Below are positions 1-44,559 of a DNA stretch of 44,559 nucleotides, piece after piece. The notes below the pieces were generated by a model. That model had not been told where the DNA came from. It searched no databases and was given only the letters and a program-made list of their open reading frames with translations. A program made the translations under genes and the position numbers. This DNA is from Escherichia phage SM_A8. How positions within the stretch are numbered: the first letter of the stretch is position 1; each line of letters begins with the position of its first letter. The stretch lies in the sequence record PP920553.1; one strand, given 5' to 3'.

Positions 1-22
1 ATGTTGCCGATGGTCGGCGCAT

Positions 23-595
23 ATGAACAAAAGGGCTTATATCATGGCAGAAATCAAAGTTAAGGGCCGACGCGCCAAACTGGACGGACGAGTAGCAGTA
101 ACCCCGCGCCGTAAACCAGGCGAGCAAACCGAGCACACCAATCTCGGACCTGAAATCGAGTACGGCAAGCGCCGTAAAGGCGGAAAATGTGGACGCCCTA
201 CTGACTACCGATCCGTTTACTGCGACCAGCTTCGCCGCTATTTTGCCGATGCCGACGCCTGGCAGGTCAATTACTCCGATAAAGGCGCTGCGCAAGTAAT
301 CCCCCGCAACAAAATGCCAACCTTCGGTCGATTTGCCGCGGAAATCGGCGTGGGCGTAGCTTGCCTGTATCGCTGGGCGCGTGCGCATGAGGAGTTCGCC
401 GAGGCGATGGCGGACGCTATGGAGTTGCAGAAAACTTTCCTGATGGAAGCTGGCGGCGTAACCATCGCGGCAGGCTTCGCTACGTTCCTGCTTAAAGCAA
501 ACCACGGCGTCCGCGACGATGTGCCGCTGGATGACGACGAAGATGATAACGGCGACGTCGTAGTGGAACCTACCGGCAAAGGCCAGGGTGAATAA
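23..595 (+). CDS. terminase small subunit (TerS)
   Basis: 190-aa ORF; basic N-terminal region with GRPT motif, TerS-like segment FLLKANHG, acidic C-terminus; stop overlaps TerL start (TAATG at 593-597); alternative start ATG 44. Confidence 0.65.
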   Translation: MNKRAYIMAEIKVKGRRAKLDGRVAVTPRRKPGEQTEHTNLGPEIEYGKRRKGGKCGRPTDYRSVYCDQLRRYFADADAWQVNYSDKGAAQVIPRNKMPTFGRFAAEIGVGVACLYRWARAHEEFAEAMADAMELQKTFLMEAGGVTIAAGFATFLLKANHGVRDDVPLDDDEDDNGDVVVEPTGKGQGE

Positions 596-1980
596 TGCGT
601 AACTATGCGGCAGAACACCGCGCACTGGAACGCGCGATCGCAAAGCGAAACCGACCACCGCGCCCGACACGCGTTGCGCAGGCCGTCCGCCTTTACCAGC
701 CCGATTGCCTTCCCCACCAGGTGGAACTACTGCGCGACACAAAGACCAAAATACTCGGCCTGTGTTCCGGCTTCGGTGGCGGAAAGTCATGGGTCGCGGC
801 GCGTAAGGTTATCCAGCTTCTAACACTGAACCCGGGTCATGACGGCATCGTGACCGAGCCGACTATTCCACTCCTGGTTAAGATCATGTACCCGGAATTG
901 GAAAAGGCTTTCGACGAGGCTGGCTTCCGGTGGAAGTTCAACAAGCAGGACAAGATCTATAGCGTTCTGGTGAAAGGAAAATGGACTCGCGTTATCTGTG
1001 AGTCGATGGAGAACTATACCCGCCTGATCGGGGTTAACGCCGCGTGGATTGTTGCCGATGAGTTCGACACCACGAAGCAAGACGTCGCAATGGCGGCGTA
1101 TCACAAATTGCTCGGTCGTCTGCGTGCGGGCGTGGTCCGTCAGTTTGTCATCGTGTCCACGCCGGAAGGCTTCCGGGCGATGTATCAAATTTTCGAGGTG
1201 GAGAAGGATAGCCAGAAACGTTTGATCCGGGCGAAGACCACGGACAACCACCATTTACCGGCAGACTTTATCGACACGCTTCGCAGTCAGTACCCGGCTA
1301 ACCTGATTGATGCGTACCTGAACGGCCTGTTTGTTAACCTTACGTCGGGCGCGGTGTACAAGATGTTTAATCGCGAGGAGAACGCCAGCACCGAAGAAGT
1401 GCAGCCGGACGACACGCTGATTATCGGTATGGACTTTAACGTCACGAAGATGGCAGCGGTCGTGTACGTCAGACGGCAGCGCATCACCGAAAACAAGGAG
1501 TTCCGCGACGAGATTCACGCAGTGGATGAATTCGTAGACCTGTTTGATACCCCGGCTATGATTGAGGCGATCGAGGAGCGCTACCCCGATCATTGTGCCG
1601 CCGGTCGGGTCGTCGTTTACCCGGATAGCAGCGGCAAGTCTCGCAAGACTGTTAACGCATCGTCGTCAGATATAGCACAACTGGAAGACGCGGGCTTCGA
1701 GGTGGAATACGACAGTGTTAACCCGCCTGTGAAAGACCGATTGATCGCGATGAATACTATGATGTGCAACTCGAAGGGTGTGCGCCAGTATTTTGTCAAC
1801 CTGGATAAATGCCCTACACTAGCGAAATGTCTGGAACAGCAGGTTTACGACCTGAAGAAAGGCGAGCCGGATAAAACCGCCGGTGTGGACCACATGAACG
1901 ATGCCGCGGGCTATCCAATTGCGCACCTGTTCCCAGTGATTCGCCCAATCGCCGTTGTTCCAACTGTAGACTTCTACTAA
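595..1980 (+). CDS. terminase large subunit (TerL)
   Basis: 461-aa ORF; Walker A-like GLCSGFGGGKS, Walker B-like WIVADEFD; directly follows TerS. Confidence 0.85.
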   Translation: MRNYAAEHRALERAIAKRNRPPRPTRVAQAVRLYQPDCLPHQVELLRDTKTKILGLCSGFGGGKSWVAARKVIQLLTLNPGHDGIVTEPTIPLLVKIMYPELEKAFDEAGFRWKFNKQDKIYSVLVKGKWTRVICESMENYTRLIGVNAAWIVADEFDTTKQDVAMAAYHKLLGRLRAGVVRQFVIVSTPEGFRAMYQIFEVEKDSQKRLIRAKTTDNHHLPADFIDTLRSQYPANLIDAYLNGLFVNLTSGAVYKMFNREENASTEEVQPDDTLIIGMDFNVTKMAAVVYVRRQRITENKEFRDEIHAVDEFVDLFDTPAMIEAIEERYPDHCAAGRVVVYPDSSGKSRKTVNASSSDIAQLEDAGFEVEYDSVNPPVKDRLIAMNTMMCNSKGVRQYFVNLDKCPTLAKCLEQQVYDLKKGEPDKTAGVDHMNDAAGYPIAHLFPVIRPIAVVPTVDFY

Positions 1981-1990
1981 GGAAACGACC

Positions 1991-3511
1991 ATGACCGTTA
2001 ACGTAGACAACCAGCACCCGCTCTATGCGCGCATCGCGCCAGAGTGGAAAATGATCCGTGACTGCGTAGCAGGGGAGCGCGCCGTGAAGGCGTGCGGCCC
2101 ATTATACCTGCCACACCCAGCAAGCGGCGACACCACCGACCCTAAATCGCGTGCGCGTTATAAGGCGTATAAGCAGCGCGCCGTCTTCCTGAACGCCACC
2201 GCCCGAACCCTTAACGCACTGTTAGGCGTGGCCTTCGCGAAGCCGGTGAGTATTGACCTTTCCGGGGCAATGGCTGACCTGATTGATGACGTAGACGGCA
2301 GCGGGATGCCACTGGCGCAACTCCTGCGCGGCGCTATGTCGGAAGTGCTGCAATCGGGCCGCGCTGGCTTTATGGTGGACTACGACCGCCAGGCGCATTT
2401 TGACGAACTGGGTAACGTAGTGCCGCAGACAGCCGCTGAAATGGCTGCACACCGCCCGCTTATCCGCCTGTATACGGCTGAGCAGATCATTAACTGGCGA
2501 CAGACCCACGGGGTCGACACGCTAATCGTGCTGAAGGAGACGGACGAAATCAGCACCGAAGATCCGGACGACTTCGCAAACCACGAAGTAACAATCTGGA
2601 CTGAGCTTCGCATGATTAACGGTGCGGCACACGCCCGCCGCTGGTATTACAACGCGGACACGTCCGAAGTGCAAATGGACTTGCCGCGTGGCTTCACCCG
2701 CACCGACCTTGTGCCGCTGGTGGATGCGGACGGTAATGCGCTTACGCAACTGCCATTTTGCTGGTGTGGTGCTGTGGACAACAACGCGACACCGGACGCC
2801 GCACCGCTGGCGGATATTGCGTCCATCAACATTAAGCACTACAACGCCGAAGCCGACGTCGCCGAGATTGCGCACATCGTGGGGCAACCTACCCTCGTTG
2901 CGACTGGTCTGACCCAATCATGGGCGGACAAGAACCTGAAAGGCGGCATCGCGCTTGGGGCAACTAAGGGCGTTATCCTGGGCCAGAACATGGACGCTAA
3001 ACTGATTCAGGCCGAGGAGCGCAACTTGTCTGTTGCGCTGTGTGAGCGACGCGAATTGCAAATGGCTAAACTGGGCGCGGCACTGGTTGAGAAGGGGACC
3101 GCACCTAAGACGGCAACCGAGGCGGCCTACGATGCGCAGACTGATAACAGTATCCTGTCGCTTATTGCCGGTAACGTTGAGAAGGCTTTCAACCGTGCGC
3201 TGCAAATCGTCCAGCTATTCACGGGCGACACCGCCGACCAGCGTGTGACGCTGAATAAGTTCTACACCGAAATCACGGTTGATGCGCAGCTTATGACCGC
3301 GATGATGTCGGGGGTGCAGACTGGCACGGTACGCCTGGCCGATTTCATCAAGTGGATGATGGCGCAGGGCGTCATCGACGACTCGCAAACCGTCGAGCAG
3401 GTGGAAGACGAATTGCGAAATCAGAATCCATTGCCTCAAATGTCCCCTGATGCGGTAGAATCTACCGAAGAAGACCCGGACAAGGTAGCGGACAATGGCG
3501 AAGACAATTAA
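1991..3511 (+). CDS. portal protein
   Basis: 506-aa ORF after TerL, RBS AAGGAAA upstream, acidic C-terminus; call by size and position. Confidence 0.7.
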   Translation: MTVNVDNQHPLYARIAPEWKMIRDCVAGERAVKACGPLYLPHPASGDTTDPKSRARYKAYKQRAVFLNATARTLNALLGVAFAKPVSIDLSGAMADLIDDVDGSGMPLAQLLRGAMSEVLQSGRAGFMVDYDRQAHFDELGNVVPQTAAEMAAHRPLIRLYTAEQIINWRQTHGVDTLIVLKETDEISTEDPDDFANHEVTIWTELRMINGAAHARRWYYNADTSEVQMDLPRGFTRTDLVPLVDADGNALTQLPFCWCGAVDNNATPDAAPLADIASINIKHYNAEADVAEIAHIVGQPTLVATGLTQSWADKNLKGGIALGATKGVILGQNMDAKLIQAEERNLSVALCERRELQMAKLGAALVEKGTAPKTATEAAYDAQTDNSILSLIAGNVEKAFNRALQIVQLFTGDTADQRVTLNKFYTEITVDAQLMTAMMSGVQTGTVRLADFIKWMMAQGVIDDSQTVEQVEDELRNQNPLPQMSPDAVESTEEDPDKVADNGEDN

Positions 3512-4598
3512 TCAACATTTGGCGGATCGCATGATCCGCCGTCACATCTTCACCCAGCGCCTGAGCAATGACCAGGCGCGGAGGGTGCTGGCTATGTGGG
3601 AGAAGTTCCGGCCTACATTACTGGGAAAGCTGACCGAGTTGCTTGATGGCAAATCGTCAATGAACAACAAGGCACTTACCACACTGTTAACGCAACTCGA
3701 CAAGACCGTCAAAACGGAACTGCGCACCGAGTTTAAGGCGTTGGCTGAAAGCCTTCAGGAGTTCGCCGACACCGAGGCTGATTATCTCGCCGACACATTA
3801 ACGGCAGCGATCCAGCCGGTAGTCGCCGTACCGGCGGTCGAGGTGGTTGGCGTAGTGACCGGCGCGCAGATCGCAGCAACGGCAATGAAAAACCCGTTCC
3901 AGGGCAATACCATGATGCAATGGCCTGACTCACTTTCTGAGTGGACCAGGACGCAGATCGGTAATCAGGTGCGGGCGGGATTCATCCAAGGCAAGCCAAC
4001 GATGGAAATTATCGCGGACGTGAGGCGCGCGCTAGGCGGTCGTAGTGCGCAAGCCATCTCAAGCGTTGTTAAGTCCGCAGTAAACCACTATGCGGCGACT
4101 GCCCGCGAACTAATGGTAAAAGCAAATGACGATATTCTCGAAGGTCGCCAATGGTTATCTACATTGGACACACATACTTCTCCCATGTGCCAGCTACGCG
4201 ATCGCCTGTTTTATCCGGTTGATGTTACTCCCGACACCAAAGGAAAGCGCGGCGGGAAAGTGGTGGCGGGGTCACAGTATGGCGCTGGCCCAGGCAAGCT
4301 GCATTATTGCTGCCGGTCGACGGAGACGTGGAAAGTCAAAGGCATGGAAGATTGGCCCAGTGGTAAGCGTCCGGCACTGAAGGCCGACGCGGGTCGATTG
4401 CTGAGTGAGCAGGTAGACGCGCAGACTGATTTCTTCTCATGGGTGCAGCGCCAGCCGCGCCATATCCTGGAAGAATTATATGGAGTGCAACGCGCCGACC
4501 AGATTATGCGCGGCATGAAAGTGCCGAAGATGTTCACCGATTCTGGCGAACTGATGACTATTGCACAGCTTAAAAACCGGGGGTTATGGCGTGATTAA
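3495..4598 (+). CDS. head morphogenesis protein (Mu F / SPP1 gp7-like)
   Basis: 367-aa ORF overlapping portal stop; position and composition typical of minor head morphogenesis proteins. Confidence 0.6.
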   Translation: MAKTINQHLADRMIRRHIFTQRLSNDQARRVLAMWEKFRPTLLGKLTELLDGKSSMNNKALTTLLTQLDKTVKTELRTEFKALAESLQEFADTEADYLADTLTAAIQPVVAVPAVEVVGVVTGAQIAATAMKNPFQGNTMMQWPDSLSEWTRTQIGNQVRAGFIQGKPTMEIIADVRRALGGRSAQAISSVVKSAVNHYAATARELMVKANDDILEGRQWLSTLDTHTSPMCQLRDRLFYPVDVTPDTKGKRGGKVVAGSQYGAGPGKLHYCCRSTETWKVKGMEDWPSGKRPALKADAGRLLSEQVDAQTDFFSWVQRQPRHILEELYGVQRADQIMRGMKVPKMFTDSGELMTIAQLKNRGLWRD

Positions 4599-4920
4599 AT
4601 ATGCAGCGATTGGACTGGTTATCGGTCTGGCGGTAGGATTCTGGCTAGGTGACTCCTATCGCGCTGGCGTAGTGGCGGAGGCGGCGCAAGAAGCGCAAGC
4701 CCAAGCCCAACGGCAGCAAACTAAAGTAATCGAGCGCTCCGTGCAGGCAGAACAAGCCCGCGACGTGGAATACCGGACTATCACAAAAGAGGTTGTTAAA
4801 TATGTTACGCGCCCTAACCGCCCTGATTGTAGTTTTGACGCTGAGCGCGTGCGGATCAAGCAGCGTGCCGTTGATGCCGCTAACGGAGTCGGCACTGCGA
4901 CCGCCGTGCAAGTTCGATAA
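4591..4920 (+). CDS. i-spanin (Rz-like)
   Basis: GTG start overlapping upstream stop; N-terminal TM segment IKYAAIGLVIGLAVGFW then charged Q/A/E-rich periplasmic region; contains an embedded +1 frame lipoprotein gene. Confidence 0.5.
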   Translation: MIKYAAIGLVIGLAVGFWLGDSYRAGVVAEAAQEAQAQAQRQQTKVIERSVQAEQARDVEYRTITKEVVKYVTRPNRPDCSFDAERVRIKQRAVDAANGVGTATAVQVR

Positions 4921-5032
4921 CCCGTCTGCGGACCCCGACGAAGATTTGATGATTGACGTGAAAAATATGGAATGCGGGGCGAAGCTGAGGGCGCAGGTGT
5001 TGGAGTTGCAGCAAATAATTAAGGGGCCGTAA
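4802..5032 (+). CDS. o-spanin (Rz1-like outer-membrane lipoprotein)
   Basis: RBS AAAGAGG 9 nt upstream; signal peptide with lipobox LSAC, proline-rich mature part; +1 frame overlap with Rz-like gene and extends past it. Confidence 0.55.
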   Translation: MLRALTALIVVLTLSACGSSSVPLMPLTESALRPPCKFDNPSADPDEDLMIDVKNMECGAKLRAQVLELQQIIKGP

Positions 5033-5044
5033 TGGCCCCTTTTC
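5022..5044. terminator. hairpin between convergent genes (bidirectional terminator candidate)
   Basis: AGGGGCC-gtaat-GGCCCCT followed by TTTT; sits between Rz1-like stop (5032) and leftward gene stop (5047). Confidence 0.5.
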
Positions 5045-5046
5045 CG

Positions 5047-5811
5047 TTAGCGAGGAATGCCGCAAATCTCGTTGAGTGTTTTCACATCCAGCGCCACCGC
5101 CGTGGATTTTGGCTTGTCCTGGTAAGGGATGAATTGCTCAACTTCGGGCCATGCCTTGATCAGCTTCTTATCGGTATTGTGTATATCCAGCACGCCGGTA
5201 ACAGTTAGTTTGAACGCGTCATACTTAGCCCGCAACTCACGGCGGGCCTTGTCGTTACGGTCCAGGCGCTTGCAGAAATCGTGGTCCGCAGGGTAGTCTA
5301 TGCGACCGCGCGGAAGATATATCGGCAGCGCTTTCCCGTCCTCGTCGACTTCGCACACTGACGCTAACAAAATTTCCTCATACCCTGGCACAATATCGCC
5401 GAGATCGGGAGACAGTTTATTCATGTATTTATACTCCCAGTATCCGCGATGTACTCGGAATCGGTGTCCGTCTCCGCTCAATGACACGGTACGGACGTTT
5501 CCGCCTGCGTTGATTTCGAAAGTGGCGTCGTAAACGCTGCCTATACCATATGGGTTGTCGGCGTCATGTCTATACGTCGCCTTATTGGTGTACACACAGA
5601 CGCCGTACATCTGCGACGGGTCATAGCCGATTGCTTCAATGCGCTCACGTAGCTCGGCGAACGAATGAATGCCTTCCGGCATACAGTCCAGCGTAATGGC
5701 GTACGCCAGATTTCGAGAGTCCATCATGATTGATTTGGCTTCAGTCGCGATTTCGTGGTCGCGCAGTATGTTAGCCAGAATCTGATTTTTAATGTCTTTC
5801 GTCAGTCTCAT
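5047..5811 (-). CDS. hypothetical protein (leftward insert in structural module)
   Basis: 254-aa ORF, ATG with GAGGA RBS; opposite strand to all flanking structural genes; no motif recognised. Confidence 0.6.
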   Translation of the reverse strand: MRLTKDIKNQILANILRDHEIATEAKSIMMDSRNLAYAITLDCMPEGIHSFAELRERIEAIGYDPSQMYGVCVYTNKATYRHDADNPYGIGSVYDATFEINAGGNVRTVSLSGDGHRFRVHRGYWEYKYMNKLSPDLGDIVPGYEEILLASVCEVDEDGKALPIYLPRGRIDYPADHDFCKRLDRNDKARRELRAKYDAFKLTVTGVLDIHNTDKKLIKAWPEVEQFIPYQDKPKSTAVALDVKTLNEICGIPR

Positions 5812-5851
5812 TTTTATGTCCTCATTTTAGGGGCTTTCGCCCCCGATTGGT

Positions 5852-6166
5852 TTAGTTGAATTTGATGTTGCCACCGGTGGAAGTTAAGCGGGCACATACA
5901 GCTTCAACGGCATCGACGCACATGAAATCGTTAAAGGCTTCGACCAGGGCGTTTATGAAAGATGCCGGAACCAGGCCGCAAGCCGGATTATCGAATGTTG
6001 CGGAGTTGATCGCCGCTTTTGCCGCTTCGGAAGCATTCATGCTCTGGCACAGATTCAGCGCTTCCGCGTTACGCATTGCGTGAAAGGTAAAGGTATTCGC
6101 TACGGTAGTTTTATTGAAACGGGCCATTGCGGCGTCTACTGGAGTTGCTACGGTCATGTTAGTCAT
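5852..6166 (-). CDS. hypothetical protein (leftward insert in structural module)
   Basis: ATG at 6166 with GAAGGAAA RBS (track ORF 5852..6226 starts at an upstream TTG); no motif recognised. Confidence 0.5.
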   Translation of the reverse strand: MTNMTVATPVDAAMARFNKTTVANTFTFHAMRNAEALNLCQSMNASEAAKAAINSATFDNPACGLVPASFINALVEAFNDFMCVDAVEAVCARLTSTGGNIKFN

Positions 6167-6201
6167 TTTGTTTTCCTTCATATCTCTGTTGGTGTGCAAC
6201 C

Positions 6202-6231
6202 AATATAATGCAACCAACATACGCAATGCAA
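6202..6231 (-). promoter_or_regulatory. sigma70-like promoter for leftward two-gene insert
   Basis: minus-sense TTGCAT-N18-TATATT; overlaps two GCAACCAA 8-mers; the 21 nt from the -10 onward are identical to the promoter at 39991-40011. Confidence 0.45.
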
Positions 6232-6238
6232 GCGAATT

Positions 6239-6266
6239 TTGCGATTATTTTTATCGCTGATAATAT
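6239..6266 (+). promoter_or_regulatory. sigma70-like promoter upstream of scaffold/capsid genes
   Basis: TTGCGA-N16-TAATAT about 55 nt upstream of scaffold start. Confidence 0.4.
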
Positions 6267-6320
6267 TAAGGCGTGAAGTCAAGCGGGTGGCCCGCTTTGC
6301 CACAATCCCAGGGGGATAGC

Positions 6321-7022
6321 ATGAAACTTACTAAAGCAGAATATGACGCGTTGCCAGAAGGTATGAAGGCGCTTTTTGTTGCCGATGGCGATGGGTATAA
6401 ATCAACCTTCATGACCGCAGAAGAAGTACAGGCGGAAATCAAGGGTCTGAAAGAAAACAACGCTAAGCTGGTGAGCGAGAAGAAAGCAGAAGCCGAACGC
6501 CGCGCCGAAGCTGAGCGCCTTGCGAAAGAGAAAGAGGAAGCCGCCGCGCGCAAAAATGGCGACCTCGAAGCGATCGACAAGTCCTGGAAAGATAAGTTTG
6601 CGAAACACGAAGCAGATACATCGGGAAAAATCGAAGCCTACCGCAAGCAGATCCACGATCTAACCATCGGCAGCGCTGCCAAAGACCTGGCGTCGAAGCT
6701 GTTCGGTAAGAATGCGGGAATCATGCAACGCCACGTAATGGACCGCCTGACGCTGGAAGACGGCGAAGACGGCAGCTTGAAAGTGCGTGTCTTGCAGGAT
6801 GGCAAACCGTCCGCGCTGACTATGGAAGAGCTTGAAAAAGAGTTCCGTAATAACGCCGATTTTGCATCAGTCCTGGCTGGCACGCCAGCCGGTGGCGCGC
6901 CTAGCAAACCGACGCAGGTTGTCGAAGATGTGAAGTCTAAAATTACGATGGGCCATAGCTTCGGTATCACCGATCTCACCAAACAGGCCGGTGAAATCAT
7001 CGCTAAAATGGGTGACGAGTAA
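6321..7022 (+). CDS. scaffolding protein
   Basis: ATG 6321 with GGGGGA RBS (track ORF 6273 has an N-terminal extension); K/E/A-rich coiled-coil-like sequence; immediately upstream of capsid gene. Confidence 0.6.
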   Translation: MKLTKAEYDALPEGMKALFVADGDGYKSTFMTAEEVQAEIKGLKENNAKLVSEKKAEAERRAEAERLAKEKEEAAARKNGDLEAIDKSWKDKFAKHEADTSGKIEAYRKQIHDLTIGSAAKDLASKLFGKNAGIMQRHVMDRLTLEDGEDGSLKVRVLQDGKPSALTMEELEKEFRNNADFASVLAGTPAGGAPSKPTQVVEDVKSKITMGHSFGITDLTKQAGEIIAKMGDE

Positions 7023-7119
7023 GCAGATTGCCCGCGAAAGCGGGCAATTTTGCGAGCGCGTAAAACTAAGGTAACATTAATGCCACTGGGCGAATGCTCA
7101 CAACTCAAAGGATTTCGAT

Positions 7120-8220
7120 ATGTCTTTAACAGTGTTCCAGCGTAAACTCGTTACCGCGGTTACGCAAATGATCCCCGACAACCTGAACGTTTTCAACGCC
7201 GCCGCCAATGGCGCTGTTGTTCTCGGTACTGGTGAAGTGCTGAAGGATGTTGTAGAAAAAATGTCCGTAGGCTTGATCGCCAACCTTGTTACCGACCGTA
7301 ACGCCTACGCCCCTGTCGGCACTCCGGCAACCGCTAAAGTGCTGGCGCGTATGCTGACCAACTCCGTTAACCTATCCGCGAAAGTGGGTCCGGTAGCAAT
7401 CACGAAGGCTATGATGGCTAAGATCGAAACCAACGTTAACAGCGTTGCGGCTGAGATTGCGGCGCAGGCCACTCAAGCGATTATGCTGCATTACCTGAAA
7501 GCGGGTATCGGCGCAAGTAAAGCGGCGATCGAAAGCAACGCAGCGGCAAAATACACCCAACCTGCGCGCGTTGATGGCGTTGGTGGTCGTACCTTCCCGA
7601 CCCTGGCGGACTTCCCGCTGGCGGCGTCTAAGTTCGGCGATCAGGCGTCTTTGATTAAGTCCTGGTTTATGGACGGTGTTACCTGGGCAAACTTCATCGC
7701 ATACCAGGCGCTCCCTTCCGCTGAACAGGTATTCGCAATTGGCGATCTTCAGGTAATGGGTGATGGCCTGGGCCGTCGTTTCATTATCTCCGATGCCGCT
7801 GCCGATGCTATGGGCACGGGTAACATGCTGGGTCTGGTCCCTGGCGCGGTTGCCGTTACCACCAACGGCCTCGATATGCTGGCGCAGGAGAAAGGCGGTA
7901 ACGAGAACATCGAACGCTGGTGGCAGGGCGAGTTCGACTTCAACGTGGCTGTTAAAGGCTACCGTCTGAAGGCGTCCGCTCGTACACCGATCGAAGGCGT
8001 CCGCTCGTTCAAACTGGACGATATTACCACTTCCGCTAACTGGGAACTGGATCAGGGCCAGGTAGACAACGAACCGGCAACCGTTCAGGATGTTGGCGCG
8101 GCGGGTGATGGCGATACTAAAGGTCGTCGTAAGACCCAGGCCGCACAGGCAGTGCCGACCCGTCACATCAAGGAAACCGCTGGCGTACTGGTTACGCTGA
8201 CGGCGACTACCGCGTCTTAA
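7120..8220 (+). CDS. major capsid protein
   Basis: 366-aa ORF after scaffold, RBS AAGGA, followed by a strong intrinsic terminator as is typical for capsid genes. Confidence 0.7.
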   Translation: MSLTVFQRKLVTAVTQMIPDNLNVFNAAANGAVVLGTGEVLKDVVEKMSVGLIANLVTDRNAYAPVGTPATAKVLARMLTNSVNLSAKVGPVAITKAMMAKIETNVNSVAAEIAAQATQAIMLHYLKAGIGASKAAIESNAAAKYTQPARVDGVGGRTFPTLADFPLAASKFGDQASLIKSWFMDGVTWANFIAYQALPSAEQVFAIGDLQVMGDGLGRRFIISDAAADAMGTGNMLGLVPGAVAVTTNGLDMLAQEKGGNENIERWWQGEFDFNVAVKGYRLKASARTPIEGVRSFKLDDITTSANWELDQGQVDNEPATVQDVGAAGDGDTKGRRKTQAAQAVPTRHIKETAGVLVTLTATTAS

Positions 8221-8238
8221 CGGGCGCACATCCCAAAT

Positions 8239-8263
8239 GGGCGGGCTTATGCCCGCCTTTTTT
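8239..8263 (+). terminator. rho-independent terminator after capsid gene
   Basis: GGCGGGC-ttat-GCCCGCC followed by T6. Confidence 0.65.
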
Positions 8264-8278
8264 ATAGGAGTGAATCTA

Positions 8279-8779
8279 ATGTATGGCGACCCGCAAACCT
8301 TTGTCGATTATGCCGCTGCGCGAGGCGTTGAAGTCACGTTGGGCGATGCAACGCGACACCTTACCATCGTTAATGACTTCCTTAACGGCATCACCTGGAT
8401 CGGCGAACAGGCGGACCAGACAGGAATAGACGCATGGCCCCGCATCAATTACCCATCGGACGGGAAGCCGGTGCGCGACACGCTAACCGAAGACGTGGCG
8501 GTAGTGCCTGTCGGGCAGATCGTAGATTTTGCATCAATCCCCATTGCCGTCGAGCAAGCCGCTTACAGGTTGGCGATGTTGGTGGCGGACGAGGTCGATA
8601 TTTCTCCTGTTGGCAGTGGTAAGGAGACTATCCGCGAAACTGTCGGCCCGATCACGATGGAATATGACCCTGCGACGATTGGTAGCGGTGTCTCGTTCCC
8701 GTGGTGGGATGGCTTGCTGGGCCACTGGATTGACTCAGACGGCAACGCAGCGGGTAATTTTGATGTATTCCGGGGGTAA
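8279..8779 (+). CDS. head-tail connector/adaptor protein (putative)
   Basis: ATG 8279 with AGGAG RBS; position between capsid and tail genes. Confidence 0.45.
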   Translation: MYGDPQTFVDYAAARGVEVTLGDATRHLTIVNDFLNGITWIGEQADQTGIDAWPRINYPSDGKPVRDTLTEDVAVVPVGQIVDFASIPIAVEQAAYRLAMLVADEVDISPVGSGKETIRETVGPITMEYDPATIGSGVSFPWWDGLLGHWIDSDGNAAGNFDVFRG

Positions 8780-8865
8780 TATGAATCCTGCATTACTGGC
8801 GGCTATTATCGCCGCAAATACTAAACGCCAACCAGAACCGGAACCACCGGTACAGGAGGATGATA

Positions 8866-9219
8866 ATGGCGGGCTTTAATTACGCGGGGTTAAAGCGGAA
8901 AGTCAATCCGCTGATTAAAAAGTTCGGCATGATGGCTACGGTGACGCGTCCGGGGTCGGTTGACCGCGTAGACGGCGACGAAGTGATAATCCCGCCAACG
9001 TCGTTCGACGTCATCGGTCTTCGAGAGGAGTACAAGCCGAGCGAGATCGACGGGACGCGTATCGTTGCCGGTGATGTGAAGTTTTTGTGTCAGGCCGTCA
9101 AGCAGGTAAAGGTCGGGGATTTGGTTAGCCTGAACAATACAGACTACCGGGTTATCAACCCCAACCCCCTGCAACCGGCGGGCCAGACCATGCTGTTTCA
9201 ACTACAGCTAAGGGGCTAA
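8866..9219 (+). CDS. head-tail joining protein (putative)
   Basis: ATG 8866 with AGGAGG RBS 6 nt upstream; position in neck gene block. Confidence 0.45.
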   Translation: MAGFNYAGLKRKVNPLIKKFGMMATVTRPGSVDRVDGDEVIIPPTSFDVIGLREEYKPSEIDGTRIVAGDVKFLCQAVKQVKVGDLVSLNNTDYRVINPNPLQPAGQTMLFQLQLRG

Positions 9220-9220
9220 C

Positions 9221-9814
9221 GTGGCTGAAGTCTACTCGTTCGCCGCCACTATTGCTACGTGGGTGGATAAGACGAAGGAGAACAACGACAAGGCGGTGCG
9301 GGCGTACGGTATGCAAATACTCGGACGCCTGATCGAGATCTCCCCAGTGGGCGACCCACGCCGGTGGAAAATTAACAGGGCTTACGCGCTTGCACGCGAA
9401 CACGCGAACAAGGTGAACGCCGCGCAGCGCCGCAAGAATGGCGGCAAACTGAAGCGCGGACAGAAGAAGCACGCCAGTGTGCTCATCTCATTCAAAACTA
9501 AAAACGGCAACGTCACGTTCCGCCAGCGTGGCTGGGCTGCGAAGAATTACACCGGCGGACGCTTCCGGGGAAACTGGCAGGTTACGTTCGACCGCCCGGC
9601 TGTCGGCGCTATTGACCGCGTGGACAAGGCAGGAACGGCAACATTAGCCGCAGGGCGTGAAGTGCTGGCGCATTACGATTCCGGTGAATACGGGTCTATC
9701 TGGTTTACTAACAATGTGCCGTATGCGCAGCGACTCGAGTATGGCTGGAGTAAACAAGCGCCAGCGGGGATTGTTCGCGTCGTAGCGGCAGAAATCAATT
9801 CGAAGGTGAAATAA
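9221..9814 (+). CDS. neck / tail completion protein (putative)
   Basis: GTG start with AAGGGG RBS; 197 aa; position before tail terminator-like gene. Confidence 0.45.
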   Translation: MAEVYSFAATIATWVDKTKENNDKAVRAYGMQILGRLIEISPVGDPRRWKINRAYALAREHANKVNAAQRRKNGGKLKRGQKKHASVLISFKTKNGNVTFRQRGWAAKNYTGGRFRGNWQVTFDRPAVGAIDRVDKAGTATLAAGREVLAHYDSGEYGSIWFTNNVPYAQRLEYGWSKQAPAGIVRVVAAEINSKVK

Positions 9815-10236
9815 TGAGCAATACTCTAATCCGCAAGGCGCTTAACAGCGTAGTAGAAGAGTTATCGGTAAGCCTGAGCACTAGCACGCGCCCGATTAGG
9901 GTTAACTGGGAGAACGTGAGCGGCGACCACGCAAACGGCATCGGTGTCTACCTGGAACCATATCTGCTTCCGGCCCCGACCCAGTTTGTGGGCTTACAGC
10001 AGAATGGTCGGATCTATGCTGGCGTATATCAGGTTGCCGTGGTGTTTCCCGCAGGAACTGGAACACAGTACGCGAGCGAACTGGCGGACGCCATCGCTAC
10101 GTCTGATAAGTGGCTGGCGGTGAAGATTTCCGGTGCGTCATTTCAGCTTCAGGACGCGCCATACACCAGTTCAGTGATTGAAGACGTTGATCGCGCCCGC
10201 ATCGTGGTTACAGTACCCTACACCTGTTGCGCCTGA
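9814..10236 (+). CDS. tail terminator protein (gpU-like, putative)
   Basis: 140 aa, start overlaps upstream stop, immediately upstream of major tail protein gene. Confidence 0.45.
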   Translation: MSNTLIRKALNSVVEELSVSLSTSTRPIRVNWENVSGDHANGIGVYLEPYLLPAPTQFVGLQQNGRIYAGVYQVAVVFPAGTGTQYASELADAIATSDKWLAVKISGASFQLQDAPYTSSVIEDVDRARIVVTVPYTCCA

Positions 10237-10297
10237 TTTGGCGCTATTCTGCGCGTGCTGTATCATTAAACCGTATATCTAAACAGGAGCGTTCATT

Positions 10298-11023
10298 ATG
10301 GGTTATCAACTTCCTAACGGGTCTAGCGTCCAGATTGGGTCCGTACTGGGCAACGGCATCGCTGTTACGGCAGCTACCAACGCCGCCGCGTCGATCTCCG
10401 ACCTTACGCAAGGTTGCGTAATTACCTGCGCGGAGTCTCACGGTCTGGCTGTTGGCGACGTTGTTATGTTCACTAAAACCCCGTGGGTCCGTGCGCTGAA
10501 CCGCGCGTTCATCGTTGGTAAAGTATCGGGGAACGACGTTACACTGGCGCGCTTCGATACTCAAGACGCCACCAAATACCCGACCGGTGCTTTCGGCGTA
10601 GGCACACCAGGCGAGGTGGTGAAGGTGTCGAGCTTTATCGACTTCCCGTTTATCACTAACGTCGCCGTGTCTGGTGGCGACCAGCAGACTACTACCTTCC
10701 AGCCGTTGCAGGTGAATACCGCGATTAGTCTGAATACCACGAAAAACCCGTTGGTCCAGACTTACACCTTCACCCATGACGAAGAAGACCCGATCCGCCC
10801 GATTCTGGAAGACCTGGACGACACACAGAAAACCACTGTGATTAAGTTCACTAACCCGGCAGCGGCAAGCGGCAAAGGTGAGATCCGCATTTACCCGGCT
10901 AAGGTGTCTTTCCGGAAGATTCCATCGGCTGAAGTAAACAACGTGGAGACGGTGGAGTCCACTCTGACCATGCAATCCGATATGGTTATTTACCGTAAGG
11001 ACCTGGTTGAAGCGCTGTCGTAA
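10298..11023 (+). CDS. major tail protein
   Basis: 241 aa, strong RBS CAGGAG; followed by terminator and G/GT chaperone pair as in lambda V-G-T-H order. Confidence 0.6.
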   Translation: MGYQLPNGSSVQIGSVLGNGIAVTAATNAAASISDLTQGCVITCAESHGLAVGDVVMFTKTPWVRALNRAFIVGKVSGNDVTLARFDTQDATKYPTGAFGVGTPGEVVKVSSFIDFPFITNVAVSGGDQQTTTFQPLQVNTAISLNTTKNPLVQTYTFTHDEEDPIRPILEDLDDTQKTTVIKFTNPAAASGKGEIRIYPAKVSFRKIPSAEVNNVETVESTLTMQSDMVIYRKDLVEALS

Positions 11024-11053
11024 TTTGGTCGCTTAAATAGCGGGTGTTAATAT

Positions 11054-11076
11054 GGGGCCAGTACGGCCCCTTTTTT
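11054..11076 (+). terminator. rho-independent terminator after major tail gene
   Basis: GGGGCC-agtac-GGCCCC followed by T6. Confidence 0.6.
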
Positions 11077-11092
11077 ATTGGAGAATACTACA

Positions 11093-11455
11093 ATGGCAAA
11101 AGCACCACTCTTCACACTTGACCCTAAGCCGACCTTTAAGCTGCCGATTGAGATCCCGCGCCCCGGTGAAAACGAACCGGGAAAAATGACGTTTACCGTG
11201 CGCCACCGCCCGATCGACGAATTTTCGCAGACCATGCAGGATACTGAGCGCAAGTTGTCGGAATATGACGACAATGATCCTGACGGCTTTAACGTTATGG
11301 TCGAGGCCATCATGCACGTCGCAGAAGGCTGGAATCTGTCGGACGAATTTAACGCGGAGAACGTCCGCCGCCTGGTGGTCAACTATCCGCGCGCGTTCGG
11401 CGTGTTCCACACGTCGTACTATCTCGAACTGATGGGGTTGCGTGAAAAAAACTAA
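11093..11455 (+). CDS. tail assembly chaperone (lambda G-like)
   Basis: ATG 11093 with GGAGA RBS; acidic ~120-aa protein directly upstream of tape measure region; ends in slippery heptamer. Confidence 0.65.
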   Translation: MAKAPLFTLDPKPTFKLPIEIPRPGENEPGKMTFTVRHRPIDEFSQTMQDTERKLSEYDDNDPDGFNVMVEAIMHVAEGWNLSDEFNAENVRRLVVNYPRAFGVFHTSYYLELMGLREKN

Positions 11456-11769
11456 TTGAGGCGGCGCGACGCTTTTATGGCCCGCCGCCACCCTCCGAAG
11501 ATTTAGCCGCAAGTTTATGGGGTGCGGCCCCCGAAGATGTTTGTCCGCCTGTTGCGCTATGGCCCGACAACGCGAAAGTGGTCGCAGTCTTCACAGATTG
11601 CTCCACGCAATGGCGCACCGGTTTTGGTGGCGCATACGGCATCGACTACGGCGTGCTGGAGTGGTTATTTAAGATGCACGGTATCGAAAACGAGCAGCGC
11701 GCGTTTAAAGATATCAAGCTAATGGAGCGAATCGCGCTTGATGAGATGGCGCAGCAGAACCCCGCATAA
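11093..11769 (+). CDS. tail assembly chaperone frameshift fusion (G-T-like), made by -1 ribosomal frameshift
   Basis: -1 frame is open from 11446 to stop at 11769 and overlaps the G stop; the shift site is A_AAA_AAC at 11446-11452. Confidence 0.55.
11446..11452 (+). promoter_or_regulatory. programmed -1 frameshift slippery heptamer A_AAA_AAC
   Basis: zero-frame codons GAA AAA AAC TAA; the -1 frame has TGA at 11443-11445 and is open from 11446. Confidence 0.6.
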
Positions 11770-11771
11770 TG

Positions 11772-12090
11772 AAGCGGGACAGGCGGGACGTCCCGTTTTG
11801 TCCCGCCTCTGTAAAACTGCATATCTACTCACTTCCACTGCATAAACTCAAAACGGGACAAGCGGGACGTCCCGTTTTGTCACGCCCTGTAAATATGCAT
11901 ACCTATGCAGATTTCGTGCATAAACCAAACGGGACAAAAAGCGGGACAAACAAGGGGCGGGACAAAGCGGGACAGCACCCCAGTCCCGCCAGTGCTGCCG
12001 CGGGGTTTAGCCGATCGGGACAGGCGGGACAAAGCCCAGTCTTTCAGACTAGACGGGGGTCAATGGCCCCCCTCGTCTGAGACTGAATAA
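11772..12090. repeat. GCGGGACA repeat array region, including 173-bp element copy A (11918-12090)
   Basis: at least 10 direct CGGGACA/CGGGACG copies plus inverted GTCCCGCC copies; two ~80-bp tandem units (11772-11917) then a 173-bp element ending in a GC-rich hairpin; colinear copy at 39640-39812. Confidence 0.7.
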
Positions 12091-12153
12091 GGTTTGTTTT
12101 GAAATCGCTGATACAATATCCATCGGCAACTGCATAAAAAAGGGGACTGCATA

Positions 12154-14796
12154 ATGGCAGATCAGGCAGCAGGCATCACGCTAAAGGCTGATGTTGCACA
12201 AATCAGAACGGCAAATACTGTGCTGGACACATTTGCGCAGAAATCAGAGAACACAGAACAGAAAGTAAAGAAATTAAACGACACACTAGGCAAGTCGAAA
12301 AAGGTTACTGGCGACGCCGCGGGTGGAATGGAAAAGTTAGCGACTGAATCGCAGCGCGCCGCCGACGGCATGACGAAACAGGAGCGACTCGCCAGCCGAT
12401 TAGGCATGTCGACCAAAAACCTGGGATTTGCTTCACGGAACGCTGCATTCCAGTTACAGGATATTGCAGTAACGCTTGAGATGGGTATGCCGGTGCACCG
12501 CGTTATGCTTCAGCAGTTACCTCAGCTTACTGGGGCGTTTGGCGGACTGGGTAACACGCTGCGATATGTTGCTGGCTTCCTCGGTCCAGTTGGGATCGGC
12601 CTTGCTGCGGTAACGGCAACGTTAGGCGTGGGCGTAGCAATTACGTCCCGCGCAGAGAACCAGGTCGCAGCGCTTAACAAGACGCTGGCGCTGTCAGGTA
12701 ACATTTCCGGCCTCACCGCTAACCAGATCCTTGTGCTGTCGGAGAACGCCGAGCGTATGGGCGGGTCATTCAGTAAGACGCGTGACACAATCCAGGCGCT
12801 GGCAGCAGCGGGTGTGAAAGCGGGCGCTGACTTCGGCGCGCTGGCGAAAGTGGTGAATGACTTTGCGAAGGCGTCTAATCAGCCGATCTCTGACGTGGTT
12901 GAATCCATCTCAAAATTGTCGAACGACCCGGTCGGGGGACTGCGTGCGCTGGCGGATAAGTATCATGTTGTAACCGAAGCGCAGATCCAGCAGGTGCAAT
13001 CGCTTGTAGATATGGGGCGTGAAACGGACGCGGTTGCTCTGGCTAACAAAACCGCAGCTGCGTCGTTCTCCAGCATGACCAGTGAGATCAAGTCCAACAT
13101 GGGTACGCTCGAGCGGTCGATGAACGTCGTCACATCGGCAGCCAAATCCATGTGGGACGCCATCCTGGATGTAGGACGCGCGCAGTCATCGAATGAGTCC
13201 GAGATGAAAGCGCGTGAGTCCTTGCAGCGCATGACCACGGCTTACTATGCCGAGATGAGAGCGGTAAACGCTGCCGGTGGGGTGATGACCGAAGCGCAGA
13301 AAGCGCGTATTAACATGCTTTACAGCGAACTGGTCGCCCAGGAAAAGGTAGTGGCGTCGCTCACCCTGCGCAACCGTGCCGAGCGAGACAGCGCCCGCGC
13401 CGCGGATGAAGCCGCAAAGGCGAACGAGGAGGCAAACCGCACCGCCCGCGACCGCGCCGCGTTTGAGAAGGAGTACGCAACCAACGCGAAGCGGCGAGCC
13501 GACGAGATAGCCCGCCTCAATTTGCTGAAGAAGCGCGGTGTTATTAACGAGAAAGAACTAGCCGAGGCGGTGAAGCAGGTCAACGAGCGCTACAAAGACC
13601 CCGCACCAAAAAAGGCGGCGGCAGTTCGAGTAGATGCCGGGCTGAAAATGCTGGAGGTCGCGCGAAGCGAACTGGCACAGCTGCGAGAATCAGGCAAGCA
13701 GATCGAAGCCAACGCGTCGACGCAGACCCGATCGCAACGCGCTCAATCAGCACTTAACAAGCTGATCGCAGATCATGAACAGTTAATCGCAGCAAGCAAA
13801 GAAAGAGCGCTAACGGCAGCGGAAAAGCAGCAAATTGCGGGTTTCGAGGAGGTTAAATCGGTACGCGAGCAGATCGTCGAAGAAGCCAAATTGCTGGACG
13901 CGAAAGAGAAGCAGATCAAGGCACATGCCCAGGTCGAGACATTCATCAAGAACCAGAACGCCGAGCTAAAAGCCACCGCGGCGGGCTATGCGCTTTCCAC
14001 TCGCGAAGCGGCTAACCTGCGCGAAGAATTGCAGCTAATTGACCGCCTTCAGCGTGTCGGTGCTAACGATACCGATATCGACAAGGCGGTGTCTAAGCTG
14101 CGCGAAGTGCAGGAAGCACAGACCGGTGCTAACGCCTCGCTATGGGATGGCTTCAGCCGCGGGCTTAAGGATAGCGTTGATGAAATGGGTAACGGCTATA
14201 CGCAGATGACGTCACTCACAAAATTCACGTTCGGCGCTATGCAGGACACGATGAACGAGTTTTTCGAGACTGGCAAGCTGAACGCAAAAGATATGGTTAA
14301 GTCCATTCTGAGCGAATTAATAAAGCTGGCTACCTCGCAGGCGTTCAAGTCCATCGTTAGCGCTTTCGGTGGCGACGGCGGCAAAAACGGATTGTTCGGC
14401 GCTATCTTTTCCGGCCTCACTAAGAATGCGGACGGCGGAGCGTACGCAGGGGGCAATCTTGCGGCCTATTCGGGGCAAGTGGTAAGCCAGCCCACCTTTT
14501 TCAGTTATGGCGTCCAGGCGTTCGCTAAGGGCGCAGGATTGATGGGCGAGGCTGGTCCCGAGGCCATCATGCCGCTGAAGCGCGGGCCGGACGGGAAACT
14601 GGGCGTTGCCGCGTCTGGCGCAGGCGGTGGTATGGTCGTGACGACTAACGTTTACACGGGGACCGGTAAAACGGATACCAGTGTCAGCGGGCCGGATCCC
14701 CGTACCGCGCAGGCGTTCGGCAAGCAAATCACCGAGGCGGTGAAGGCCGAGATCGTGAAGGCGACGAAACCGGGTGGTGTACTTTACAAACGATGA
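12154..14796 (+). CDS. tail tape measure protein
   Basis: 880 aa, long A/E/K/Q-rich helical regions, Gly-rich C-terminal part; sits between chaperone and tip genes. Confidence 0.85.
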   Translation: MADQAAGITLKADVAQIRTANTVLDTFAQKSENTEQKVKKLNDTLGKSKKVTGDAAGGMEKLATESQRAADGMTKQERLASRLGMSTKNLGFASRNAAFQLQDIAVTLEMGMPVHRVMLQQLPQLTGAFGGLGNTLRYVAGFLGPVGIGLAAVTATLGVGVAITSRAENQVAALNKTLALSGNISGLTANQILVLSENAERMGGSFSKTRDTIQALAAAGVKAGADFGALAKVVNDFAKASNQPISDVVESISKLSNDPVGGLRALADKYHVVTEAQIQQVQSLVDMGRETDAVALANKTAAASFSSMTSEIKSNMGTLERSMNVVTSAAKSMWDAILDVGRAQSSNESEMKARESLQRMTTAYYAEMRAVNAAGGVMTEAQKARINMLYSELVAQEKVVASLTLRNRAERDSARAADEAAKANEEANRTARDRAAFEKEYATNAKRRADEIARLNLLKKRGVINEKELAEAVKQVNERYKDPAPKKAAAVRVDAGLKMLEVARSELAQLRESGKQIEANASTQTRSQRAQSALNKLIADHEQLIAASKERALTAAEKQQIAGFEEVKSVREQIVEEAKLLDAKEKQIKAHAQVETFIKNQNAELKATAAGYALSTREAANLREELQLIDRLQRVGANDTDIDKAVSKLREVQEAQTGANASLWDGFSRGLKDSVDEMGNGYTQMTSLTKFTFGAMQDTMNEFFETGKLNAKDMVKSILSELIKLATSQAFKSIVSAFGGDGGKNGLFGAIFSGLTKNADGGAYAGGNLAAYSGQVVSQPTFFSYGVQAFAKGAGLMGEAGPEAIMPLKRGPDGKLGVAASGAGGGMVVTTNVYTGTGKTDTSVSGPDPRTAQAFGKQITEAVKAEIVKATKPGGVLYKR

Positions 14797-14803
14797 TAAA
14801 ATG

Positions 14804-14830
14804 GCCCTCACTACAACGTGGGGGCTTTTT
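14804..14830 (+). terminator. hairpin plus T5 abutting the next start codon (attenuator-type terminator candidate)
   Basis: GCCCTCAC-tacaac-GTGGGGGC (one GU pair) followed by TTTTT and then ATG 14831. Confidence 0.4.
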
Positions 14831-15430
14831 ATGTCACAAGGTACAATCACACTAACGAAAGGAAGTAAGACCGTCACGGGCGCGGGAACTGCATTCCTTA
14901 GCGAGATCGGGAAGGTACTCGTGTTCGCCCGCATCGACGGCAACGACTACACCGGCAAAATTGCGGCATTCAACTCGAACACGGTCATTACTCTGAAAGA
15001 TAACTGGGCTGGGCCAACGAAATCCGGTGCGACATATGAGCTAATCGAAGCACACGACCCGCGATCAAACGAATGGCCCTATTACTGGCACATGCAATTG
15101 CAGGGCGGTGGCGACGTGCAGTTAGCTTTCCGGTCGGAGGAATTGCAATTCGGTAATGGCTACGGACAGAACATCGCGGACGGCCCGAACGCCGAAACGA
15201 AACAGTTCCCCGTGCAATTCGTCGGGCTGACTACGGACAAGTGGTGCAACCCTAAACTGGTTTACAACTTCCTTCGCGGGCACTTCGTCAAGCCGTTTGT
15301 CGTCACCGCGCCGGATGGCGAAACAGGTTTATTCGTGGTCGAGCGTTCGAGCTTGTCGTACACGGACAACGGACACCTCACGGCAACCGTATCCGCCACC
15401 CTTAAGACTGCTATTGGATTCGTAAGATGA
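14831..15430 (+). CDS. minor tail protein (gpM position)
   Basis: ATG 14831; N-terminal motif GT-I-T-L-T-K-G-SKTVTG-A-GT-A-F shared with tail fiber N-terminus at 22317. Confidence 0.55.
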   Translation: MSQGTITLTKGSKTVTGAGTAFLSEIGKVLVFARIDGNDYTGKIAAFNSNTVITLKDNWAGPTKSGATYELIEAHDPRSNEWPYYWHMQLQGGGDVQLAFRSEELQFGNGYGQNIADGPNAETKQFPVQFVGLTTDKWCNPKLVYNFLRGHFVKPFVVTAPDGETGLFVVERSSLSYTDNGHLTATVSATLKTAIGFVR

Positions 15431-16215
15431 ATAAACTTTATCGCGAGGCGACGCGCTTTGACCCATCGGGTCGCGTTCGCCTGATTCACATTGACGCGCA
15501 GGACGTGGAACCAGGCGACGGTGCGATCGGCGCGGGCCATCACTATTTCCACTACTGCTTTATTCCGCACACTGCCGAGGATATTGCTGCCGCCGGTGGT
15601 GACGAGGATAAGCTAAAACCTAAATCAATCTTCTTCGGCGGGCAGGAGTTCGAATTTTGGCCCTTCGATTTGTCCGGCCTTAACTTCTCCACATCGACGG
15701 CGGCAGAACCGCAACTAACAATTGTCGATATTGGCGGCATAATAACCCGGCTGTCGCTGAACCACGACCAGCTACTTGGCGCGAAGGTTGAGATCATTGA
15801 TACGTTCGCGAAGTTCCTGGATAACGGGACAGATCCAGACCCGACGCAGAAACGAATTCAGGAGTATTACATCGACTCCCAGGTGGGCCGAAATCCGGGC
15901 AAGCAAATTACCTTCGCACTATCCTCGCCTGCGGATATGGAAGGGCAGGTCGTTCCCCGTCGCCAAATCATGAATATGTGCGAGTGGGCGCTCAACGGGA
16001 AGTACGCCAGCGGGGACGGGTGCACCTGGAACCTTGCGAAGCCTGGTATAAAGTATTATGACGAGCGAGGTAATGAAGTCATCGCGATGAACATGGACCG
16101 ATGCGGCGGCTGTTTGTCAGACTGTTATCTTCGATTTGGGCAAGGGCTTGCGGACCCTAAAGCGGCGGTGCTGGACTTCGGCGGCTTTCCGGGGTCCAGA
16201 TTAATTAAGGGGTAG
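15427..16215 (+). CDS. minor tail protein L-like (tail tip, Fe-S type)
   Basis: 262 aa; start overlaps upstream stop (ATGA); C-terminal cysteine cluster CEW...GDGC...DRCGGCLSDC. Confidence 0.6.
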   Translation: MNKLYREATRFDPSGRVRLIHIDAQDVEPGDGAIGAGHHYFHYCFIPHTAEDIAAAGGDEDKLKPKSIFFGGQEFEFWPFDLSGLNFSTSTAAEPQLTIVDIGGIITRLSLNHDQLLGAKVEIIDTFAKFLDNGTDPDPTQKRIQEYYIDSQVGRNPGKQITFALSSPADMEGQVVPRRQIMNMCEWALNGKYASGDGCTWNLAKPGIKYYDERGNEVIAMNMDRCGGCLSDCYLRFGQGLADPKAAVLDFGGFPGSRLIKG

Positions 16216-16217
16216 TT

Positions 16218-16958
16218 ATGTTAACGAAAAAGGTTAAAAGCGATATAGCCGCACACGTCGCGGCGTGTCTGCCGGAAGAAGCCTGTGGCCTGGTTGTCAT
16301 GGTGGGTCGTAAGCAAGTGTTCGTCCCATGTCTGAACGTATTCGAAGACCCGACCGGCGTGCGCTCCCGCAAAGACGCTTTTACGATTAGTGATATGGCC
16401 TGGATGGATGCCGAGGATATGGGCGACGTCGTGCGCGTAGTCCACTCACACCCGGGTCAGCGCGAGTTAACCCCCTCACTGGGCGACGTTAACGGATGCA
16501 ACGGCAGCGGCGTAGTGTGGACCATCACTAACGAATATGGCGACTTTATTGAGATTGACCCGGAAGACCCGCCGCTGGTAGGCCGCCGATTTGTTCTCGG
16601 GGTTACTGACTGTTACGGCCTCGTCATGGCATGGCACAAAAAGCAGGGCGTAAACCTGCCAGACTTCCGCGTGCCGTATAACTGGTGGGAGACAGGTGAA
16701 AATCTGTATATGGATAACTGGTACGGCGCGGGCTTCAGGGAATGCGAGGAGAATACGCCGGGGGCGATGGTTATCATGCAGATCAGCGCGCCAGTGCCTA
16801 ACCATGCTGGGATATTCCTTCCGGGCAACCAACTACTACACCATATCTACGGCAGCCTGTCGAGCGTGATACCCTTCCGATCAGGATTTTTCCGGGACAA
16901 TGTGGTTAAATGGGTACGTCATAAAGACCTACCAGGGAATATAACAGAATGGCAATGA
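16218..16958 (+). CDS. tail assembly protein K-like (MPN/JAB + NlpC/P60 domains)
   Basis: HSHPG...SLGD JAB-type metal site and C...H NlpC/P60-like motif (VTDCYGLVMAWH). Confidence 0.7.
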   Translation: MLTKKVKSDIAAHVAACLPEEACGLVVMVGRKQVFVPCLNVFEDPTGVRSRKDAFTISDMAWMDAEDMGDVVRVVHSHPGQRELTPSLGDVNGCNGSGVVWTITNEYGDFIEIDPEDPPLVGRRFVLGVTDCYGLVMAWHKKQGVNLPDFRVPYNWWETGENLYMDNWYGAGFRECEENTPGAMVIMQISAPVPNHAGIFLPGNQLLHHIYGSLSSVIPFRSGFFRDNVVKWVRHKDLPGNITEWQ

Positions 16959-17566
16959 CCACATTTAAATTATACGGCGTTTTAGGACGTCGATTCGGTA
17001 AAGTGCATAAGCTGGACTGCTTCACTCCTGGCGAGGGTATCACCGGCCTGTGCGTGAAGTTACCCGGCTTACAGGACTTTCTAATGTCGGCCCACCTGGA
17101 CAATATGATGTTCAAGGTGCGCAAAGGCGACCACACGATGACCGGCTATGATGAGCTGGGCGAGTTCCACGGCAACCGCGTAGTTACCATCGCGCCGGTT
17201 ATGACGGGCGCAAAAAGAGGGTTGGGACAATTGCTGGCGGGTGTCGCGATCGTAGTGGCGTCGTTCTATACGGGCGGACTTGCTACTGCCGCTTTCGGGG
17301 CTTCGGCTGCAACCGCTGCCGCTATCGGGACGGCGACGTTTTCGTTCGGGATGTCGATGGCGCTGGGTGGCGTTATGCAATTGCTGTCGCCACAACCGAA
17401 AGGATTGCAGACAAGGCAGGACGTGGATAACAAAGCGTCGTACGCGTTCGGCGGGCCAGTGAATACAACAGCGCAAGGCACGGCGCTTGGTGTATTATGG
17501 GGCGAGCGTGAGATCGGCGGCGCTATTATTTCAGCCGGAATAGTAACCGAGGACTTGAACGAATGA
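16949..17566 (+). CDS. tail assembly protein I-like
   Basis: 205 aa, Gly/Ala-rich hydrophobic C-terminal half; between K-like and J-like genes. Confidence 0.55.
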   Translation: MAMTTFKLYGVLGRRFGKVHKLDCFTPGEGITGLCVKLPGLQDFLMSAHLDNMMFKVRKGDHTMTGYDELGEFHGNRVVTIAPVMTGAKRGLGQLLAGVAIVVASFYTGGLATAAFGASAATAAAIGTATFSFGMSMALGGVMQLLSPQPKGLQTRQDVDNKASYAFGGPVNTTAQGTALGVLWGEREIGGAIISAGIVTEDLNE

Positions 17567-20500
17567 CGATTATCTACGACGTCACAGGGCATAAAGGCGG
17601 CGGCGGCAAACAGCACACCCCGCAGGAGACGCCAGATAGCCTGCATTCGCTGGCTAAAATCCGCATCTTGCTTGCGCTGGGGGAAGGGGAATTCGAAAGT
17701 ATTACCAGCGCCAGCGAATTGCGGCAGCGTGTTTACCTTGATGGAACGCCGATCCAGAACGCTGACTTGTCCGAAAACTTCCCTGGCGCGCGTGTGGAGT
17801 TCCGCCCCGGCACACAGCACCAGGATGTGATCCACGGATTTTCAGCGGTGGAAAGTGAGCAATCTGTCGGCGTAAAACTGGAAAACGGTACGCCGTGGGT
17901 ACGCCAGATTAACGATACCAGTCTGGACGCCGTTCGCATTCGCATCGGAATTCCGGCCCTGTACACTAACGAAGATAATGGCGACCTGGTTGGCGGACGC
18001 ATTGACTATAAGATCGTTGTGTATACGGATAACGCCGACCCGCGTGAGTTCAGATTCGCCGCCGTTGGTAAAACAATGTCGCTGTATGAGCGCGACCACC
18101 GCATCGAATTACCGCCGAACGTGAATACCGGCTGGCGCGTGGAGGTGCACCGCATAACGGCAGACTCCACATCGGCGAAAGTGGTTAATGATATCCGGGT
18201 GCAGTCCATCACTGAGATTATTGACGCCCGCCTGCGTTACCCGCTAACCGCGCTGTTGTTTGTGGAGTTCGACGCCAAAGCGTTCCAGAACATCCCGCGC
18301 GTGTCCATCAAGTGCAAAGGTCGCAAAGTTCTAATACCGAACAACTACGACCCGATCAATCATACCTATTCCGGGGACTGGGACGGCACGTTTAAACGCG
18401 CATGGACGGATAACCCTGCGTGGCACTGGTACGATATTTGTATTACTGAGCGCTTCGGCCTCGGTCGGCGTATCAAACCGCAAATGCTAAACCGATACGC
18501 GCTCTACCAGATTGCGCAGCGCTGCGATCAGTTGGTCAGCGACGGCAACGGTGGTAGAGAAATCCGCTTTAAGAATGATATGTACATTCAGTCACAGACG
18601 GATGCCTGGACCGTGCTTAAGGATTTAGCCGCCATCTTCGCCGGAATGACCTGGTGGGGCAACCAGATGTTGAATATCGTAAGTGACCAGCCGGTCGCAG
18701 CGGTATCGCACACTATCACCAACGCCTCGGTTATTGATGGCAGATTAGACTACGCGTCAGGGAGCCAGAAAACTCGCTATTCCACGTTCGCTGTAGCATA
18801 CGGCAACCCGAAGAACCACTATGAAGATGCTATAGCAACGGGGCAACGTGTCGAACTGGTACGCCGCCATAAGATTAACCGTCTTGATATTACGGCGATC
18901 GGCTGTACGCGTGAATCTGAAGCGCAACGTCGCGGGCACTGGGCGCTAATTTCCAACCAGCTTGACCAGCAAGTTAGCTTTAAAGTTGGCATGGAAGGGT
19001 TATTCTTTATTCCCGGTAGCGTAGTCGCGATCGCGGATACAAACATTTCTGGCGGTTTTGAGACGCGCGGCGGTCGACTGTTGTCGGACCCCGGAAATCG
19101 TACCGTGCTGAACACGGACAGCGAAATCACATTCCGCACTGGCGATAAGTTCCTGGTACGCACCGATAGCGGTAATGTGGAGACTCGCGAGATCGCCAGC
19201 GTCAACGGCAACAAGGTAACGCTAAAAACCGCACTGGACGCCAACCCTATTCCTGACCAGCCGTTTTGCGTTGATGGCGACGATATCCAGTTGCAGAAAT
19301 TCCGCATCACCGACCTGGAGTATGACGACTCTACGAGCACTTTCTCGGTGCGCGGGATTGAGTACAACGATAGCAAGTATGATGCCGTTGATAATGGCGC
19401 GCGCCTTGATCCGGGTATCTTTACGCAAGTGCCTGACGGGGTAATGAAGGGGCCGGAATCCGTGACCATTACCCCGTCGCAGATTTCATCGCAAGGCCAG
19501 CTAATCACCAACGTGGATATTGTGTTCCCGCCGGTGAAGGATGCCGTGGTGTATGAAATCCAGTGGAGGCGTACCAGCCTTCAGAATATGGAAATCCAGT
19601 GGGGTAACGACTGGGTGAATATCCCACGCACGGCGTCGAATGGGGCGCACATCCCTAACGTGTTCTCCGGTAACTACCAGGCACGCGTCCGCGCGATCGG
19701 TATGGGCGAGATTTCATCTCCGTGGGTGTCGTCCGCCATCACGCCGGTGGAAGGTCGTCTCGGTGGGCTTAACGCACCAATCATCACCAACGCTATTTCG
19801 GGCCTTCACCAGATCTTGTGGAAGTGGAACCACAACAACGCCGCTACTGATATCTCGTACACCGAGCTTGAAGTGCGCAAGACCGGTGAGACTGAATGGA
19901 AATTCCTTACCAACGTCCCATACCCGGGGTCGGAGTATGCGCAAACGTCGCTGGAGTTCGGCATCTATCAGCAGTTGCGCGCCCGTGTAGCGGATAAAAT
20001 CGGCAACCTGTCGGACTGGTCGGCCCCGTTTGAAGGGCAGGTGAGTGACAATGTTGACGAGTATATGAAGGGGCTGGACGACGAGTTCTTGACTTCTGAG
20101 GACGGTAAACGCTTCCAGGAAGCGATCGACACCATGCCGCAAGGCATTTATGAGGCTATGCTCACCGACGCACAGCAGTTGTTTAACGCCCGCGCCGAGT
20201 ACCAGGGGATTTACGCAGAAATCAAGGTGGCGTATAACGTGGCGGCAGATGCCCACCAGGCGGTAGCGCAACTGGAAACGTTGATCGGTACTCGCCTTGA
20301 CGATGCTGAAGCGGCAATCCACACGTTGCAGACAGCGCAGAGTACGCAGGAACAAGCGTTCGCCCAGTACCAGCAAACCGTCTCTGCTAAGTTTGGCGAA
20401 CAGGAAGCCGCAATCCAGCAGGTGCAAACGGCGACAAGTGACGTAGCAAGCGCGCTTGCGGAGTATAAGACACAGGTCGCGGCGCAGTTCGGTCAGCAGT

Positions 20501-20982
20501 CCGCAGCTATCGAGCAGAAGATGACGTCCTCGTTTAACCACTCCGGTGGTAGCGCAACTTACAGCCTTAAGGCTGGCGTGACGTATAACGGGACTTACTA
20601 CGATGCCGGTATGCAGCTTTCCGTTGTGACGTCTGGCAACGCGGTTAAATCGCGTATTGCGTTCAAGGCGGACCAGTTCTACATCATGCATCCGTCCAAT
20701 GGGACGCTGTCGTCTGCGTTTATTGTGGACGGTGGCGCGGTGTATATCGACACGGCACGCATCAAGAACGCGTCCATCAACTTCGCGCAGATAACAGACA
20801 CGCTGCAATCGAATAACTACGACGGCAGCACGCTAGGCTGGCGCTTAGGGAAAGATGGAACGTTTATCAACCTGGGCACCGGTAGCGGCGGCGGGATGAA
20901 ACAGACGAACACAAGAATCAGCGTGAAGGACGGAAACGGCGTTCTCCGCGTGCAAATTGGCGAGCTTACTGGTAGCTGGTAG
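17563..20982 (+). CDS. central tail fiber / host specificity protein J-like
   Basis: 1139 aa; position and size match lambda J; start overlaps upstream stop. Confidence 0.8.
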   Translation: MTIIYDVTGHKGGGGKQHTPQETPDSLHSLAKIRILLALGEGEFESITSASELRQRVYLDGTPIQNADLSENFPGARVEFRPGTQHQDVIHGFSAVESEQSVGVKLENGTPWVRQINDTSLDAVRIRIGIPALYTNEDNGDLVGGRIDYKIVVYTDNADPREFRFAAVGKTMSLYERDHRIELPPNVNTGWRVEVHRITADSTSAKVVNDIRVQSITEIIDARLRYPLTALLFVEFDAKAFQNIPRVSIKCKGRKVLIPNNYDPINHTYSGDWDGTFKRAWTDNPAWHWYDICITERFGLGRRIKPQMLNRYALYQIAQRCDQLVSDGNGGREIRFKNDMYIQSQTDAWTVLKDLAAIFAGMTWWGNQMLNIVSDQPVAAVSHTITNASVIDGRLDYASGSQKTRYSTFAVAYGNPKNHYEDAIATGQRVELVRRHKINRLDITAIGCTRESEAQRRGHWALISNQLDQQVSFKVGMEGLFFIPGSVVAIADTNISGGFETRGGRLLSDPGNRTVLNTDSEITFRTGDKFLVRTDSGNVETREIASVNGNKVTLKTALDANPIPDQPFCVDGDDIQLQKFRITDLEYDDSTSTFSVRGIEYNDSKYDAVDNGARLDPGIFTQVPDGVMKGPESVTITPSQISSQGQLITNVDIVFPPVKDAVVYEIQWRRTSLQNMEIQWGNDWVNIPRTASNGAHIPNVFSGNYQARVRAIGMGEISSPWVSSAITPVEGRLGGLNAPIITNAISGLHQILWKWNHNNAATDISYTELEVRKTGETEWKFLTNVPYPGSEYAQTSLEFGIYQQLRARVADKIGNLSDWSAPFEGQVSDNVDEYMKGLDDEFLTSEDGKRFQEAIDTMPQGIYEAMLTDAQQLFNARAEYQGIYAEIKVAYNVAADAHQAVAQLETLIGTRLDDAEAAIHTLQTAQSTQEQAFAQYQQTVSAKFGEQEAAIQQVQTATSDVASALAEYKTQVAAQFGQQSAAIEQKMTSSFNHSGGSATYSLKAGVTYNGTYYDAGMQLSVVTSGNAVKSRIAFKADQFYIMHPSNGTLSSAFIVDGGAVYIDTARIKNASINFAQITDTLQSNNYDGSTLGWRLGKDGTFINLGTGSGGGMKQTNTRISVKDGNGVLRVQIGELTGSW

Positions 20983-20986
20983 TATA

Positions 20987-21005
20987 GGGGCTTCGGCCCC
21001 TTTTT
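20987..21005 (+). terminator. rho-independent terminator after J-like gene
   Basis: GGGGC-ttcg-GCCCC followed by T5. Confidence 0.6.
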
Positions 21006-21018
21006 AACGAGGTTATTT

Positions 21019-21321
21019 ATGGCATTCGGTATCGCAACGTGGGACGCGCAAGGACGCCCAAACAACTACGGCATTAAACCGGTAAGCGTGATCGGAAGGA
21101 TTCATCTTGCGGAAGGACAAAAATCAGGCGCATGGTCATTCCCTGTACCGGCGGGGATGAAGGTCGGATACGTGGTCGCACTGGATAAAGGCGCGGTCGG
21201 GCCAGGCCGCAGAATAACCGCCAGCGGGAACACTATCACGGTTTCCGCGGCAAGTGCGGTAGGTGGCGGGGTTTACTCCGCATCTGAATGTGACGTTATT
21301 GTTTTTGTGGAGCGAGCATAA
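21019..21321 (+). CDS. hypothetical protein (tail-associated by position)
   Basis: 100-aa ORF downstream of J-like gene; start overlaps the next gene. Confidence 0.5.
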   Translation: MAFGIATWDAQGRPNNYGIKPVSVIGRIHLAEGQKSGAWSFPVPAGMKVGYVVALDKGAVGPGRRITASGNTITVSAASAVGGGVYSASECDVIVFVERA

Positions 21322-21995
21322 TGGCTAATTACGGCGCGTTGATTGACTTACCAAACGGCAACCCGTTTATCACACCAGAATCGACGCCGTTTTGTCTATT
21401 CCGCCGTGTGGTTGTTGGGTCTTCGGCTAACGGCACTGCGCAGTCGGCGGCTGCCGATATTAATTTGGGTGGTGACTACCCTGCAATAGCGTTTGTGAAA
21501 ACTACGCACACCGCCCAGCCGACCGTCGTAGGGTCTTCTCGCGTTGGTAATGTGGTGAAGGTGAGCGCCAGCAATCCATTCGGGCAAGGCTTCACGATGA
21601 CGGCTTACATCTTTGCCATATTCCCACAGACCCTTCCGCGGTGGGGCTTCGCTATTTGGGATAAGACGGGGAAGCTAGTGCTTACTAATGAGAGTCGCGT
21701 ACTAAGCGATTTAGTTACCGTCGGATCGCCAGGCGCTAACGGGGGGATTAACATTGACCAGACGCTAAATGGCAGCTACGCCGTCGCTCCGGGCATATTG
21801 GGGTCTACGCTGATCCGGTTTTTTGTGCAGGGCCAGCCGCAAGTAATATCGGTAACGGCGTACACGGGGGCCAGATTTGATGGGTCGCGAACGCGTATAT
21901 CGGCAGCGTCGTCGGGGAACGCCACGGGGGATGTGGTGGGGTATACTAACAACGGCAACGCGATTATGGCGATTAACACGGCCAATTATGATTGA
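21321..21995 (+). CDS. hypothetical protein (tail-associated by position)
   Basis: 224-aa ORF, Gly/Ser/Thr-rich; no motif recognised. Confidence 0.5.
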   Translation: MANYGALIDLPNGNPFITPESTPFCLFRRVVVGSSANGTAQSAAADINLGGDYPAIAFVKTTHTAQPTVVGSSRVGNVVKVSASNPFGQGFTMTAYIFAIFPQTLPRWGFAIWDKTGKLVLTNESRVLSDLVTVGSPGANGGINIDQTLNGSYAVAPGILGSTLIRFFVQGQPQVISVTAYTGARFDGSRTRISAASSGNATGDVVGYTNNGNAIMAINTANYD

Positions 21996-21999
21996 AGAA

Positions 22000-22020
22000 A
22001 GCCCCGAAAGGGGCTTATTT
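22000..22020. terminator. bidirectional terminator candidate
   Basis: AGCCCC-gaaa-GGGGCT then TATTTG; between convergent genes and overlapping the lipoprotein stop codon. Confidence 0.5.
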
Positions 22021-22236
22021 GCAGGTTGTGCTTTTGAAATGGTCTACAGACACGTACTGGAAGCTGAACGGATAGCCAGCCCTTAGCATTTTATGCCCGG
22101 AGAAGTCTGCAACACCATACACAGGGACCGCATAATCCATACCGCCAGTGTGGTATGTCGCCTCGCAGATCTTGCCAGGCATCGTGGAGCATCCTACCAG
22201 CACCGCAACTACACAGGCTAAAAGTAAAGTTTTCAT
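22015..22236 (-). CDS. small lipoprotein, putative receptor-blocking superinfection exclusion protein (Llp/Cor-like)
   Basis: 73 aa; signal peptide MKTLLLACVVAVLVGC with lipobox, two further Cys; RBS AGGGGA; own promoter; sits between host-specificity gene block and tail fiber on the opposite strand. Confidence 0.55.
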   Translation of the reverse strand: MKTLLLACVVAVLVGCSTMPGKICEATYHTGGMDYAVPVYGVADFSGHKMLRAGYPFSFQYVSVDHFKSTTCK

Positions 22237-22267
22237 GGTATCATCCCCTATATTTGGTTGAGTTTTA

Positions 22268-22295
22268 ATATTACACCACTCAACCAGGATTGCAA
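22268..22295 (-). promoter_or_regulatory. sigma70-like promoter for the lipoprotein gene
   Basis: minus-sense TTGCAA-N16-TAATAT; the -35 is part of an 8-mer copy (22292-22299). Confidence 0.4.
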
Positions 22296-22316
22296 CCAAT
22301 TTACGAGGATTTAGCT

Positions 22317-24032
22317 ATGGCAGCGGGTACGCTATCAGTAACGAACAACAGCAAGGCGGTAGTAGGGGTCGGCACGACGTTTACCGCGTTTAAAGCTGGC
22401 GACTTCTTAACGCTGGTGGTAGGACAAGTCCCATACACCGTGGCAATCGCGTCCATTGAAAGCGCAACCGCGCTCACGCTGGTGTTGCCGTTCGACGGCC
22501 CAACGGCAACCGGCCTTGCGTGGGATGGCGTTAAGCGCGACACCATGTCACTGGCGACGATGGGCGTTACCGTACAGGCACAAAAAGCATTGCGCTTGAT
22601 GATCGCAGATGAAAACAACTGGCGTGCAATCTTCGGCGACGCTGAAGAAATCACCGTGACGCTACCTAACGGGCAGGTTATGCAGGGAATGTCATGGGGC
22701 TATCTGTCGTCTTTGCTTAAGAACGTAGACCCAGTTGAGATGCGCGACCTGCAACAGCAAGCCGTAACAGCGAAAAACCAGGCAGTTACGGCTAATGGGC
22801 AAGCGGAAGCGGCACGCGACGCTGCCGTAACAGCGAAAAACCAGGCAGTTACGGCTAAGGGGCAAGCGGAAGCGGCACGCGACGCTGCGAACACGGCTAA
22901 GACTGGCGCGGAGGCGGCCCGCAATCAGGCCGAACAATTCGCTAATAGTGTTAATACTGAAAACCTACTTGCGAAGGCCAACAACTTAAGCGATGTTGCG
23001 GATATGGGTGTAACGCGCGAAAACATTGGCGTAGACCGCCTATCGCAAAACATAACCAGCGGCGAAACACAAATCAGGACTGCGGCGAAGAATAAATGGA
23101 TCTTCGTTAAGGAAAATGGCGACTGGGGCGGGTGGGATAATGCCAACAATAAAGCCATGCCGCTGCCGATTGCATTCGGTGGTACGGGGCGCGGCGATAA
23201 CGTCGCCGAGTTCCGCCAATTCAAATCAAACGGCGACACCCAAGATGGGTTAATCATTACGCAGAACGACAACGGATTCGGTGGTGTGGGCTGGGCCGAT
23301 TCCGCGGATAAAGTACGCTGGCGTATGGGCATCGACGAAGCCTCTGGCCATTTTAAAATATACTCATACGACTCCGCGGGAGCGTATCGAGACACCGTCC
23401 TCGAGATCACCGGAGTAGGAGTCGGTGGCATGGTGTGGTCCCGTGATATTACCGTGCGCCCGACGACGGCAGTTCCTGCGCGGTCTTTCGTTCTAAACAA
23501 CGGAAAAGCTACCGTCCCGGCTGGTAACTTCCGCACGATGTGGGATACGGTTAATATCAATAGTAACCAGATCTATAAATATTTTGAGAAGGGAGACGGC
23601 ACTGGCTTTACAGTCAATTGGCCCTCATCTGGTGGTGTTATTGCCCTCCAGGGTACATCAGGAAGGGACTTTAAGAAAGATATTACCGACGCGGACGTTA
23701 CCGAAGCGGTTGCACGCATTGAACAAATGCGCATGGTGCGCTACGTGTATAAGGACGATGTGAAGGAGCGCGTCCGCTTCGGCATCATTGCCGAAGAAGC
23801 AGAAGAGATTGCGCCTCAATACATCAAACACCGTGAGGAGACGTACGATGTGGAGGTGGACCCCGAGACTAACGCCATCGTCGGGGGTAAGACGCGCGAC
23901 CGTCCGTCGGTGGACGTTAACCCTATCGTGATGGACTTGATGGGGTGCGCACAATATGCGATCGCTGAGTGTAAACGCCTGGCGGCGGAAGTGGAGGATT
24001 TGAAAGCCGAGATCGCGGCGTTGAAGAAATAA
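22317..24032 (+). CDS. tail fiber protein with C-terminal intramolecular chaperone (peptidase S74-like) domain
   Basis: ATG 22317 with GAGGA RBS (track start 22290 is TTG); 63-bp tandem repeat at 22761-22886; C-terminus matches the S74 chaperone pattern (RFGIIAEEAEEIAPQYI ... LAAEVEDLKAEIAALKK). Confidence 0.7.
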   Translation: MAAGTLSVTNNSKAVVGVGTTFTAFKAGDFLTLVVGQVPYTVAIASIESATALTLVLPFDGPTATGLAWDGVKRDTMSLATMGVTVQAQKALRLMIADENNWRAIFGDAEEITVTLPNGQVMQGMSWGYLSSLLKNVDPVEMRDLQQQAVTAKNQAVTANGQAEAARDAAVTAKNQAVTAKGQAEAARDAANTAKTGAEAARNQAEQFANSVNTENLLAKANNLSDVADMGVTRENIGVDRLSQNITSGETQIRTAAKNKWIFVKENGDWGGWDNANNKAMPLPIAFGGTGRGDNVAEFRQFKSNGDTQDGLIITQNDNGFGGVGWADSADKVRWRMGIDEASGHFKIYSYDSAGAYRDTVLEITGVGVGGMVWSRDITVRPTTAVPARSFVLNNGKATVPAGNFRTMWDTVNINSNQIYKYFEKGDGTGFTVNWPSSGGVIALQGTSGRDFKKDITDADVTEAVARIEQMRMVRYVYKDDVKERVRFGIIAEEAEEIAPQYIKHREETYDVEVDPETNAIVGGKTRDRPSVDVNPIVMDLMGCAQYAIAECKRLAAEVEDLKAEIAALKK

Positions 24033-24038
24033 ATAGAA

Positions 24039-24060
24039 GGGGCCATGCGGCCCCTTTTTT
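24039..24060. terminator. terminator hairpin between convergent tail fiber and leftward operon
   Basis: GGGGCC-atgc-GGCCCC followed by T6. Confidence 0.6.
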
Positions 24061-24634
24061 AGTTTGAGTTTTCCCAGTCCATTTTGCGCCGCACCAGCGG
24101 GCTTTCGTAATATTCCTTTCCTTCCACTTCCACCAAAGGCCAGTCGTTCACAATCACGTACGGCTCCGCGATATCCTCAATCACGCCGTGCGCGCTTTGC
24201 GGCACTAACGACACACCAACCAGGATAACACCGGCAACACGACGGGCGAGATACTCGCGAGCGCAGCGTGCCTCTACCAGTCCGCGACGGATGCCGCTGG
24301 TGGCCTTAACTTCGTAGGTCCATACGGCATCGATCACATGCTCCCTGAAGTCTGGTCCTGATTTAACCTTGCGCTTTCCGACCATGATGATATCTCCGCG
24401 ATCAATGGTATTGGCGCTAAACAGGCCGGTACGCATGAGCAAGCCTTGAGGGATACAACTGCGCCCGCCCGCCTGCCCCTCAAGGTACATGCCTGCAAAC
24501 ATTTCGCCCAGCACACCGACCAGTCGGCTTTGCTTGCACGCGTCGGACTTTAAGCGCCATTGGTCAAACTCGATGCTTGCTATCATTGCCGCTAGGTGGA
24601 ATTGTTTACCAGATATTTCGTATTCGCCGTACAT
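24059..24634 (-). CDS. hypothetical protein, possible PD-(D/E)XK-type nuclease
   Basis: 191 aa; weak E ... GDIIMV ... YEVK pattern; last gene of leftward module. Confidence 0.45.
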   Translation of the reverse strand: MYGEYEISGKQFHLAAMIASIEFDQWRLKSDACKQSRLVGVLGEMFAGMYLEGQAGGRSCIPQGLLMRTGLFSANTIDRGDIIMVGKRKVKSGPDFREHVIDAVWTYEVKATSGIRRGLVEARCAREYLARRVAGVILVGVSLVPQSAHGVIEDIAEPYVIVNDWPLVEVEGKEYYESPLVRRKMDWENSN

Positions 24635-24676
24635 CGTGTGGTCCTCATTGATGCGGGCCGAAGCCCGCGATTAGAA

Positions 24677-25198
24677 TTATTTCAGTGCGCCAGTCACCAG
24701 TGTTTTTTCCATGTTGCGGAAGTCTTCCGGCGTCATGAGGATTTTAGACCCGTCTTCGCCAGTGAGCACAACCATAGGCTGGACGTCCTGGGCTACGACG
24801 CCGAAATTGGCGGCTTTGACAGTCTTGCCCGCAGATGCCGAAGGATGCCACGTTCCGCCGGTGGCGATGGGCCAGCCTTTAAGGCTGTCGTATTGCGCTG
24901 CCGTTGTATCGACCTGAATCTCATCATGCACGGTCATGTAAGACTCGCCCAGCAAGGCCGCATACGCCACCAGGTCGACGATATTGTCTTCCTGGTGCTT
25001 ACGGTGCTGGCGCACCAGCTTCAGGCAGATCAAGAAGGTCCAGGCTTCTTGCTCGGTAAGGTCGCGCCCGGTAAGCGCGTTAAACACGGCGGCGACCTGT
25101 TTAGCGCTGCGTTCTTCTTTCGCGTTGTCATAGCCGTTTTCTTTCCCGCGCTGTTCCATAGTGGTGGCGGCGTTTTTGCAGTATTCGTATGCTTTCAT
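24677..25198 (-). CDS. hypothetical protein
   Basis: 173-aa ORF downstream of the operator-bearing promoter at 25244-25273; no motif assigned with confidence. Confidence 0.55.
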   Translation of the reverse strand: MKAYEYCKNAATTMEQRGKENGYDNAKEERSAKQVAAVFNALTGRDLTEQEAWTFLICLKLVRQHRKHQEDNIVDLVAYAALLGESYMTVHDEIQVDTTAAQYDSLKGWPIATGGTWHPSASAGKTVKAANFGVVAQDVQPMVVLTGEDGSKILMTPEDFRNMEKTLVTGALK

Positions 25199-25243
25199 TA
25201 TGTGGTCCCTTTTAGCGTGTGGCCATATTGCCCCGACGCGTTA

Positions 25244-25273
25244 ACTATAGTGCAACCAACCTGTTGGTTGCAA
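25244..25273 (-). promoter_or_regulatory. sigma70-like promoter overlapped by 22-bp inverted repeat TGCAACCAA-cctg-TTGGTTGCA (operator candidate)
   Basis: minus-sense TTGCAA-N18-TATAGT; perfect 9-bp palindromic arms at 25251-25259 and 25264-25272. Confidence 0.45.
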
Positions 25274-25374
25274 GTGAATTTTGCAACGTTTATCGCATAT
25301 ATTTTCGGGACCAGATCGCTGCACGCCCGACGAATCGCCGCGATGTTCTTCTCGCAATCTTCAATGATGACCAG

Positions 25375-25731
25375 TTAAGACACGCCCGCGTAGCAGACCA
25401 TTTTGAACACGGCGCACGCCTTAAACTCTGGCGGCGGGGTGTCGTCCAGCATGTGGCGCATAAACAACCGGCCAACCGGGAAGACCTCCAATTGCTCGGC
25501 GGTGGTGTCCCAACATTCGCGCTGCCGGTTGGTCAGATACGCGATCTCGAAGCCTTGCTCTTTATACATGCGCAGTAGCGGCAGCATATCCATGTTCAGG
25601 TCTTCGCGGACGTGCGCTTTGTGCCACTTCGCCCAAAAGGTGGATTTCGTTTTTATCCCAGGCACCAGGTCGGCACGGGCATCGCTTGAACCGTTAATAA
25701 CGCCATCCAAATCGCAAATCAGTAATTTCAT
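25375..25731 (-). CDS. HAD-superfamily phosphatase-like protein (small)
   Basis: N-terminal MKLLICDLDGVI matches HAD motif I (DxDG); start overlaps upstream stop (ATGA). Confidence 0.5.
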   Translation of the reverse strand: MKLLICDLDGVINGSSDARADLVPGIKTKSTFWAKWHKAHVREDLNMDMLPLLRMYKEQGFEIAYLTNRQRECWDTTAEQLEVFPVGRLFMRHMLDDTPPPEFKACAVFKMVCYAGVS

Positions 25732-25952
25732 TTTAGGCTCTCAATAAGGGTTGCTCGGGCGCTACGCGCGGTGTAAGAGTTGCACACGAAATGACAACGT
25801 CGGGTCATGACAAGCCAACCGGTGAGGTCAAGGCCCAGGATGTATTCGGGGCGAGACGCGCGCACCACACGATTGCGTCGCGGATCAATACCGTAGTCTT
25901 TTTGCATTTGGTCTACTACCGCGGGGTCGCGGTCAACGATTAAGATATTCAA
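25728..25952 (-). CDS. hypothetical protein
   Basis: 74-aa ORF translationally coupled on both sides. Confidence 0.4.
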   Translation of the reverse strand: MNILIVDRDPAVVDQMQKDYGIDPRRNRVVRASRPEYILGLDLTGWLVMTRRCHFVCNSYTARSARATLIESLK

Positions 25953-26418
25953 GGAGTTCTCCTTCGCTCATTATTTCAATTTGTGCGCTGCCGATGGGAG
26001 GCGCTTCGTCAAATATTATCAATTGCTGGCATTTGTTATTGCTCGGCCCGACTTCACCGGTGACGGCGTGAATGAATCTAATCCGCCAGTCCAGAAGAAT
26101 TATCAGGTTTGCAGTCTTCCTGGCCAACTTCGCCCACTTCGTCGACGTGTCCTGATTCAGCAGCATGACAGTCCTGCGTCCGTGCGCTGCACACTCGACC
26201 CACGGCAGCGGATCGGAATACGGCGGGTTGCACCACTTCCACCCTTTCAACTCTGACCAGTCCGCATCTAGCGCGCTGTGCTCTGCCGTGAAGTAACGCG
26301 GTAGCAGATGGTTGGCGTCGCTTGCCGCCATATCGTAACGGAATCGGAACTTACGGCGCAGCGGTTTAAATAAAGCTGGCGGCGTGCGCCAGCTATCCTT
26401 CTGCTCATTCTTCGTCAT
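25933..26418 (-). CDS. DNA N6-adenine methyltransferase (phage Dam family)
   Basis: NPPY catalytic motif (WKWCNPPYSD) and N-terminal WRTPPALF motif typical of small phage Dam enzymes. Confidence 0.75.
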   Translation of the reverse strand: MTKNEQKDSWRTPPALFKPLRRKFRFRYDMAASDANHLLPRYFTAEHSALDADWSELKGWKWCNPPYSDPLPWVECAAHGRRTVMLLNQDTSTKWAKLARKTANLIILLDWRIRFIHAVTGEVGPSNNKCQQLIIFDEAPPIGSAQIEIMSEGELLEYLNR

Positions 26419-26523
26419 GGTCGGTGTCTATCGCATAAAGTGGGATCTTATCGCCTTTTCTGATGACGCGTTGCACGCGCTTTGATTCCTCGGCGCTAAG
26501 CGGGCGCCCAACCGGACACCCTC

Positions 26524-26552
26524 AATATAATGCAACCAATATGATTATGCAA
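26524..26552 (-). promoter_or_regulatory. sigma70-like promoter upstream of Dam gene
   Basis: minus-sense TTGCAT-N17-TATATT built from two GCAACCAA copies (26532-26539, 26549-26556). Confidence 0.4.
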
Positions 26553-26557
26553 CCAAT

Positions 26558-26881
26558 TTACGCATAAAAGTTCGTGTCGCGTGCAACGTCTACCAGGTAA
26601 AGGTTGCTTATGCGGTTGCCGTAGTGCCCTGGAGTGCGCTGGCGGCACACAACGGCGAAGCCTGGAGGGATTGTATTGCCCGTCGCAATAATCCACGCCA
26701 CGCGTGCGCCAGACAGCGTCTTGCCGTTGCATTCGATACGGGTTCCGCCATCGGCGGTGTTGATGTTGCCAATCTTGCATCCGGTGGACTTCAGACGGAT
26801 GACTCCGGTTTTGCTGTCGTATGTGAATAGCTGATTGGTCATTGCCACTGAAAAGTCGATTGCGTCGAATGCAGTATTCAT
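26558..26881 (-). CDS. small HNH-like endonuclease (degenerate, putative)
   Basis: 107 aa; GK...ARVAW...GNRISNLYLV pattern resembles HNH_3; start ATGA-coupled to upstream gene, GAGGA RBS. Confidence 0.35.
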   Translation of the reverse strand: MNTAFDAIDFSVAMTNQLFTYDSKTGVIRLKSTGCKIGNINTADGGTRIECNGKTLSGARVAWIIATGNTIPPGFAVVCRQRTPGHYGNRISNLYLVDVARDTNFYA

Positions 26882-27588
26882 TTTAAATTTTCCTCGTTAA
26901 CCGCTATCGCGAAGCCGCGCGGGGTGAGTGAGCGGATTAATTTTGTACGAGCGGATTTACCACCGAGGCGACTATACTGCTTCGAGTACCCTTTTTCAAC
27001 GAAAACAGGTTTCTTCTCGGGCATACGGAAGCCGTTTCCAGTCCATAAGCAGGTCAGCTTCGGATATGAATCGCGGGCGTTGATGTATTCAGGGAAGAGC
27101 GGGTGTACGTCATCCTCTGGCAGATATCCGCCATACTCCCACGGGTCAAACGAGTGGTCCGGCTTACGCCACTGGGTGGAAAGCACGCTGCGCGGATTCT
27201 CAATCATATATGGCACTTCGAAGAAATCACCCAGGTAAGCTGCGATCTTCGCGGTGCGCACCGCCTTAAGCTGGAAGGCAGGGTCGCGGGCGCGTTTGCG
27301 CGGGAAAGCTGGCGCACCGCTAACCGCCAGATCCGTACACGGCGGGAATGCGTAAATGATATCCGGCGTGCCGAAATCGCCATTCATCGCGCGATCCACG
27401 AAGTCCAGGTCGATAAACTCATTACGATAGCGAATGCCGCGGCCATAGATCCGGTAGTCCAGGTAAGACCCGTGATCGGCTTCGGAGTAGTTGAAGCAAT
27501 AACACTTATGCCCCATCTCGGCAGCACGCTCAATCATCAAGCCGCTGCCGTCAAACAATGACCAGATTGTCATTTTAGCAATAGTCAT
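26878..27588 (-). CDS. cytosine-C5 methyltransferase-like protein (short)
   Basis: motif I-like LFDGSGL, motif IV-like FPPCTDLAVSG (PC motif), motif VI-like ENP; only 236 aa so the target recognition region may be minimal. Confidence 0.5.
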   Translation of the reverse strand: MTIAKMTIWSLFDGSGLMIERAAEMGHKCYCFNYSEADHGSYLDYRIYGRGIRYRNEFIDLDFVDRAMNGDFGTPDIIYAFPPCTDLAVSGAPAFPRKRARDPAFQLKAVRTAKIAAYLGDFFEVPYMIENPRSVLSTQWRKPDHSFDPWEYGGYLPEDDVHPLFPEYINARDSYPKLTCLWTGNGFRMPEKKPVFVEKGYSKQYSRLGGKSARTKLIRSLTPRGFAIAVNEENLK

Positions 27589-29009
27589 TTGCGCGCCTTT
27601 TTAGCTTTCATGTATTCCATTAAATCGTCCTGTATATCTCGCTTACTGTCGCGACGTTCGGCGACCAGTTCATCCAGTGTGCCGCGCGCCTGGATAATGT
27701 AGACGAATACCGGACGAGGGTGCCCAGCTTGCATCTGGCGGACAGGCCCGATACGTTCCACGATCTGCGCAAAGTGCTCATAGTTCCAGGTGTCGGAAAA
27801 GATAGCAAGGTGGTGTCCCCCATCCTGCAAGTTAAGGCCGTGACCCGCCGATGCCGGGTGCGCGAACATGATGGGGATCTCGCCCCTGTTCCACGCTTCC
27901 ATATCCTTATTGCCCTGCTTTCCTTTACCCAACGCGACGCCGTGCGGGAATTTCTTCTTAAGACGTGCTAAGTCATGCTTGTACTGGTATGCGACGAGCA
28001 ACGGCGCGCCGTTCAACTCCTCCACGATACTTTCCAGCGCGTCCAGTTTAGCGTCGTGGATTTTAACCCATTCGTCGGTGCGCTCGCCGTCTTCGTCGAC
28101 CTTATACACGGCCCCGGAAGCAAGCTGAAGGCACTTAATAGTCTTCGAAGCAGCGTTCGCCGCCTCCACCGTTCCGCTTTCCAGTTCGGCAAATAGCTCC
28201 GCCTCAAACTGGTCATAAATCTTGCGGGCTTTCTTCGGCAGGTCCACAACAACCGGCGTATAGATTGGCTTGTCACACCCGAAGTATTCAGCCGCATCAA
28301 CGGTGAGCGACACGTCGGACAGGCGTTGTTGTATTTCCTTCTCGGAGTTTTTTAGCGGGGCGTGCTGCATAGTGAAGCTGCCAGGCTTAACCGGCTTGCT
28401 AATAAACCAGCGGTCTGTGAATGCCTTATAACTACTGCCGAGGCGTTCGCCACCGTCGACAAACCACGTCTGACCCCACAGGTCTTTCAGTCCGTTTGGT
28501 GCGGGTGTGCCGGTTAGGTTAATCCAGCGCTTGACGTGCTTATGTGCAATAGCCGCCAGTGCGCGAGCGCGCTTGCTGCCTTGCTTGCTGCGGTAGCCTT
28601 TCAGCTTAGTGGATTCATCGGCAACAACGACCGTAAAGGGCCACTCGTCGCCGCAATACTCTACAAGCCACTCAACCACATCATAGTTAACGCAAACCAC
28701 GTTAGCGTCGCTCTCCAGCGCTGCAATGCGGTCCTTCTCTGGACCAGTGCCGTCTACTACCAGCAGGGCTGGGAAGCGCCATTTCTCCTGCTCCGGGGGC
28801 CAGGTGCCGGACGCAACGCGCAGCGGGGCCAGCACCAGTACGCGGTCCTCCTGGTTGGACAGGATACCCGTCTGGAACATTTTATTCAGCGCCCACATAG
28901 TCGCGCCGGTTTTACCCGACCCCATTGTCGCCCATATATTGCATCGCTTATGCTTGAGGATGAACGCGGTTATCAACTTCTGATATTCGCGACGTCGGAA
29001 ACGTGCCAT
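27585..29009 (-). CDS. SNF2-family (superfamily 2) DNA helicase
   Basis: start at MARFRRR (ATG 29009, RBS AAGGCGGAA); Walker A ATMGSGKTG, DExx box VVADEST, SNF2 motif LTGTPAPNG. Confidence 0.75.
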   Translation of the reverse strand: MARFRRREYQKLITAFILKHKRCNIWATMGSGKTGATMWALNKMFQTGILSNQEDRVLVLAPLRVASGTWPPEQEKWRFPALLVVDGTGPEKDRIAALESDANVVCVNYDVVEWLVEYCGDEWPFTVVVADESTKLKGYRSKQGSKRARALAAIAHKHVKRWINLTGTPAPNGLKDLWGQTWFVDGGERLGSSYKAFTDRWFISKPVKPGSFTMQHAPLKNSEKEIQQRLSDVSLTVDAAEYFGCDKPIYTPVVVDLPKKARKIYDQFEAELFAELESGTVEAANAASKTIKCLQLASGAVYKVDEDGERTDEWVKIHDAKLDALESIVEELNGAPLLVAYQYKHDLARLKKKFPHGVALGKGKQGNKDMEAWNRGEIPIMFAHPASAGHGLNLQDGGHHLAIFSDTWNYEHFAQIVERIGPVRQMQAGHPRPVFVYIIQARGTLDELVAERRDSKRDIQDDLMEYMKAKKARK

Positions 29010-29013
29010 TTCT

Positions 29014-29232
29014 TTATTCCGCCTTTTTCCAGACTTCGGTTTCACTGTTCCAGTTCCTTTTTGTGGCGTCGTAGTTGGTGCGGTGACCGATGTGCACACC
29101 CGTCGCCCGGAAGCTCTTAAATTTTTGCCAGCATACCGTCAACGGCAGCGGGTCATTCAGTCCCGCAATAAACCATACGCGATCGCCTGGTTTACATTCG
29201 CCCAGCTTGGTGAGTCGGTAATGTTCTTTCAT
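29014..29232 (-). CDS. hypothetical protein
   Basis: ATG 29232 with GGGAG RBS; stop 4 nt upstream of helicase start. Confidence 0.45.
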   Translation of the reverse strand: MKEHYRLTKLGECKPGDRVWFIAGLNDPLPLTVCWQKFKSFRATGVHIGHRTNYDATKRNWNSETEVWKKAE

Positions 29233-29275
29233 CGTCATGTCTCCCAAAAATGGCGGGACAAGCCCGCCGTATTGA

Positions 29276-29449
29276 TTATTCTTGTTCTGCGCGATAGCGG
29301 CGCTGCCGTTCGCGCTCTTTCTTATTGCGGCACGATTTGCACTCAGCCCGATGACCGTCTGGACTTCGCGCAGTCTTACCGGTGTATTTGTGGAACTGGG
29401 ACAGCGGCTTGATGCAGCCGCAATTACTACAACGTTTTTCTTCAATCAT
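29276..29449 (-). CDS. small zinc-ribbon protein
   Basis: 57 aa with CxxC ... CxxC (CSNCGC ... CKSC); GAGGA RBS. Confidence 0.45.
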   Translation of the reverse strand: MIEEKRCSNCGCIKPLSQFHKYTGKTARSPDGHRAECKSCRNKKERERQRRYRAEQE

Positions 29450-29489
29450 TTCTAAAATCCTCGGTAGTGCTATCCGGCACACTATACCG

Positions 29490-29768
29490 CTACGCGACCA
29501 ATTCAGCAACCAATAAATCACAGTCGGCTATGTTGTCGATAACGCGAACGTCAGCACCGCGGCGGGCCATTCGCTCGTGCTCACGTACCTGGTGCGGCTT
29601 CGGTTTTCCTCCGGGGCGCTTCACTTCGACGAACACTATTTTGCCGTTGATGATAATAATCAGGTCGGGCGCACCTGCGCGCCCCTCCCATGCCAGTTTT
29701 CGGCAGAATCCGCCTACCTCTTTCACCCGTCGCATCAGGTGATTTTGCACCTTGCCTTCTGGTGTCAT
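29490..29768 (-). CDS. VRR-NUC domain nuclease
   Basis: PD-(D/E)XK pattern: GAPDLIIII ... EVKRPGGK ... Q; ATGA-coupled to upstream HNH gene. Confidence 0.6.
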   Translation of the reverse strand: MTPEGKVQNHLMRRVKEVGGFCRKLAWEGRAGAPDLIIIINGKIVFVEVKRPGGKPKPHQVREHERMARRGADVRVIDNIADCDLLVAELVA

Positions 29769-30367
29769 TGTCGGCTTTTCCTTACGGCAGCGATGGCAGG
29801 TCCGATAAACTTCTTCATTTCGTCCGGGGTAAACCGGTCCCCGCGGGCTATGTTGCACTCTACGCAGCACGGCACGCAGTTATCTTTCGTATGGCCTACT
29901 GCGTTGTCGAGTCGGTCCGCGCCATTGTCGCCGGTGAATCCGCAGTATGCGCATGGTTGAGAAGTAAGGCGTAGCACGTCCTCGGTGGTTAGGTCGGTGT
30001 TTAACCCCTTCCTTTCGTCCGCCTTACGGTACTGAAAGAGCTTATAGTAAGCTCGGATCTCTGGTGTCCGGCGGTTGTACTCACGGCGGGACTTATTAGA
30101 GCACGACCGGCATTCTTTACAAATGTGTGACTGGCTTGCCCTGTTTCCGGGCCGGAAGTTTTCCGGCGTAAGCGGCTTGCGTTCCCCGCACTGACGGCAC
30201 GTTACGATCTCCCCGGTATACTCTCGCCATACTTCGCGCGGCGGCGCTCCTCTTTCCTTATCTCGTCTCTCTTTCTTATACGACGCCATGCATTTGGCGC
30301 ACCACGACTGACCCTTGTTGAAAGCGGACTCGTCTTTATCCGTATTACAACGCCCACAATGTTTCAT
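29765..30367 (-). CDS. HNH endonuclease with N-terminal zinc-ribbon repeats
   Basis: several CxxC pairs, then C-terminal HNH motif DRLDNAVGHTKDNCVPCCVECNIARG. Confidence 0.6.
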   Translation of the reverse strand: MKHCGRCNTDKDESAFNKGQSWCAKCMASYKKERRDKERGAPPREVWREYTGEIVTCRQCGERKPLTPENFRPGNRASQSHICKECRSCSNKSRREYNRRTPEIRAYYKLFQYRKADERKGLNTDLTTEDVLRLTSQPCAYCGFTGDNGADRLDNAVGHTKDNCVPCCVECNIARGDRFTPDEMKKFIGPAIAAVRKSRQ

Positions 30368-30434
30368 ATACACCCCCGAAAAAGAAAACGCCAGACAATA
30401 TTGCCCGACGTTTCCGCTAAAAGCAACATTTCCG

Positions 30435-32726
30435 CTACTTGCGGTATCGATACATACAATCACCTTCGGCGGCAAGTGGGAAGCCTTTCGCCCAAATAGG
30501 CAGGTCGCACATCAGCGCGCAAAGCTCCTCTGTCGTGTAGTCGTCGGTGTCCGGCACTTCTGTGATCAATTCATCATGCACCGATAGAACGATTTCATAG
30601 CCCGCAGCTTCAACGCCAGGCATTGACCAGGCGAGAATATCACGGCACAACGCCTGTACTATGTTCTCCGTCAGTTTGCCGCCGTAGGTATACTGGAAGC
30701 CCCACTGGCGCGTCGTCTGATTCTCGCCCTGATATTTAATGCGTGTGCTGGTGCGCTTCTTGCCGGTGTCTTCGTCAATCTCGGTCGTGACAGACAGCGC
30801 GATGCCCGGGTAGCTCATGATGCGCCCCGACGGCAACTCAATTTTCAACCACCACCCCGCGGCGTTCGGGTCGTCGCGCTCCTCGTCAAAGGTTGGGTCG
30901 TGCTTCGCCTTCGTACGGACAATCTTGAGCGCTTTTCTACCGTCCGGGCGAACGTTCGCACCAGCCCAGTATGCTTTGCCCGGATTGCGGATTGCACACA
31001 ACACCGCGTCCTCAAGCTCGGCCCAAAATGCTACCGTCTTCGGGTGAGCCTCACGCCACATACGTTTGATCGCGTCACAAGTCAGCCATACGTTTTTCGG
31101 CAGTATGTATGTTGGACGCTCGTCTTTCTTGCCTGGCTTCGGCGGGCGTTTCGCTTCGTTAATACGAGCGTATTCATAACCGCGTTTCGCCGCCGCCCAA
31201 ATGTGATCGGGGAATGTGCCCTTCATCACGTCCGCCATAGTGTAAAGGTCGAGGCCCAGGTTTTTAGCGAACTGCAAGAACGCCGCGACTCCGCCACCAT
31301 AGCCCAGTCCCAATTCGCACGCCTTACCGATCTGGCGTAAGTCCTTGCGGTTGGCTTTAATGTAGTCCGGGTCCAGGCCGAACATCTTACCGGCAGTCTC
31401 ACAATAGATATCGCGACCGGCCATAAACACCATTAGCGCGGTTTTCTCGCCCGCGATCCAGGCAAGTCCACGCCCTTCCACGTTGGAGAAGTCCGCTACG
31501 ACAAACTTCTTACCCTTAGCCGGAATAATGCACCCGCGAACGGTCGAGGCCGTTAACTTCGATATGTCATACGCCCAGTGTGCAGTCCCGCGTAACAGGG
31601 AGTTGATGCCGTTGGTGAGCATGTGCGACCGCACCCAATAAGAAACGTCGCTCTCGCCATCACGGCGCTTAATCTTCCCTTCGTGGTCGTCGCTATACTC
31701 GCCGCGTGCCAGGTTTTGCGGCTGGAAGCCCTTACCGGCCCAGCGTAGCGTGCGCTTTGCCCCACCATACTGAAGACAACCACGGCGGCGACCATCGGCG
31801 GACAGGCCATTGACAAGCGGATTGTATTTAGTAGATGCCGTTGATGACGCACCGAGGCGCATTTCGATAAGCGCTTTGCCTTCGTCGGGGAAATCCGGGT
31901 CTTCAAGCAGGTCGTTAAGTGTGGATTTCTGCGCGTTGTGGATCGTGAACGCCGGGGCGATATCACGCAGGATTGGCAGGAAGTCATTGCCGGTCAGCTT
32001 ACCGCCAAATCGCTCCCAGGCTTCTTCCTTCAATTCTTCCTTATGCGCCTGCACCGCTTTGATCGCGGCGTTCGCCAGGTCAACGTCCACATAGAAGCCG
32101 CGGTCGTTGATCAACTGGTCGATAAGCAGGATTTCATCTTCCTTCGGAGTATTACCCCAGTCCGGTATGCGCCAGTAGACTTCACGCATTGCGATAATAT
32201 CCAGCGCGGCATAGCGCAGAAATTTGGCCCACTCTTCTGGGTGAGTCTCGCGAGTGTAGCGGCGGATTTTGTAGGTCTTAGGGGTAGGCTTACAGAATCG
32301 TTTAATCAGCGCCTTGCCTGCCTTATCCTTCGCGTGCTCTGCGTCAACGCCCAGCACCTGGCACTGCATATCGAGGCTGCCGGGGAGAGCGTGGCGAAAG
32401 GCCATAATCATGGTGTCTTCGATCTGGCTTACCGGCAGGTCAATACCCCACTTCTCGCGAATGACCAGGCGGTCAAACAGGAGGCCGTTAGCCATCACTA
32501 TTTTTGCTTTCTTGCGGGATACCCTGCGGAGCGCCTTGCGCAGTTCACGCGGCATTGTTGGGGACTCGGTGCAATCCCATGTCTGCACGCGGCCCTCATC
32601 GATGGCGTAGGTGCAAATCATAATCTCGGTGGTTGGGTGCTCTGCGTAGGCATATGCGCCCACTTTCTTCAGATCCACCCCGCTAAATGTCTCGGTATCG
32701 AGAAAAAGTCGTTCGAAGTCTTTCAT
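30435..32726 (-). CDS. family A DNA polymerase (Pol I-like) with 3-5 exonuclease domain
   Basis: Exo I motif FLDTETFSG, O-helix-like RQIGKACELGLGYGGG, motif C SVHDE; 763 aa. Confidence 0.85.
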   Translation of the reverse strand: MKDFERLFLDTETFSGVDLKKVGAYAYAEHPTTEIMICTYAIDEGRVQTWDCTESPTMPRELRKALRRVSRKKAKIVMANGLLFDRLVIREKWGIDLPVSQIEDTMIMAFRHALPGSLDMQCQVLGVDAEHAKDKAGKALIKRFCKPTPKTYKIRRYTRETHPEEWAKFLRYAALDIIAMREVYWRIPDWGNTPKEDEILLIDQLINDRGFYVDVDLANAAIKAVQAHKEELKEEAWERFGGKLTGNDFLPILRDIAPAFTIHNAQKSTLNDLLEDPDFPDEGKALIEMRLGASSTASTKYNPLVNGLSADGRRRGCLQYGGAKRTLRWAGKGFQPQNLARGEYSDDHEGKIKRRDGESDVSYWVRSHMLTNGINSLLRGTAHWAYDISKLTASTVRGCIIPAKGKKFVVADFSNVEGRGLAWIAGEKTALMVFMAGRDIYCETAGKMFGLDPDYIKANRKDLRQIGKACELGLGYGGGVAAFLQFAKNLGLDLYTMADVMKGTFPDHIWAAAKRGYEYARINEAKRPPKPGKKDERPTYILPKNVWLTCDAIKRMWREAHPKTVAFWAELEDAVLCAIRNPGKAYWAGANVRPDGRKALKIVRTKAKHDPTFDEERDDPNAAGWWLKIELPSGRIMSYPGIALSVTTEIDEDTGKKRTSTRIKYQGENQTTRQWGFQYTYGGKLTENIVQALCRDILAWSMPGVEAAGYEIVLSVHDELITEVPDTDDYTTEELCALMCDLPIWAKGFPLAAEGDCMYRYRK

Positions 32727-32893
32727 TGCTTTATCCTCACTACGGCGTCAGCGCTGCCGATCATGGAGAAGATACCGTCGGAAAGGGTTATCTCCTCGCC
32801 GTTGTTACGAACCTCGGCAACGGTGAAATACTCGCCCAGCAGTTTAGACCATACCTGCATTCCGACTTTTACTTCGCTGGCTTTAATGCGCAT
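32723..32893 (-). CDS. small hypothetical protein coupled to DNA polymerase
   Basis: 56-aa ORF (MRIKASEVKVGMQVWSKLLGEY...) not in the ORF track; its stop overlaps the polymerase ATG (ATGA). Confidence 0.4.
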   Translation of the reverse strand: MRIKASEVKVGMQVWSKLLGEYFTVAEVRNNGEEITLSDGIFSMIGSADAVVRIKQ

Positions 32894-32951
32894 TTTTCAT
32901 TGTCCTATTAAAAAGCCCGCATTAAGCGGGCTTGAATAGTGGGCTTTGCCC

Positions 32952-33734
32952 TTAACGGCGGCGACGTTTACGTGGTGCTTCGTCTTCGTCGTCGTCCTCA
33001 TCTTCGTCATCGCGTGGCTTACGACGTTTGCGAGGTTTTTCATCTTCCTCATCGTCGTCGTCATCGCGGCGCTTGGATTTCTTGGACTTGCGCGGCTTGT
33101 CATCTTCATCATCGTCATCACGACGTTTTGACTTTTTGGACTTGCGCGGTGCTTCGTCTTCGTCGTCGTTGTCCAGGTCTTCATCGGAGCAAGAAGACCC
33201 GCCACCTCCGAAGGCTTCGCCGTCTTCACGGAATCGCAGACCCAGCAAGCCAGCACCGAGTCCCTTGCCGTTGGTATTGTTCCACGCCCAAATATCCAGG
33301 GACACATTGCAATAACAACCGGAGTAGATCTCCTGGCCTTCAATCTCGTCGCCGTCGATGGTCAGACCTTGTTCAGTCTGCTTCTCGCCGAGTGACGTTT
33401 GAATGATTGGTTGTTTGAACGATTTGGCGTTGATGTACAACATGCCTTCAAATTCTTCGGTTACTTCGTCACGCTCGTCACCGTCGCGAACTGCGCATTC
33501 CTTAGAATCCTGGGCGTAGTGGCGGTCCATCCACTTATCAGCATTCTTCTCGGATTTCAGCTTGTCGGTGAGCACTGCGCGCGCTGCCGCTTCCACTTTG
33601 TCCACCTGCGGATCTTCTTTATCAAGAAGAATCACTGCACGGTATGCCGGTTTTTGTCCATCCTGTTTAGGGGTATCACGTTCCCAAATTTTAAGGAAAC
33701 ATACGCGCACATTTTTCAGGTTGACTTTAGCCAT
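32952..33734 (-). CDS. hypothetical protein with repetitive charged C-terminal tail (possible ssDNA-binding protein)
   Basis: ATG 33734 with GAGGA RBS; N-terminus MAKVNLKNVRVCF; C-terminal alternating poly-D/E and PRKSKKSKRR blocks from tandem DNA repeats. Confidence 0.5.
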   Translation of the reverse strand: MAKVNLKNVRVCFLKIWERDTPKQDGQKPAYRAVILLDKEDPQVDKVEAAARAVLTDKLKSEKNADKWMDRHYAQDSKECAVRDGDERDEVTEEFEGMLYINAKSFKQPIIQTSLGEKQTEQGLTIDGDEIEGQEIYSGCYCNVSLDIWAWNNTNGKGLGAGLLGLRFREDGEAFGGGGSSCSDEDLDNDDEDEAPRKSKKSKRRDDDDEDDKPRKSKKSKRRDDDDDEEDEKPRKRRKPRDDEDEDDDEDEAPRKRRRR

Positions 33735-33798
33735 TTTCCAATTCCTCATTTTCACATATATCGGGGTTATTATGAGCCACCCCGTTCGGCTTGGTTGC

Positions 33799-33827
33799 TA
33801 ATCTACTTGGTTGCGCCTGATCGGTCA
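33799..33827 (-). promoter_or_regulatory. sigma70-like promoter for SSB-like gene
   Basis: minus-sense TTGACC-N17-TAGATT with GCAACCAA copies in the spacer and just after the -10. Confidence 0.45.
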
Positions 33828-34067
33828 AGCATTTTCATTAAAAAGATTTCTGGTCACGTAGTTGGTAGCGTTCTCGATCCAGCTTAACGGCGGGCGGTCG
33901 ATGTTCTTCTCCACCCAGTCGACGGCAGCGTCACTATATCCGTTGTCAAGCCAGCGGGTCGGATGGCGAATCATCCACGCCACCATTAACACGCCTTGCA
34001 CGCAATGCAGGATAAAGCCCAGCGCTCCGAGCAAAAACATCAATAAGATTGCGAATACTTTATTCAT
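33825..34067 (-). CDS. small membrane protein
   Basis: 80 aa with N-terminal hydrophobic segment AILLMFLLGALGFILHCVQGVLMVAWM. Confidence 0.45.
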   Translation of the reverse strand: MNKVFAILLMFLLGALGFILHCVQGVLMVAWMIRHPTRWLDNGYSDAAVDWVEKNIDRPPLSWIENATNYVTRNLFNENA

Positions 34068-35490
34068 TGCTTAAGTCCTCGTCAGTAGCTACAGACCACG
34101 CAGGGCGCGGGTCGTCAATTGGTGCTAATACCGGTTTAGCCGGTGCGCGCGTGATTTTATCACACAGCTTCGCCCACACTTTCGGCTTCTCGTCCTTCAG
34201 TACCTTCTCGGCATCCGTAGGACTGAGCAATGTTTCTTTGTACATCACATCGCGCTTGATCCGGGCCTTCGTGAAGATTTCTATCACTTCTCTCTCGTCC
34301 GCCCACTTCCGGATCCCTTCCTTACCGGCAACCATCTTGAGGCCCAGCGATTCGCCATCCCCCGCCATTACCGCTTTGAATACCGCGGACTCGATAGCTT
34401 TGATGTGCTGGCGCATTGCGTCCAGGCCTTCATAAGCCTTGCGCAGTTCTGCGGCGGTCATAGCGCCGGGGGCCGCTTCTTTCTTGCCACGCTTCGCACG
34501 TCGGGCCGCCTTCCGGGCTTCGCGGGCCATATTGCGGTCGTGATTGGCGCATTCTTCCTCGGTCGCCACGCTCACGTCGTCGCCCAGGTCTTCGTCGGTT
34601 GCCGTTGGAGGTGTCATCGTGTCGATTGCGGCCTTAGCGCGGGCACTACACTGATCCGCAAATCGACACCACTGGCACGCATCAACGCTGGGCCGGAAGT
34701 CTGCGCGGGTGAGTCCCTTCTTGCCTCGGGAATACGCCTCCAGTGCGGCAATAGCGCGCTTGGATGCAAACTTCGCGAATATCTCCAGCGCTTCTACCGA
34801 AATATCCCACTCCGACGCCCCGCCGCAATACGGCTGGAAGATAACCAGGCGAACGGTCGTAATGTCGTACATAGTTTGCAGCTTGCGTAGCAGGCCGAGC
34901 GCGTACAACATAAGCTGTTTGTTTTCTTTCGCCTCGACCTTATGCCGCCCGGTCTTCAGGTCGCCAACAATCAGCATGTACGTTCCATCGGTCTTTTTCA
35001 TGACCATGACCATATCGGCGGTACCGAACGTTTTAATCCTGTTGCCGTCGATCTCGTAGCCTGAGTGAAGGACGCGGGTCAGATCGGCGCGCATCTCAAG
35101 CTGGACAAACTCTGCCACTTCGAGGAGCGGTCGCCAGTGGTCGATGTACGCGTCGCACTGTTTCACCATATCGTCGTTGACAAGTACGCCGCCTTTCGGT
35201 GCTTTCGGGTGTGCCTTTACTGGCCCCTTTCCTTCGTTCTCGACGTAACACCCTTTATACGTCTTTGCGGTTATCAGCTTTTCACCGGCGATAATGCGGT
35301 TTAGCACGACTTCAGATACGGTGTGCATACTCGTACCGTTAATCGCGGCTTGCCCGGATTCGTTCGGGATACCTTGTTCTACCACCAGGGCGGCGGGGCA
35401 ACCCATCCATTTTTTAGCACCGGACGGGCCGAGTAATGAGTGTTCCGTGTTGCTACCGGATTGCGTTTTACGTTTTGGTTTAATCGCCAT
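34060..35490 (-). CDS. RecB/Cas4-like exonuclease (PD-(D/E)XK nuclease with Cys cluster)
   Basis: 476 aa; cysteine cluster CQWCRFADQC typical of Cas4/AddB-type nucleases; charged C-terminal region. Confidence 0.6.
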   Translation of the reverse strand: MAIKPKRKTQSGSNTEHSLLGPSGAKKWMGCPAALVVEQGIPNESGQAAINGTSMHTVSEVVLNRIIAGEKLITAKTYKGCYVENEGKGPVKAHPKAPKGGVLVNDDMVKQCDAYIDHWRPLLEVAEFVQLEMRADLTRVLHSGYEIDGNRIKTFGTADMVMVMKKTDGTYMLIVGDLKTGRHKVEAKENKQLMLYALGLLRKLQTMYDITTVRLVIFQPYCGGASEWDISVEALEIFAKFASKRAIAALEAYSRGKKGLTRADFRPSVDACQWCRFADQCSARAKAAIDTMTPPTATDEDLGDDVSVATEEECANHDRNMAREARKAARRAKRGKKEAAPGAMTAAELRKAYEGLDAMRQHIKAIESAVFKAVMAGDGESLGLKMVAGKEGIRKWADEREVIEIFTKARIKRDVMYKETLLSPTDAEKVLKDEKPKVWAKLCDKITRAPAKPVLAPIDDPRPAWSVATDEDLSNE

Positions 35491-35669
35491 TATTCCACCC
35501 GTGTAAACTGGACAATTACATATTTCACATTAGCCAGGCCCGCTTTTTCGACTCGGCGCTTAACTTCATTTTGCGCGTCCACAAAGCAATTGCTTGCGTT
35601 GGTGTTTTCAACAATAAAAGAAGTGTGATCGTTTAATTCGTGGCAAGTTGCCATGACGAAGAATTTCAT
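35490..35669 (-). CDS. hypothetical protein
   Basis: 59-aa product from ATG 35669 within track ORF 35490..35750. Confidence 0.4.
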   Translation of the reverse strand: MKFFVMATCHELNDHTSFIVENTNASNCFVDAQNEVKRRVEKAGLANVKYVIVQFTRVE

Positions 35670-35920
35670 TATTTTGTCTCCCAGCGGTCGATTGTTTTTG
35701 CTTCGGATGCAACTGCGAAGCGAACATATTCCAGATTTGAATCCGCCCAAATATAAAAGTCGGGATTAATAAAGGTGGTGCGCTTGATTTGCGCGGGGGT
35801 GTTGCGGCGTTTGTCTATTACGGCAACGCGCGATTGAAAGCTGCCGATGCGTTCGAATAGCCAATAATAAGGGCGTTGGTCGCGTGAATCCACCGCCTCG
35901 ATTAGCGTGAAGCGTGCCAT
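35669..35920 (-). CDS. hypothetical protein
   Basis: 83-aa ORF; no motif recognised. Confidence 0.45.
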   Translation of the reverse strand: MARFTLIEAVDSRDQRPYYWLFERIGSFQSRVAVIDKRRNTPAQIKRTTFINPDFYIWADSNLEYVRFAVASEAKTIDRWETK

Positions 35921-35930
35921 TGTCTCGTCC

Positions 35931-35960
35931 TCTAAAAAGAGGCCCGCTAATCTGCGGGCC
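35931..35960 (-). terminator. intrinsic terminator after first leftward early gene
   Basis: minus-sense GGCCCGCAGATTAGCGGGCC followed by TCTTTTT. Confidence 0.5.
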
Positions 35961-35968
35961 GGAATATA

Positions 35969-36484
35969 TTAATCTTCCAGTTCGAAATAGGTTTCGACGA
36001 TTTCTTTTAGCTCTTTGTGGAAGTCTTCGACGTCGTCATCTTCCAGCTTGGCGATTGATTTGATCTCGAACGATTCCAGCAGGTCGTCGAATTCGTCGTT
36101 CGCGTCATCATCATCACCGCCTGCAATAATAGCGGCATACTGCTTGATTTCGTCGCGCATTTCGACCAGCGGATCGGCATCTTTCTTACCTTTGCCTTTC
36201 GCCGGTGCTTTCTTAGCCTTAGCCGGTTTTTCGTCTTCGGCATCGTCGTCGTCATCTTCTACGACTTCTTTTTTAGCCTTACCTTTCGCCGGTGCTTTTT
36301 TAGATTTAGCCGGTTTTTCGTCTTCAGCTTCATCGTCGTCATCTTCGACAACTTCTTTTTTGGCCTTAGACGGCTTCTTGTCTTCCTGCTTACCAACGGC
36401 AGCGCCAACGGTTTCATAATGCTTTGCAATGGTTTCCAGTGCTACTACGCCGCGAGTGATCAGGTTTACGATTTGCTCAAACAT
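35969..36484 (-). CDS. acidic/lysine-rich repeat protein (first gene of leftward early operon)
   Basis: ATG 36484 with GGAGAT RBS; two 29-aa repeats (KKEVVEDDDDEAEDEKPAKSKKAPAKGKA) from an 87-bp tandem DNA repeat; poly-D C-terminal region. Confidence 0.55.
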   Translation of the reverse strand: MFEQIVNLITRGVVALETIAKHYETVGAAVGKQEDKKPSKAKKEVVEDDDDEAEDEKPAKSKKAPAKGKAKKEVVEDDDDDAEDEKPAKAKKAPAKGKGKKDADPLVEMRDEIKQYAAIIAGGDDDDANDEFDDLLESFEIKSIAKLEDDDVEDFHKELKEIVETYFELED

Positions 36485-36679
36485 GGTATATCTCCGATTG
36501 GTTAAGTTTAGGTGTCGGCAGTTAACTTCGTCGGTGGCCTTAACATATTGCCAGGTTACGCGTTCTCCCGTTCGGGTAGTGGACCTGGTTATATAATCAC
36601 GGTTGGGAATCCTGACACTTCGATCCGGCCCCTGCGTTGCCCCTCTCCAGTTTGCGTCCTGCATCCTGTCGACGGAGTG

Positions 36680-36708
36680 AATATTAGATTGGTTGCAGAA
36701 GGGAGTCA
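36680..36708 (-). promoter_or_regulatory. leftward early promoter (P2)
   Basis: minus-sense TTGACT-N17-TAATAT with a GCAACCAA copy in the spacer; about 190 nt upstream of first leftward gene. Confidence 0.5.
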
Positions 36709-36719
36709 ACAACTAATTT

Positions 36720-36754
36720 CAAAAAAAAAGCGCCGAGGCAAAATGCACCGGCGC
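36720..36754 (-). terminator. rho-independent terminator on minus strand
   Basis: minus-sense GCGCCG-13 nt loop-CGGCGC followed by T10 (plus strand A10 at 36720-36729). Confidence 0.55.
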
Positions 36755-36778
36755 TAACCAATAAGAGACAATGAGACG
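36720..36778 (-). ncRNA. candidate small RNA (~55 nt) from P1 to the terminator
   Basis: predicted transcript starts ~7 nt after the -10 and ends at the T10 tract; no ORF or RBS inside. Confidence 0.25.
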
Positions 36779-36784
36779 GGAATT

Positions 36785-36813
36785 ATTATTACACGCGTGC
36801 GCGCCCGTTTCAA
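36785..36813 (-). promoter_or_regulatory. leftward promoter (P1) directly upstream of the minus-strand terminator
   Basis: minus-sense TTGAAA-N17-AATAAT. Confidence 0.45.
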
Positions 36814-36825
36814 TATCCAAAGGAC

Positions 36826-36854
36826 TTGACACCTTGTGGTTTTAGGTGTAGTTT
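36826..36854 (+). promoter_or_regulatory. rightward promoter for HTH gene and primase
   Basis: TTGACA-N17-TAGTTT about 30 nt upstream of ATG 36886; divergent from P1. Confidence 0.45.
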
Positions 36855-36885
36855 CATTGGTCATTAACCAACAGGAGACTGAATT

Positions 36886-37215
36886 ATGAATATCAAAGAA
36901 GCAATTGAAGTGTTATCTAATGCAATCCGCGGCGAAGCGGGTAAATCCTGGTATTACACAAATGCGGTGGATACTCTGTTATTTGAAGTGTCCAGATTAT
37001 CGCGTGCTGAGAAGGAGCTTACCGCGAAGCTAGAATTGCTCAACGGCACGGCAGCAAGCAAGCTGCAAAAACACAATGAAGAAATGGAAGAATACAAAAA
37101 ACAGGTTATCCGTCTACGTGAGGAAGGTAAATCCTGGGCGATGATCGCCGAGTTGACCGGAATTAATCAGAGCACAGTGCGCTCCTGGGTACGCAATAAT
37201 AAAACTTCAAAGTAA
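36886..37215 (+). CDS. HTH DNA-binding protein (putative transcriptional regulator)
   Basis: 109 aa; C-terminal helix-turn-helix KSWAMIAELTGINQSTVRSWVRN; first gene of rightward operon. Confidence 0.6.
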   Translation: MNIKEAIEVLSNAIRGEAGKSWYYTNAVDTLLFEVSRLSRAEKELTAKLELLNGTAASKLQKHNEEMEEYKKQVIRLREEGKSWAMIAELTGINQSTVRSWVRNNKTSK

Positions 37216-37225
37216 GGCAACGGCA

Positions 37226-39490
37226 ATGAGCTTGATTAAATTCGCTGTAACACGACCCGCTAAAAAAGGCGAAAAAGCCAGGGCGGAAAACTTCCAGATG
37301 ACGACCGAAGAGTTTTTCGAATTTATCAATGATGCGAAAGAAATCTCCTCGGTGCATATCAACAAAACGGAAGATAAAGCGGAGTATGCGCGCCGCAAGC
37401 GTAAGGCTGATGGGATTGTGGCTTATACCAGTGACGGCTTACGCCGCAAGACCAGTGCGGTGGACCGCTCGATCCTGTTCTTCGATATTGACCGTACCGA
37501 CACCCGCACCCTACGCCGCTGCCGTAAGGCTTTCATCGACGCGGGGCTGGAGCACGTATTTCACACCACAACCGGCGACCGCCACCCGCTGAAAGGCGGC
37601 ACGCGTTGCGCTCGTTTCCTGGTGCTCACTGACAAGCCTGTACCGGCGGAAGACCTGGGCCGCGTCCAGTATGCACTATTACACCAACTGGGCCTGTCAG
37701 ATGTGGACTTCGACGATTGCACGAAAGACACAAACCGCCTTATGTACCTGCCTCACCAGCAATCGGTTGTTAAGTGTCACTACGGCAAACGTGCCCGCGT
37801 CCGTCGTCTGCTTCGCCTGGCTGATAAGCTGGGGGTGGAAAAAGAGGAAGTACGCCGCGAGCTTACCCAGGGCGACGACGCAGTGGCAGACGGCATTCTG
37901 GACTGGTGCTTCCAGGCAGGATTCGAACCGCTGTCGTCCGGTCGTGGTTATGAAGTGCCATGCCCGAACGAACACCTGCACAGTGGTGAAGGGTCCACCG
38001 CTATCATGGTTAAGGATGGCGAGATCCGTTTCAAGTGTATGCACACCGGCAACGAGTGTTGCTCGGAACTGAACAGACACCAGCACCTGGCGCTACGTCT
38101 CATCGGGATACCGGACCACCTGAACGTCGAGCCGCACAACATGTCCCGTAAGCAAATCGCCGCCATCCTCCCAGGGCTGGACGACGAGGAAGTCGAATCC
38201 TTATATGAACATATTGTGGATGCGGTTGGCGACGGCGAAGAATACGGCGTGTGCACCGATGCGGATCTGGATAACGAGCCGGTTGCGCTGTTCAGTAAGC
38301 ACGACCCGATCATAGAAGGCCTGGTCAACTTCAAATCGACCTGGTATATGGCTGGCGAGTCGAACATCGGTAAATCGTTCTACGTGCTTGGGCAGATGGG
38401 CGCGGTTGCCGCTGGTATTCCGTTCGGCGGTGCGAAGGTCGTCCAGTCTCATTGCTTCTATTTCGACGCGGAAGGTGGCGAAGCCTCTAACCAGCGCAAA
38501 GAAGCATTGCAGATTAAATATGAGCACGACCTGGACAAGCTGCACATTATAGACCTGCAGTCACGCGGCTGGGATATCACCAGCAAATCAGGCTTGCGCG
38601 AAGTTATCAGCTTTATCAACCGCACCGCTAACGGCGAACCGGTTGGCCTGGTGGCGTTCGACTCACTCAACCAGACTGTTGCGTTGCGGTCCGCGGATGC
38701 TAAACCGTTCGACGAGAACAACGCCAGCGATATGGGTGAAGTGGTCAAAGCGCTGAAGGCCATCGCGGAAAATACAGGTGGCAGTGCGGGCGTCATTCAC
38801 CACCCGGCGAAAGGTGCAAACGGCAGCAGATCCCCCCGCGGGTCCGGCGCGCTGCATGGTGCTGTCGATTCCGCGTTCTTCCTGGAGCAACCGGACGACA
38901 ACCAGCCCGGACAATTGAACCTGTATCATGAGAAGGCACGTAACGGCATTAAGCAAGCGCCGCGCGGCTTCGTCCTGCTCAAGTGCAAGGTTAAGGTGGA
39001 TCTCCGCAAGTCCGAAGCGTTCGAAGCCCACCAGTCCACCAGCACCGGGCCGGACTTCGGCGATGTGGTTGCCGGTTGGGACGTCAAGCCAATTGCCTCC
39101 ACGCCACGCGACGAGACTCTTTACCTCGTACCGGTCGCCCTGGCACCGTTCGCCATCGAACAGGCGAAGGCTGCGGGCAAGGCCGCAGTTAAGGAGGAGA
39201 ACGCCGCAGGCCCGCGCAACGAAAAAGAGAAAGTGCTTTATGCGGCGCTGGAAAAACTGATGGAAGATAACCCGGACCATACCGGATTCAGTAAATCGGC
39301 AATTGTCCGCCAGGCTGGACTAGCGAAAGGTGGCACATCGACGAAGGCAATCGACGATATGGTCGAGCGCGGCGTACTAGGTTTTTACACAGACCCACAC
39401 ACCGGGGCCATCTATGGGTCGTCTAATATCGTCATCAAAACGAATATACCCATCACGCTTTCGGCGACCGATGACGACCTGAAAGATTAA
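37226..39490 (+). CDS. DNA primase / RepA-DnaB-like helicase fusion protein
   Basis: 754 aa; zinc-binding cluster CPNEHLHSGE...CMHTGNECC; Walker A GESNIGKS, Walker B-like LVAFDSLNQ, VIHHPAKG motif. Confidence 0.7.
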   Translation: MSLIKFAVTRPAKKGEKARAENFQMTTEEFFEFINDAKEISSVHINKTEDKAEYARRKRKADGIVAYTSDGLRRKTSAVDRSILFFDIDRTDTRTLRRCRKAFIDAGLEHVFHTTTGDRHPLKGGTRCARFLVLTDKPVPAEDLGRVQYALLHQLGLSDVDFDDCTKDTNRLMYLPHQQSVVKCHYGKRARVRRLLRLADKLGVEKEEVRRELTQGDDAVADGILDWCFQAGFEPLSSGRGYEVPCPNEHLHSGEGSTAIMVKDGEIRFKCMHTGNECCSELNRHQHLALRLIGIPDHLNVEPHNMSRKQIAAILPGLDDEEVESLYEHIVDAVGDGEEYGVCTDADLDNEPVALFSKHDPIIEGLVNFKSTWYMAGESNIGKSFYVLGQMGAVAAGIPFGGAKVVQSHCFYFDAEGGEASNQRKEALQIKYEHDLDKLHIIDLQSRGWDITSKSGLREVISFINRTANGEPVGLVAFDSLNQTVALRSADAKPFDENNASDMGEVVKALKAIAENTGGSAGVIHHPAKGANGSRSPRGSGALHGAVDSAFFLEQPDDNQPGQLNLYHEKARNGIKQAPRGFVLLKCKVKVDLRKSEAFEAHQSTSTGPDFGDVVAGWDVKPIASTPRDETLYLVPVALAPFAIEQAKAAGKAAVKEENAAGPRNEKEKVLYAALEKLMEDNPDHTGFSKSAIVRQAGLAKGGTSTKAIDDMVERGVLGFYTDPHTGAIYGSSNIVIKTNIPITLSATDDDLKD

Positions 39491-39600
39491 TTTGTGCGCG
39501 CATTGGTTGCCGATATGGGAATTCCCATATCGCTAAAAGATTAAATTTTGCGCGCATTGGTTGCCATTTAGGGTGTTTTTATCCCGCCGCATTGGTTGCC
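39484..39600. repeat. iteron-like repeats and perfect 20-bp palindrome downstream of primase (origin-like region)
   Basis: three CGCATTGGTTGCC copies (39499-39511, 39553-39565, 39588-39600), inverted copy at 39872-39884; palindrome GATATGGGAATTCCCATATC at 39512-39531; AT-rich stretch 39601-39650. Confidence 0.5.
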
Positions 39601-39639
39601 GTGTAGTGTAAATATATTGAATAGTTATGCAGTTTTATT

Positions 39640-39812
39640 GCATAAAGTAAGCGGGACAAAAAGCGGGACAAACAAGGGGCGGGACAAAGCGGGACAGCAC
39701 CCCTGTCCCGCCACGGATGGCGCGGCTTCCAGAGGAGCGGGACAGGCGGGACAAACCCCAGTCTTTCAGACTAGACGGGGGTCAGTGGCCCCCCTCGTCT
39801 GAGACTGAATAA
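39640..39812. repeat. 173-bp repeat element copy B with GCGGGACA array and GC-rich hairpin
   Basis: colinear with 11918-12090, no indels; CGGGACA copies at identical offsets (12, 24, 40, 50, 98, 107); central ~26 nt diverged. Confidence 0.7.
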
Positions 39813-39967
39813 AATCCGGGGATTGCAAAATACACGGCAGCATGATGCTAAGTGCGGTCGTCGATGAACTAGGCAACCAATGCGGGTTGTATTATGCTGA
39901 GTGAAAAATGCGGTTTGCAGTTGCAGCAGATAGCGATCAACTTTTTCATGCGCGTGATTAATATTGG

Positions 39968-39996
39968 TTGCGTTCACCCCGGCACCATGCTATATT
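39968..39996 (+). promoter_or_regulatory. rightward early promoter
   Basis: TTGCGT-N17-TATATT; TTGGTTGC copies overlap the -35 and follow the -10; 21-mer TATATTGGTTGCACACCAACA matches the minus strand at 6187-6207. Confidence 0.5.
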
Positions 39997-40024
39997 GGTT
40001 GCACACCAACATGAGGACTGAACA

Positions 40025-40330
40025 ATGAGAGCACTAATCTGGAATTACACAATGGCGGTGGCAAAGCTGTACGAAGCGAAGCACACAAACGGCAACGCAG
40101 ACGACGCGCGCCAGGTTGTCATCCTGGCCCAGCAGGGAATCCTGGACGCGTTCGACGATATGTTTGCCAGCCTGGACGAACTGGAACCGCTGCGCGTGGC
40201 AATCTGCGAATATGCGATGGCATTTGCCCGTGAACGCCTGGCGTATCGCTTCGGGATCGGCGAGACGGCAGTGACAAACGTTGCCCGGATTAAAGCCCAG
40301 CGTGAGCTATTCGCCCAGCTTGCGAAATAA
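40025..40330 (+). CDS. hypothetical early protein
   Basis: 101-aa ORF with GAGGA RBS downstream of promoter. Confidence 0.5.
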   Translation: MRALIWNYTMAVAKLYEAKHTNGNADDARQVVILAQQGILDAFDDMFASLDELEPLRVAICEYAMAFARERLAYRFGIGETAVTNVARIKAQRELFAQLAK

Positions 40331-40339
40331 GAGGCCAAA

Positions 40340-40615
40340 ATGACCCGTAGGCGCGCAAAACAGCTTTCGTGGCATATTCCCCTGCATTGCATACGAATAT
40401 GGGCGGAGAATGCGGTTGAGGGTGAATCGGTATTCTGGTGCTATCGCGACGACGTAAAGCCGTTGACGCAGACTCGCTACTTGCACCAGTTCGCAGCGCA
40501 ACACGATTTCAGGGTGCGGACTTCCTTGCAACCAATGGGAATACGTATTACATTACGCCGGAAGCCCGCCGTTGAGCGGGTAGGCAAACACTGGAGACTG
40601 AGCAAATGTTCTTAG
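40340..40615 (+). CDS. hypothetical early protein
   Basis: 91-aa ORF. Confidence 0.45.
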   Translation: MTRRRAKQLSWHIPLHCIRIWAENAVEGESVFWCYRDDVKPLTQTRYLHQFAAQHDFRVRTSLQPMGIRITLRRKPAVERVGKHWRLSKCS

Positions 40616-40740
40616 ACGGAATATCGCAGGTGTTTATCGACCTGCATATGTGCGTACTTGACTACGAACAAAACGGCATCGCTACGGTATGCGATGGCGA
40701 CTATAAGACTGTTGACGAGATTGAGGAGACTGAGCAATGA
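40606..40740 (+). CDS. small acidic hypothetical protein
   Basis: 44-aa ORF with GGAG RBS, stop overlaps the next ATG (ATGA); not in ORF track. Confidence 0.35.
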   Translation: MFLDGISQVFIDLHMCVLDYEQNGIATVCDGDYKTVDEIEETEQ

Positions 40741-41291
40741 GATTACTATTCCGCCGCAAATCAGACGGGCGCATACTGAAGCCGATCCAGACCCTGGATT
40801 CCTACGTCCGCTTGCACCACGCGGCAAGCGATCGGGTATTCCGCGCATCGAAGGGCACATTGCCGCAGTTCTTCGAAGTCCTCACACACGATATTGAGCG
40901 CGGCGATGTGTTGCGTGATATTCGCGACGGGCAATTGTGGGTCGTGGAGCACACCTCCCAGCACGGCTTGCGGTTGAAGTCCGGTATCTTGTTGAAGGGG
41001 ATGACGTACTTCGGCCTCGTAAATTACGAGCGAGTGGGTCGCAAATACAGCCTTCGGGACCGCCAGCCTCATGAGCGCGTGGAGTTCCGCAAGTCGCAGC
41101 CCGCGTATGCCACTTACGACGCGAGCAAAGTGATGGAGCCGATCCGCCAGGCCACGCGAGAGATAGTCAATCGCTTTGATGCCGTGACGAATGCACAGCG
41201 CCATGCGCAGGAATACGGCGTTGGATTCATCCGGGTAGAACGAGACGGCAGCATGAAAGCCATCGACCCGCGCTCGGTGATTCTGAAATGA
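40737..41291 (+). CDS. hypothetical early protein
   Basis: 184-aa ORF, ATGA-coupled upstream and downstream. Confidence 0.5.
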   Translation: MRLLFRRKSDGRILKPIQTLDSYVRLHHAASDRVFRASKGTLPQFFEVLTHDIERGDVLRDIRDGQLWVVEHTSQHGLRLKSGILLKGMTYFGLVNYERVGRKYSLRDRQPHERVEFRKSQPAYATYDASKVMEPIRQATREIVNRFDAVTNAQRHAQEYGVGFIRVERDGSMKAIDPRSVILK

Positions 41292-41428
41292 GTGCGACGA
41301 TCCGTGATATGCTGATGCATAACCGCTTCGAGATAGGCGGTCGGGTATCTCGCAATTACTTCGTGGCGCGTGCATGGGCGCGCCATATTGGCAAACCGGA
41401 AGGGGCAATTCGATGCTACACGAAATGA
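41288..41428 (+). CDS. small hypothetical protein
   Basis: 46-aa ORF, ATGA-coupled on both sides; not in ORF track. Confidence 0.3.
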   Translation: MSATIRDMLMHNRFEIGGRVSRNYFVARAWARHIGKPEGAIRCYTK

Positions 41429-41700
41429 TATATTGGTTTGGTATGGCCAGCATGTTATGCCTGGTTACGGGAGTGCTTGGCGCAATATGGGTATTCCTGG
41501 TATGGCCCGCCGTGGAAGCCGCCAGCATTACCCGCATGACGTTAGAGATATACAAGCGCCGTGGAATCACGGAGCACCCGACCAGGGTGCGCATGTGGTG
41601 GCTGTGGTATCGCGATATGATAGGCGGGCGAACATTCGAAGCCATCCGGTCGGGTGGATGGGAGTGGAACGGCGTCGGCAAGTGGTCCATTTTCGATTAA
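41425..41700 (+). CDS. small membrane protein
   Basis: 91 aa; hydrophobic segment MLCLVTGVLGAIWVFLVWPAV; Trp-rich C-terminus. Confidence 0.4.
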   Translation: MIYWFGMASMLCLVTGVLGAIWVFLVWPAVEAASITRMTLEIYKRRGITEHPTRVRMWWLWYRDMIGGRTFEAIRSGGWEWNGVGKWSIFD

Positions 41701-41718
41701 TTATGCAAGCGTGATATA

Positions 41719-41752
41719 GTCCCAGTGAGATAAAACTTACTGGGACTTTTTT
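41719..41752 (+). terminator. intrinsic terminator abutting the holin start codon
   Basis: 8-bp stem GTCCCAGT / ACTGGGAC, 12-nt loop, T6, then ATG 41753. Confidence 0.55.
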
Positions 41753-42043
41753 ATGGATAAGCTAAACGAGTGGTTATTCGCCCTTGCGTGTCTTGCTGGC
41801 GGCTTCGTAGGCGCACGCATTCATGGCGAGGCAACGAAAGGGCCGTTGAACTTCGTTTTATATGTCGTAGTTGGCTTCCTGTGTGCCATATTTGGCGCAC
41901 CGGCTATTGCCGAGTGGGCTGGTTTGTCGGGGGAGCGCACTGTCGCCGGTTTTGGCTTCGTAACCGCAATCTTCTGGATGCCAATCGCCGACCGGATCAG
42001 GGAGACTATTGAGTCGTTCCGACTTCCGGGGGGTGCAAAATGA
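41753..42043 (+). CDS. holin-like membrane protein (three predicted TM segments)
   Basis: 96 aa with three hydrophobic segments and charged C-terminus; upstream of endolysin with overlapping starts. Confidence 0.45.
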   Translation: MDKLNEWLFALACLAGGFVGARIHGEATKGPLNFVLYVVVGFLCAIFGAPAIAEWAGLSGERTVAGFGFVTAIFWMPIADRIRETIESFRLPGGAK

Positions 42044-42285
42044 TTATCTCCGTCCTGTTGTTTGTTATCATCGGGGCTTCGTCCCTGTTTAACGTGTATG
42101 CGCCGTCCGTCCGGGATGGCATTTTCGGTCGGGTGCTGTATCTGTTAACGGCAATGGTCTGTATTATCGGATTGCTGCAAACAGGCGACGTATCGGATAC
42201 CACCTGGACCGCGTTAATCTGGCTGTTTGCATTGCGCACCCTGCGTAATGCTGTTTTGAATGGGGTAAAACATGCGATTCAGTGA
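42040..42285 (+). CDS. membrane protein (second holin or antiholin candidate)
   Basis: 81 aa, three hydrophobic segments; ATGA-coupled between holin-like gene and endolysin. Confidence 0.4.
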   Translation: MIISVLLFVIIGASSLFNVYAPSVRDGIFGRVLYLLTAMVCIIGLLQTGDVSDTTWTALIWLFALRTLRNAVLNGVKHAIQ

Positions 42286-42763
42286 CAACGGTCTACGATT
42301 TACGGCAGCATGGGAGCAATTCAGCCCAGTGCCGTATTTTGCGACTAAGAAAGAGCAGGCCCGCGGCCTGTATACCTGGGGCTATGGTCACACCGGCACT
42401 AATCCGCCGCGGAGCATTACCCGTGCGGAAGCACTGGAGCTACTCAAGCGCGACGTGGCGTATGCCGAGAACTGGGTAAACAAGTACGCACACCCGAGCA
42501 TCAACCAGGCGCAATTCGACGCGCTGGTGGACCTGGTTATCAATGCCGGTCCTGGTCCGATCATGCCGGACGACGTCGCCGGAGACTTCGACGATGCGAT
42601 CCGCCTGGGTGACTGGGCAAAGGTCCGTGCTACGCTGCCACAATTCCGCAAGCAAGGCGGGGCAGTGCTCAAGGGGCTTGTCCGTCGTGCAATCGGCAGG
42701 CAGGCACTATTTGATGGTAAGCAGTGGGACGTTGCCGAGAAAATCGGGCGAAACGCCGCATAA
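42272..42763 (+). CDS. endolysin (GH24 lysozyme-like)
   Basis: catalytic Glu context AAWEQF, GYGHTG, ITRAEALELLKRD, INQAQFDALVDLVINAG, GLVRRAIGRQALF match the P22/lambda lysozyme pattern. Confidence 0.8.
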   Translation: MRFSDNGLRFTAAWEQFSPVPYFATKKEQARGLYTWGYGHTGTNPPRSITRAEALELLKRDVAYAENWVNKYAHPSINQAQFDALVDLVINAGPGPIMPDDVAGDFDDAIRLGDWAKVRATLPQFRKQGGAVLKGLVRRAIGRQALFDGKQWDVAEKIGRNAA

Positions 42764-42779
42764 TACGAGGAGACACAGT

Positions 42780-43092
42780 ATGTTAAAAAGCATTCTTGAT
42801 CATAACGCCGACGCGCTCGCCGCGCTGGCTAAAACCGAAGACCCAGGCGCTCGCCGCGCTGGCTAAAACCGAAGACCCAGGCGCTCGCGCCATTATCGCG
42901 GACACTATCAGTCATGCTGGCGTATTTGACGCGAAGCTGCCTAGCCCGCCGCCACAGGCGCTCGCCGCGCTGGCTAAAACCGAAGACCCAGGCGCTCGCG
43001 CCATTATCGCGGACACTATCAGTCATGCTGGCGTATTTGACGCGAAGCTGCCTAGCCCGCCGCCACAGGAAGAATCTGACCCAGTGACGTAA
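42780..43092 (+). pseudogene. repeat-protein gene with apparent frameshift inside tandem repeats
   Basis: ATG 42780 with GAGGAG RBS reads 28 codons to TAA 42864-42866; the rest (two 111-bp repeat units ending at TAA 43090-43092) continues in the +1 frame; one 36-bp sub-repeat copy is 2 nt short. Confidence 0.4.
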
Positions 43093-43100
43093 ACAATCAA

Positions 43101-43123
43101 GCCCGGTTAATTCCGGGCTTTTT
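43101..43123 (+). terminator. rho-independent terminator
   Basis: GCCCGG-ttaatt-CCGGGC followed by T5. Confidence 0.6.
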
Positions 43124-43187
43124 ATTGCTTGACTCGCAACCAACACAGGGGCCATACTGCAACCAATCAACTGGAGGAGTAATCAAG

Positions 43188-43268
43188 ATGGCACGTAAAG
43201 ATATTTGGGTATTAGCGATCTGGACCACCGCGGCTTTTATCGGCATGGTTATTTGCGAATTGATATAG
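43188..43268 (+). CDS. small hydrophobic peptide (26 aa)
   Basis: strong RBS GGAGGAG 8 nt upstream; MARKDIWVLAIWTTAAFIGMVICELI; promoter-like TTGACT-N18-CATACT with 8-mer copies upstream. Confidence 0.3.
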   Translation: MARKDIWVLAIWTTAAFIGMVICELI

Positions 43269-43329
43269 CCCGCCGCCATATGGACCGTGGTATATTGTCC
43301 ACGGTCAACTAATCAGGAATTAATTAAAT

Positions 43330-44472
43330 ATGCACCCGCAAACTAAAATTACCGATGAGCAATTGATCGCAGAAATTCAGGCCGGAACTACGGTTAAAGA
43401 GATTGCGAAGAAGTACGGCATTGCACTTCGAAATGTCTACATGCGCAAAGCCCGCCTGTCGAAAAAAGGCATTGGACACGGCAACGATGCCGTAATACGC
43501 AAGCGCGTTGCCGATGGGTTTGGGGTTAAGCGCGTATCGGCCCTGGTGCGCGGCAATGGCGAAGAGGTCATGTCGTGGGTCATCACTGAGCAGGACAAAG
43601 AGCGCCAACTCGAAGCCATGCGCGCGGTTGTCGAGGGTATGAACAGCGAAATCACACCGGCAGCGCCAGTAAAAGCCCCGCCAGTACCGATCCAGGCGCT
43701 CGACTTGCTCAACCTGTACACCGTGTCAGACTTCCACCTGGGCATGTTGGCATGGGGCGAGGAGACTGGCGAAGATTGGGATATGGCGATCGCCGAAGAC
43801 CTGTTCTACCGCTGGTTTGTCGAAGCCTTCGCCCGCGCCCCGGACGCAGGCACTGCCGTAATTAATATTCTCGGGGATATGGCGCACTTTGATAGCCTCG
43901 ATGCTGTCACTCCGGCAAGTGGTCACATACTGGACGCTGACACCCGCTACCAGAAACTGGTCCGATACATGATTCGCATGGTGCGCAACGTCGTCGAACT
44001 GGCGCTGCAAAAACACCACAAAGTCAAACTGCTAATCGTCCAGGGAAATCATGACGAGACGGGTATGATTTGGCTGGCGGAGATGTTCAATACTATGTAC
44101 GAGAACGAGCCGCGCGTCGATGTGGATACGTCCCCGGACGTCTACAAAATGGTGCAGCACGGTAAGACCACGCTATTCTTCCACCATGGGCACAAAGCGC
44201 GCTTTGACGCTATCGAAACCGTCATGATTTCTAAATTCAGACAGGCTTTCGGATCCAGTGAGTACAGCTACGCGCACATAGGCCACCTGCACCACCAGAA
44301 GATTGTAGAATCCCGCAACATGATTGTTGAACAGCACCGGACGCTCGCAGCGAAAGACGCCTACGCCAGTCGTGGCGGTTGGATGTCCGGTCGCAGCGCA
44401 AACGTCATTACCTACAGCGCCAACTACGGCGAAGTAGCGCGCTTAACCATTAGCCCGGAAATGTTGAAGTAA
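43330..44472 (+). CDS. HTH domain fused to calcineurin-like metallophosphoesterase (Mre11/SbcD-like motifs)
   Basis: N-terminal HTH-like TVKEIAKKYGIALRNVYMRKARL; phosphoesterase motifs SDFHLG, GDMAHFD, GNHDE, HHGH, GHLHH. Confidence 0.65.
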   Translation: MHPQTKITDEQLIAEIQAGTTVKEIAKKYGIALRNVYMRKARLSKKGIGHGNDAVIRKRVADGFGVKRVSALVRGNGEEVMSWVITEQDKERQLEAMRAVVEGMNSEITPAAPVKAPPVPIQALDLLNLYTVSDFHLGMLAWGEETGEDWDMAIAEDLFYRWFVEAFARAPDAGTAVINILGDMAHFDSLDAVTPASGHILDADTRYQKLVRYMIRMVRNVVELALQKHHKVKLLIVQGNHDETGMIWLAEMFNTMYENEPRVDVDTSPDVYKMVQHGKTTLFFHHGHKARFDAIETVMISKFRQAFGSSEYSYAHIGHLHHQKIVESRNMIVEQHRTLAAKDAYASRGGWMSGRSANVITYSANYGEVARLTISPEMLK

Positions 44473-44559
44473 CGGCAGCCAGTAATCCTCCCAGCCTGCC
44501 GATTTGGTGGGCTTTTTTGTGCCTGTTATAATCCCACTTAGATGGCAGGGCCGTCTCCT

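What the first reader, a model, noticed from the sequence alone, without database searches (positions are those of the whole stretch)
29014..30367. Compact nuclease/zinc-ribbon block between helicase and polymerase
Four translationally coupled small genes sit between the SNF2 helicase and the DNA polymerase: a 71-aa protein, a 57-aa zinc ribbon, a VRR-NUC nuclease and an HNH endonuclease with N-terminal CxxC repeats. HNH and VRR-NUC genes between essential replication genes may be homing-type insertions or processing nucleases for replication/packaging.
Basis: partly seen in the sequence, partly recalled or inferred. Interest (0 to 1): 0.4.

Follow-up and report, generated by a model that had tools for sequence, protein, structure and literature searches.

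The report
Optional HNH gene beside phage resolvase
This Dhillonvirus-type coliphage carries three conserved small genes, one of them a Holliday-junction resolvase, next to an optional PacI-like HNH nuclease gene found in about one in six relatives; it looks like an ordinary selfish homing-endonuclease cassette, so the finding is real but not surprising.

Summary
The four minus-strand genes exist at the stated coordinates: ORF74 (29014-29238), a 57-aa zinc ribbon (29276-29449), a 92-aa VRR-NUC (29490-29768) and a 200-aa HNH (29765-30367). They lie between an SNF2 helicase and PolA. Only HNH/VRR-NUC overlap (ATGA), so the four genes are not all translationally coupled.

The window is a Dhillonvirus (HK578-like) genome. 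ORF74, the zinc ribbon and VRR-NUC occur in about 164 phage records. They are intact and under purifying selection, so they are core genes and not insertions. VRR-NUC is a close homologue of the solved SETP3 resolvase-like nuclease 4QBN.

The HNH gene occurs in only 27 of 164 records. It fills a polymorphic slot between the PolA stop and the VRR-NUC start. Other phages have this slot empty, or holding a 63-aa ORF, a 110-aa ORF, remnants, or an HNH-ORF63 chimera.

The cassette brings a terminator hairpin and nine linked substitutions in the last 25 nt of polA. Its distribution shows no phylogenetic signal on the flanking genes. A 48%-identical homologue sits at the same place, equally sporadic, in Kagunavirus.

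The protein is PacI-like (profile E=1.9e-11; Foldseek top hit).

Verdict: a free-standing homing-type HNH beside a conserved recombination trio, and a new member of a known kind.

The parts
27585..29009 (-). SNF2-type helicase, the downstream flank of the block; a core gene
   Evidence: PF00176 SNF2-rel_dom E=8e-11. Intact in 28/28 relatives, with third-position diversity 13 times that of positions 1-2.
29014..29238 (-). ORF74 (72 aa from the second ATG): a genus-restricted small protein predicted to form an SH3-like beta-barrel; function unknown
29252..29268 (-). Terminator-like hairpin (GGCGGGCTTGTCCCGCC followed by ATTTTT) between the zinc-ribbon gene and ORF74
   Evidence: Annotated as a terminator in phage PTXU06. 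The intergenic spacer is well conserved, pi 0.028.
29276..29449 (-). 57-aa Cys4 zinc-ribbon protein with a basic tail; homologous to the second zinc ribbon of the HNH protein; a core gene
   Evidence: BLASTP against HNH residues 57-100 gives 41% identity, E=1e-4. phrog_5558 3e-16 and phrog_1035 3.5e-10. Intact in 28/28, third-position ratio 10. No Pfam or PDB match.
29490..29768 (-). VRR-NUC nuclease of the PD-(D/E)xK type (D35, E48, K50); predicted dimeric Holliday-junction resolvase; a core gene
   Evidence: PF08774 above the gathering score. 4QBN (SETP3 saNUC) E=1.1e-22 and 4QBO E=2e-14. Standalone VRR-Nuc proteins are dimers that cut four-way junctions (PMC4103454). Present in all relatives.
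29765..30367 (-). Accessory PacI-like HNH endonuclease. Zinc ribbon 1 uses C4/C7/C23/C26. Zinc ribbon 2 uses C57/C60/C86/C89. The beta-beta-alpha-metal domain has Cys4 ligands C139/C142/C168/C171 and catalytic residues D151-R152, H159 and N172.
   Evidence: Profile against PDB: PacI 3LDY E=1.9e-11. Foldseek top hit 3ldy_A, E=1.6e-6. Invariant residues. Found in only 27 of 164 records. Intact in 14/14.
30368..30434 (-). Cassette leader: a 14-bp terminator-like hairpin (30415-30384) with a U-tract, then GGGGG as ribosome-binding site before the HNH ATG. Absent from empty-slot phages.
   Evidence: z = -3.7. The hairpin is kept in all 9 sequence variants through one-sided changes. In empty alleles the pol stop overlaps the VRR-NUC ATG as TAATG.
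30435..30459 (-). Last 25 nt of polA in the HNH-linked form (GAT TGT ATG TAT CGA TAC CGC AAG TAG). Most HNH-less phages have GAC ATT ATG TAC AGG TAC AGG AAG TAA. This tract is the left boundary of the cassette and a candidate target or immunity site.
   Evidence: Nine differences, only one of them non-synonymous (C/I). Present in 14/14 HNH+ against 2/15 HNH- genomes, Fisher P=1.8e-6. EP23 is the only empty-slot phage in the collection that matches this 55-nt junction with the HNH-type pol end in full.
30435..32726 (-). Family A DNA polymerase, the upstream flank; uninterrupted here
   Evidence: PF00476 4.6e-15. Relatives carry an intron (SO-1) or an intein (Pubbukkers) in this gene.

Best explanation
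The interval is a composite of two parts.

(1) A conserved trio. ORF74, a solo zinc-ribbon protein and a VRR-NUC nuclease belong to the Dhillonvirus replication and recombination module. VRR-NUC most likely acts as a dimeric resolvase. It would cut four-way junctions and reversed forks made during recombination-dependent replication and by the adjacent SNF2 translocase, clearing branches before packaging.

(2) An optional, self-contained cassette inserted exactly between the polA stop codon and the VRR-NUC start codon. It consists of a recoded 25-nt polA end, a terminator hairpin, a ribosome-binding site, and a 200-aa PacI-like HNH endonuclease whose stop overlaps the VRR-NUC ATG.

Proposed mechanism for the cassette:
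- During co-infection the enzyme binds DNA through its two zinc ribbons.
- It cuts the HNH-less allele in or near the polA 3' end.
- The phage's own recombination machinery repairs the break from the HNH+ genome and copies in the cassette together with the protective recoded polA end.
- The upstream terminator keeps expression low.

Shown here: the polymorphism, the cassette boundaries, the linked polA-end haplotype, degenerate copies, the lack of phylogenetic signal, the same position in a second genus, the PacI-like fold and catalytic residues, and purifying selection.

Inferred: nuclease activity, the location of the cut, and biased inheritance.
For: - The three-gene part aligns in 164 phage records. 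Alignment stops exactly at the VRR-NUC start in about 135 of them.
- HNH DNA is in 27 records, at one place in each.
- Slot states among relatives: empty (TAATG overlap), ORF63 (56 records), ORF110 (HK578 only), remnants (PTXU06, Oekolampad, Dru_SM5), and an HNH-ORF63 chimera lacking the catalytic motif (bob).
- The HNH-linked polA end is present in 14/14 HNH+ against 2/15 HNH- genomes, P=1.8e-6. Differentiation between HNH+ and HNH- genomes (an Fst-like index) is about 0 everywhere else across about 5 kb of flanks.
- HNH state needs 9-10 Fitch steps on the helicase and VRR-NUC trees, the same as shuffled labels (9.5 +/- 1.4).
- The most divergent Dhillonvirus has the empty, Ile-type allele.
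- In Kagunavirus a 48%-identical homologue lies directly after polA. It also comes with a recoded polA end and a terminator hairpin, and occurs in only 4 records while K1G-like relatives lack it.
- More distant family members sit in unrelated contexts in Klebsiella, Streptomyces, Mycobacterium and Lactococcus phages.
- The protein is PacI-like. PacI's catalytic set is H42-R93-Y100-N113 (PMC3765158); R152, H159 and N172 align to the last three.
- All 14 ORFs are intact and the catalytic domain is nearly invariant.
- Free-standing homing endonuclease genes (HEGs) lie between conserved genes, co-convert their flanks and are damped by terminators (PMC2988022).
- PacI-like free-standing HNH genes are already recognised in Skunavirus (PMC12724721).
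- VRR-NUC matches 4QBN at E=1e-22, a family shown to form dimers and cut four-way junctions.
Against: - No cleavage or inheritance data exist for this enzyme.
- HNH gene diversity (mean pairwise identity 0.948) is only slightly lower than that of the flanks (0.93). The cassette is therefore an old, intermediate-frequency allele and not a recent sweep.
- The linked tract is short, lies on one side only, and can be broken up (EP23, HK578, Dru_SM5, uvig6251).
- Nine differences in 25 nt is not significant on divergence alone after correcting for all windows.
- The commonest occupant of the slot is a non-nuclease 63-aa ORF, so the slot is a general hot spot for accessory genes.
- In the passages retrieved from the Skunavirus study, only two I-HmuI-like enzymes are reported to reduce plating. 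No effect is reported there for the PacI-like one.
- My 14 versus 15 genome sample was chosen case-control, not at random.
Confidence: 0.7

Rival explanations
1. Passive accessory gene in a recombination hot spot. The HNH gene does not promote its own spread. It is one of several alternative cargo genes shuffled into the pol/VRR-NUC junction by ordinary homologous recombination. It is kept because it benefits the phage, for example by degrading host or competitor DNA or by countering a defence system.
For: The slot also holds non-nuclease cargo: ORF63 in 56 records and ORF110 in HK578. Flanks are fully mosaic in all genomes whatever the HNH state. HNH is at stable intermediate frequency and about as diverse as its flanks. 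It is under purifying selection.
Against: This does not explain why the HNH allele always carries a recoded polA end. It does not explain why a 48%-identical homologue sits at the same polA-proximal site, with the same cassette layout, in another genus. It does not explain the degenerate copies (bob, PTXU06), which are typical of the HEG gain-and-loss cycle.
Confidence: 0.17
2. Deletion polymorphism only. The HNH gene is ancestral to Dhillonviruses and is simply being lost in most lineages.
For: Remnants and a chimera show that deletions do occur (PTXU06, Oekolampad, bob). EP23 looks like a clean loss that kept the HNH-type polA end.
Against: Most empty-slot phages carry the other polA-end haplotype, with 9 differences, so they are not deletion derivatives of HNH+ alleles. 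The most divergent Dhillonvirus is empty and of the Ile type. Nine to ten state changes are needed on the flanking trees.
Confidence: 0.06
3. Packaging or processing HNH. The enzyme is a terminase cofactor, like HK97 gp74 or the GVE2-type HNH, or it is a T4 endonuclease VII-like resolvase, as some automatic annotations state.
For: phrog_1035 carries the label 'endonuclease VII'. Several GenBank records repeat that label.
Against: It is absent from 84% of close relatives. It lies in the replication module, between polA and VRR-NUC. No Pfam Endonuclease_7 or HNH model matches. The best structural relative is the sequence-specific enzyme PacI. A dedicated resolvase, VRR-NUC, is already encoded next door.
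Confidence: 0.04

Closest known systems
PacI restriction endonuclease (PDB 3LDY/3M7K)
   Same: It has the same beta-beta-alpha-metal nuclease core, flanked by Cys4 zinc sites. Arg replaces the canonical general-base His (D-R motif), and an Asn metal ligand follows CxxC. Profile E=1.9e-11 and Foldseek top hit.
   Different: PacI is a 142-aa bacterial type IIP restriction enzyme that uses Tyr100 as general base. The phage protein has His at that position (His or Tyr across the family). It also has an extra N-terminal zinc ribbon, and no methyltransferase partner was looked for beside it. Whether it is a dimer, and what sequence it recognises, are unknown.
PacI-like free-standing HNH endonucleases of lactococcal Skunavirus phages (e.g. 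phage 93; PMC12724721)
   Same: Same class: phage-encoded and variably present. They were classified as PacI-like by HHpred. Phage phi93 was hit by tblastn with the window protein at 31% identity over residues 115-188.
   Different: Different host and genus. Their insertion site is in the morphogenesis module, and they lack the double zinc-ribbon N-terminus.
T4 free-standing HNH homing endonuclease MobE, and the Seg enzymes (PMC2988022, PMC2790892)
   Same: They occupy intergenic positions between conserved replication or nucleotide-metabolism genes. They are sporadic among relatives, co-convert flanking markers, and are damped by terminators.
   Different: MobE has a canonical HNH motif and an unrelated DNA-binding region. 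T4 cleavage sites can lie hundreds of base pairs from the gene. Here the linked tract is only 25 nt long and directly abuts the cassette.
SETP3 VRR-Nuc (saNUC, PDB 4QBN) and phage P9 stNUC (4QBO)
   Same: Single-domain PD-(D/E)xK nucleases of about 92 aa, E=1e-22 and 2e-14. They come from phage replication modules, are dimeric and cut four-way junctions.
   Different: No biochemical data exist for the Dhillonvirus protein. saNUC itself was only weakly active in vitro.
I-HmuI / I-HmuII / I-BasI (my own knowledge: HNH homing endonucleases in introns of Bacillus phage polA genes)
   Same: HNH homing enzymes associated with phage family A polymerase genes.
   Different: They are intron-encoded, have canonical His-containing motifs and act as nicking enzymes. 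The gene here is free-standing and lies downstream of polA.

Membership tests
HNH / beta-beta-alpha-metal nucleases, PacI-like branch | Significant sequence and fold similarity to a solved member | tested here: met
   The family profile matches 3LDY at E=1.9e-11. The model (pLDDT 85) has 3ldy_A as Foldseek top hit at E=1.6e-6, followed by 4h9d and 3fc3.
HNH / beta-beta-alpha-metal nucleases, PacI-like branch | Cys4 zinc site bracketing the catalytic hairpin and helix, with Asp and Asn metal ligands | tested here: met
   C139, C142, C168, C171, D151 and N172 are invariant in 12 family members. They align to PacI C63/C66/C109/C112, D92 and N113.
HNH / beta-beta-alpha-metal nucleases, PacI-like branch | Arg in place of the canonical general-base His, with Tyr (PacI Y100) acting as base | tested here: inconclusive
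   R152 is invariant and aligns to PacI R93. The residue aligned to Y100 is H159 here, and His or Tyr across the family. PacI H42 has no conserved counterpart.
HNH (Pfam HNH, HNH_3, Endonuclease_7 models) | Match to a curated Pfam or NCBIfam HNH model | tested here: not met
   No family at E<=0.1 in Pfam or E<=1 in NCBIfam. None of 10 database homologues has a precomputed Pfam domain.
Free-standing homing endonuclease gene | Lies between genes that are conserved and adjacent in relatives lacking it | tested here: met
   In empty alleles the pol stop and the VRR-NUC start overlap as TAATG.
Free-standing homing endonuclease gene | Sporadic distribution that disagrees with the phylogeny of neighbouring genes | tested here: met
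   27 of 164 records. Nine to ten Fitch steps, against 9.5 +/- 1.4 for shuffled labels. Flank differentiation is about 0. The sample was chosen case-control.
Free-standing homing endonuclease gene | The HEG-bearing allele differs from the HEG-less allele at the target site (self-immunity), or shows a co-conversion tract | tested here: inconclusive
   Nine linked substitutions in the last 25 nt of polA, 14/14 against 2/15, P=1.8e-6. A similar recoding is seen in Kagunavirus. It is not shown that this tract is the recognition site.
Free-standing homing endonuclease gene | Degenerate or lost copies, as expected from the invasion-decay-loss cycle | tested here: met
   bob is a chimera lacking the catalytic motif. 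PTXU06 keeps a 31-nt remnant with the cassette's left junction. EP23 is empty but has the HNH-type polA end.
Free-standing homing endonuclease gene | Site-specific cleavage of the HEG-less allele and biased inheritance in co-infection | not testable with these tools
   This needs cleavage assays and phage crosses.
VRR-NUC (PF08774) Holliday-junction-resolvase-like nucleases | Pfam match above the gathering score, and the PD-(D/E)xK catalytic triad | tested here: met
   26.5 bits against 23.8. D35, E48 and K50 are conserved in the alignment to 4QBN and 4QBO.
VRR-NUC (PF08774) Holliday-junction-resolvase-like nucleases | Dimer that makes symmetric cuts in four-way junctions | not testable with these tools
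   Shown for psNUC, stNUC and saNUC (PMC4103454). Inferred here from the E=1e-22 homology.
Terminase-associated HNH (HK97 gp74 / GVE2 type) | Universal in the genus and encoded next to the terminase or portal genes | tested here: not met
   Absent from 84% of relatives. Its neighbours are polA and VRR-NUC.
Lar-like restriction alleviation protein (a label applied to the 57-aa protein) | Match to a curated Lar model | tested here: not met
   No Pfam or NCBIfam match. The phrog_5558 hit covers only profile positions 62-113 of 130, and the HNH N-terminus hits the same profile. What is shared is therefore the zinc-ribbon module, not a demonstrated Lar function.

The most novel reading that the evidence does not exclude
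A lineage of PacI-like (Arg-for-His) HNH enzymes specialises in the 3' end of phage family A polymerase genes in at least two siphovirus genera. It travels as a unit that carries its own immunity, in the form of a recoded polA terminus, and its own transcription terminator. The universally conserved 57-aa zinc-ribbon protein two genes downstream would then be a domesticated DNA-binding module of such an enzyme. Its present role might be as a regulator, or as a protector of the same locus. This would link a rare-cutting restriction enzyme family directly to phage homing elements.
Probability: 0.15. Interest if true: 0.5.

Novelty: new member of a known kind. Interest (0 to 1): 0.25.

Why it matters
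The finding gives a clean natural allelic series in easily grown E. coli phages, several of them in the BASEL and Danish wastewater collections. The series runs from an empty slot through HNH, alternative cargo, a chimera, a scar, and a resistant-type empty allele.

With these phages the specificity and drive of a PacI-like homing enzyme could be measured directly. The 25-nt candidate target makes the experiment simple.

It also corrects recurrent database labels: 'endonuclease VII', 'restriction endonuclease', and 'Lar-like' or 'kilA anti-repressor' for the zinc ribbon.

For phage biology in general it adds one more example of a familiar phenomenon and not a new principle.

Tried and rejected
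- Pfam and NCBIfam searches of the HNH, zinc-ribbon and ORF74 proteins gave nothing useful.
- A single-sequence PDB search of the HNH was only marginal, E=0.1. An alignment profile was needed.
- The word-indexed protein database returned few relatives: 10 for HNH, 7 for ORF74 and 5 for the zinc ribbon.
- An exhaustive profile search for ORF74 found only 6 clusters.
- IMG/VR added only 14 loci, mostly duplicates of GenBank phages.
- I looked for a graded co-conversion tract. Differentiation is confined to the last 25-35 nt of polA plus a weak signal up to about 200 nt, and there is none on the VRR-NUC side.
- I tested whether HNH is a recent invader through lower diversity. It is not clearly so, 0.948 against 0.93.
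- The excess divergence of the 25-nt tract is not significant on its own after Bonferroni correction. The association test is what carries weight.
- The original PacI structure paper (PMC2886031) is not held. PacI's catalytic residues were taken from PMC3765158 and PMC4081073.
Full report
**What is there**

ORF listing and direct reading show six consecutive minus-strand genes:
- an SNF2-type helicase (27585-29009, ATG at MARFRR);
- ORF74 (29014-29238);
- a 57-aa Cys4 zinc-ribbon protein (29276-29449);
- a 92-aa VRR-NUC (29490-29768);
- a 200-aa protein with two N-terminal CxxC...CxxC ribbons and a C-terminal nuclease-like motif (29765-30367);
- a 763-aa family A DNA polymerase (30435-32726).

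Pfam supports SNF2, DNA_pol_A and VRR_NUC (26.5 bits against a cut-off of 23.8). It gives nothing for the other three proteins, and NCBIfam gives nothing either. PHROGs places ORF74 in phrog_9291 (function unknown). It places the zinc ribbon in phrog_5558 and phrog_1035, and the 200-aa protein in phrog_1035, which is labelled 'endonuclease VII'.

The '71 aa' is really 72 or 74 aa. 'Four translationally coupled genes' overstates the case:
- HNH and VRR-NUC overlap by ATGA.
- ORF74 and the helicase are 4 nt apart.
- The remaining spacers are 40, 37 and 67 nt.
- Two of these spacers hold terminator-like hairpins: 29268-29252, and a 14-bp stem at 30415-30384 with z=-3.7.

**Context**

The window is a Dhillonvirus (HK578/SO-1-like coliphage) genome, about 94% identical to its nearest GenBank relatives over this region.

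A blastn search of the block finds 164 phage records. Only 27 cover it fully. About 135 align only over query positions 1-760, that is window 29010-29769, and stop at the VRR-NUC start codon. The HNH segment alone is found in 27 records, about 17 distinct phage names, at one place in each.

ORF74, the zinc ribbon and VRR-NUC are therefore conserved and syntenic. This holds even in the most divergent Dhillonvirus, at 80% identity. In 28 genomes their variation is concentrated at third codon positions, with ratios of 5.5 to 10, and the ORFs are intact in 26-28 of 28. One phage, Dru_SM5, has lost ORF74 and carries a cytosine methyltransferase gene between VRR-NUC and the zinc-ribbon gene. The trio is therefore not wholly immutable.

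**The slot**

Reading the junctions in 30 related genomes shows at least seven states between the polA stop and the VRR-NUC start:
- Empty, with the stop overlapping the start as TAATG: welsh, EK99P-1, EP23, LM40P1 and several metagenomic genomes.
- A 63-aa ORF (phrog_1222, function unknown), found in 56 records.
- An internally deleted ORF63 (Oekolampad).
- A 4-nt ORF63 scar (Dru_SM5).
- A 110-aa ORF with an HExxH motif, in HK578 only.
- The 200-aa HNH cassette.
- A 31-nt remnant that keeps the cassette's left junction (PTXU06).
- A chimera joining HNH residues 1 to about 150 to the ORF63 C-terminus at a GGCGCGG microhomology, which removes the catalytic motif (bob).

Every cargo gene ends in xAATGA, so its stop overlaps the VRR-NUC ATG.

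**Cassette anatomy and linkage**

All HNH+ genomes share three features: the 67-nt leader with the terminator hairpin, a G-rich ribosome-binding site, and a distinctive end to polA. The hairpin is kept in nine sequence variants through one-sided changes. Two phages have lost 19 nt of the leader between TAGCGGAAA direct repeats.

The two polA ends are:
- HNH+: GAT TGY ATG TAT CGN TAC CGC AAG TAG
- most HNH-: GAC ATT ATG TAC AGG TAC AGG AAG TAA

This is nine differences in 25 nt, of which only one changes the protein (Cys against Ile). The HNH-type end is present in 14 of 14 HNH+ genomes. Among 15 HNH- genomes it occurs in only two, the PTXU06 remnant and EP23 (Fisher P=1.8e-6). A collection-wide search shows that EP23 is the only empty-slot phage that matches the 55-nt junction carrying this end in full. 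HK578, Dru_SM5 and one uncultivated genome are intermediate.

Outside this tract, HNH+ and HNH- genomes are not differentiated over about 2 kb of polA and 2.9 kb downstream, with an Fst-like index near 0. HNH state needs as many changes on neighbour-joining trees of the helicase or of VRR-NUC-ORF74 as randomly shuffled labels do: 9-10 steps against 9.5 +/- 1.4. Only the proximal 900 nt of polA carry some signal, 6 against 10 steps, P=0.011.

HNH genes are 94.8% identical on average, against about 93% for the flanks. All 14 are intact and the catalytic domain is nearly invariant. The cassette is thus an old, selectively maintained allele at intermediate frequency. It moves among genomic backgrounds as a unit whose left edge lies 25-35 nt inside polA and whose right edge is the VRR-NUC ATG.

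**A second genus**

tblastn finds a 48%-identical homologue in four Kagunavirus-type phages (Bas72-74 and KMB35). It lies immediately downstream of polA. K1G, K1H, Bas70/71 and many others lack about 774 bp at exactly that place.

The cassette layout repeats:
- The polA end is recoded, ...SEMYRYAK* against ...AEMKRYAK*.
- A strong terminator hairpin follows.
- The HNH C-terminus re-creates GATGCCAAGTAA, so the downstream ORF keeps its start.

More distant relatives (25-45% identity) are scattered in unrelated contexts in Klebsiella, Raoultella, Streptomyces, Mycobacterium, Pseudomonas and Lactococcus phages.

**What the HNH protein is**

Twelve family members share invariant residues C57, C60, C89, C139, Y141, C142, G149, D151, R152, N155, N163, C168, C171, N172 and R175. 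Their profile matches the restriction enzyme PacI (3LDY) at E=1.9e-11, and the Geobacter HNH 4H9D at 2.5e-4. An AlphaFold model has mean pLDDT 85, and above 90 for residues 110-200. Its only significant Foldseek PDB hit is PacI, E=1.6e-6, followed by 4H9D and Hpy99I.

PacI is the HNH variant in which the usual general-base His is replaced by Arg. Its catalytic set is H42-R93-Y100-N113, and Tyr acts as the base (PMC3765158; PMC4081073). In the alignment D151-R152 correspond to D92-R93, H159 (His or Tyr across the family) to Y100, and N172 to N113.

'HNH endonuclease with N-terminal CxxC repeats' is therefore right, but the protein belongs to the PacI-like branch that Pfam does not cover. PacI-like free-standing HNH genes have already been named as a class in lactococcal Skunavirus phages (PMC12724721). 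One of those phages, phi93, is among the tblastn hits.

**The conserved trio**

VRR-NUC matches the crystal structures 4QBN (the VRR-Nuc of Salmonella phage SETP3) at E=1.1e-22 and 4QBO at E=2e-14. Its PD...ExK residues D35, E48 and K50 are conserved. These standalone domains are dimers that resemble archaeal Hjc and cut four-way junctions (PMC4103454). By homology and position I infer that this protein resolves junctions and reversed forks in concert with the neighbouring SNF2 translocase. This inference is not shown here.

The 57-aa protein is a single zinc ribbon with a basic helix. It is 41% identical to ribbon 2 of the HNH protein, E=1e-4. The 'Lar-like' and 'kilA' labels in databases rest on this shared module only.

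ORF74 is restricted to this phage group, with 6 clusters in 1.84 billion representative proteins. It is predicted with moderate confidence to form a small SH3-like barrel. Its role is unknown.

**Interpretation**

The features of the HNH gene fit what is described for free-standing homing endonucleases of T-even phages (PMC2988022):
- an intergenic position between conserved genes;
- sporadic distribution that disagrees with flanking phylogeny;
- a tightly linked and largely synonymous recoding of the adjacent essential gene;
- degenerate derivatives;
- the same site occupied in a second genus;
- a damping terminator.

I put about 0.7 on that reading. The main rival, at about 0.17, is that the gene is a passively recombining accessory gene in a hot spot. 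Support for the rival comes from the non-nuclease ORF63 being the commonest occupant of the slot, and from the cassette's age and intermediate frequency. Loss-only evolution and packaging or resolvase roles are unlikely for the reasons given above.

No cleavage, target or inheritance data exist. The polA-end tract is a candidate target, not a demonstrated one.

**Novelty and score**

The gene has been annotated as a putative HNH endonuclease since phage SO-1, and the class is known. What is new here is the allelic series, the cassette boundaries, the polA-end linkage and the parallel in Kagunavirus. That makes it a new member of a known kind, useful as an experimental system but not surprising. 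Interest 0.25.

Noticed in passing
window 32952-33755 (-): The 267-aa Gp2.5-like/DUF2815 single-strand-binding protein ends in a long tail of alternating acidic and basic repeats (...DDDEDEAPRKSKKSKRRDDDDEDDKPRKSKKSKRR...PRKRRRR).
   Followed up: no
window 26558-26881 (-): A 107-aa ORF next to the Dcm gene matches phrog_99 'HNH endonuclease' (7e-16) but no Pfam model. It is present in every relative fetched, and BASEL annotators call it a putative homing endonuclease. It is therefore a second, apparently fixed, HNH-like gene in the module.
   Followed up: partly
window 26878-27588 (-); L029 714-899; L034 634-819: The C5-cytosine methyltransferase gene is reduced to 186 nt in phages Teewinot and Shigella 1b. 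In Dru_SM5 a methyltransferase gene sits between VRR-NUC and the zinc-ribbon gene while ORF74 is missing (L038 1780-2718). This is another variable locus in the same module.
   Followed up: partly
L006 4870-5628 (SO-1 polA); one search left-flank alignment columns 1201-2100: SO-1 polA carries a group I intron with its own ORF, and phage Pubbukkers is annotated with an intein in polA. An insert of about 900 nt in the pol alignment is 99% identical between SO-1 and one HNH-less phage. The window's polA is uninterrupted. polA is thus a repeated target for different mobile elements in this genus.
   Followed up: no
window 29252-29268 (-): A conserved terminator-like hairpin lies inside the 'operon', between the zinc-ribbon gene and ORF74. 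It suggests attenuation ahead of ORF74 and the helicase.
   Followed up: partly
window 30119-30121 (-), HNH residue 83: The window's HNH has Cys83 (SHICKEC) where all 13 other HNH+ phages have Arg. This creates an extra CxxC-like spacing next to the true zinc ligands C86 and C89.
   Followed up: no
L012 3923-4700 (Kagunavirus Bas74): In the Kagunavirus cassette the HNH C-terminal codons re-create the sequence GATGCCAAGTAA, which in HNH-less phages is the end of polA. The overlapping 43-aa downstream ORF therefore keeps its start. The recoded polA end (MYRYAK) resembles the Dhillonvirus polA end (MYRYRK).
   Followed up: partly
GenBank records MG065648 (Campylobacter phage A144), OQ221563 (Acinetobacter phage NJ01), PQ843332 (88.6 kb): Records labelled as Campylobacter or Acinetobacter phages are Dhillonviruses 91-94% identical to coliphages. 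One E. coli phage record is about twice the genome length. The host labels and the assembly look doubtful.
   Followed up: no

What the first reader, a model, noticed from the sequence alone, without database searches (positions are those of the whole stretch)
32952..33140. Charged repetitive C-terminal tail on the SSB-like protein
The C-terminal ~60 residues are alternating poly-D/E and basic PRKSKKSKRR blocks, encoded by short tandem DNA repeats (GACGACGA / TTTTTGGACTTGCGCGG-type on the plus strand, 32958-33140). The tail recalls acidic C-tails of phage SSBs but with interleaved basic blocks; repeats make this a likely length-variable region.
Basis: seen in the sequence. Interest (0 to 1): 0.4.

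Follow-up and report, generated by a model that had tools for sequence, protein, structure and literature searches.

The report
Charge-striped disordered tail on phage SSB

Summary
The minus-strand gene 32952..33734 encodes a 260-aa Enc34/T7-gp2.5-type SSB (Pfam PF10991, E 1.4e-31). Its last 77 residues (window 32955..33185, 45 nt beyond the stated range) form eight fully segregated charge blocks: four D/E runs and four xPRK...RR runs. No shuffle out of 20,000 gave so few charge runs. AlphaFold2 is confident on the OB fold and not on the tail.

The DNA is not a short perfect repeat. It is a diverged 54-bp (18-aa) unit whose copies keep the protein sequence through synonymous changes.

Dhillonvirus orthologues carry 2, 3 or 4 units through at least six different whole-unit indels, and always keep the alternation and the ...DEAPRKRRRR end.

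In an unbiased family sample, 131 of 148 members have a plain ~26-aa acidic tail, nearly all with a hydrophobic tip. Only about 7% have two or more basic blocks. Net tail charge stays near -8 whatever the length.

Best reading: a net-acidic block-polyampholyte version of the SSB regulatory and interaction tail, whose near-neutral units act as a multivalent linker. The function is inferred, not shown.

Verdict: new variant of a known kind, moderate interest.

The parts
32952..33734 (-). SSB gene, 260 aa plus stop; start ATG at 33734 (MAKVNLKN...)
   Evidence: Homologues align from residues 1-3. The ORF listing extends the ORF to a GTG at 33755, but AGGA lies 7 nt before the ATG and orthologues are annotated from MAKV.
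33207..33734 (-). OB-fold ssDNA-binding domain, residues 1-176 (Enc34 / T7 gp2.5 type)
   Evidence: Pfam PF10991, E 1.4e-31. AF2 pLDDT is 90-98 up to about residue 172. Foldseek hits 5odl, 5odj and 4klk at E about 1e-11 and 1je5 at 3.5e-6. W149, N153 and K39 align with the Enc34 DNA-contact residues W150, N154 and K46.
33186..33206 (-). Gly/Ser hinge, residues 177-183 (GGGSSCS)
   Evidence: pLDDT falls below 50 from residue 177. It follows the conserved GEAFGG motif.
32955..33185 (-). Block-polyampholyte tail, residues 184-260: 8 charge blocks, net charge -8
   Evidence: composition and shuffles. (pLDDT about 48-57, no secondary structure beyond a 4-residue turn at 184-187).
33153..33185 (-). 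Acidic block A1, residues 184-194 (DEDLDNDDEDE); corresponds to the family-wide proximal acidic motif (D-D-F/L-D/E-D-L)
   Evidence: D191 is at least 90% conserved in alignment A1. Simple-tailed members start their tails with ..DDFEDL...
33120..33152 (-). Basic block B1, residues 195-205 (APRKSKKSKRR)
33099..33119 (-). Acidic block A2, residues 206-212 (DDDDEDD)
33066..33098 (-). Basic block B2, residues 213-223 (KPRKSKKSKRR)
   Evidence: Compared with B1, 10 of 11 residues are identical, with 6 synonymous codon differences.
33039..33065 (-). Acidic block A3, residues 224-232 (DDDDDEEDE)
33012..33038 (-). Basic block B3, residues 233-241 (KPRKRRKPR)
32979..33011 (-). Acidic block A4, residues 242-252 (DDEDEDDDEDE)
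32955..32978 (-). Terminal basic block B4, residues 253-260 (APRKRRRR-COOH); kept in every Dhillonvirus length variant seen
33046..33153 (.). Two adjacent 54-nt (18-codon) DNA copies, 74% identical
32910..32933 (-). Terminator-like hairpin (AAGCCCGC-UUAAU-GCGGGCUU followed by a U run), 19 nt after the stop codon
   Evidence: RNA fold -24.6 kcal/mol, z -3.3. A 'terminator' feature is annotated at this place in related records.
33800..33828 (-). Promoter-like site upstream of the gene (TTGACC-17-TAGATT); weak evidence
   Evidence: Consensus scan only, with 1 site found against 1.4 expected. Escape mutants of SECphi4 carry a mutation in the intergenic region upstream of the SSB gene.

Best explanation
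The region encodes the intrinsically disordered C-terminal tail of the phage's replicative SSB, an Enc34/T7-gp2.5-type OB-fold protein. It sits where the short acidic regulatory tail of this family sits, but it has been expanded by tandem duplication of an 18-20-residue unit made of an acidic run followed by an xPRK-type basic run.

Shown:
- The protein is a family member with its DNA-contact residues conserved.
- The tail is predicted to be unstructured.
- Charge segregation is extreme and non-random.
- The tail is under purifying selection in the SSB reading frame.
- Unit number varies (2-4) among otherwise near-identical phages, while the alternation, the first acidic block and the terminal DEAPRKRRRR are kept.
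- Across the family, every added basic residue is matched by an added acidic one, so the net charge stays near -8, the same as the plain ancestral tail.

Inferred mechanism:
- The excess negative charge, led by the conserved proximal acidic block, plays the classical role. It mimics ssDNA, occupies the basic OB cleft in cis or in trans, gates DNA binding, favours ssDNA over dsDNA, and docks replisome partners.
- The near-neutral acid/base units act as an extensible, multivalent electrostatic linker.
- Once ssDNA displaces the tail, the basic blocks can contact the DNA backbone or the acidic blocks of neighbouring tails. This would promote cooperative, possibly condensate-like, SSB coats and strand annealing.
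- In the Dhillonvirus clade the usual acidic-hydrophobic tip is replaced by a basic end, so partner recruitment probably differs from the T7 and E. coli model.
For: Family and fold. DNA-contact residues: W149, N153 and K39 align with Enc34 W150, N154 and K46.

Disorder: pLDDT is about 48-57 over residues 177-260, against more than 90 in the OB fold.

Non-random patterning: 0 of 20,000 shuffles.

Selection:
- B1 and B2 share 10 of 11 residues but differ at 6 synonymous codons.
- Among 260-aa orthologues the tail shows 59 synonymous against 17 non-synonymous codon differences, with 65 of 85 base changes at codon position 3. The OB fold shows 142 against 27.

Unit variation with conserved ends.

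Family context:
- In an OB-only, word-index-free search, 131 of 148 representatives have plain acidic tails (median 26 aa, net -8.1; 128 of 131 with a hydrophobic residue in the last three). Ten have two or more basic blocks.
- Over 264 tails, acidic count = 1.12 x basic count + 7.5, r = 0.96.
- Many distant multi-unit tails still end in a classical tip (DDDVA, DDDDVV, DDEIPF), so in those proteins the units lie between the OB fold and the tip, like a linker.

Precedent for the acidic-tail role:
- Enc34 ORF6 lacking 21 C-terminal residues gains dsDNA binding, and its tail lies in the beta-sheet groove of a neighbouring molecule in the crystal (PMC5686142).
- The T7 gp2.5 tail competes with ssDNA for the same surface (Marintcheva 2008, as cited there).
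Against: - No experiment addresses this tail. Both papers that use the SECphi4 SSB ignore or omit it.
- Most family members, including Enc34 with the same replication module, work with a plain short tail, and lab phages with 3 units (SECphi4) or 4 units (SECphi18) are both viable. Unit number is therefore not critical, and the units could contribute little.
- Low pLDDT is only indirect evidence of disorder.
- Nothing computed here distinguishes cis autoinhibition, trans cooperativity, DNA contact by the basic blocks, and partner docking.
- The absence of a hydrophobic tip means the best-studied recruitment mechanism cannot simply be transferred.
Confidence: 0.55

Rival explanations
1. The repeats are an essentially neutral low-complexity expansion. 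Duplication and deletion of a charged unit is tolerated in a disordered tail as long as net charge is roughly kept, and the stripes have no function of their own.
For: - Unit number varies from 2 to 4 among viable, near-identical phages.
- 89% of family representatives lack basic blocks.
- A rough neighbour-joining tree needs about 12 gains or losses of the trait, as expected for an easily made and easily lost feature.
Against: - Synonymous changes far outnumber non-synonymous ones in the tail, nearly as strongly as in the OB fold.
- Repeat copies keep their protein sequence through synonymous divergence.
- Every length variant keeps strict alternation, the first acidic block and the terminal DEAPRKRRRR.
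- The tight acidic-versus-basic balance across 264 tails (r = 0.96) shows constraint on at least charge balance and patterning.
Confidence: 0.2
2. The basic blocks are the functional part. They would be extra nucleic-acid-binding arms, comparable to the K/R/S-rich 'LAST' peptide of T4 gp32 or the lysine repeats of actinobacterial topoisomerase I (both comparisons from memory). These arms would raise DNA affinity, processivity or strand annealing, with the acidic blocks merely keeping them soluble and masked.
For: - PHROG 112 members are annotated as ssDNA-binding and annealing proteins.
- Basic blocks are conserved in sequence (PRKSKKSKRR twice, PRKRR twice).
- The tail ends in a free basic block in the whole Dhillonvirus-like clade.
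Against: - The net charge of the tail is always negative, so as a whole it should repel DNA.
- In the only tested family member, removing the tail increased dsDNA binding rather than decreasing DNA binding (PMC5686142).
- No DNA-binding data exist for this tail.
Confidence: 0.15
3. The length variation reflects an arms race. SSBs of these phages are sensed by host defences (Retron-Eco8, ShosTA), and changing the tail would help evade or decoy such sensors.
For: - SECphi4 and SECphi18 SSBs trigger Retron-Eco8, and SSB mutations allow escape from Retron-Eco8 and ShosTA.
- Recurrent, independent unit indels occur among close relatives.
Against: - The escape mutations read here lie in the OB fold (T56P; N152H, F106V, T21P, F95L) or upstream of the gene. 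None is in the tail.
- Point substitutions in the tail are under purifying, not diversifying, selection.
Confidence: 0.05
4. The repeat region encodes something else: an overlapping gene, or an alternative-frame product reached by frameshifting. The +1 frame stays open through the whole tail to 32897.
For: - Long ORFs exist in several frames across the tail.
- Two GenBank records (MZ234008, MZ234014) and two database proteins (P0005, P0008) have their reading frame shifted into that frame.
Against: - Variation among orthologues is concentrated at codon position 3 of the SSB frame.
- The shifts occur at different positions in different records, and the canonical frame downstream is fully intact. 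This points to sequencing errors or very recent mutations.
- P0005 and P0008 are single-member clusters, whereas the canonical form has 537 members.
- Open alternative frames are expected from GAY/GAR/AAR/CGN codon runs.
Confidence: 0.03

Closest known systems
Enterobacter phage Enc34 ORF6 (DUF2815 / PF10991 SSB; PDB 5odj, 5odk, 5odl)
   Same: Same Pfam family and fold, and conserved ssDNA-contact residues. An unstructured C-terminal tail follows the same GE(A/P)FG motif.
   Different: The Enc34 tail is about 29 residues and purely acidic (16 D/E), with no basic blocks or repeats (PMC5686142). The tail here is 77 residues with four basic blocks and a basic C-terminus.
T7 gp2.5 acidic C-terminal tail
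   Same: Same OB-fold variant (1je5, Foldseek E 3.5e-6). It has a net-acidic disordered tail that, in T7, competes with ssDNA for the cleft and binds the polymerase and helicase (as cited in PMC5686142 and PMC13402713).
   Different: The gp2.5 tail is 26 residues, uniformly acidic, and ends in an essential aromatic residue (...DEDGDF; sequence). This tail alternates charge, is three times longer, and ends in RRRR with no aromatic or hydrophobic tip.
E. coli SSB C-terminal domain (intrinsically disordered linker plus acidic tip)
   Same: Two-part logic of a length-variable disordered linker followed by an interaction tip. Distant DUF2815 members with many acid/base units still end in DDDVA-, DDDDVV- or DDEIPF-type tips. 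From memory, the E. coli linker modulates cooperativity and phase separation (Kozlov et al.; Harami et al. 2020).
   Different: The OB fold belongs to a different family and the protein is a tetramer. The E. coli linker is Gly/Gln/Pro-rich and nearly uncharged, not a block polyampholyte. The Dhillonvirus tail lacks the tip altogether.
T4 gp32 (basic N-terminal 'LAST' peptide plus acidic C-terminal domain); comparison from memory, not tested here
   Same: It combines a short K/R/S/T-rich basic peptide that mediates cooperative binding with an acidic domain that gates DNA binding and recruits partners. This is the same two electrostatic functions.
   Different: In gp32 the two elements sit at opposite ends of the protein and occur once each. 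Here they are interleaved four times in one tail. There is no sequence or fold relationship.
Eukaryotic nucleolar proteins with alternating D/E tracts and K-rich blocks (nucleolin, NPM1, Nopp140); comparison from memory
   Same: Disordered regions with long, segregated acidic and basic blocks in nucleic-acid-binding proteins. There, blockiness drives multivalent electrostatic assembly and condensation.
   Different: No homology, and a eukaryotic context. The analogy is purely physicochemical and untested for this protein.

Membership tests
Enc34-type SSB (Pfam PF10991, formerly DUF2815) | Profile match above the curated threshold | tested here: met
   109.9 bits against a cut-off of 26, E 1.4e-31, residues 3-193, profile positions 2-173 of 176.
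Enc34-type SSB (Pfam PF10991, formerly DUF2815) | T7-type OB fold with a long capping helix after beta-2 | tested here: met
   AF2 model with pLDDT above 90 over residues 1-172 and helices at 43-59 and 62-72. Foldseek top hits are 4klk, 5odl, 5odj, 4jg2 and then 1je5.
Enc34-type SSB (Pfam PF10991, formerly DUF2815) | Conserved ssDNA-contact residues (aromatic stack equivalent to Enc34 W150, polar N154, basic K46) | tested here: met
   W149, N153 and K39 align with them (with residue roles from PMC5686142). Enc34 Y156 is not conserved: N155 aligns with it, and W151 lies nearby.
Enc34-type SSB (Pfam PF10991, formerly DUF2815) | Preferential ssDNA binding | not testable with these tools
   Only indirect evidence. 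The SECphi4 orthologue activates Retron-Eco8 when expressed, and a later paper cites it as binding the retron msdDNA.
Canonical prokaryotic/phage SSB C-terminal tail (acidic, with a hydrophobic or aromatic tip) | Net-acidic disordered C-terminal segment | tested here: met
   Net charge -8, 36 D/E against 28 K/R. Low pLDDT.
Canonical prokaryotic/phage SSB C-terminal tail (acidic, with a hydrophobic or aromatic tip) | Acidic end with a hydrophobic or aromatic residue in the last residues (T7 ...DGDF; E. coli ...DDDIPF) | tested here: not met
   The tail ends in ...DEAPRKRRRR. In the unbiased family sample, 128 of 131 plain tails have a hydrophobic residue in the last three.
Slippage-prone simple-sequence (contingency-type) repeat | Perfect or near-perfect short tandem DNA units | tested here: not met
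   The longest array has a 54-bp period with 73-74% identity. Short 3-9-bp arrays score only 31-42. Repeat copies differ at synonymous sites.
Slippage-prone simple-sequence (contingency-type) repeat | Copy-number variation between close relatives | tested here: met
   2-4 units among Dhillonviruses, always in frame in well-supported sequences.

The most novel reading that the evidence does not exclude
In one clade of enterobacterial siphophages, the near-universal SSB design of an acidic tail ending in a hydrophobic tip that recruits partners has been replaced. The replacement is a block-polyampholyte tail with a basic end, whose unit number tunes self-association.

On this reading the stripes would drive electrostatic self-coacervation of SSB-ssDNA into replication foci. 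They might do so together with the second charge-striped protein encoded 3 kb away (35969..36484). Replisome partners would then be recruited by a mode not described for any SSB.
Probability: 0.15. Interest if true: 0.65.

Novelty: new variant of a known kind. Interest (0 to 1): 0.4.

Why it matters
SSB tails are the hub through which replication, recombination and repair proteins are recruited. The textbook rule is an acidic tail with a hydrophobic tip. This gene is a natural, well-sampled exception in easily handled E. coli phages, including the BASEL and SECphi collections. It comes with a ready-made allelic series of 2, 3 and 4 units on near-identical OB folds. That series makes it practical to ask how charge patterning in a disordered tail, as opposed to charge content, affects DNA-binding selectivity, cooperativity, annealing and possibly condensate formation. 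The same protein is also a known trigger of bacterial defence systems, so knowing what its tail does is relevant to phage-host work. Without experiments it remains a descriptive variant of a known protein class.

Tried and rejected
1. The word-index homologue search with the full-length protein suggested that striped tails are the family norm. That search collects candidates by shared 5-residue words, and the low-complexity tail biases it. I repeated the search with the OB fold alone in the index-free library. Striped tails turned out to be a minority of about 7%.

2. A regex-based definition of the tail start matched inside the OB fold and inflated tail lengths and block counts. I replaced it with phmmer alignment ends.

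I used those loci, but the Dhillonvirus sample is small.

4. Literature searches for any description of alternating-charge SSB tails found nothing specific. One search was rejected for syntax. The Retron-Eco11 preprint was irrelevant.

5. Defence-escape mutations were checked as a possible explanation for tail variability. None maps to the tail.

6. The frameshifted database entries were examined as a possible alternative product and judged to be errors or recent mutations.

7. The promoter consensus scan gave no more sites than chance, so the promoter assignment is weak.

8. The neighbour-joining/Fitch estimate of about 12 gains or losses is rough. It rests on BLOSUM distances, a mixed biased and unbiased sample, and no support values. 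It should be read only as 'more than one origin or loss'.
Full report
**What is there**

Read on the minus strand, window 32952..33734 is a 260-codon gene. It starts MAKVNLKN at the ATG at 33734, which has an AGGA 7 nt upstream. It ends in TAA at 32952-32954. A strong hairpin with a U run follows at 32910-32933 (RNA fold -24.6 kcal/mol, z -3.3).

The gene lies in a leftward replication operon. Upstream is a DUF2800/PD-(D/E)XK nuclease (34060..35490). Downstream are a 56-aa ORF and a family-A DNA polymerase (30435..32726).

The window is a Dhillonvirus, an HK578-like E. coli siphophage. The gene region is 94-98% identical to Teewinot, Oekolampad, SECphi18 and many others, and 189 phage records match.

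**The protein is an SSB**

- Residues 3-193 match Pfam PF10991, the Enc34 ssDNA-binding protein family (formerly DUF2815), at E 1.4e-31.
- It matches PHROG 112, Gp2.5-like SSB and annealing protein, at 1.9e-55.
- PDB sequence hits are the two structural-genomics DUF2815 proteins 4klk and 4jg2, and Enc34 ORF6 5odj.
- An AlphaFold2 model built from 32 homologues has pLDDT 90-98 over residues 1-172. By Foldseek it matches 4klk, 5odl and 5odj at about 1e-11, and T7 gp2.5 (1je5) at 3.5e-6.
- The residues that contact ssDNA in the Enc34 complex are W150 (stacking), N154 (backbone kink) and K46 (PMC5686142). They align with W149, N153 and K39 here.
- The near-identical proteins of SECphi4 and SECphi18 have been used experimentally as the phage SSB. 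Expression of the SECphi4 protein triggers Retron-Eco8 toxicity (bioRxiv 10.1101/2022.08.27.505566).

**The tail**

After the conserved GEAFGG motif and a GGGSSCS hinge, residues 184-260 (window 32955..33185) read DEDLDNDDEDE / APRKSKKSKRR / DDDDEDD / KPRKSKKSKRR / DDDDDEEDE / KPRKRRKPR / DDEDEDDDEDE / APRKRRRR.

- Composition is 36 acidic and 28 basic residues, net charge -8, with 83% of residues charged.
- Segregation of charge is complete. There are 8 sign runs, against 32 expected for the same composition, and 0 of 20,000 shuffles reached 8. Kappa is 0.53 against 0.10 +/- 0.04.
- Each basic block begins with (A/K)-P-R-K.
- AF2 gives pLDDT of about 48-57 and no secondary structure over residues 177-260, which is consistent with disorder.
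- The finding's coordinates (32952-33140) miss the first acidic block and most of the first basic block.

**The DNA**

The array is not a short perfect repeat.

- TRF finds a 54-bp period, 2.3 copies, 73% matches (33044-33169).
- The repeat finder finds two adjacent 54-nt copies at 74% identity, and a 45-nt pair at 80% identity joining the first and last units.
- Blocks B1 and B2 are identical at 10 of 11 residues, yet differ at 6 synonymous codons. The duplication is therefore old and the protein sequence has been held.
- Among four 260-aa orthologues, the tail shows 59 synonymous against 17 non-synonymous codon differences, with 65 of 85 base changes at codon position 3. The OB fold shows 142 against 27.

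The tail is therefore under purifying selection in the SSB reading frame. This also argues against the other long ORFs that the codon composition opens across this stretch.

**Length variation**

IMG/VR and GenBank Dhillonviruses with OB folds 88-99% identical carry different unit numbers:

| Units | Protein length (aa) |
|---|---|
| 4 | 256-261 |
| 3 | 240-247 |
| 2 | 218-224 |

The variants are different events:
- B1/B2 fused (HK578, L008, L014).
- B3/B4 fused (SECphi4).
- B2 joined directly to the end of B3 (L007).
- Only B1 and B4 kept (L009, P0003).
- Only B3 and B4 kept (P0004).
- B1 duplicated exactly, with B3 lost (the canonical frame of L013 and L016).

That makes at least six independent whole-unit changes, plus 3-12-bp indels within D/E runs.

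In an evenly spaced sample of the GenBank hits, 17 of 48 full-length matches have exactly the query length. Another 22 differ by 1-12 bp, and 9 lack 45-61 bp.

Every variant keeps strict alternation, the first acidic block and the terminal ...DEAPRKRRRR. SECphi4 (3 units) and SECphi18 (4 units) are both healthy laboratory phages.

**Family context**

My first homologue search made striped tails look universal, with 0-12 basic blocks. That tool selects candidates by shared 5-mers, which the tail itself supplies. I therefore repeated the search with the OB fold alone in the index-free library of cluster representatives. It found 2,179 hits at E <= 1e-3, of which the best 150 were listed.

With tails defined from phmmer alignment ends:
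- 131 of 148 representatives have a plain acidic tail. The median length is 26 aa and the mean net charge is -8.1. In 128 of these 131 there is a hydrophobic residue among the last three.
- 7 have one basic block.
- 10 (7%) have two or more basic blocks.

The nearest relatives of the window protein all have striped tails ending in a basic block. A separate, distant group has up to 12 units but still ends in DDDVA, DDDDVV or DDEIPF (for example Amorphus orientalis). In that group the units sit between the OB fold and the tip, like a linker. A rough neighbour-joining/Fitch analysis needs about 12 gains or losses, so there has been more than one origin or loss.

Across 264 tails, acidic count = 1.12 x basic count + 7.5 (r = 0.96). 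Net charge stays near -8 whether the tail has 0 or 80 basic residues. Proline marks the acidic-to-basic junction (189 of 436) far more often than the reverse junction (32 of 380).

**How it most likely works**

*Established for relatives.* The T7 gp2.5 tail competes with ssDNA for the OB cleft and binds the polymerase and helicase. Enc34 ORF6 lacking 21 C-terminal residues keeps ssDNA binding but gains dsDNA binding, and in the crystal its tail lies in a neighbour's beta-sheet groove (PMC5686142).

*Inference.* Given the conserved net charge and the conserved proximal acidic motif, I infer that the excess negative charge of this tail does the same job. I infer that the added, nearly neutral acid/base units form an extensible multivalent linker. 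In this picture, basic blocks can touch DNA or the acidic blocks of neighbouring tails, and acidic blocks can touch basic surfaces on partners. The result would favour cooperative coating, annealing or condensate-like assemblies.

The loss of the hydrophobic tip in the Dhillonvirus clade implies that partner recruitment differs from the T7 and E. coli paradigm. None of this is tested. I put 0.55 on the overall explanation and much less on any one sub-mechanism.

**Rivals**

- *Neutral low-complexity expansion (0.2).* Supported by the tolerated copy-number variation and by the majority of family members lacking the feature. Opposed by purifying selection, the conserved ends and the conserved charge balance.
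- *Basic blocks as the main functional DNA-binding or annealing arms (0.15).* Plausible by analogy to the gp32 LAST peptide (from memory). However, the tail is net acidic, and removing the Enc34 tail raised rather than lowered DNA binding.
- *Defence-driven variation (0.05).* The escape mutations of SECphi4 and SECphi18 from Retron-Eco8 (T56P, and a change upstream of the gene) and from ShosTA (N152H, F106V, T21P, F95L) that I read lie outside the tail. For T7 SSB, the C-tail is dispensable for Retron-Eco8 activation (PMC13402713).
- *Alternative-frame product (0.03).* Two GenBank records and two singleton database proteins are shifted into the open +1 frame. The shifts are at different sites and the canonical frame downstream is intact. 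These are probably sequencing errors.

**Comparison with what is known, and novelty**

The protein is a clear member of the Enc34/gp2.5 SSB family, and GenBank already annotates it as such. The tail fails one hallmark of canonical SSB tails, the acidic-hydrophobic tip. It adds interleaved basic blocks in tandem units.

I found no description of this architecture in the searchable literature. The paper that modelled the SECphi4 SSB simply omitted the 'flexible C-terminal residues'.

I class it as a new variant of a known kind. Interest is moderate (0.4). It is a clean, naturally variable system for studying charge patterning in an SSB tail, but it has no demonstrated function, and most family members do without it.

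Noticed in passing
window 35969..36484 (-), repeat at 36180..36368: A second protein in the same leftward operon also has an alternating-charge tandem repeat. It is 171 aa starting MFEQIVNL, matches phrog_3127 (unknown function) and has no Pfam match. The repeat reads KKPSKAKK-EVVEDDDDEAEDE-KPAKSKKAPAKGKAKK-EVVEDDDDDAEDE-KPAKAKKAPAKGKGKK and is encoded by an 87-bp unit, 2.2 copies, 87% matches. It shows the same junction as the SSB tail (acidic run, then (D/E)KP, then basic run). In a scan of all ORFs of 60 aa or more for highly charged 20-aa windows, it and the SSB were the only proteins found. The scan's third hit is the 36007..36255 ORF, another reading frame of this same gene.
   Followed up: partly
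window 32897..33343 (-); loci L013 (MZ234008.1) and L016 (MZ234014.1); proteins P0005 and P0008: The +1 frame stays open through the whole tail and past the stop codon. Two GenBank Dhillonvirus records annotate SSBs that shift into it at different points (DDLGD|AMTKMK... and RRDDE|MTKTR...), with the canonical frame intact downstream. These are probably sequencing or assembly errors in the GA-rich repeat.
   Followed up: partly
window 32723..32893 (-): The 56-aa ORF immediately downstream of the SSB gene (phrog_10102, unknown function) carries a recurrent +C frameshift (E21fs) in SECphi18 and SECphi6 defence-escape mutants in the Stokar-Avihail supplement. It is listed next to the DNA-polymerase R171L mutant that the main text assigns to Borvo escape. 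I did not verify the system assignment line by line.
   Followed up: partly
window residues 21, 56, 95, 106 and 152 of the SSB (within 33207..33734): Published escape mutations of the orthologous SSB are T56P (Retron-Eco8) and N152H, F106V, T21P and F95L (ShosTA). All fall in the OB fold. N152 sits between W149 and N153, the residues that align with the Enc34 ssDNA-stacking and backbone-kink residues.
   Followed up: partly
search hits H56 (MG065648.1) and H60 (OQ221563.1): Records named 'Campylobacter phage A144' and 'Acinetobacter phage NJ01' carry this gene region at about 95% identity to E. coli Dhillonviruses. This suggests mislabelled hosts or contaminating coliphages.
   Followed up: no
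locus L012 (IMGVR_UViG_3300045988_003101), end of contig: The SSB reading frame at the contig end runs into ...AVSYTHLRAHET. From memory, this looks like the translation of a Nextera transposase adapter. If so, the contig end is untrimmed adapter and not a true variant.
   Followed up: no
proteins P0072-P0119, for example P0076, P0100 and P0108: Distant DUF2815 SSBs carry 6-12 nearly perfect protein-level repeats, for example DEAPKRGRSRSRDADD four times. One is named as from Amorphus orientalis. The repeats indicate recent unit amplification in other lineages, while the tails keep a classical DDDVA- or DDDDVV-type tip.
   Followed up: partly

What the first reader, a model, noticed from the sequence alone, without database searches (positions are those of the whole stretch)
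35931..36484. First leftward early gene encodes an acidic repeat protein and is followed by its own terminator
The product carries two 29-aa repeats from an 87-bp tandem DNA duplication (about 36190-36363) and several poly-Asp/Glu runs mixed with lysine-rich KPAK blocks. Placement directly after the early promoter and before a terminator (35931-35960) implies high early expression. Such highly charged early proteins are candidates for DNA mimics or nucleoid/host-factor binders.
Basis: partly seen in the sequence, partly recalled or inferred. Interest (0 to 1): 0.5.

Follow-up and report, generated by a model that had tools for sequence, protein, structure and literature searches.

The report
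Abundant acidic tethered replication-module protein
This is a real, highly expressed gene of a Dhillonvirus coliphage whose repeats are only a stretchable charged spacer between two strictly conserved end domains; the protein always sits at the head of the phage's DNA replication genes, its function is untested, and it is probably not a general anti-restriction DNA mimic.

Summary
A 171-aa ORF (35969-36484, minus strand) carries an 87-bp tandem duplication (two 29-aa units) and is followed by a conserved GC hairpin plus T-run. The window is a Dhillonvirus.

The repeats belong to a disordered, blocky acid/base linker. Its length runs from 16 to 80 aa among 102 close homologues, with 0, 1 or 2 repeat units.

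The constrained parts are a 30-aa N-terminal amphipathic helix and a 65-aa three-helix C-terminal domain (net charge -20). Their pN/pS values are 0.09 and 0.055.

The same architecture occurs in Guernseyvirinae and other siphoviruses. There the gene always lies between the primase-helicase and the DUF2800 exonuclease, gp2.5-type SSB and PolA genes.

Published proteomics of phage EE09 detected the homologue as one of only four phage proteins found in infected cells.

No fold or sequence link to any characterised protein was found.

My best reading, at low confidence, is an abundant non-enzymatic electrostatic adaptor of the replication/recombination module. An Ocr- or Gam-like host-directed mimic is less likely: Dhillonviruses are restriction-sensitive and Chi sites are enriched.

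The gene is not directly behind its promoter. A ~165-nt covarying structured leader RNA lies between them. It is absent from Rfam and shared with unrelated coliphages.

The parts
35969..36484 (-). Coding sequence of the 171-aa acidic protein, stop codon included
   Evidence: ORF and RBS. PHROG 3127, E 1.4e-53, full length. 106 homologues. pN/pS 0.09 and 0.055 in the end domains, and all length differences are in frame. The homologue was detected by mass spectrometry in EE09-infected cells.
36395..36484 (-). Codons 1-30: conserved N-terminal amphipathic helix (MFEQIVNLITRGVVALETIAKHYETVGAAV)
   Evidence: AF2 predicts a helix at residues 2-27 with pLDDT about 67. R11, V13, A15, E17 and A20 are invariant across the wide family. 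Hydrophobic residues sit at heptad positions 2, 5, 9, 12, 16, 19, 23 and 26 (read from the sequence). The helix is not confidently docked on the C-domain in the short-linker variant.
36185..36394 (-). Codons 31-100: disordered blocky polyampholyte linker that contains the repeats
   Evidence: pLDDT below 50. 21 K/R against 22 D/E. Charge segregation kappa is 0.47 against 0.14 +/- 0.06 in shuffles, with 0 of 500 shuffles as high. Length is 16-80 aa among 102 homologues.
36194..36367 (-). Two 87-bp / 29-aa tandem repeat units (36367-36281 and 36280-36194)
   Evidence: TRF. 77-78 of 87 nt identical, 8 synonymous against 2 non-synonymous codon differences, far above codon shuffles.
35972..36184 (-). 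Codons 101-171: conserved, strongly acidic C-terminal three-helix domain
   Evidence: AF2 helices at 105-122, 126-138 and 152-167 with pLDDT above 90. Net charge -20, pI 4.05. A profile of this domain finds 42 representative clusters with the same overall architecture.
35934..35960 (-). Intrinsic terminator after the gene (hairpin 35960-35941 plus T-run)
   Evidence: Consensus scan. Folds at -16.6 kcal/mol. Conserved in 16 of 18 loci; in 9 of those 16 the hairpin is the exact reverse complement, which keeps the stem.
36510..36679 (-). Structured 5' leader RNA between promoter P2 and the RBS
   Evidence: Present in 14 of 18 Dhillonvirus loci. Homologous elements occur in Warwickvirus, Changchunvirus, Sortsnevirus and IMG/VR contigs. 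In the 8-helix structure, 97.8% of cells pair and 19 of 42 pairs show compensatory change, against 27-45% pairing in slid controls. The covariance model scores 169.8 bits. No Rfam match even at E <= 10.
36681..36709 (-). Promoter-like site P2 (TTGACT-17-TAATAT) that would drive leader and gene
   Evidence: Consensus scan, 9 of 12 matches. Conserved in all 18 loci. The activity of this site has not been measured.
36721..36813 (-). Upstream promoter-like site P1 (TTGAAA-17-TGT-AATAAT, 36813-36785), a ~57-nt transcript, and terminator T1 (hairpin 36754-36730 plus T9)
   Evidence: 10 of 12 matches with an extended -10. The hairpin folds at -16.9 kcal/mol. Nearly invariant across loci; L016 has compensatory stem changes.

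Best explanation
The ORF encodes an abundant, non-enzymatic 19-kDa protein with three modules.
1. A conserved N-terminal amphipathic helix with a heptad pattern, which probably oligomerises or docks onto a partner.
2. An intrinsically disordered linker of alternating Asp/Glu runs and Lys-Pro-Ala blocks.
3. A conserved, very acidic three-helix head.

The 87-bp duplication is one of many in-frame expansions and contractions of the linker. The linker is constrained in composition and charge pattern, not in sequence or length.

The family is a fixed part of the replication/recombination module of Dhillonvirus, Guernseyvirinae and related enterobacterial siphoviruses. It always lies between the primase-helicase gene and the DUF2800 exonuclease, T7-gp2.5-type SSB and PolA genes. 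In most lineages it has its own promoter-like site, and here it also has its own terminator, so it is made in excess over the enzymes downstream.

Proposed mode of action (inferred, not shown): a stoichiometric electrostatic binder. The acidic head, helped by the acidic linker blocks, would occupy a basic DNA-binding surface of a replication or recombination protein, much as the acidic tails of T7-type SSBs do. The N-helix would multimerise or anchor the protein, and the tether would set its reach.
For: Shown:
- The gene is real and under purifying selection.
- The homologue is translated and abundant. It is one of four phage proteins detected in EE09-infected cells, together with the SSB (PMC10673088).
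- Three-module architecture from AF2.
- Near-invariant ends against a 16-80-aa linker.
- The architecture is kept in 42 distant clusters.
- Strict synteny of primase-helicase, this gene, DUF2800 exonuclease, PF10991 SSB and PolA. It holds in all 28 distant IMG/VR loci that reach those genes (two are cut short at a contig end) and in Cornellvirus Shemara (pol lies beyond the fetched stretch). In Jerseyvirus Ent1 the gene was placed by the record's annotation, not by tblastn.
- A promoter-like site lies 60-80 nt upstream in 18 of 32 distant loci, further upstream in 6 more, and none was detected in 8.
- Terminator after the gene.

Supporting the electrostatic idea:
- The head has net charge -20.
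- The neighbouring SSB carries a C-terminal tail built of the same kind of acid/base units (DDDDEDD-KPRKSKKSKRR), 1-4 units across genera.
- In T7-type SSBs, including Enc34 ORF6, the acidic tail competes with DNA for the binding groove and contacts polymerase and helicase (PMC5686142).
Against: - No partner has been identified, and complex prediction was not possible with these tools.
- There are no Pfam or PDB sequence matches.
- Synteny shows association with the replication module, not a mechanism.
- Natural variants without any acidic linker run show that the acidic blocks are dispensable.
- The oligomeric state is only inferred from a heptad pattern and a moderate pLDDT.
- Being first behind a promoter with early-gene-like context would also fit a host-directed function.
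Confidence: 0.4

Rival explanations
1. Host-directed DNA mimic or anti-defence protein. The acidic head would block a host DNA-binding enzyme or nucleoid protein, such as a type I restriction enzyme (like Ocr or ArdA), RecBCD (like lambda Gam or T7 gp5.9) or H-NS (like T4 Arn or T7 gp5.5).
For: The protein is strongly acidic (pI 4.47) and its head has net charge -20. It is the first gene behind a promoter region, and it is abundant. It sits just upstream of the phage exonuclease, as gam and gene 5.9 do; anti-RecBCD genes are typical members of Rec modules (PMC12315714). No recognisable Gam is present. The 'Gam' label on the neighbouring gene is unsupported, since Pfam sees only an HTH domain there.
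Against: The gene is conserved in fixed synteny across several genera, unlike patchy accessory anti-defence genes. Dhillonviruses are reported as sensitive to type I and II restriction compared with Queuovirinae, although they encode this protein; Bas14 encodes P0056 (PMC8594841). Chi sites are enriched in the window (6 against 1.37 +/- 1.08 expected), whereas lambdoid phages with a RecBCD inhibitor mostly lack Chi. There is no fold or sequence similarity to Ocr, ArdA, Gam, Abc2 or Arn.
Confidence: 0.2
2. Scaffold or client of a phage replication condensate. The blocky polyampholyte linker, together with the similarly built tail of the abundant SSB, would drive multivalent electrostatic assembly (complex coacervation) that concentrates replication proteins and DNA.
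For: Charge segregation in the linker is far above chance (kappa 0.47 against 0.14). The SSB tail has 1-4 acid/base units of the same design in all genera examined. Both proteins were among the four phage proteins detected in infected cells. An oligomerising N-helix would add valency.
Against: This reading rests on composition alone. Short-linker natural variants (16-25 aa, net positive) lack the alternating blocks yet occur on full-length phage contigs. Nothing is known about the localisation of either protein.
Confidence: 0.15
3. Histone-H1/AlgP-like DNA-binding protein. The Lys-Pro-Ala blocks would bind and compact phage or host DNA, and the acidic parts would modulate this binding.
For: KPAK/KKAPAKGK blocks resemble lysine-rich DNA-binding repeats (my own knowledge). 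The lysine-rich segments next to both folded domains are the part of the linker retained even in the shortest variants, which are net +3 to +8.
Against: The whole protein has net charge -22 and the linker about -1. The conserved domains are not basic. No DNA-binding domain was detected.
Confidence: 0.1
4. The true product is the longer 231-239-aa protein annotated in some GenBank records, starting about 60 codons upstream (ATG 36664 in this window).
For: The reading frame is open upstream as far as TTG 36712. Opt212, EE09, PEC9 and Teewinot are annotated this way.
Against: The upstream stretch is out of frame in L005 (-1 nt) and in L011 and L012 (+2 nt), and it is missing in L004, L006, L010 and L016. 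It shows RNA-type covariation, including G-U pairs. A good RBS precedes ATG 36484. All distant family members start at the M-[FL]-[ED] helix.
Confidence: 0.02

Closest known systems
PHROG 3127 / 'hypothetical protein' of Dhillonvirus (e.g. EE09 CDS56, TheodorHerzl gp48, SO-1 gp46), and distant relatives such as Jerseyvirus Ent1 gp41, Edwardsiella phage eiAU gp46 and Salmonella phage MB78 '13.88 kDa late protein'
   Same: Same family by sequence (E 1.4e-53 to PHROG 3127; 94-98% identity to many records), with the same three-module architecture and the same genomic position.
   Different: Nothing differs in kind; this copy has two linker units. The family has no assigned function anywhere.
Acidic C-terminal tails of T7-gp2.5-type SSBs (T7 gp2.5, Enc34 ORF6)
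   Same: An acidic segment acts as a DNA mimic within a phage replisome, competing with DNA for a basic groove and contacting polymerase and helicase (PMC5686142). The proposed working principle is the same, and the gene is encoded three genes away (two small ORFs and the DUF2800 exonuclease lie between) from such an SSB.
   Different: Here the acidic element is a folded three-helix domain on a separate protein with an oligomerising or docking helix, not a tail on an OB fold. No binding has been shown.
Phage DNA-mimic inhibitors (T7 Ocr, ArdA, lambda Gam, T7 gp5.9, T4 Arn)
   Same: Small, acidic, abundant proteins made from promoter-proximal genes. Gam and gp5.9 also lie next to the phage exonuclease.
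   Different: No sequence or fold similarity. The gene is a conserved syntenic core gene. The phages remain restriction-sensitive, and Chi is enriched rather than avoided.
Tethered-domain proteins with charged spacers (TonB Glu-Pro/Lys-Pro spacer, ribosomal stalk L7/L12, phi29 p16.7)
   Same: An N-terminal anchoring or dimerising helix, a flexible or charged spacer of variable length, and a small C-terminal binding domain (my own knowledge, offered as an analogy).
   Different: No homology. The N-helix is not a membrane span, because it contains R11, E17, K21 and E24.
HK022 put RNA (relevant to the leader RNA, not to the protein)
   Same: A structured RNA placed immediately downstream of an early promoter in a phage that has intrinsic terminators inside its operons (PMC9378689 abstract).
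   Different: The leader is ~165 nt with 8 helices, and no sequence relation was tested. Four Dhillonviruses lack it yet keep the terminator. Antitermination has not been tested.

Membership tests
PHROG 3127 (uncharacterised phage protein family) | Full-length match to the family profile | tested here: met
   E 1.4e-53, residues 1-171 matched to profile positions 1-178 of 178.
Wider 'N-helix, charged linker, acidic three-helix domain' family | N-terminal motif with invariant R-x-V-x-A-x-E-x-x-A, and a C-terminal domain matching the profile | tested here: met
   R11, V13, A15, E17 and A20 are invariant in 27-32 diverse members. The C-domain profile finds 42 clusters with E <= 1e-3.
Wider 'N-helix, charged linker, acidic three-helix domain' family | Position between the primase-helicase gene and the DUF2800 exonuclease, PF10991 SSB and PolA genes | tested here: met
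   The order holds in the window and in all 28 distant IMG/VR loci that extend far enough; two are cut at a contig end. Shemara shows it up to the SSB, and in Ent1 the gene is placed by the record's annotation.
Ocr/ArdA-type anti-restriction DNA mimics | Sequence or fold similarity to Ocr or ArdA | tested here: not met
Ocr/ArdA-type anti-restriction DNA mimics | Confers resistance to type I restriction on the phage | tested here: inconclusive
   Literature only. Dhillonviruses, which encode this protein, are described as sensitive to type I and II systems relative to Queuovirinae (PMC8594841). No direct assay of this gene exists.
Gam / gp5.9-type RecBCD inhibitors | Homology to Gam, GamL, Abc2, MuGam or gp5.9 | tested here: not met
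   No Pfam, PDB or fold match.
Gam / gp5.9-type RecBCD inhibitors | Genome depleted of Chi, as in lambdoid phages that carry an inhibitor | tested here: not met
   6 Chi sites against 1.37 +/- 1.08 expected; 0 of 100 shuffles reach 6. The rule comes from PMC12315714, holds for lambdoid phages, and is only indirect here.
Gam / gp5.9-type RecBCD inhibitors | Binds and inhibits RecBCD | not testable with these tools
   Needs biochemistry or genetics.
Lysine-rich histone-like repeat proteins (H1/AlgP type) | Net basic K/A/P repeat region | tested here: not met
   The linker has 21 K/R against 22 D/E (net -1), and the whole protein is net -22.
Intrinsic (Rho-independent) terminator | GC-rich hairpin followed directly by a U-run, kept across relatives | tested here: met
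   7 G-C pairs, 6-nt loop, TCTTTTT tail, -16.6 kcal/mol. Present in 16 of 18 loci, with the stem kept despite inversion of the hairpin. Termination efficiency was not measured.
Any Rfam 15 family (for the leader RNA) | Match to a covariance model | tested here: not met
   No match over the leader at E <= 1 in 1.9 kb, and none at E <= 10 in 196 nt.

The most novel reading that the evidence does not exclude
The protein and the neighbouring gp2.5-type SSB are a matched pair of abundant blocky polyampholytes. An oligomerising N-helix, acid/base block tethers and acidic heads or tails would together build an electrostatically assembled replication compartment in small coliphage siphoviruses. Free in-frame expansion and contraction of the block units (0-2 here, 1-4 in the SSB) would then tune the material properties of that compartment. 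This would be a condensate-type organiser of phage replication with no characterised relative.
Probability: 0.12. Interest if true: 0.7.

Novelty: new member of a known kind. Interest (0 to 1): 0.42.

Why it matters
This family is one of the most abundant proteins made by a large, therapeutically used group of E. coli and Salmonella siphoviruses: Dhillonvirus, Jerseyvirus, Kagunavirus and relatives. It sits at a fixed place in their replication module, yet nobody knows what it does.

The analysis shows that the eye-catching repeats are a dispensable spacer and that the two short end domains carry the constraint. That tells experimenters what to mutate and what to use as bait.

If the protein is a replisome adaptor or organiser, it fills a gap in the gp2.5-SSB/PolA/DUF2800 type of phage replication system. 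If it instead targets a host factor, it is a conserved take-over protein.

The unit also has value for phage engineering and RNA biology. It contains an undescribed, covariation-supported ~165-nt leader RNA that is shared by unrelated phage genera and always sits right behind a strong promoter.

Tried and rejected
- Pfam, NCBI-independent profile and PDB sequence searches of the protein, the C-domain profile and 27 family members gave nothing above noise.
- A second AF2 run on the natural 115-aa short-linker variant, with a diverse alignment, tested whether the N-helix folds back on the C-domain. It does not do so confidently (pLDDT about 50, pTM 0.53).
- I checked whether the gene is one of the two characterised Dhillonvirus small proteins. 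It is neither. Ksap1 is a 74-aa protein at another locus (PMC11564622), and anti-Tmn is ORF35 of SMS22 with a beta-sheet domain (PMC11846954).
- A metagenome scan with a 16-nt leader word was a poor choice. 118 of 120 loci were chance matches and only L160 and L177 were real.
- Folding the leader as a single sequence gave no signal (z 0.43). The structure became visible only by comparison across phage genera.
- ARAGORN found no tRNA or tmRNA in the window.
- Literature searches for MB78 and for a description of the leader RNA found nothing relevant.
- The Ser-rich ORF on the opposite strand (36015-36419, plus strand) was rejected as a mirror image of the GA-rich coding strand. The selection pattern fits the minus-strand frame.
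- I tested whether the leader is tied to the terminator, as a put-like element would be. The four leaderless Dhillonviruses keep the terminator, so there is no co-occurrence signal.
Full report
**What the window is.** A 1.7-kb stretch around the finding is 91-96% identical to more than 140 GenBank phages of the genus Dhillonvirus (HK578/SO-1-like E. coli siphoviruses). Structural genes run rightward to about 24 kb. A leftward block runs from 36484 down to about 24 kb, and a rightward block starts at 36886. The finding is therefore the first gene leftward of a 400-bp divergent control region.

**The observation.**
- The ORF runs from ATG 36484 to TAA 35969 on the minus strand and encodes 171 aa. 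GGAGA lies 6 nt upstream of the ATG.
- Tandem Repeats Finder reports an 87-bp period, 2.2 copies, 36180-36368.
- In frame, the copies are 36367-36281 and 36280-36194. They share 77-78 of 87 nt, with eight synonymous and two non-synonymous codon differences.
- Codon shuffles of the gene never exceed 50 of 87 matches. The duplication is real, not very recent, and has been kept in frame.
- The hairpin GGCCCGC-AGATTA-GCGGGCC plus TCTTTTT (35960-35934) matches the terminator consensus and folds at -16.6 kcal/mol.
- In 18 aligned Dhillonvirus loci it is present in 16. In 9 of those 16 the hairpin is the exact reverse complement, which preserves the stem. In two slur05-like loci an extra ORF is inserted right after the stop codon.

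**The gene is real and expressed.**
- It matches PHROG 3127 (unknown function) over its full length.
- It has 106 homologues, nearly all on contigs of 44-45 kb.
- Across 18 loci, pN/pS is 0.09 for the first 30 codons and 0.055 for the last 71. All eleven gene lengths are multiples of three.
- A proteomics study of Dhillonvirus EE09 detected only four phage proteins in infected cells at 25 min: CDS29, CDS40, CDS56 and CDS61 (PMC10673088).
- CDS56 (OR756193, 34845-35543) is the homologue of this gene, annotated with an N-terminal extension. CDS61 is the SSB. High expression is thus experimentally supported for a 95%-identical relative.

**The start codon.** Some records annotate a product of 231-239 aa that starts about 60 codons upstream. 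That stretch is frame-shifted in three loci, absent in four, and shows RNA-type covariation. All distant relatives start at the M-[FL]-[ED] helix. ATG 36484 is the start.

**Anatomy of the protein.**
- AlphaFold2 with a 39-sequence alignment gives a helix at 2-27 (pLDDT about 67), disorder from 28 to 100 (below 50), and a confident three-helix bundle at 105-167 (above 90).
- Among 102 Dhillonvirus-type homologues, the N-terminal 30 aa and the C-terminal 70 aa are almost invariant.
- The linker ranges from 16 to 80 aa. The KKE[VAE][VA]-type unit is present 0, 1 or 2 times in 18, 47 and 37 proteins respectively.
- Variants such as P0082 (122 aa, on a 44.8-kb contig) have no acidic run at all. 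They keep the lysine-rich stretches next to the folded parts.
- In this window the linker has 21 K/R and 22 D/E. Its charges are much more segregated than chance (kappa 0.47 against 0.14 +/- 0.06; 0 of 500 shuffles as high).
- The C-domain has net charge -20 and pI 4.05. The whole protein is 19 kDa with pI 4.47.
- The N-helix has hydrophobic residues at heptad positions.
- In a second model of the natural 115-aa variant, the N-helix is not confidently packed on the C-domain. I infer that it binds another chain, either its own kind or a partner.

**The wider family.**
- A profile of the C-domain, searched against 1.84 billion representative proteins, finds 42 clusters. Almost all are proteins of 90-210 aa with the same plan.
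- That plan is an N-terminal 'ML[DE]KFLALLERFVVAHELIAANS' helix, a charged K/P/A/E/D-rich spacer of variable length, and the C-domain, which is occasionally duplicated.
- Over 27-32 diverse members the only invariant residues are R11, V13, A15, E17 and A20 in the N-helix.
- tblastn places these relatives in Jerseyvirus, Kagunavirus, Cornellvirus, phiEap-2 and others.
- Foldseek against viral models adds Edwardsiella phage eiAU gp46 and Salmonella phage MB78 '13.88 kDa late protein'. The latter is evidently the source of that legacy name in several records.

**Genomic context.**
- The neighbours in the window are a DUF2800/PD-(D/E)XK exonuclease, an Enc34-type (T7 gp2.5-like) SSB, a family-A DNA polymerase and an AAA_25 primase-helicase.
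- In all 28 distant IMG/VR loci that reach far enough (two are cut at a contig end), and in Shemara up to the SSB, the order is primase-helicase, this gene, often a homologue of the 83-aa gene, exonuclease, SSB, polymerase.
- The primase-helicase is divergent in some lineages and co-directional in others.
- In Jerseyvirus Ent1 the order rests on the record's annotation (gp41 between the helicase-primase and the exonuclease), not on tblastn; the annotators also marked a terminator after the gene.
- A crude scan finds a promoter-like site 60-80 nt upstream in 18 of the 32 distant loci, further upstream in 6 more and none in 8. It finds a clear hairpin plus T-run after the gene in only four of them.
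- 'Own promoter' is therefore common but not universal. 'Own terminator' is a Dhillonvirus feature shared by some others.

**What it is not.**
- No Pfam family, no PDB sequence relative and no informative fold match were found.
- It is neither Ksap1 nor anti-Tmn, the two Dhillonvirus small proteins with known roles.
- A broad Ocr-like role is unlikely. Dhillonviruses, including Bas14 which encodes P0056, are described as sensitive to type I and II restriction relative to Queuovirinae (PMC8594841).
- A Gam-like role is weakened by Chi enrichment: 6 sites against 1.37 +/- 1.08 expected, five in one orientation. Lambdoid phages with a RecBCD inhibitor mostly lack Chi (PMC12315714). This argument is indirect.

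**How it most likely works.**
- Shown: the protein is abundant. It has two short constrained end modules joined by a freely resizable polyampholyte tether. It is a fixed member of the replication/recombination module.
- Inferred: it acts stoichiometrically by protein binding.
- The neighbouring SSB offers a clue. Its C-terminal tail is built from the same kind of unit, an acidic run followed by Pro and a basic run (DDDDEDD-KPRKSKKSKRR). There are four units here and one to three in other genera.
- In T7-type SSBs the acidic tail competes with DNA for the binding groove and contacts polymerase and helicase (PMC5686142).
- I therefore favour an electrostatic, DNA-mimic-like adaptor acting on a replication or recombination protein. 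The N-helix would provide multimerisation or anchoring. My confidence in this is about 0.4.
- The rivals are a host-directed mimic (0.2), a condensate scaffold together with the SSB (0.15) and a lysine-block DNA binder (0.1).

**The control region (outside the given coordinates).** The leftward unit is more elaborate than 'promoter then gene'.
- P1 (TTGAAA-17-TGT-AATAAT, 36813-36785) is followed after about 25 nt by a conserved hairpin plus T9 (36754-36721). This would give a transcript of about 57 nt with a single-stranded 5' half. L016 has compensatory stem changes.
- P2 (36709-36681) follows directly.
- Next comes a ~165-nt leader (36679-36510). It is present in 14 of 18 loci and is replaced by 15 nt in four.
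- Its core also occurs, at 80-92% identity, in intergenic regions of Warwickvirus JK16, Changchunvirus PHB17, Sortsnevirus sortkaff/IME279 and several IMG/VR contigs.
- In each of these it lies on the coding strand and begins 7-12 nt after a -10 box. It is followed by unrelated small genes.
- A hand-drawn eight-helix structure on a gapless padded alignment of 14 sequences pairs 97.8% of cells. Nineteen of 42 pairs show compensatory change. Slid controls pair 27-45% of cells, and no shuffle reaches the observed covariation.
- Helices P3, P5 and P6 covary in columns that MAFFT aligned on its own. P1 and P2 were fitted by hand, so they lean towards the structure.
- A covariance model finds a single copy in the window (169.8 bits) and none in Jerseyvirus-like loci. 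Rfam 15 has no match even at E <= 10.
- Its function is open. Candidates are put-like antitermination, 5' stabilisation, a ribozyme or riboswitch, or a protein sponge. The leader has seven GGA motifs, which is not significant (p about 0.1).

**Verdict.** The gene is a catalogued but uncharacterised family member, so the finding itself is a new member of a known kind. The added value lies in four points: the repeats are shown to be a spacer, the conserved modules and synteny are defined, published proteomics is linked to the gene, and a candidate new structured leader RNA is exposed.

Noticed in passing
window 36510-36679 (minus strand): A ~165-nt structured 5' leader RNA lies between promoter P2 and the RBS. 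It has eight helices and strong covariation, and its invariant motifs include GGAGAGGRGC, GAUCGWAGUGUCAGGAUUCCYAACCGUGA, AGAACGC and AGGCYACCGACGARG. It is shared with Drexlerviridae (JK16, PHB17), Sortsnevirus and IMG/VR contigs. There it always sits right after a -10 box and ahead of unrelated genes. It is absent from Rfam 15 and from 4 of 18 Dhillonvirus loci.
   Followed up: partly
window 36721-36813 (minus strand): A strong promoter-like site with an extended -10 (36813-36785) is followed by a conserved GC hairpin plus T9 (36754-36721). This would give a ~57-nt transcript with an unstructured 5' half, the shape of an Hfq-type small RNA or an attenuated leader. It lies directly upstream of P2 and is nearly invariant across Dhillonviruses; L016 has compensatory stem changes.
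   Followed up: partly
window 32952-33180 (minus strand; C-terminal ~75 aa of the SSB gene 32952-33755): The Enc34/T7-gp2.5-type SSB ends in four acid/base block units (for example DDDDEDD-KPRKSKKSKRR) instead of a purely acidic tail. Related genera have 1-3 such units. The design matches the linker of the protein under study.
   Followed up: partly
window 2716, 7916, 22412, 24296, 42523 (plus strand) and 39036 (minus strand): Chi (GCTGGTGG) occurs 6 times against 1.37 +/- 1.08 expected, and 0 of 100 shuffles reach 6. Five of the six sites share one orientation. This suggests that RecBCD acts on this phage's DNA rather than being fully blocked.
   Followed up: no
window 35941-35960; loci L002-L006, L009, L012, L013, L015: In 9 of the 16 related loci that carry it, the terminator hairpin after the gene is the exact reverse complement (loop TAATCT instead of AGATTA). 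This is a hairpin-inversion polymorphism that keeps the stem.
   Followed up: no
window 36886-37215 (plus strand): The divergent 109-aa neighbour is labelled 'DNA recombination nuclease inhibitor gamma', 'transposase' or 'resolvase' in GenBank records. Pfam sees only an HTH_23/Sigma70_r4-type helix-turn-helix at residues 65-105. It is more likely a small transcription regulator, and the Gam label is unsupported.
   Followed up: partly
L002 (Opt212), L065 (EE09 CDS56), and proteins P0001, P0058, P0066, P0071, P0074: Several public records annotate the homologue 60 codons too long. They read the structured leader RNA as protein.
   Followed up: yes
L007 and L008 (slur05 / EP23-like), directly after the stop codon of the homologue: An extra ORF (MDYEMRIMLDFIAENWAAFTAF...) is inserted between the gene and the position where the terminator lies in other phages.
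   Followed up: no
window 35669-35920 (minus strand): The 83-aa gene just downstream (PHROG 4965, unknown function) also travels with the module. Homologues lie between this family's gene and the exonuclease in 17 of the 32 distant loci (15 of them with the family gene detected by tblastn).
   Followed up: no

What the first reader, a model, noticed from the sequence alone, without database searches (positions are those of the whole stretch)
36680..36854. Divergent early promoter hub with a promoter-proximal terminator predicted to yield a ~55-nt leftward RNA
On the minus strand, TTGAAA-N17-AATAAT (36785-36813) is followed about 25 nt downstream by a GC stem (36730-36754) and T10 (36720-36729). 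A second, stronger promoter TTGACT-N17-TAATAT (36680-36708) lies just beyond the terminator and would drive the leftward early operon through a ~190-nt leader. On the plus strand, TTGACA-N17-TAGTTT (36826-36854) drives the HTH gene and primase. The P1-terminator pair looks like a discrete small RNA gene, or an attenuator needing antitermination, in the main control region.
Basis: partly seen in the sequence, partly recalled or inferred. Interest (0 to 1): 0.65.

Follow-up and report, generated by a model that had tools for sequence, protein, structure and literature searches.

The report
Phage small-RNA gene beside structured leader
In the control region of this E. coli phage, a strong promoter followed 25 bases later by a terminator looks like a real gene for a ~55-nt regulatory RNA that can pair with the start sites of the phage's early and replication genes. 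The neighbouring 190-nt leader holds a previously uncatalogued structured RNA shared by several phage groups.

Summary
The window is a Dhillonvirus (HK578-like coliphage). In the 401-bp divergent intergenic region, P1 (TTGAAA-17-TGT-AATAAT, minus strand) is the best sigma-70 match in the genome. It is followed by a -16.9 kcal/mol hairpin plus U9 (not U10), then P2, with PR on the other strand.

Six diverged lineages all keep the order -10, 5' core G(U)CUCAUUGUC, terminator, P2. The terminator stems differ in sequence but still pair. The unstructured 5' part of the RNA is complementary to translation start regions of neighbouring early genes. These are the primase-helicase start codon (up to -31 to -36 kcal/mol, z -3.5 to -4.7, in relatives) and, in this window, the HTH gene and the first leftward gene.

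Best reading: a discrete ~55-nt trans-acting anti-start-site RNA. An attenuator is less likely. No transcript data exist.

Separately, the P2 leader contains a 158-nt RNA (36515-36672, minus strand) with strong covariation and no Rfam match. It occurs behind sigma-70 promoters in Dhillonvirus, Drexlerviridae, Murrayvirus and others, and is cleanly absent from some Dhillonviruses. A genome-wide operator-like motif, RTTGGTTGC, also marks these promoters.

The parts
36785..36813 (-). P1 promoter of the small RNA: -35 TTGAAA (36813-36808), 17-nt GC-rich spacer, TG (36793-36792), -10 AATAAT (36790-36785)
   Evidence: 10/12 plus TG, the best sigma-70 match in the window. Nearly invariant across Dhillonviruses. 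A -10 is kept at the same place in diverged lineages.
36723..36777 (-). Predicted ~55-nt small RNA: 5'-GUCUCAUUGUCUCUUAUUGGUUA, then the terminator hairpin, then the U-tail. The start is inferred as G at 36777, 8 nt after the -10. The 3' end is inferred within the U-tract.
   Evidence: the 5' 22 nt are unpaired, hairpin -16.9 kcal/mol, z -3.7. Ends are inferred, not mapped.
36767..36777 (-). Conserved 5' core (seed) GUCUCAUUGUC. Its complement GACAAUGAG resembles a start-codon context.
   Evidence: The core G(U)CUCAUUGUC is present in all six lineages. It is complementary to the primase start region in each.
36755..36766 (-). Second part of the single-stranded region, UCUCUUAUUGGUUA-type anti-Shine-Dalgarno / anti-UUAACCAA segment (window-type lineages only)
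   Evidence: complementary to the TAACCAANNRGAGA motif at both flanking start sites.
36721..36754 (-). Intrinsic terminator: stem-loop 36754-36730 (GCGCCGGUGCAUUUUGCCUCGGCGC) plus U9 at 36729-36721
   Evidence: Compensatory stem changes in relatives: GCGCCG, UCCCCG, AUCCCUG, AUCCCCAG, AUCCUCG, ACCCGCAAA.
36681..36709 (-). P2, early leftward promoter: -35 TTGACT (36709-36704), -10 TAATAT (36686-36681). It carries the operator-like motif ATTGGTTGC (36688-36696, + strand reading) in its spacer.
   Evidence: Relatives have TTGACA-18-TATCAT/TATTAT, 11/12.
36515..36672 (-). 158-nt structured leader RNA at the 5' end of the P2 transcript: closing helix P1, GGA-loop hairpin P2, long irregular helix P3, helix P4, GNRA hairpin P5
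   Evidence: Covariance model hit of 98.6 bits, E 2e-18. 95.6% of cells paired against 79.3% in shuffles, 14 pairs with compensatory change. No Rfam match.
36484..36510 (-). Translation start region of the first leftward gene (171-aa acidic protein), UUAACCAAUCGGAGAUAUACCAUG. Candidate target.
   Evidence: duplex -17.7 kcal/mol, 0 of 500 shuffled seeds as good.
36826..36854 (+). PR, rightward promoter of the HTH-primase operon: TTGACA-17-TAGTTT
   Evidence: TTGACA and GTGTAGTTT are conserved. In diverged lineages PR (TTGCAC/TTGACT-17/18-TATATT) overlaps P1.
36864..36888 (+). Translation start region of the HTH gene (UUAACCAACAGGAGACUGAAUUAUG). Candidate target. It also forms an imperfect palindrome, ATTGGT-N5-ACCAAC, from 36858.
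   Evidence: duplex -17.9 kcal/mol, p 0.01.
37222..37230 (+). Primase-helicase start, GGCAAUGAG. It can form 9 pairs (one G-U) with the small-RNA core CUCAUUGUC.
   Evidence: Weak here (-16.4, z -1.7) but strong in relatives.

Best explanation
P1 and the terminator form a self-contained gene for a ~55-nt non-coding RNA. Host sigma-70 RNA polymerase makes it, reading leftward and back-to-back with PR.

The RNA has an unstructured 5' end of 22-24 nt. This holds a conserved core, GUCUCAUUGUC, plus a pyrimidine-rich anti-Shine-Dalgarno stretch. It is followed by a GC hairpin and a U9 tail, the layout of enterobacterial base-pairing small RNAs.

It most likely acts in trans. It would pair with translation start regions of early genes on both sides of the hub and so lower or time their translation. 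The candidate targets are the primase-helicase start codon, the HTH regulator gene, and the first leftward gene.

The terminator also keeps P1 transcription from running into P2. P2 is the real leftward early promoter, and its mRNA begins with a separate 158-nt structured RNA domain.

What is shown: the sequence elements, their conservation, the compensatory terminator changes and the complementarity. What is inferred: that the transcript exists, where its ends lie, that pairing occurs in vivo, and that the effect is repression.
For: (1) P1 is the best sigma-70 match in the genome and the only one with an extended -10. The hairpin plus U9 is a strong terminator, and the 5' 22 nt are predicted unpaired.

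(2) Across about 20 Dhillonvirus intergenic regions, the P1 hexamers, the transcribed 5' region and the U-tract are almost invariant, while the flanks vary.

(3) Five diverged lineages keep the order -10, ~7 nt, G(U)CUCAUUGUC, variable segment, hairpin, U8-13, P2. They are L069, L076, L077, L078 and L079, whose HTH proteins are 63-100% identical to that of L069, the query. Their six stem sequences differ but all fold at -13.8 to -17.7 kcal/mol. That pattern is what selection on a terminator gives.

(4) The 5' region is complementary to the primase start region, start codon included, in every lineage:
- L078: -36.2 kcal/mol (z -3.5)
- L069: -31.2 (z -4.7), as 12 + 11 bp in two blocks
- L079: -29.0 (z -4.4)
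- L077: -24.6 (z -2.2)
- L076: -19.6 (z -3.6), 12 nt perfect
- window: -16.4 (z -1.7)
One position co-varies. At primase +6, A pairs with the RNA's U in L076, and C pairs with G in L069. L077 carries a lineage-specific segment that matches its own primase codons.

(5) In this window the RNA pairs with the first leftward gene's start region (-17.7; 0 of 500 shuffles as good) and with the HTH start region (-17.9; p 0.01). The 14-nt motif TAACCAANNRGAGA occurs only three times in the genome: at these two start sites and, as its complement, in the RNA.

(6) The + strand reading frame across the locus is not conserved; it is only 3-5 codons long in L078.
Against: - No transcript data exist for any Dhillonvirus. 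Both RNA ends are inferred.
- In this window the complementarity is modest. A genome-wide duplex scan puts other sites first, and the two flanking start sites rank only about fifth among 214 ORF starts.
- The cognate versus non-cognate matrix shows no clear preference for cognate pairs. The lineages share ancestry, so the core-primase match is at most a few independent events.
- The + strand of the locus looks like a copy of a start region. The complementarity could therefore be a relic of duplication.
- The TTAACCAA part overlaps a DNA motif family (RTTGGTT) that is over-represented in promoter regions. Some of the conservation may therefore be at the DNA level.
- HTH start-region variants (CTGAGGGC, CTGGGGGC) change with no compensating change in the RNA.
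Confidence: 0.5

Rival explanations
1. Promoter competition and insulation, with the RNA as a by-product. P1 exists to compete with or modulate PR, because the two RNA polymerases bind back-to-back or overlapping sites. The terminator only stops P1 transcription from occluding P2.
For: In four diverged lineages, the -35 of each promoter lies inside the spacer of the other, so they cannot both be occupied. P2 starts 10-25 nt after the U-tract in every lineage. In other phages a terminator also sits directly upstream of the promoter that drives the leader RNA.
Against: It does not explain why the first ~11 transcribed nucleotides are the most conserved part. It does not explain their complementarity to start regions, with lineage-specific extensions of 12 + 11 bp. 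In this window the promoters do not overlap; their -35 elements are 12 bp apart.
Confidence: 0.2
2. Attenuator of the lambda PR'-tR' type. P1 transcripts normally stop at the terminator. A phage factor later makes RNA polymerase terminator-resistant, so P1 then drives the leftward operon, reading through 36721 and also the internal terminator at 35941-35960.
For: A strong promoter sits with a terminator ~25 nt downstream. A second conserved terminator inside the leftward operon directly abuts the next gene's ribosome-binding site, so read-through is needed there.
Against: P2 lies between the terminator and the genes in all lineages, which makes P1 read-through redundant. No Q-like or other antiterminator family was found among the 13 early proteins scanned against Pfam and PHROGs. 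This is a partial scan, and most of those proteins are of unknown function. The conserved 5' core has start-site complementarity that an attenuator does not need.
Confidence: 0.12
3. DNA-level element. The conserved stretch is an operator or a relic copy of a start region, left by duplication when the HTH gene was acquired. The apparent RNA gene is incidental.
For: The + strand reads like a start region: TAACCAATAAGAGACAATGAG here, and GGAGTCCGAACG..GACAATGAGCAA in L069, which mirrors that phage's HTH-end/primase junction. RTTGGTT motifs are operator-like and cluster in regulatory regions.
Against: A relic would decay. Instead the region is the most conserved part of the spacer, it stays framed by a promoter and a terminator on the opposite strand, and the terminator shows compensatory change. 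Diverged lineages lack the TTGGTTA half-site in the RNA gene.
Confidence: 0.1
4. Plus-strand reading. The hairpin is a 5' stabiliser, and TAACCAATAAGAGACAATG is the ribosome-binding site of a 24-codon mini-ORF (36771-36845) transcribed rightward.
For: A Shine-Dalgarno-like AAGAGA sits before an ATG. A weak + strand promoter-like site, TTGCAG-15-TAATTT, follows the ATTGGTTGC motif at 36688 (read from the sequence).
Against: The frame is not conserved. There are 1-nt indels in JLBYU37 and rolling, and only 3-5 codons in L078. The spacing from Shine-Dalgarno to ATG is 2-3 nt. The hairpin is followed by U's only on the minus strand.
Confidence: 0.03

Closest known systems
Phage P1/P7 c4 antisense RNA (represses the antirepressor gene by pairing with its ribosome-binding region through two short complementary blocks); from my own knowledge
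   Same: A small phage RNA encoded near, but not overlapping, its target. It has short, imperfect, two-block complementarity to a translation start region, and the antisense segment looks like an inverted copy of the target site (12 + 11 bp in L069).
   Different: c4 is cut out of the same operon transcript as its target, by RNase P. Here the RNA has its own sigma-70 promoter and intrinsic terminator and is read divergently from the target operon. There is no sequence similarity.
Lambda OOP RNA and P22 sar RNA (short constitutive antisense RNAs in phage control regions); from my own knowledge
   Same: About 55-77 nt, own sigma-70 promoter, intrinsic terminator, sited in the early control or replication region, predicted to lower expression of a neighbouring early gene.
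   Different: OOP and sar overlap their targets and are fully complementary (cis-antisense). This RNA overlaps no gene, because PR transcripts start about 80 nt away. It would pair through 9-15 nt seeds.
Plasmid copy-control antisense RNAs (R1 CopA, ColIb-P9 Inc RNA) that block translation of the replication initiator; from my own knowledge
   Same: A small RNA aimed at the start region of the replication protein gene. It is made constitutively from next to the rep promoter, which gives a dosage-dependent brake.
   Different: Those RNAs are cis-encoded and highly structured, and they pair by loop-loop kissing. Here the seed is linear and at the 5' end. The target may include non-replication early genes.
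Lambda PR'-tR' 6S RNA with Q antitermination; from my own knowledge
   Same: A strong promoter with a promoter-proximal intrinsic terminator that gives a short RNA.
   Different: No Q-like protein was found in the proteins scanned. An independent promoter, P2, lies after the terminator. No Q-binding element or pause signal was identified.
HK022 put RNAs (PMC9378689), compared with the 158-nt leader
   Same: A cis RNA element placed just downstream of an early sigma-70 promoter in a coliphage whose operon contains terminators.
   Different: put is ~70 nt with two stem-loops. The leader is 158 nt with a closing helix and five helices. Dhillonviruses without the leader keep the same downstream terminator, so read-through does not depend on it.

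Membership tests
Intrinsic (Rho-independent) terminator | GC-rich hairpin immediately followed by a run of U on the transcribed strand | tested here: met
   -16.9 kcal/mol stem-loop at 36754-36730, then U9. Only the minus strand has the U run. The feature is kept, with compensatory changes, in six lineages.
Sigma-70 promoter (P1, P2, PR) | -35 and -10 hexamers 16-18 bp apart; transcription start mapped | tested here: inconclusive
   Consensus matches are 10/12 plus TG for P1, 9/12 for P2 and 9/12 for PR, and the elements are conserved. No start site has been mapped.
Enterobacterial trans-acting base-pairing small RNA (Hfq class) | Own promoter; unstructured conserved seed; terminator hairpin with a U-tail of at least 6 | tested here: met
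   with the seed conserved in six lineages.
Enterobacterial trans-acting base-pairing small RNA (Hfq class) | Binds Hfq or ProQ and regulates targets through seed pairing in vivo | not testable with these tools
   Only predicted duplexes are available.
Cis-antisense RNA (OOP, sar, CopA type) | Transcribed opposite to, and overlapping, its target gene or leader | tested here: not met
   The RNA (36777-36723) overlaps no ORF and no predicted mRNA. PR transcripts start near 36861 and P2 transcripts near 36673.
Lambda-type Q antitermination module | Q-family protein encoded by the phage | tested here: inconclusive
   No antiterminator family was found among the 13 early proteins scanned. The rest of the proteome was not scanned, and most of the scanned proteins are of unknown function.
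Any Rfam family (small RNA and leader) | Covariance-model match at the gathering score | tested here: not met
   No gathering-level hit in the window. At E up to 10, only terminator-driven sub-threshold hits fall over the small RNA, and nothing falls over 36515-36672.
HK022 put antiterminator RNA (for the leader) | About 70 nt, two stem-loops, needed for read-through of downstream terminators | tested here: not met
   The leader is 158 nt with five helices and a different architecture. The downstream terminator is kept in phages that lack the leader.
Riboswitch (for the leader) | Conserved aptamer coupled to an expression platform (terminator or Shine-Dalgarno-sequestering helix) | tested here: inconclusive
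   An aptamer-like closed multi-helix domain is present. The 15-40 nt between it and the start codon differ between lineages and show no shared terminator or anti-Shine-Dalgarno helix.

The most novel reading that the evidence does not exclude
The hub is an RNA-based early-gene and replication timer of a kind not described for virulent coliphages. A small RNA is made from a promoter that is interlocked with the promoter of its own target operon. It co-evolves with the primase and early-gene start sites and shuts off their translation as it accumulates. In parallel, the leftward early mRNA carries a portable 158-nt structured RNA of a new class. This RNA swaps between unrelated phage genera together with its promoter and binds a host machine, such as RNA polymerase, the ribosome, CsrA or a nuclease.
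Probability: 0.2. Interest if true: 0.8.

Novelty: new variant of a known kind. Interest (0 to 1): 0.62.

Why it matters
Regulatory RNAs of virulent coliphages are almost unstudied, and Dhillonviruses are common therapy and model (BASEL) phages with no known regulatory circuit.

If the RNA is real, it gives a simple, testable switch for early-gene and replication-gene expression. All the parts are named here: P1, the seed, the targets, and the overlap between PR and P1.

The 158-nt leader is a new, strongly covarying RNA family. It is confined to virulent enterobacterial siphoviruses and travels as a cassette with its promoter. Its conserved unpaired blocks imply a specific partner, so it is a direct lead for biochemistry.

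The RTTGGTTGC motif and the sigma-region-4-like HTH protein give a candidate regulon for the same circuit.

Tried and rejected
- **Rfam.** At gathering and at permissive thresholds it gave nothing, or only terminator-driven sub-threshold hits.
- **BLAST of the small RNA and the leader** against 5,426 E. coli genomes and 72,556 plasmids gave no match, so neither is a mimic of a host or plasmid element at that sensitivity.
- **Genome-wide duplex scan.** The flanking start sites are not the top sites, so window-only complementarity was judged weak. The case rests on the cross-lineage comparison.
- **Loose 16-nt pattern in IMG/VR.** All 20 extra loci were chance matches.
- **Metagenome scan.** It found only the lineages already known.
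- **MAFFT plus RNAalifold on the leader.** This mis-aligned the variable helices and found only part of the structure. The single-sequence fold was no better than shuffles (z +0.4). A hand-derived structure with a covariance model was needed.
- **Leader as a put-like antiterminator.** Rejected as membership, and weakened as mechanism.
- **Leader or plus-strand mini-ORF as coding.** Indels are not multiples of three and the frames are not conserved.
- **Helix P3 alternatives for the leader** (GUGUC/GACAU). Correlated but non-canonical changes (G-C to A-A) leave them unresolved.
- **Literature searches** for Dhillonvirus or HK578 transcription or small RNAs, and for a Drexlerviridae non-coding RNA, found nothing relevant.

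Full report
**What the window is.** BLAST of 36400-36900 finds 192 phage records, nearly all Dhillonvirus (HK578-like virulent E. coli siphoviruses), at up to 98% identity. The finding lies in a 401-bp divergent intergenic region, 36485-36885.
- To the left, on the minus strand, is an operon that starts with a 171-aa acidic protein (ATG at 36484), followed by small proteins and a PD-(D/E)XK/DUF2800 nuclease.
- To the right, on the plus strand, is a 109-aa helix-turn-helix protein whose C-terminus matches HTH_23 and sigma-70 region 4. A primase-helicase (AAA_25) gene follows 10 nt later.
- One GenBank record already marks a terminator here, with no interpretation.

**Observation check.**
- P1 is TTGAAA-17-AATAAT with an extended-10 TG. 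It is one of two sites in the genome that score 10/12 and the only one with TG. Random sequence would give about four such sites, so the score alone is not evidence.
- The hairpin at 36754-36730 folds at -16.9 kcal/mol and is followed by U9. Only the minus strand has the U-run.
- P2 scores 9/12, so it is not stronger than P1 by consensus.
- PR has a perfect -35 and a weak -10.

**The P1-terminator unit is conserved as a unit.**
- In about 20 Dhillonvirus intergenic regions, the P1 hexamers, the first ~24 transcribed nucleotides and the U-tract are almost invariant. In LM40P1-type phages the stem changes from GCGCCG/CGGCGC to UCCCCG/CGGGGA.
- I then fetched diverged relatives through the HTH protein. 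They are L069 from IMG/VR and L076-L079 from NCBI, Logan and ENA. Their HTH proteins are 63-100% identical to that of L069, the query.
- All keep, on the minus strand, a -10 (TATTAT, TAAGAT or TAATAAT), then ~7 nt, the core G(U)CUCAUUGUC, a variable segment, a hairpin, U8-13, and then P2.
- The six stems differ in sequence and all fold at -13.8 to -17.7 kcal/mol.
- In four of these lineages P1 and PR overlap, with each -35 inside the other's spacer. In this window ~45 extra bp separate them.
- A 24-codon plus-strand frame across the locus is not conserved.

**What the RNA could do.** Starting at G36777, the RNA is 5'-GUCUCAUUGUCUCUUAUUGGUUA, then the hairpin, then U9. The first 22 nt are unpaired.
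- Complementarity within this window:

| Start region | Duplex (kcal/mol) | Shuffle test |
|---|---|---|
| First leftward gene | -17.7 | 0 of 500 as good |
| HTH gene | -17.9 | p 0.01 |
| Primase | -16.4 (9 pairs over the AUG) | p 0.03-0.05 |

- The motif TAACCAANNRGAGA occurs three times in the genome: at the two flanking start sites and, as its complement, in the RNA. I derived this pattern after seeing the data.
- Taken alone these values are unremarkable. A genome-wide scan ranks other sites higher.
- The relatives change the picture. Pairing with each phage's own primase start region:

| Lineage | Duplex (kcal/mol) | z | Note |
|---|---|---|---|
| L078 | -36.2 | -3.5 | |
| L069 | -31.2 | -4.7 | UUGCUCAUUGUC with GACAAUGAGCAA, plus a second 11-bp block on the end of the HTH gene |
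| L079 | -29.0 | -4.4 | |
| L077 | -24.6 | -2.2 | |
| L076 | -19.6 | -3.6 | 12 nt perfect |

- One position co-varies: primase +6 A with the RNA's U in L076, and C with G in L069. L077 has its own segment that matches its own primase codons.
- The L069 RNA also carries an anti-Shine-Dalgarno stretch that matches its first leftward gene (-22.4, p 0.008). By eye, the sequences suggest the same for L078 and L079.
- I therefore rank a trans-acting anti-start-site RNA first.
- Caveats: the cognate versus non-cognate matrix is not selective; the lineages are related; and the plus strand of the locus looks like a copied start region, so the complementarity may have begun as a duplication.

**Rivals.**
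- Promoter competition plus insulation explains the overlap of P1 and PR, and the constant placing of P2 after the terminator. It does not explain the conserved, start-site-complementary 5' end.
- A lambda-like attenuator is weakened by P2's position and by the absence of an antiterminator family among the 13 early proteins scanned.
- A purely DNA-level role is partly supported by the motif family described below. It does not account for the compensatory terminator changes.

**The 190-nt leader is a structured RNA family.**
- BLAST showed that window 36557-36662 matches unrelated siphoviruses at 77-94% identity, always in unannotated gaps and always in the sense orientation of the surrounding operon. 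These are Drexlerviridae (Warwickvirus swan01, PHB17, KMI8, Motto), Murrayvirus Lumpael, Arya/KA2-1/IME279, HeidiAbel_Bas97 and Serratia MQ-4.
- A sigma-70-type -10 sits at a fixed 10-15 nt upstream in nearly every lineage, so the element starts 3-5 nt after the transcription start.
- I derived five helices by hand and built a covariance model from them. The model finds one copy per genome, here at 36515-36672 on the minus strand (98.6 bits). It finds none in Dhillonviruses that lack the element.
- On 26 sequences, 95.6% of cells pair, against 79.3% in shuffles and 21-38% in slid controls. Fourteen pairs show compensatory change, concentrated in P1, P4 and P5. The alignment was fitted to the model, which favours the structure.
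- The P3 helix is invariant or changes only between G-U and G-C. Long conserved unpaired blocks (for example GAUCGWAGUGUCAGGAUUCCCAACCGUGA) and a GGA-loop hairpin suggest a specific partner.
- It has no Rfam match and no match in E. coli genomes or plasmids.
- Some Dhillonviruses replace it cleanly with ~20 nt yet keep P2, the small-RNA unit and the downstream terminator. It is therefore a portable promoter-leader cassette and is not needed for read-through.
- Its function is unknown. My guesses are mRNA 5' protection or translation enhancement, or binding of a host factor. All are inferred.

**Context noticed.** RTTGGTTGC occurs about 20 times, usually inside promoter-like sites and sometimes as a palindrome. 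One copy lies in the P2 spacer. The diverged lineages have two tandem copies there. The 535-bp non-coding region after the primase gene has six copies plus seven GCGGGACA repeats, which looks like an origin or a second control region.

**Verdict.** The small-RNA reading is supported by comparison but is unproven. It is a new variant of a known kind, with a genuinely new RNA family next door.

Noticed in passing
window 36515-36672 (minus strand); also L002, L003, L004, L005, L011, L013-L015, L019, L020, L052-L054: A 158-nt structured RNA at the 5' end of the P2 transcript. It has five helices with strong covariation and no Rfam, E. coli or plasmid match. It is shared by Dhillonvirus, Drexlerviridae, Murrayvirus, Arya-like, HeidiAbel and Serratia MQ-4 phages, and always sits directly behind a sigma-70-type promoter.
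   Followed up: yes
L027-L030, L057, L059, L060, L065 compared with window 36516-36660: Some Dhillonviruses lack the leader RNA. About 140 nt are cleanly replaced by ~20 unrelated nt, while P2, the small-RNA unit and the flanking genes stay. The leader therefore behaves as an exchangeable cassette.
   Followed up: yes
window, about 20 sites, e.g. 6204/6218, 22300, 25254-25269 (palindrome), 26540/26557, 29514, 36688, 39502-39994 (six copies), 43144/43167: The motif RTTGGTTGC is strongly over-represented: AACCAAY occurs 27 times against 10.5 expected. It sits in or next to promoter-like sites, often paired. It is a likely operator or activator box, perhaps for the sigma-region-4-like HTH protein. 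The same GTTGGTTGCA appears at the -35 of the leader promoter in an unrelated phage (L019).
   Followed up: partly
window 39491-40024: A 535-bp non-coding region after the primase-helicase gene. It holds seven GCGGGACA(A) repeats, three GCGC-ATTGGTTGCC repeats and a promoter-like TTGCGT-17-TATATT before the next gene. It is a candidate replication origin or second control region.
   Followed up: no
window 35931-35960 (minus strand): A strong intrinsic terminator (GGCCCGC-loop-GCGGGCC, then UCUUUUU) lies inside the leftward operon. Its U-run leads straight into the ribosome-binding site of the next gene (ATG at 35920). It is conserved in all Dhillonviruses checked, so downstream genes need read-through.
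   Followed up: partly
window 36886-37215 (+): The first rightward gene is annotated in GenBank variously as transposase, resolvase or Gam nuclease inhibitor. It matches only HTH_23 and Sigma70_r4_2 in its C-terminal 40 residues, so it is more likely a small transcription regulator. It has at least three allele groups, and its start region varies.
   Followed up: partly
window 35969-36484 (minus strand): The first leftward gene encodes a 171-aa protein made of alternating acidic runs (DDDDEAEDE) and KKAPAKGK repeats. It has no Pfam family. As the first early product it could be a DNA mimic or a nucleoid or defence antagonist.
   Followed up: no
L078 1259-1500 (minus strand): In one diverged lineage the small-RNA core is tandemly repeated (GUCUCAUUGUCUCAUUGUCUC). 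This gives two or three registers for pairing with a CAAUGAG start site.
   Followed up: no
window 36858-36872 (+): The PR leader contains an imperfect palindrome, ATTGGT-CATTA-ACCAAC, just upstream of the HTH Shine-Dalgarno sequence. It could be an autoregulatory operator, which complicates reading TTAACCAA purely as an RNA target.
   Followed up: no

What the first reader, a model, noticed from the sequence alone, without database searches (positions are those of the whole stretch)
39484..39812. Origin-like cluster after the primase gene: iterons, 20-bp palindrome, AT-rich tract and second 173-bp element
Directly after the primase stop (39490) there are three CGCATTGGTTGCC copies, two of them inside a 28-bp direct repeat (AGATTAA-TTTGTGCGCGCATTGGTTGCC), with an inverted copy at 39872-39884. 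Between them is a perfect 20-bp palindrome centred on GAATTC (39512-39531). An AT-rich 50 bp follows (39601-39650), then copy B of the 173-bp GCGGGACA element. Iterons next to an AT-rich stretch and the primase gene fit a replication origin; alternatively this is a regulatory hub for the rightward early promoter at 39968.
Basis: partly seen in the sequence, partly recalled or inferred. Interest (0 to 1): 0.7.

Follow-up and report, generated by a model that had tools for sequence, protein, structure and literature searches.

The report
Probable phage replication origin module

Summary
The parts are not equally conserved. The first CGCATTGGTTGCC copy and the GAATTC palindrome lie in a 54-bp insertion missing from 9 of 15 close relatives. 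The core ATTGGTTGC ("W") occurs 14 times genome-wide (0.41 expected), mostly over promoters.

The conserved unit is: W sites, a TGAATAGTTATGCA box in a 26%-GC tract, seven GCGGGACA repeats ("R"), a long hairpin, ACACGGCAGCA, then W sites and the next promoter. The same layout recurs in phages whose primase-helicase is only 37-49% identical. There the R word differs by lineage (GGGGGAGA, CGGACAA, TCCGACA, GGGATAA, TTGCGAGT, and others).

The primase-helicase is predicted to have an AEP-fold primase domain, a RepA-like helicase and a C-terminal winged-helix domain. In one pair of relatives, that winged-helix domain and the module have been exchanged together as one cassette.

Best reading (about 0.55): an iteron-type origin served by its own primase-helicase. 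It works like phage P4 alpha/ori-crr or RSF1010 oriV. The W sites are accessory or regulatory. No replication data exist for it, so this is a new variant of a known kind.

The parts
37226..39490 (+). Primase-helicase gene (754 aa). Predicted domains: N-terminal AEP-fold primase, a conserved Cys/His motif, a RepA-like (AAA_25) helicase, and a C-terminal winged helix.
39218..39460 (+). Part of the gene encoding the C-terminal winged-helix domain (about residues 665-745). This is the proposed origin-binding domain.
39479..39532 (.). 54-bp insertion/duplication polymorphism. It contains W copy 1 (39499-39511) and the 22-bp GAATTC palindrome (39511-39532).
   Evidence: Absent from 9 of 15 close relatives in alignment A1.
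39553..39565 (+). W copy 2 (CGCATTGGTTGCC).
   Evidence: Present in 14 of 15 relatives.
39588..39600 (+). W copy 3 (CGCATTGGTTGCC).
   Evidence: Invariant in all 15 relatives.
39601..39650 (.). AT-rich tract (GC 0.26), a candidate unwinding region. It contains the conserved box TGAATAGTTATGCA (39618-39631) and the palindrome TTATGCA-N7-TGCATAA (39625-39645).
   Evidence: Composition. The box is conserved in relatives with 37-46% identical primase-helicase, often as two boxes 21 bp apart. The 7-nt spacer is reverse-complemented in 9 of 15 relatives.
39651..39753 (.). R array, the proposed iterons. GCGGGACA at 39651, 39663, 39679 and 39689 (+), 39704 (-), then 39737 and 39746 (+).
   Evidence: 13 of the 14 genome copies lie in this element and its copy at 11.8-12.0 kb. 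The CGGGAC core is invariant in relatives. The same layout with different words occurs in other lineages.
39759..39807 (.). Long imperfect hairpin.
   Evidence: DNA fold -13.4 kcal/mol, z -3.95. Stems are invariant and the loop varies in close relatives. Hairpins of different sequence sit at the same place in seven other lineages, z -2.0 to -4.4.
39832..39842 (+). ACACGGCAGCA, a short motif 3' of the hairpin that is conserved in every lineage examined. It is a candidate priming or recognition site (inference).
   Evidence: ACGGCAGC is invariant in A1. ACGGCA[GA]CA or CGGCAGC is found after the hairpin in L022, L024, L027, L033, L037, L049, L148, L160, L161, L164, L170, L177, L178, L180, L181, L021 and L025.
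39872..39884 (-). Inverted W copy (GGCAACCAATGCG on the + strand).
   Evidence: Invariant in all 15 relatives.
39963..40011 (+). Promoter of the next rightward operon, with two W copies. W at 39963-39971 overlaps the -35 (TTGCGT, 39968-39973). The -10 is TATATT (39991-39996). W at 39994-40002 lies inside the 18-mer ATTGGTTGCACACCAACA, which is repeated at 6187-6204 (-).
   Evidence: Sequence; contexts; conservation. The consensus scan does not list this promoter because it matches only 8 of 12 positions.
11772..12150 (+). Second copy of the R-array/hairpin element ('copy A'), between the tail-chaperone and tape-measure genes. The core 11896-12090 is 88% identical to 39618-39812. Two extra 79-nt units lie upstream.
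   Evidence: Nearly all Dhillonvirus records show two places. It is absent from Salmonella phage GRNsp27, which has only the copy after the primase-helicase gene.

Best explanation
The region 39.49-39.96 kb is most likely the replication origin of this Dhillonvirus. It would be an iteron-type origin placed directly 3' of the gene for its own initiator.

Proposed mechanism (all steps are inferred):
1. The C-terminal winged-helix domain of the primase-helicase binds the seven GCGGGACA repeats. Four are direct, one is inverted, and two more direct copies follow.
2. The RepA-like helicase domains assemble there and open the adjacent 26%-GC tract and the hairpin-forming segment.
3. The AEP-fold primase domain primes on the exposed strands, possibly at the invariant ACACGGCAGCA.
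4. The phage-encoded DNA polymerase and its Gp2.5-like single-strand-binding protein take over.

The second copy of the element, 27.7 kb away at 11.8-12.1 kb, would be a second origin or a cis-acting partner, like crr of phage P4.

The ATTGGTTGC sites that flank the module and sit on many promoters would bind a different, more conserved factor. That factor may couple early or middle transcription to the origin. A candidate in this clade is the sigma-region-4-like HTH protein encoded at 36886-37215.

What is shown: the anatomy, its conservation, the domain folds, and the joint exchange of the winged-helix domain with the module. What is inferred: binding, unwinding, priming and origin activity.
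For: 1. Conserved position and layout. The order W sites, box, short-repeat array (direct, inverted, about 25-nt spacer, direct), hairpin, ACGGCA[GA]CA, W, promoter follows the primase-helicase gene in 15 close relatives. The same core layout is found in relatives that are 69%, 49% and 37-46% identical, including Salmonella phage GRNsp27.

2. The repeat word is lineage-specific while the layout is kept: GCGGGACA, GTGGCA, GGGGGAGA, CGGACAA, TCCGACA, GGGATAA, GGGGATR, TTGCGAGT. This is what co-evolution with a DNA-binding specificity domain would produce.

3. The protein's C-terminus is a winged helix whose best structural matches include the origin-binding domains of Orc1/Cdc6. It is the most variable part of the protein.

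4. Cassette exchange. L033 and L049 are 98% identical in protein over residues 1-653 but only 46% identical in the last 100 residues. At DNA level, identity is 91.7% up to about codon 665. There is no detectable similarity across the winged-helix region and the module. Identity returns to 87.5% exactly at the next promoter. Within repeat classes, the residues around the GG loop before helix 3 are shared even at 51-59% domain identity.

5. The first gene after the module differs among phages that share the same repeat word, so that gene is not the binder.

6. The other origin ingredients are present: a 50-bp tract at GC 0.26 and a stable, positionally conserved hairpin.

7. The repeats are confined to the elements: 13 of 14 GCGGGACA copies in the window, and 5 of 5 GGGGGAGA copies in GRNsp27.

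8. The module is not coding. Frame-shifting indels occur among close relatives.

9. Experimentally studied systems are built the same way. The P4 alpha winged helix binds the ori repeats. RSF1010 uses RepC iterons, RepA and ssi hairpins primed by RepB'. The pRN1 origin is a stem-loop 3' of its primase-helicase-winged-helix gene (PMC4234260 and PMC2777425).
Against: There are no replication data of any kind, and no paper on a Dhillonvirus origin was found.

The GC-skew minimum is at 36-37 kb, the point where the two gene blocks diverge, not at 39.6 kb. It simply follows gene orientation.

Overall winged-helix identity does not predict the repeat class. L179 is 55% identical to the window in this domain and has GTGGCA repeats. 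L177 is 56% identical and has GCGGGACA. The co-variation is therefore suggestive, not a code.

In the L018-L025 lineages, 1.4-2 kb of reverse-strand genes separate the gene from the module, and the module stays next to the downstream promoter. That fits a promoter-linked role as well as an origin.

The cassette exchange could reflect plain linkage between two conserved recombination points.

The second copy sits inside the tail-gene operon, an odd place for an origin, and GRNsp27 lacks it.

No DnaA boxes are present.
Confidence: 0.55

Rival explanations
1. The region is a transcription-control region rather than an origin. The W sites would be operators or activator sites of a phage regulator. 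The R array and hairpin would be an upstream control element, insulator or processing site for the rightward operon that starts at 39968 (small genes and lysis genes). Copy A would play the same role for the tape-measure and tail genes.
For: W occurs 14 times (0.41 expected). It lies 26-28 nt before a good -10 at 39963(+), 29506(-), 26549(-), 22292(-) and 36688(+). It overlaps the spacer, -10 or +1 at 39994(+), 6196(-) and 43159(-).

These promoters have weak -35 hexamers and are missed by the consensus scan, as activator-dependent promoters would be.

A protein similar to sigma-70 region 4 and HTH_23 is encoded just upstream.

The module always lies directly upstream of the rightward promoter, even where inserted genes separate it from the primase-helicase gene.

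Copy A is followed by a TGaTACAAT extended -10-like sequence before the tape-measure gene (sequence; my own reading).
Against: This reading does not explain why the repeat word changes with lineage, nor why it was exchanged together with the winged-helix domain of a replication enzyme.

It also does not explain the conserved AT-rich tract, hairpin and ACGGCAGCA motif.

GRNsp27 has W-type sites only around the module, not at other promoters.

The HTH_23 protein is absent from the flanks of lineages L026 and L178, which keep the same W word.

The two readings are compatible. W can be regulatory while R is the origin.
Confidence: 0.2
2. The element acts as RNA. It would be a structured 3' UTR or leader, or a small RNA, carrying GGGACA repeats and a terminal hairpin. 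It might bind or sequester an RNA-binding protein, or control mRNA stability, and is present twice in + strand operons.
For: Both copies are on the strand that is transcribed in their operons. No intrinsic terminator separates the primase-helicase gene from the module. The hairpin is stable and positionally conserved.
Against: Rfam gives no match above noise.

The 186-nt region as a whole is not unusually stable as RNA: z -1.57, and 18 of 200 shuffles fold at least as well.

No sigma-70 promoter lies in front of the element and no U-tract follows the hairpin.

The repeats occur in both orientations as dimer-like palindromes, and W flips orientation between relatives. Both fit double-stranded DNA sites.
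Confidence: 0.08
3. The 195-nt element is a selfish or recombination-prone non-coding repeat, or a packaging or recombination site, that has copied itself to two places. Its position next to the primase-helicase gene would be incidental.
For: There are two copies at 88% identity in unrelated contexts. The region carries a 54-bp indel polymorphism and an inverted spacer. Inverted W copies (39588 and 39872) bracket copy B.
Against: Copy A has no flanking W sites or other terminal inverted repeats.

The position after the primase-helicase gene is conserved across genera, with a single copy in GRNsp27.

No recombinase or transposase is linked to it. GenBank records of close relatives start at different genome positions, which suggests but does not establish circular permutation and headful packaging.
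Confidence: 0.05

Closest known systems
Phage P4 alpha protein with ori and crr
   Same: One polypeptide combines a primase, a helicase and a C-terminal winged-helix origin-binding domain. According to PMC4234260 and PMC2777425, the P4 winged helix binds the repeats at the origin and unwinding and priming follow. From memory, the P4 repeats are short octamers in both orientations, and a second, distant repeat-bearing site (crr) is needed in cis. Here there are 8-mers in both orientations and a second copy 27.7 kb away.
IncQ plasmid RSF1010 oriV with RepC, RepA and RepB'
   Different: In RSF1010 these are three separate proteins. From memory, its iterons are about 20 bp and all direct, and two ssi hairpins lie on opposite strands. 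Here there is one polypeptide, 8-mers in mixed orientation and one long hairpin. The PDB sequence match to RepA is not significant (E 0.46).
Archaeal plasmid pRN1 ORF904 and its stem-loop origin (and Bordetella phage BIP-1)
   Same: The replication protein is an AEP prim/pol plus a helicase plus a C-terminal winged helix. The origin lies directly 3' of its gene and contains a long stem-loop that is required for replication (PMC4234260).
   Different: pRN1 has an SF3 helicase and, according to that paper, no iterons. Here a repeat array accompanies the hairpin.
SaPI and PICI pri-rep-ori modules; lambdoid O protein and ori (from memory, not checked here)
   Same: Iterons and an AT-rich region lie next to or inside the initiator gene. 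The iteron sequence and the initiator's DNA-binding domain change together between elements, which defines replication specificity groups.
   Different: The initiator families are different, and those elements are temperate phages or satellites, whereas no integrase or repressor gene appears in the annotations seen for these phages. Specificity switching is only inferred for this family.
Phage T7 primary origin (tandem promoters followed by an AT-rich region; from memory)
   Same: The replication proteins resemble those of T7: a primase-helicase, an annotated DNA polymerase, and an annotated Gp2.5-like single-strand-binding protein (annotation of relatives). Repeats precede an AT-rich tract.
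   Different: The three W copies are not promoters. They have no -10 at the right distance, and their orientation flips in L177.

Membership tests
Iteron-type origin with a cis-encoded initiator | A cluster of several short identical repeats in non-coding DNA | tested here: met
   Seven GCGGGACA copies lie within 103 bp. 13 of the 14 genome copies are in the two elements, against 2.13 expected genome-wide.
Iteron-type origin with a cis-encoded initiator | An adjacent AT-rich region that could unwind | tested here: met
   GC is 0.26 at 39600-39649, against about 0.55 for the genome. Unwinding itself cannot be tested here.
Iteron-type origin with a cis-encoded initiator | An initiator that carries a sequence-specific DNA-binding domain | tested here: met
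Iteron-type origin with a cis-encoded initiator | Iteron sequence and initiator DNA-binding domain change together | tested here: inconclusive
   For: the winged-helix domain and module were exchanged as one cassette between L033 and L049, and loop/helix-3 residues are class-specific. Against: L179 and L177 are equally distant from the window in this domain but differ in repeat class.
Iteron-type origin with a cis-encoded initiator | Replication starts here, or the fragment supports replication | not testable with these tools
   This needs marker-frequency sequencing, 2D gels or a plasmid origin assay.
P4 alpha / ori-crr system | A Toprim (DnaG-type) primase and an SF3 helicase in the initiator | tested here: not met
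   The N-terminal domain has an AEP fold and the helicase is RepA-like AAA_25.
P4 alpha / ori-crr system | A second, distant site carrying the same repeats | tested here: met
   The copy at 11896-12090 is 88% identical. Whether it is required is untestable here. GRNsp27 has no second copy.
RSF1010 (IncQ) oriV / RepABC | A RepB'-type AEP primase and a RepA-type helicase | tested here: met
RSF1010 (IncQ) oriV / RepABC | About 20-bp direct iterons and two ssi hairpins on opposite strands | tested here: not met
   The repeats are 8-mers in mixed orientation, and there is a single long hairpin. The RSF1010 features themselves are taken from memory and from PMC4234260.
T7-type origin (promoters followed by an AT-rich tract) | Functional promoters immediately upstream of the AT-rich tract | tested here: not met
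   No sigma-70-like site was found at 39300-40200. W copies 1-3 have no -10 at 16-18 nt. W orientation is not conserved.
ArgR operator | Two 18-bp ARG boxes 3 bp apart that match TGAAT-W4-ATTCA | tested here: inconclusive
   The window has one box with 2 mismatches, which is at chance level (2 found, 1.25 expected). GRNsp27 and several metagenomic relatives have two boxes exactly 21 bp apart with 1-2 mismatches. The canonical operator design is from PMC6640053. A 16-of-18 match near P1 loxP did not bind ArgR (PMC2409434).
DnaA-box cluster | TTATNCACA boxes in the region | tested here: not met
   No site with 1 mismatch or fewer lies in 39491-39960. Genome-wide there are 27 against 26.6 expected.
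Any Rfam RNA family | A covariance-model match | tested here: not met
   Only noise-level matches to eukaryotic miRNA and snoRNA families, far below their gathering scores.

The most novel reading that the evidence does not exclude
The C-terminal winged helix of the primase-helicase and the adjacent repeat/hairpin module form an exchangeable 'origin-specificity cassette'. This cassette would define replication specificity groups across Dhillonvirus, the GRNsp27/FSL SP-031-like Salmonella phages (Guernseyvirinae) and many uncultured relatives. One polypeptide would combine the AEP primase, RepA helicase and initiator functions that IncQ plasmids spread over three proteins. Dhilloniruses would carry a second, crr-like copy. 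The origin would be tied to the transcription programme through the W sites, and possibly to host physiology through the ARG-box-like paired boxes.
Probability: 0.25. Interest if true: 0.75.

Novelty: new variant of a known kind. Interest (0 to 1): 0.55.

Why it matters
Dhilloniruses and their Salmonella relatives are common laboratory and therapy-candidate phages, and I found no described origin for them.

If this reading is right, it gives a defined minimal replicon of about 300 bp plus one gene. It predicts which phages can cross-replicate or interfere with one another, according to their cassette class. It also offers a compact single-protein system that recognises the origin, unwinds it and primes.

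The widespread ATTGGTTGC motif also points to an uncharacterised phage transcription regulon, with clear sites to test.

Tried and rejected
- **GC skew.** Cumulative skew peaks at about 24 kb and bottoms at 36-37 kb, exactly where gene orientation switches. It says nothing about 39.6 kb.
- **Rfam.** Only noise.
- **Promoter and terminator scan.** No promoter and no relevant terminator. The W copies after the stop codon are not promoters.
- **DnaA boxes.** None in the region and no enrichment.
- **ARG-box match in the window alone.** At chance level; kept only as a lead.
- **Coding potential.** ORFs 39596-39802 and 11769-12080 were rejected because close relatives carry 1-nt indels within the element.
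- **14-mer scan for the box in viral contigs.** Mostly chance hits; only 15 loci had the module. A two-box pattern was more specific. It also picked up unrelated phage regions with perfect DnaA-box-like TTATCCACA repeats.
- **Homologue search with the C-terminal 164 residues alone.** One hit; the full-length search was used instead.
- **XRE/Cro-type HTH homologues.** Relatives (Jerseyvirus, Kagunavirus, L019) encode one at this position. The window has none, while GRNsp27 has one upstream of its primase-helicase gene.
- **HTH_23 protein as the universal W binder.** It was found only in the Dhillonvirus-like clade.
- **Overall winged-helix identity as a predictor of repeat class.** It fails for L179 versus L177.
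- **Concerted evolution of copies A and B.** Window and HK578-like identities are all 83-94%, which is not informative.
- **Literature.** Nothing on Dhillonvirus origins or on these repeats.
Full report
**Identity of the window.** The window is a complete genome of a Dhillonvirus, the HK578-like siphophages of E. coli. The 801 bases around the finding match 158 phage records at 80-95% identity. The primase-helicase protein is 99.6% identical to that of phage vB_EcoS_PTXU06. Structural genes occupy 23-24032 on the + strand. DNA-metabolism genes occupy 24059-36712 on the - strand. A rightward block follows: a 109-aa HTH protein (36886-37215), the primase-helicase (37226-39490), the 534-bp non-coding region in question, then small genes, lysis genes and an exonuclease.

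**Check of the observation.** Every feature is real.
- CGCATTGGTTGCC lies at 39499, 39553 and 39588, with an inverted copy at 39872.
- The direct repeat holding the first two copies is 33 nt long and 91% identical.
- The palindrome is 22 bp (39511-39532).
- GC is 0.26 at 39600-39649.
- A 195-nt repeat (39618-39812) is 88% identical to 11896-12090.

Both motifs are far more frequent than chance. ATTGGTTGC occurs 14 times against 0.41 expected, and GCGGGACA 14 times against 2.13.

**What is conserved among close relatives.** I aligned 15 close relatives (A1).
- The first repeat copy and the palindrome lie in a 54-bp insertion (39479-39532). It duplicates the last four codons of the gene plus 21 downstream bases and adds a 21-nt palindromic filler. 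It is missing from 9 of the 15 relatives, and the palindrome is imperfect in several of those that carry it.
- Copy 3 and the inverted copy are invariant in all 15.
- Also invariant or nearly so are the CGGGAC cores, the hairpin stems (the loop varies), ACGGCAGC, and the promoter with its two ATTGGTTGC copies.
- Single-base indels inside the element rule out the ORFs that annotation pipelines call there.

**The ATTGGTTGC motif (W) is genome-wide.** Eight of its 14 copies lie outside the region.
- At 39963(+), 29506(-) and 26549(-) the motif starts exactly 28 nt before a good -10 hexamer. The distance is 27 nt at 22292(-) and 26 nt at 36688(+). In these cases its TTGC takes the place of the -35.
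- At 39994(+), 6196(-) and 43159(-) it overlaps the spacer, the -10 or the +1.
- The three copies after the primase-helicase stop codon have no -10 at a usable distance, and the consensus scan finds no promoter there.
- In a relative with 69% identical primase-helicase (L177), two of the upstream copies are inverted.

W therefore behaves as a protein-binding site, not as a promoter element pointing into the module. The protein encoded just upstream resembles sigma-70 region 4 and HTH_23 and is a candidate binder. However, it was found only in the Dhillonvirus-like clade, while L026 and L178 keep the same W word without it.

**A conserved module in distant relatives.** I looked downstream of the primase-helicase gene in phages whose protein is only 37-49% identical. 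These were metagenomic loci L022, L024, L027, L033, L037, L049, L054, L160, L161, L164, L170, L178, L180, L181 and L182, plus Salmonella phage GRNsp27. The same core layout recurs:
1. W-type sites (TGTTGGCTG, TGTTGGCAG, GTTGGCCGC or GTTGGTTGC), some lying inside the last codons of the gene.
2. One or two TGAATAGTTATKCA boxes, 21 bp apart when there are two (absent in some lineages, such as L178).
3. An array of a 6-8-nt word: three or four direct copies, one or two inverted, a spacer of about 25 nt, then one or two direct copies.
4. A long hairpin.
5. ACGGCA[GA]CA.
6. W again, then a sigma-70-type promoter.

The word in the array ("R") differs by lineage: GCGGGACA, GTGGCA, GGGGGAGA, CGGACAA, TCCGACA, GGGATAA, GGGGATR, TTGCGAGT. 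The hairpins also differ in sequence but are all more stable than shuffled controls (z -2.0 to -4.4).

In GRNsp27 both motif families occur only in this module, and there is no second copy near the tape-measure gene. The copy at 11.8-12.1 kb is therefore an addition specific to Dhillonvirus. L026 differs from the rest: only W-type repeats were evident in its region.

In lineages L018-L025, terminators and reverse-strand genes have been inserted after the primase-helicase gene. In L019, L021 and L025, recognisable parts of the module (R-like words, a hairpin and ACGGCAGCA) lie 1.4-2 kb further on, directly upstream of the rightward promoter.

**The protein.**
- Pfam sees only a RepA-like AAA_25 helicase core.
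- The winged helix is the most variable part of the protein: 20-30% identity where the helicase core is 50-70%.

**Link between the winged helix and the R array.** L033 and L049 are 98% identical in protein over residues 1-653 but 46% identical in the last 100 residues. At DNA level, identity is 91.7% up to about codon 665. It is undetectable across the winged-helix region and the module. It returns to 87.5% exactly at the next promoter. Their R words differ (TCCGACA versus CGGACAA).

Within an R class, the residues around the GG loop and the start of helix 3 are shared even when the domain is only 51-59% identical:
- GGT-[SN]T goes with GCGGGACA.
- GGN[SQ]RRR goes with CGGACAA.
- GGR-RRPA goes with TCCGACA.
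- GG[DG]-RY goes with the GGGGA-type words.

The gene after the module varies among phages that share the same R word, so it is not the binder.

The correlation is imperfect. L179 carries GTGGCA repeats, yet its winged helix is as close to the window's (55%) as that of L177 (56%), which keeps GCGGGACA. W, by contrast, stays the same across lineages whose winged helices are 32-55% identical. W should therefore be read by something more conserved.

**Interpretation.** The combination points most simply to a replication origin served by its own multifunctional initiator: a repeat array, a neighbouring AT-rich tract, a conserved hairpin, and a position beside the gene for a primase-helicase whose winged helix travels with the array. 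Studied systems work this way.
- The P4 alpha protein binds origin repeats through a C-terminal winged helix, then unwinds and primes.
- RSF1010 uses RepC at iterons, the RepA helicase, and the RepB' primase at exposed hairpins.
- The pRN1 origin is a stem-loop directly 3' of its primase-helicase-winged-helix gene (PMC4234260, PMC2777425).

The present protein is not a member of the P4 alpha family, because its primase and helicase types differ. In effect it combines the three IncQ functions in one chain. Binding, unwinding, priming at ACACGGCAGCA, and origin activity are all inferences.

**What remains open.** I found no experimental data on this region. GC skew is uninformative. The constant position of the module upstream of the rightward promoter and the promoter-wide spread of W keep a regulatory reading alive, and the two readings are compatible. 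The role of copy A, inside the tail-gene operon, is unexplained. The paired TGAATAGTTATKCA boxes spaced 21 bp apart resemble a canonical ArgR operator (PMC6640053). In the window, though, the single box is at chance level, and a comparable match in P1 did not bind ArgR (PMC2409434).

**Verdict.** The origin interpretation is partly supported, with the roles of the parts reassigned. This is a new variant of a known kind of origin. Confidence is about 0.55 and interest is moderate.

Noticed in passing
window 6196, 22292, 26532, 26549, 29506, 36688, 39963, 39994, 40528, 43159: ATTGGTTGC sits over core promoter elements of many operons. It starts 28 nt before the -10 at three promoters, 27 and 26 nt at two others, and overlaps the spacer, -10 or +1 at three more. 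The 18-mer ATTGGTTGCACACCAACA is identical at 39994-40011(+) and 6187-6204(-), and a similar leader follows the promoter at about 36830. This looks like a phage-wide regulon with an unknown regulator.
   Followed up: partly
window 36886-37215: A 109-aa protein directly upstream of the primase-helicase gene matches HTH_23 and Sigma70_r4_2. GenBank relatives annotate it variously as 'Gam' or 'transposase'. It is a candidate binder of ATTGGTTGC but was found only in the Dhillonvirus-like clade.
   Followed up: partly
window 39625-39645: In the palindrome TTATGCA-N7-TGCATAA, the 7-nt spacer is GTTTTAT in 5 of 15 relatives and its exact reverse complement ATAAAAC in 9 of 15. This flip is typical of hairpin-mediated template switching and suggests the site is single-stranded at times.
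   Followed up: no
window 39479-39532: A 54-bp insertion polymorphism is present in 6 of 15 relatives. It is a 33-nt duplication that includes the last four codons of the primase-helicase gene, plus a 21-nt palindromic filler containing GAATTC. Its origin is unknown.
   Followed up: partly
window 39618-39631; L148 18065-18099; L022, L024, L033, L037, L049: The box TGAATAGTTATKCA is conserved across distant lineages, usually as two boxes exactly 21 bp apart. That matches the canonical ArgR operator design (TGAAT-W4-ATTCA, two 18-bp boxes 3 bp apart). This is a lead only: the single box in the window is at chance level.
   Followed up: partly
window 11772-12150: Copy A is longer than copy B. It has two extra 79-nt units with GCGGGACGTCCCGTTTTGTCCCGC palindromes and several CTGCATAA motifs, two of them just before the tape-measure start at 12154. 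A TGaTACAAT extended -10-like sequence follows the hairpin.
   Followed up: no
L018-L025, about 1.4-2 kb downstream of their primase-helicase genes: In these lineages two intrinsic terminators and reverse-strand genes (including an XRE-type HTH in L019) are inserted between the gene and the module. L025 carries a (GGCAGCAT)x6 tandem expansion of the conserved ACGGCAGCA motif.
   Followed up: partly
L149 5260-5340 (Kagunavirus); L150 (Jerseyvirus): At the equivalent position these genera have a reverse Cro-like HTH gene and divergent promoters carrying two TGTGAATAGT sites. These share 10 bases with the box of the module, so the operator word may be related.
   Followed up: no
window 42835-43056; 22761-22886; 36175-36348: Three tandem repeats lie in other parts of the genome: 111 bp x2 at 96% identity (with a 42-nt unit x3), 63 bp x2 in the tail-fibre gene, and 87 bp x2 in an acidic/basic repeat protein.
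   Followed up: no
window about 36725-36765 (- strand): An intrinsic-terminator-like hairpin followed by a T9 run sits on the minus strand between the divergent operons. This region also has the lowest GC in the genome (0.466 over 36001-37000).
   Followed up: no
L153-L156, L162, L165, L167, L169 (unrelated viral contigs): The two-box scan also picked up two other phage families with TGAATAGTTATCCACAGG and repeated GTTATCCACA, which are perfect DnaA-box-like words. They are probably origins of unrelated phages.
   Followed up: no
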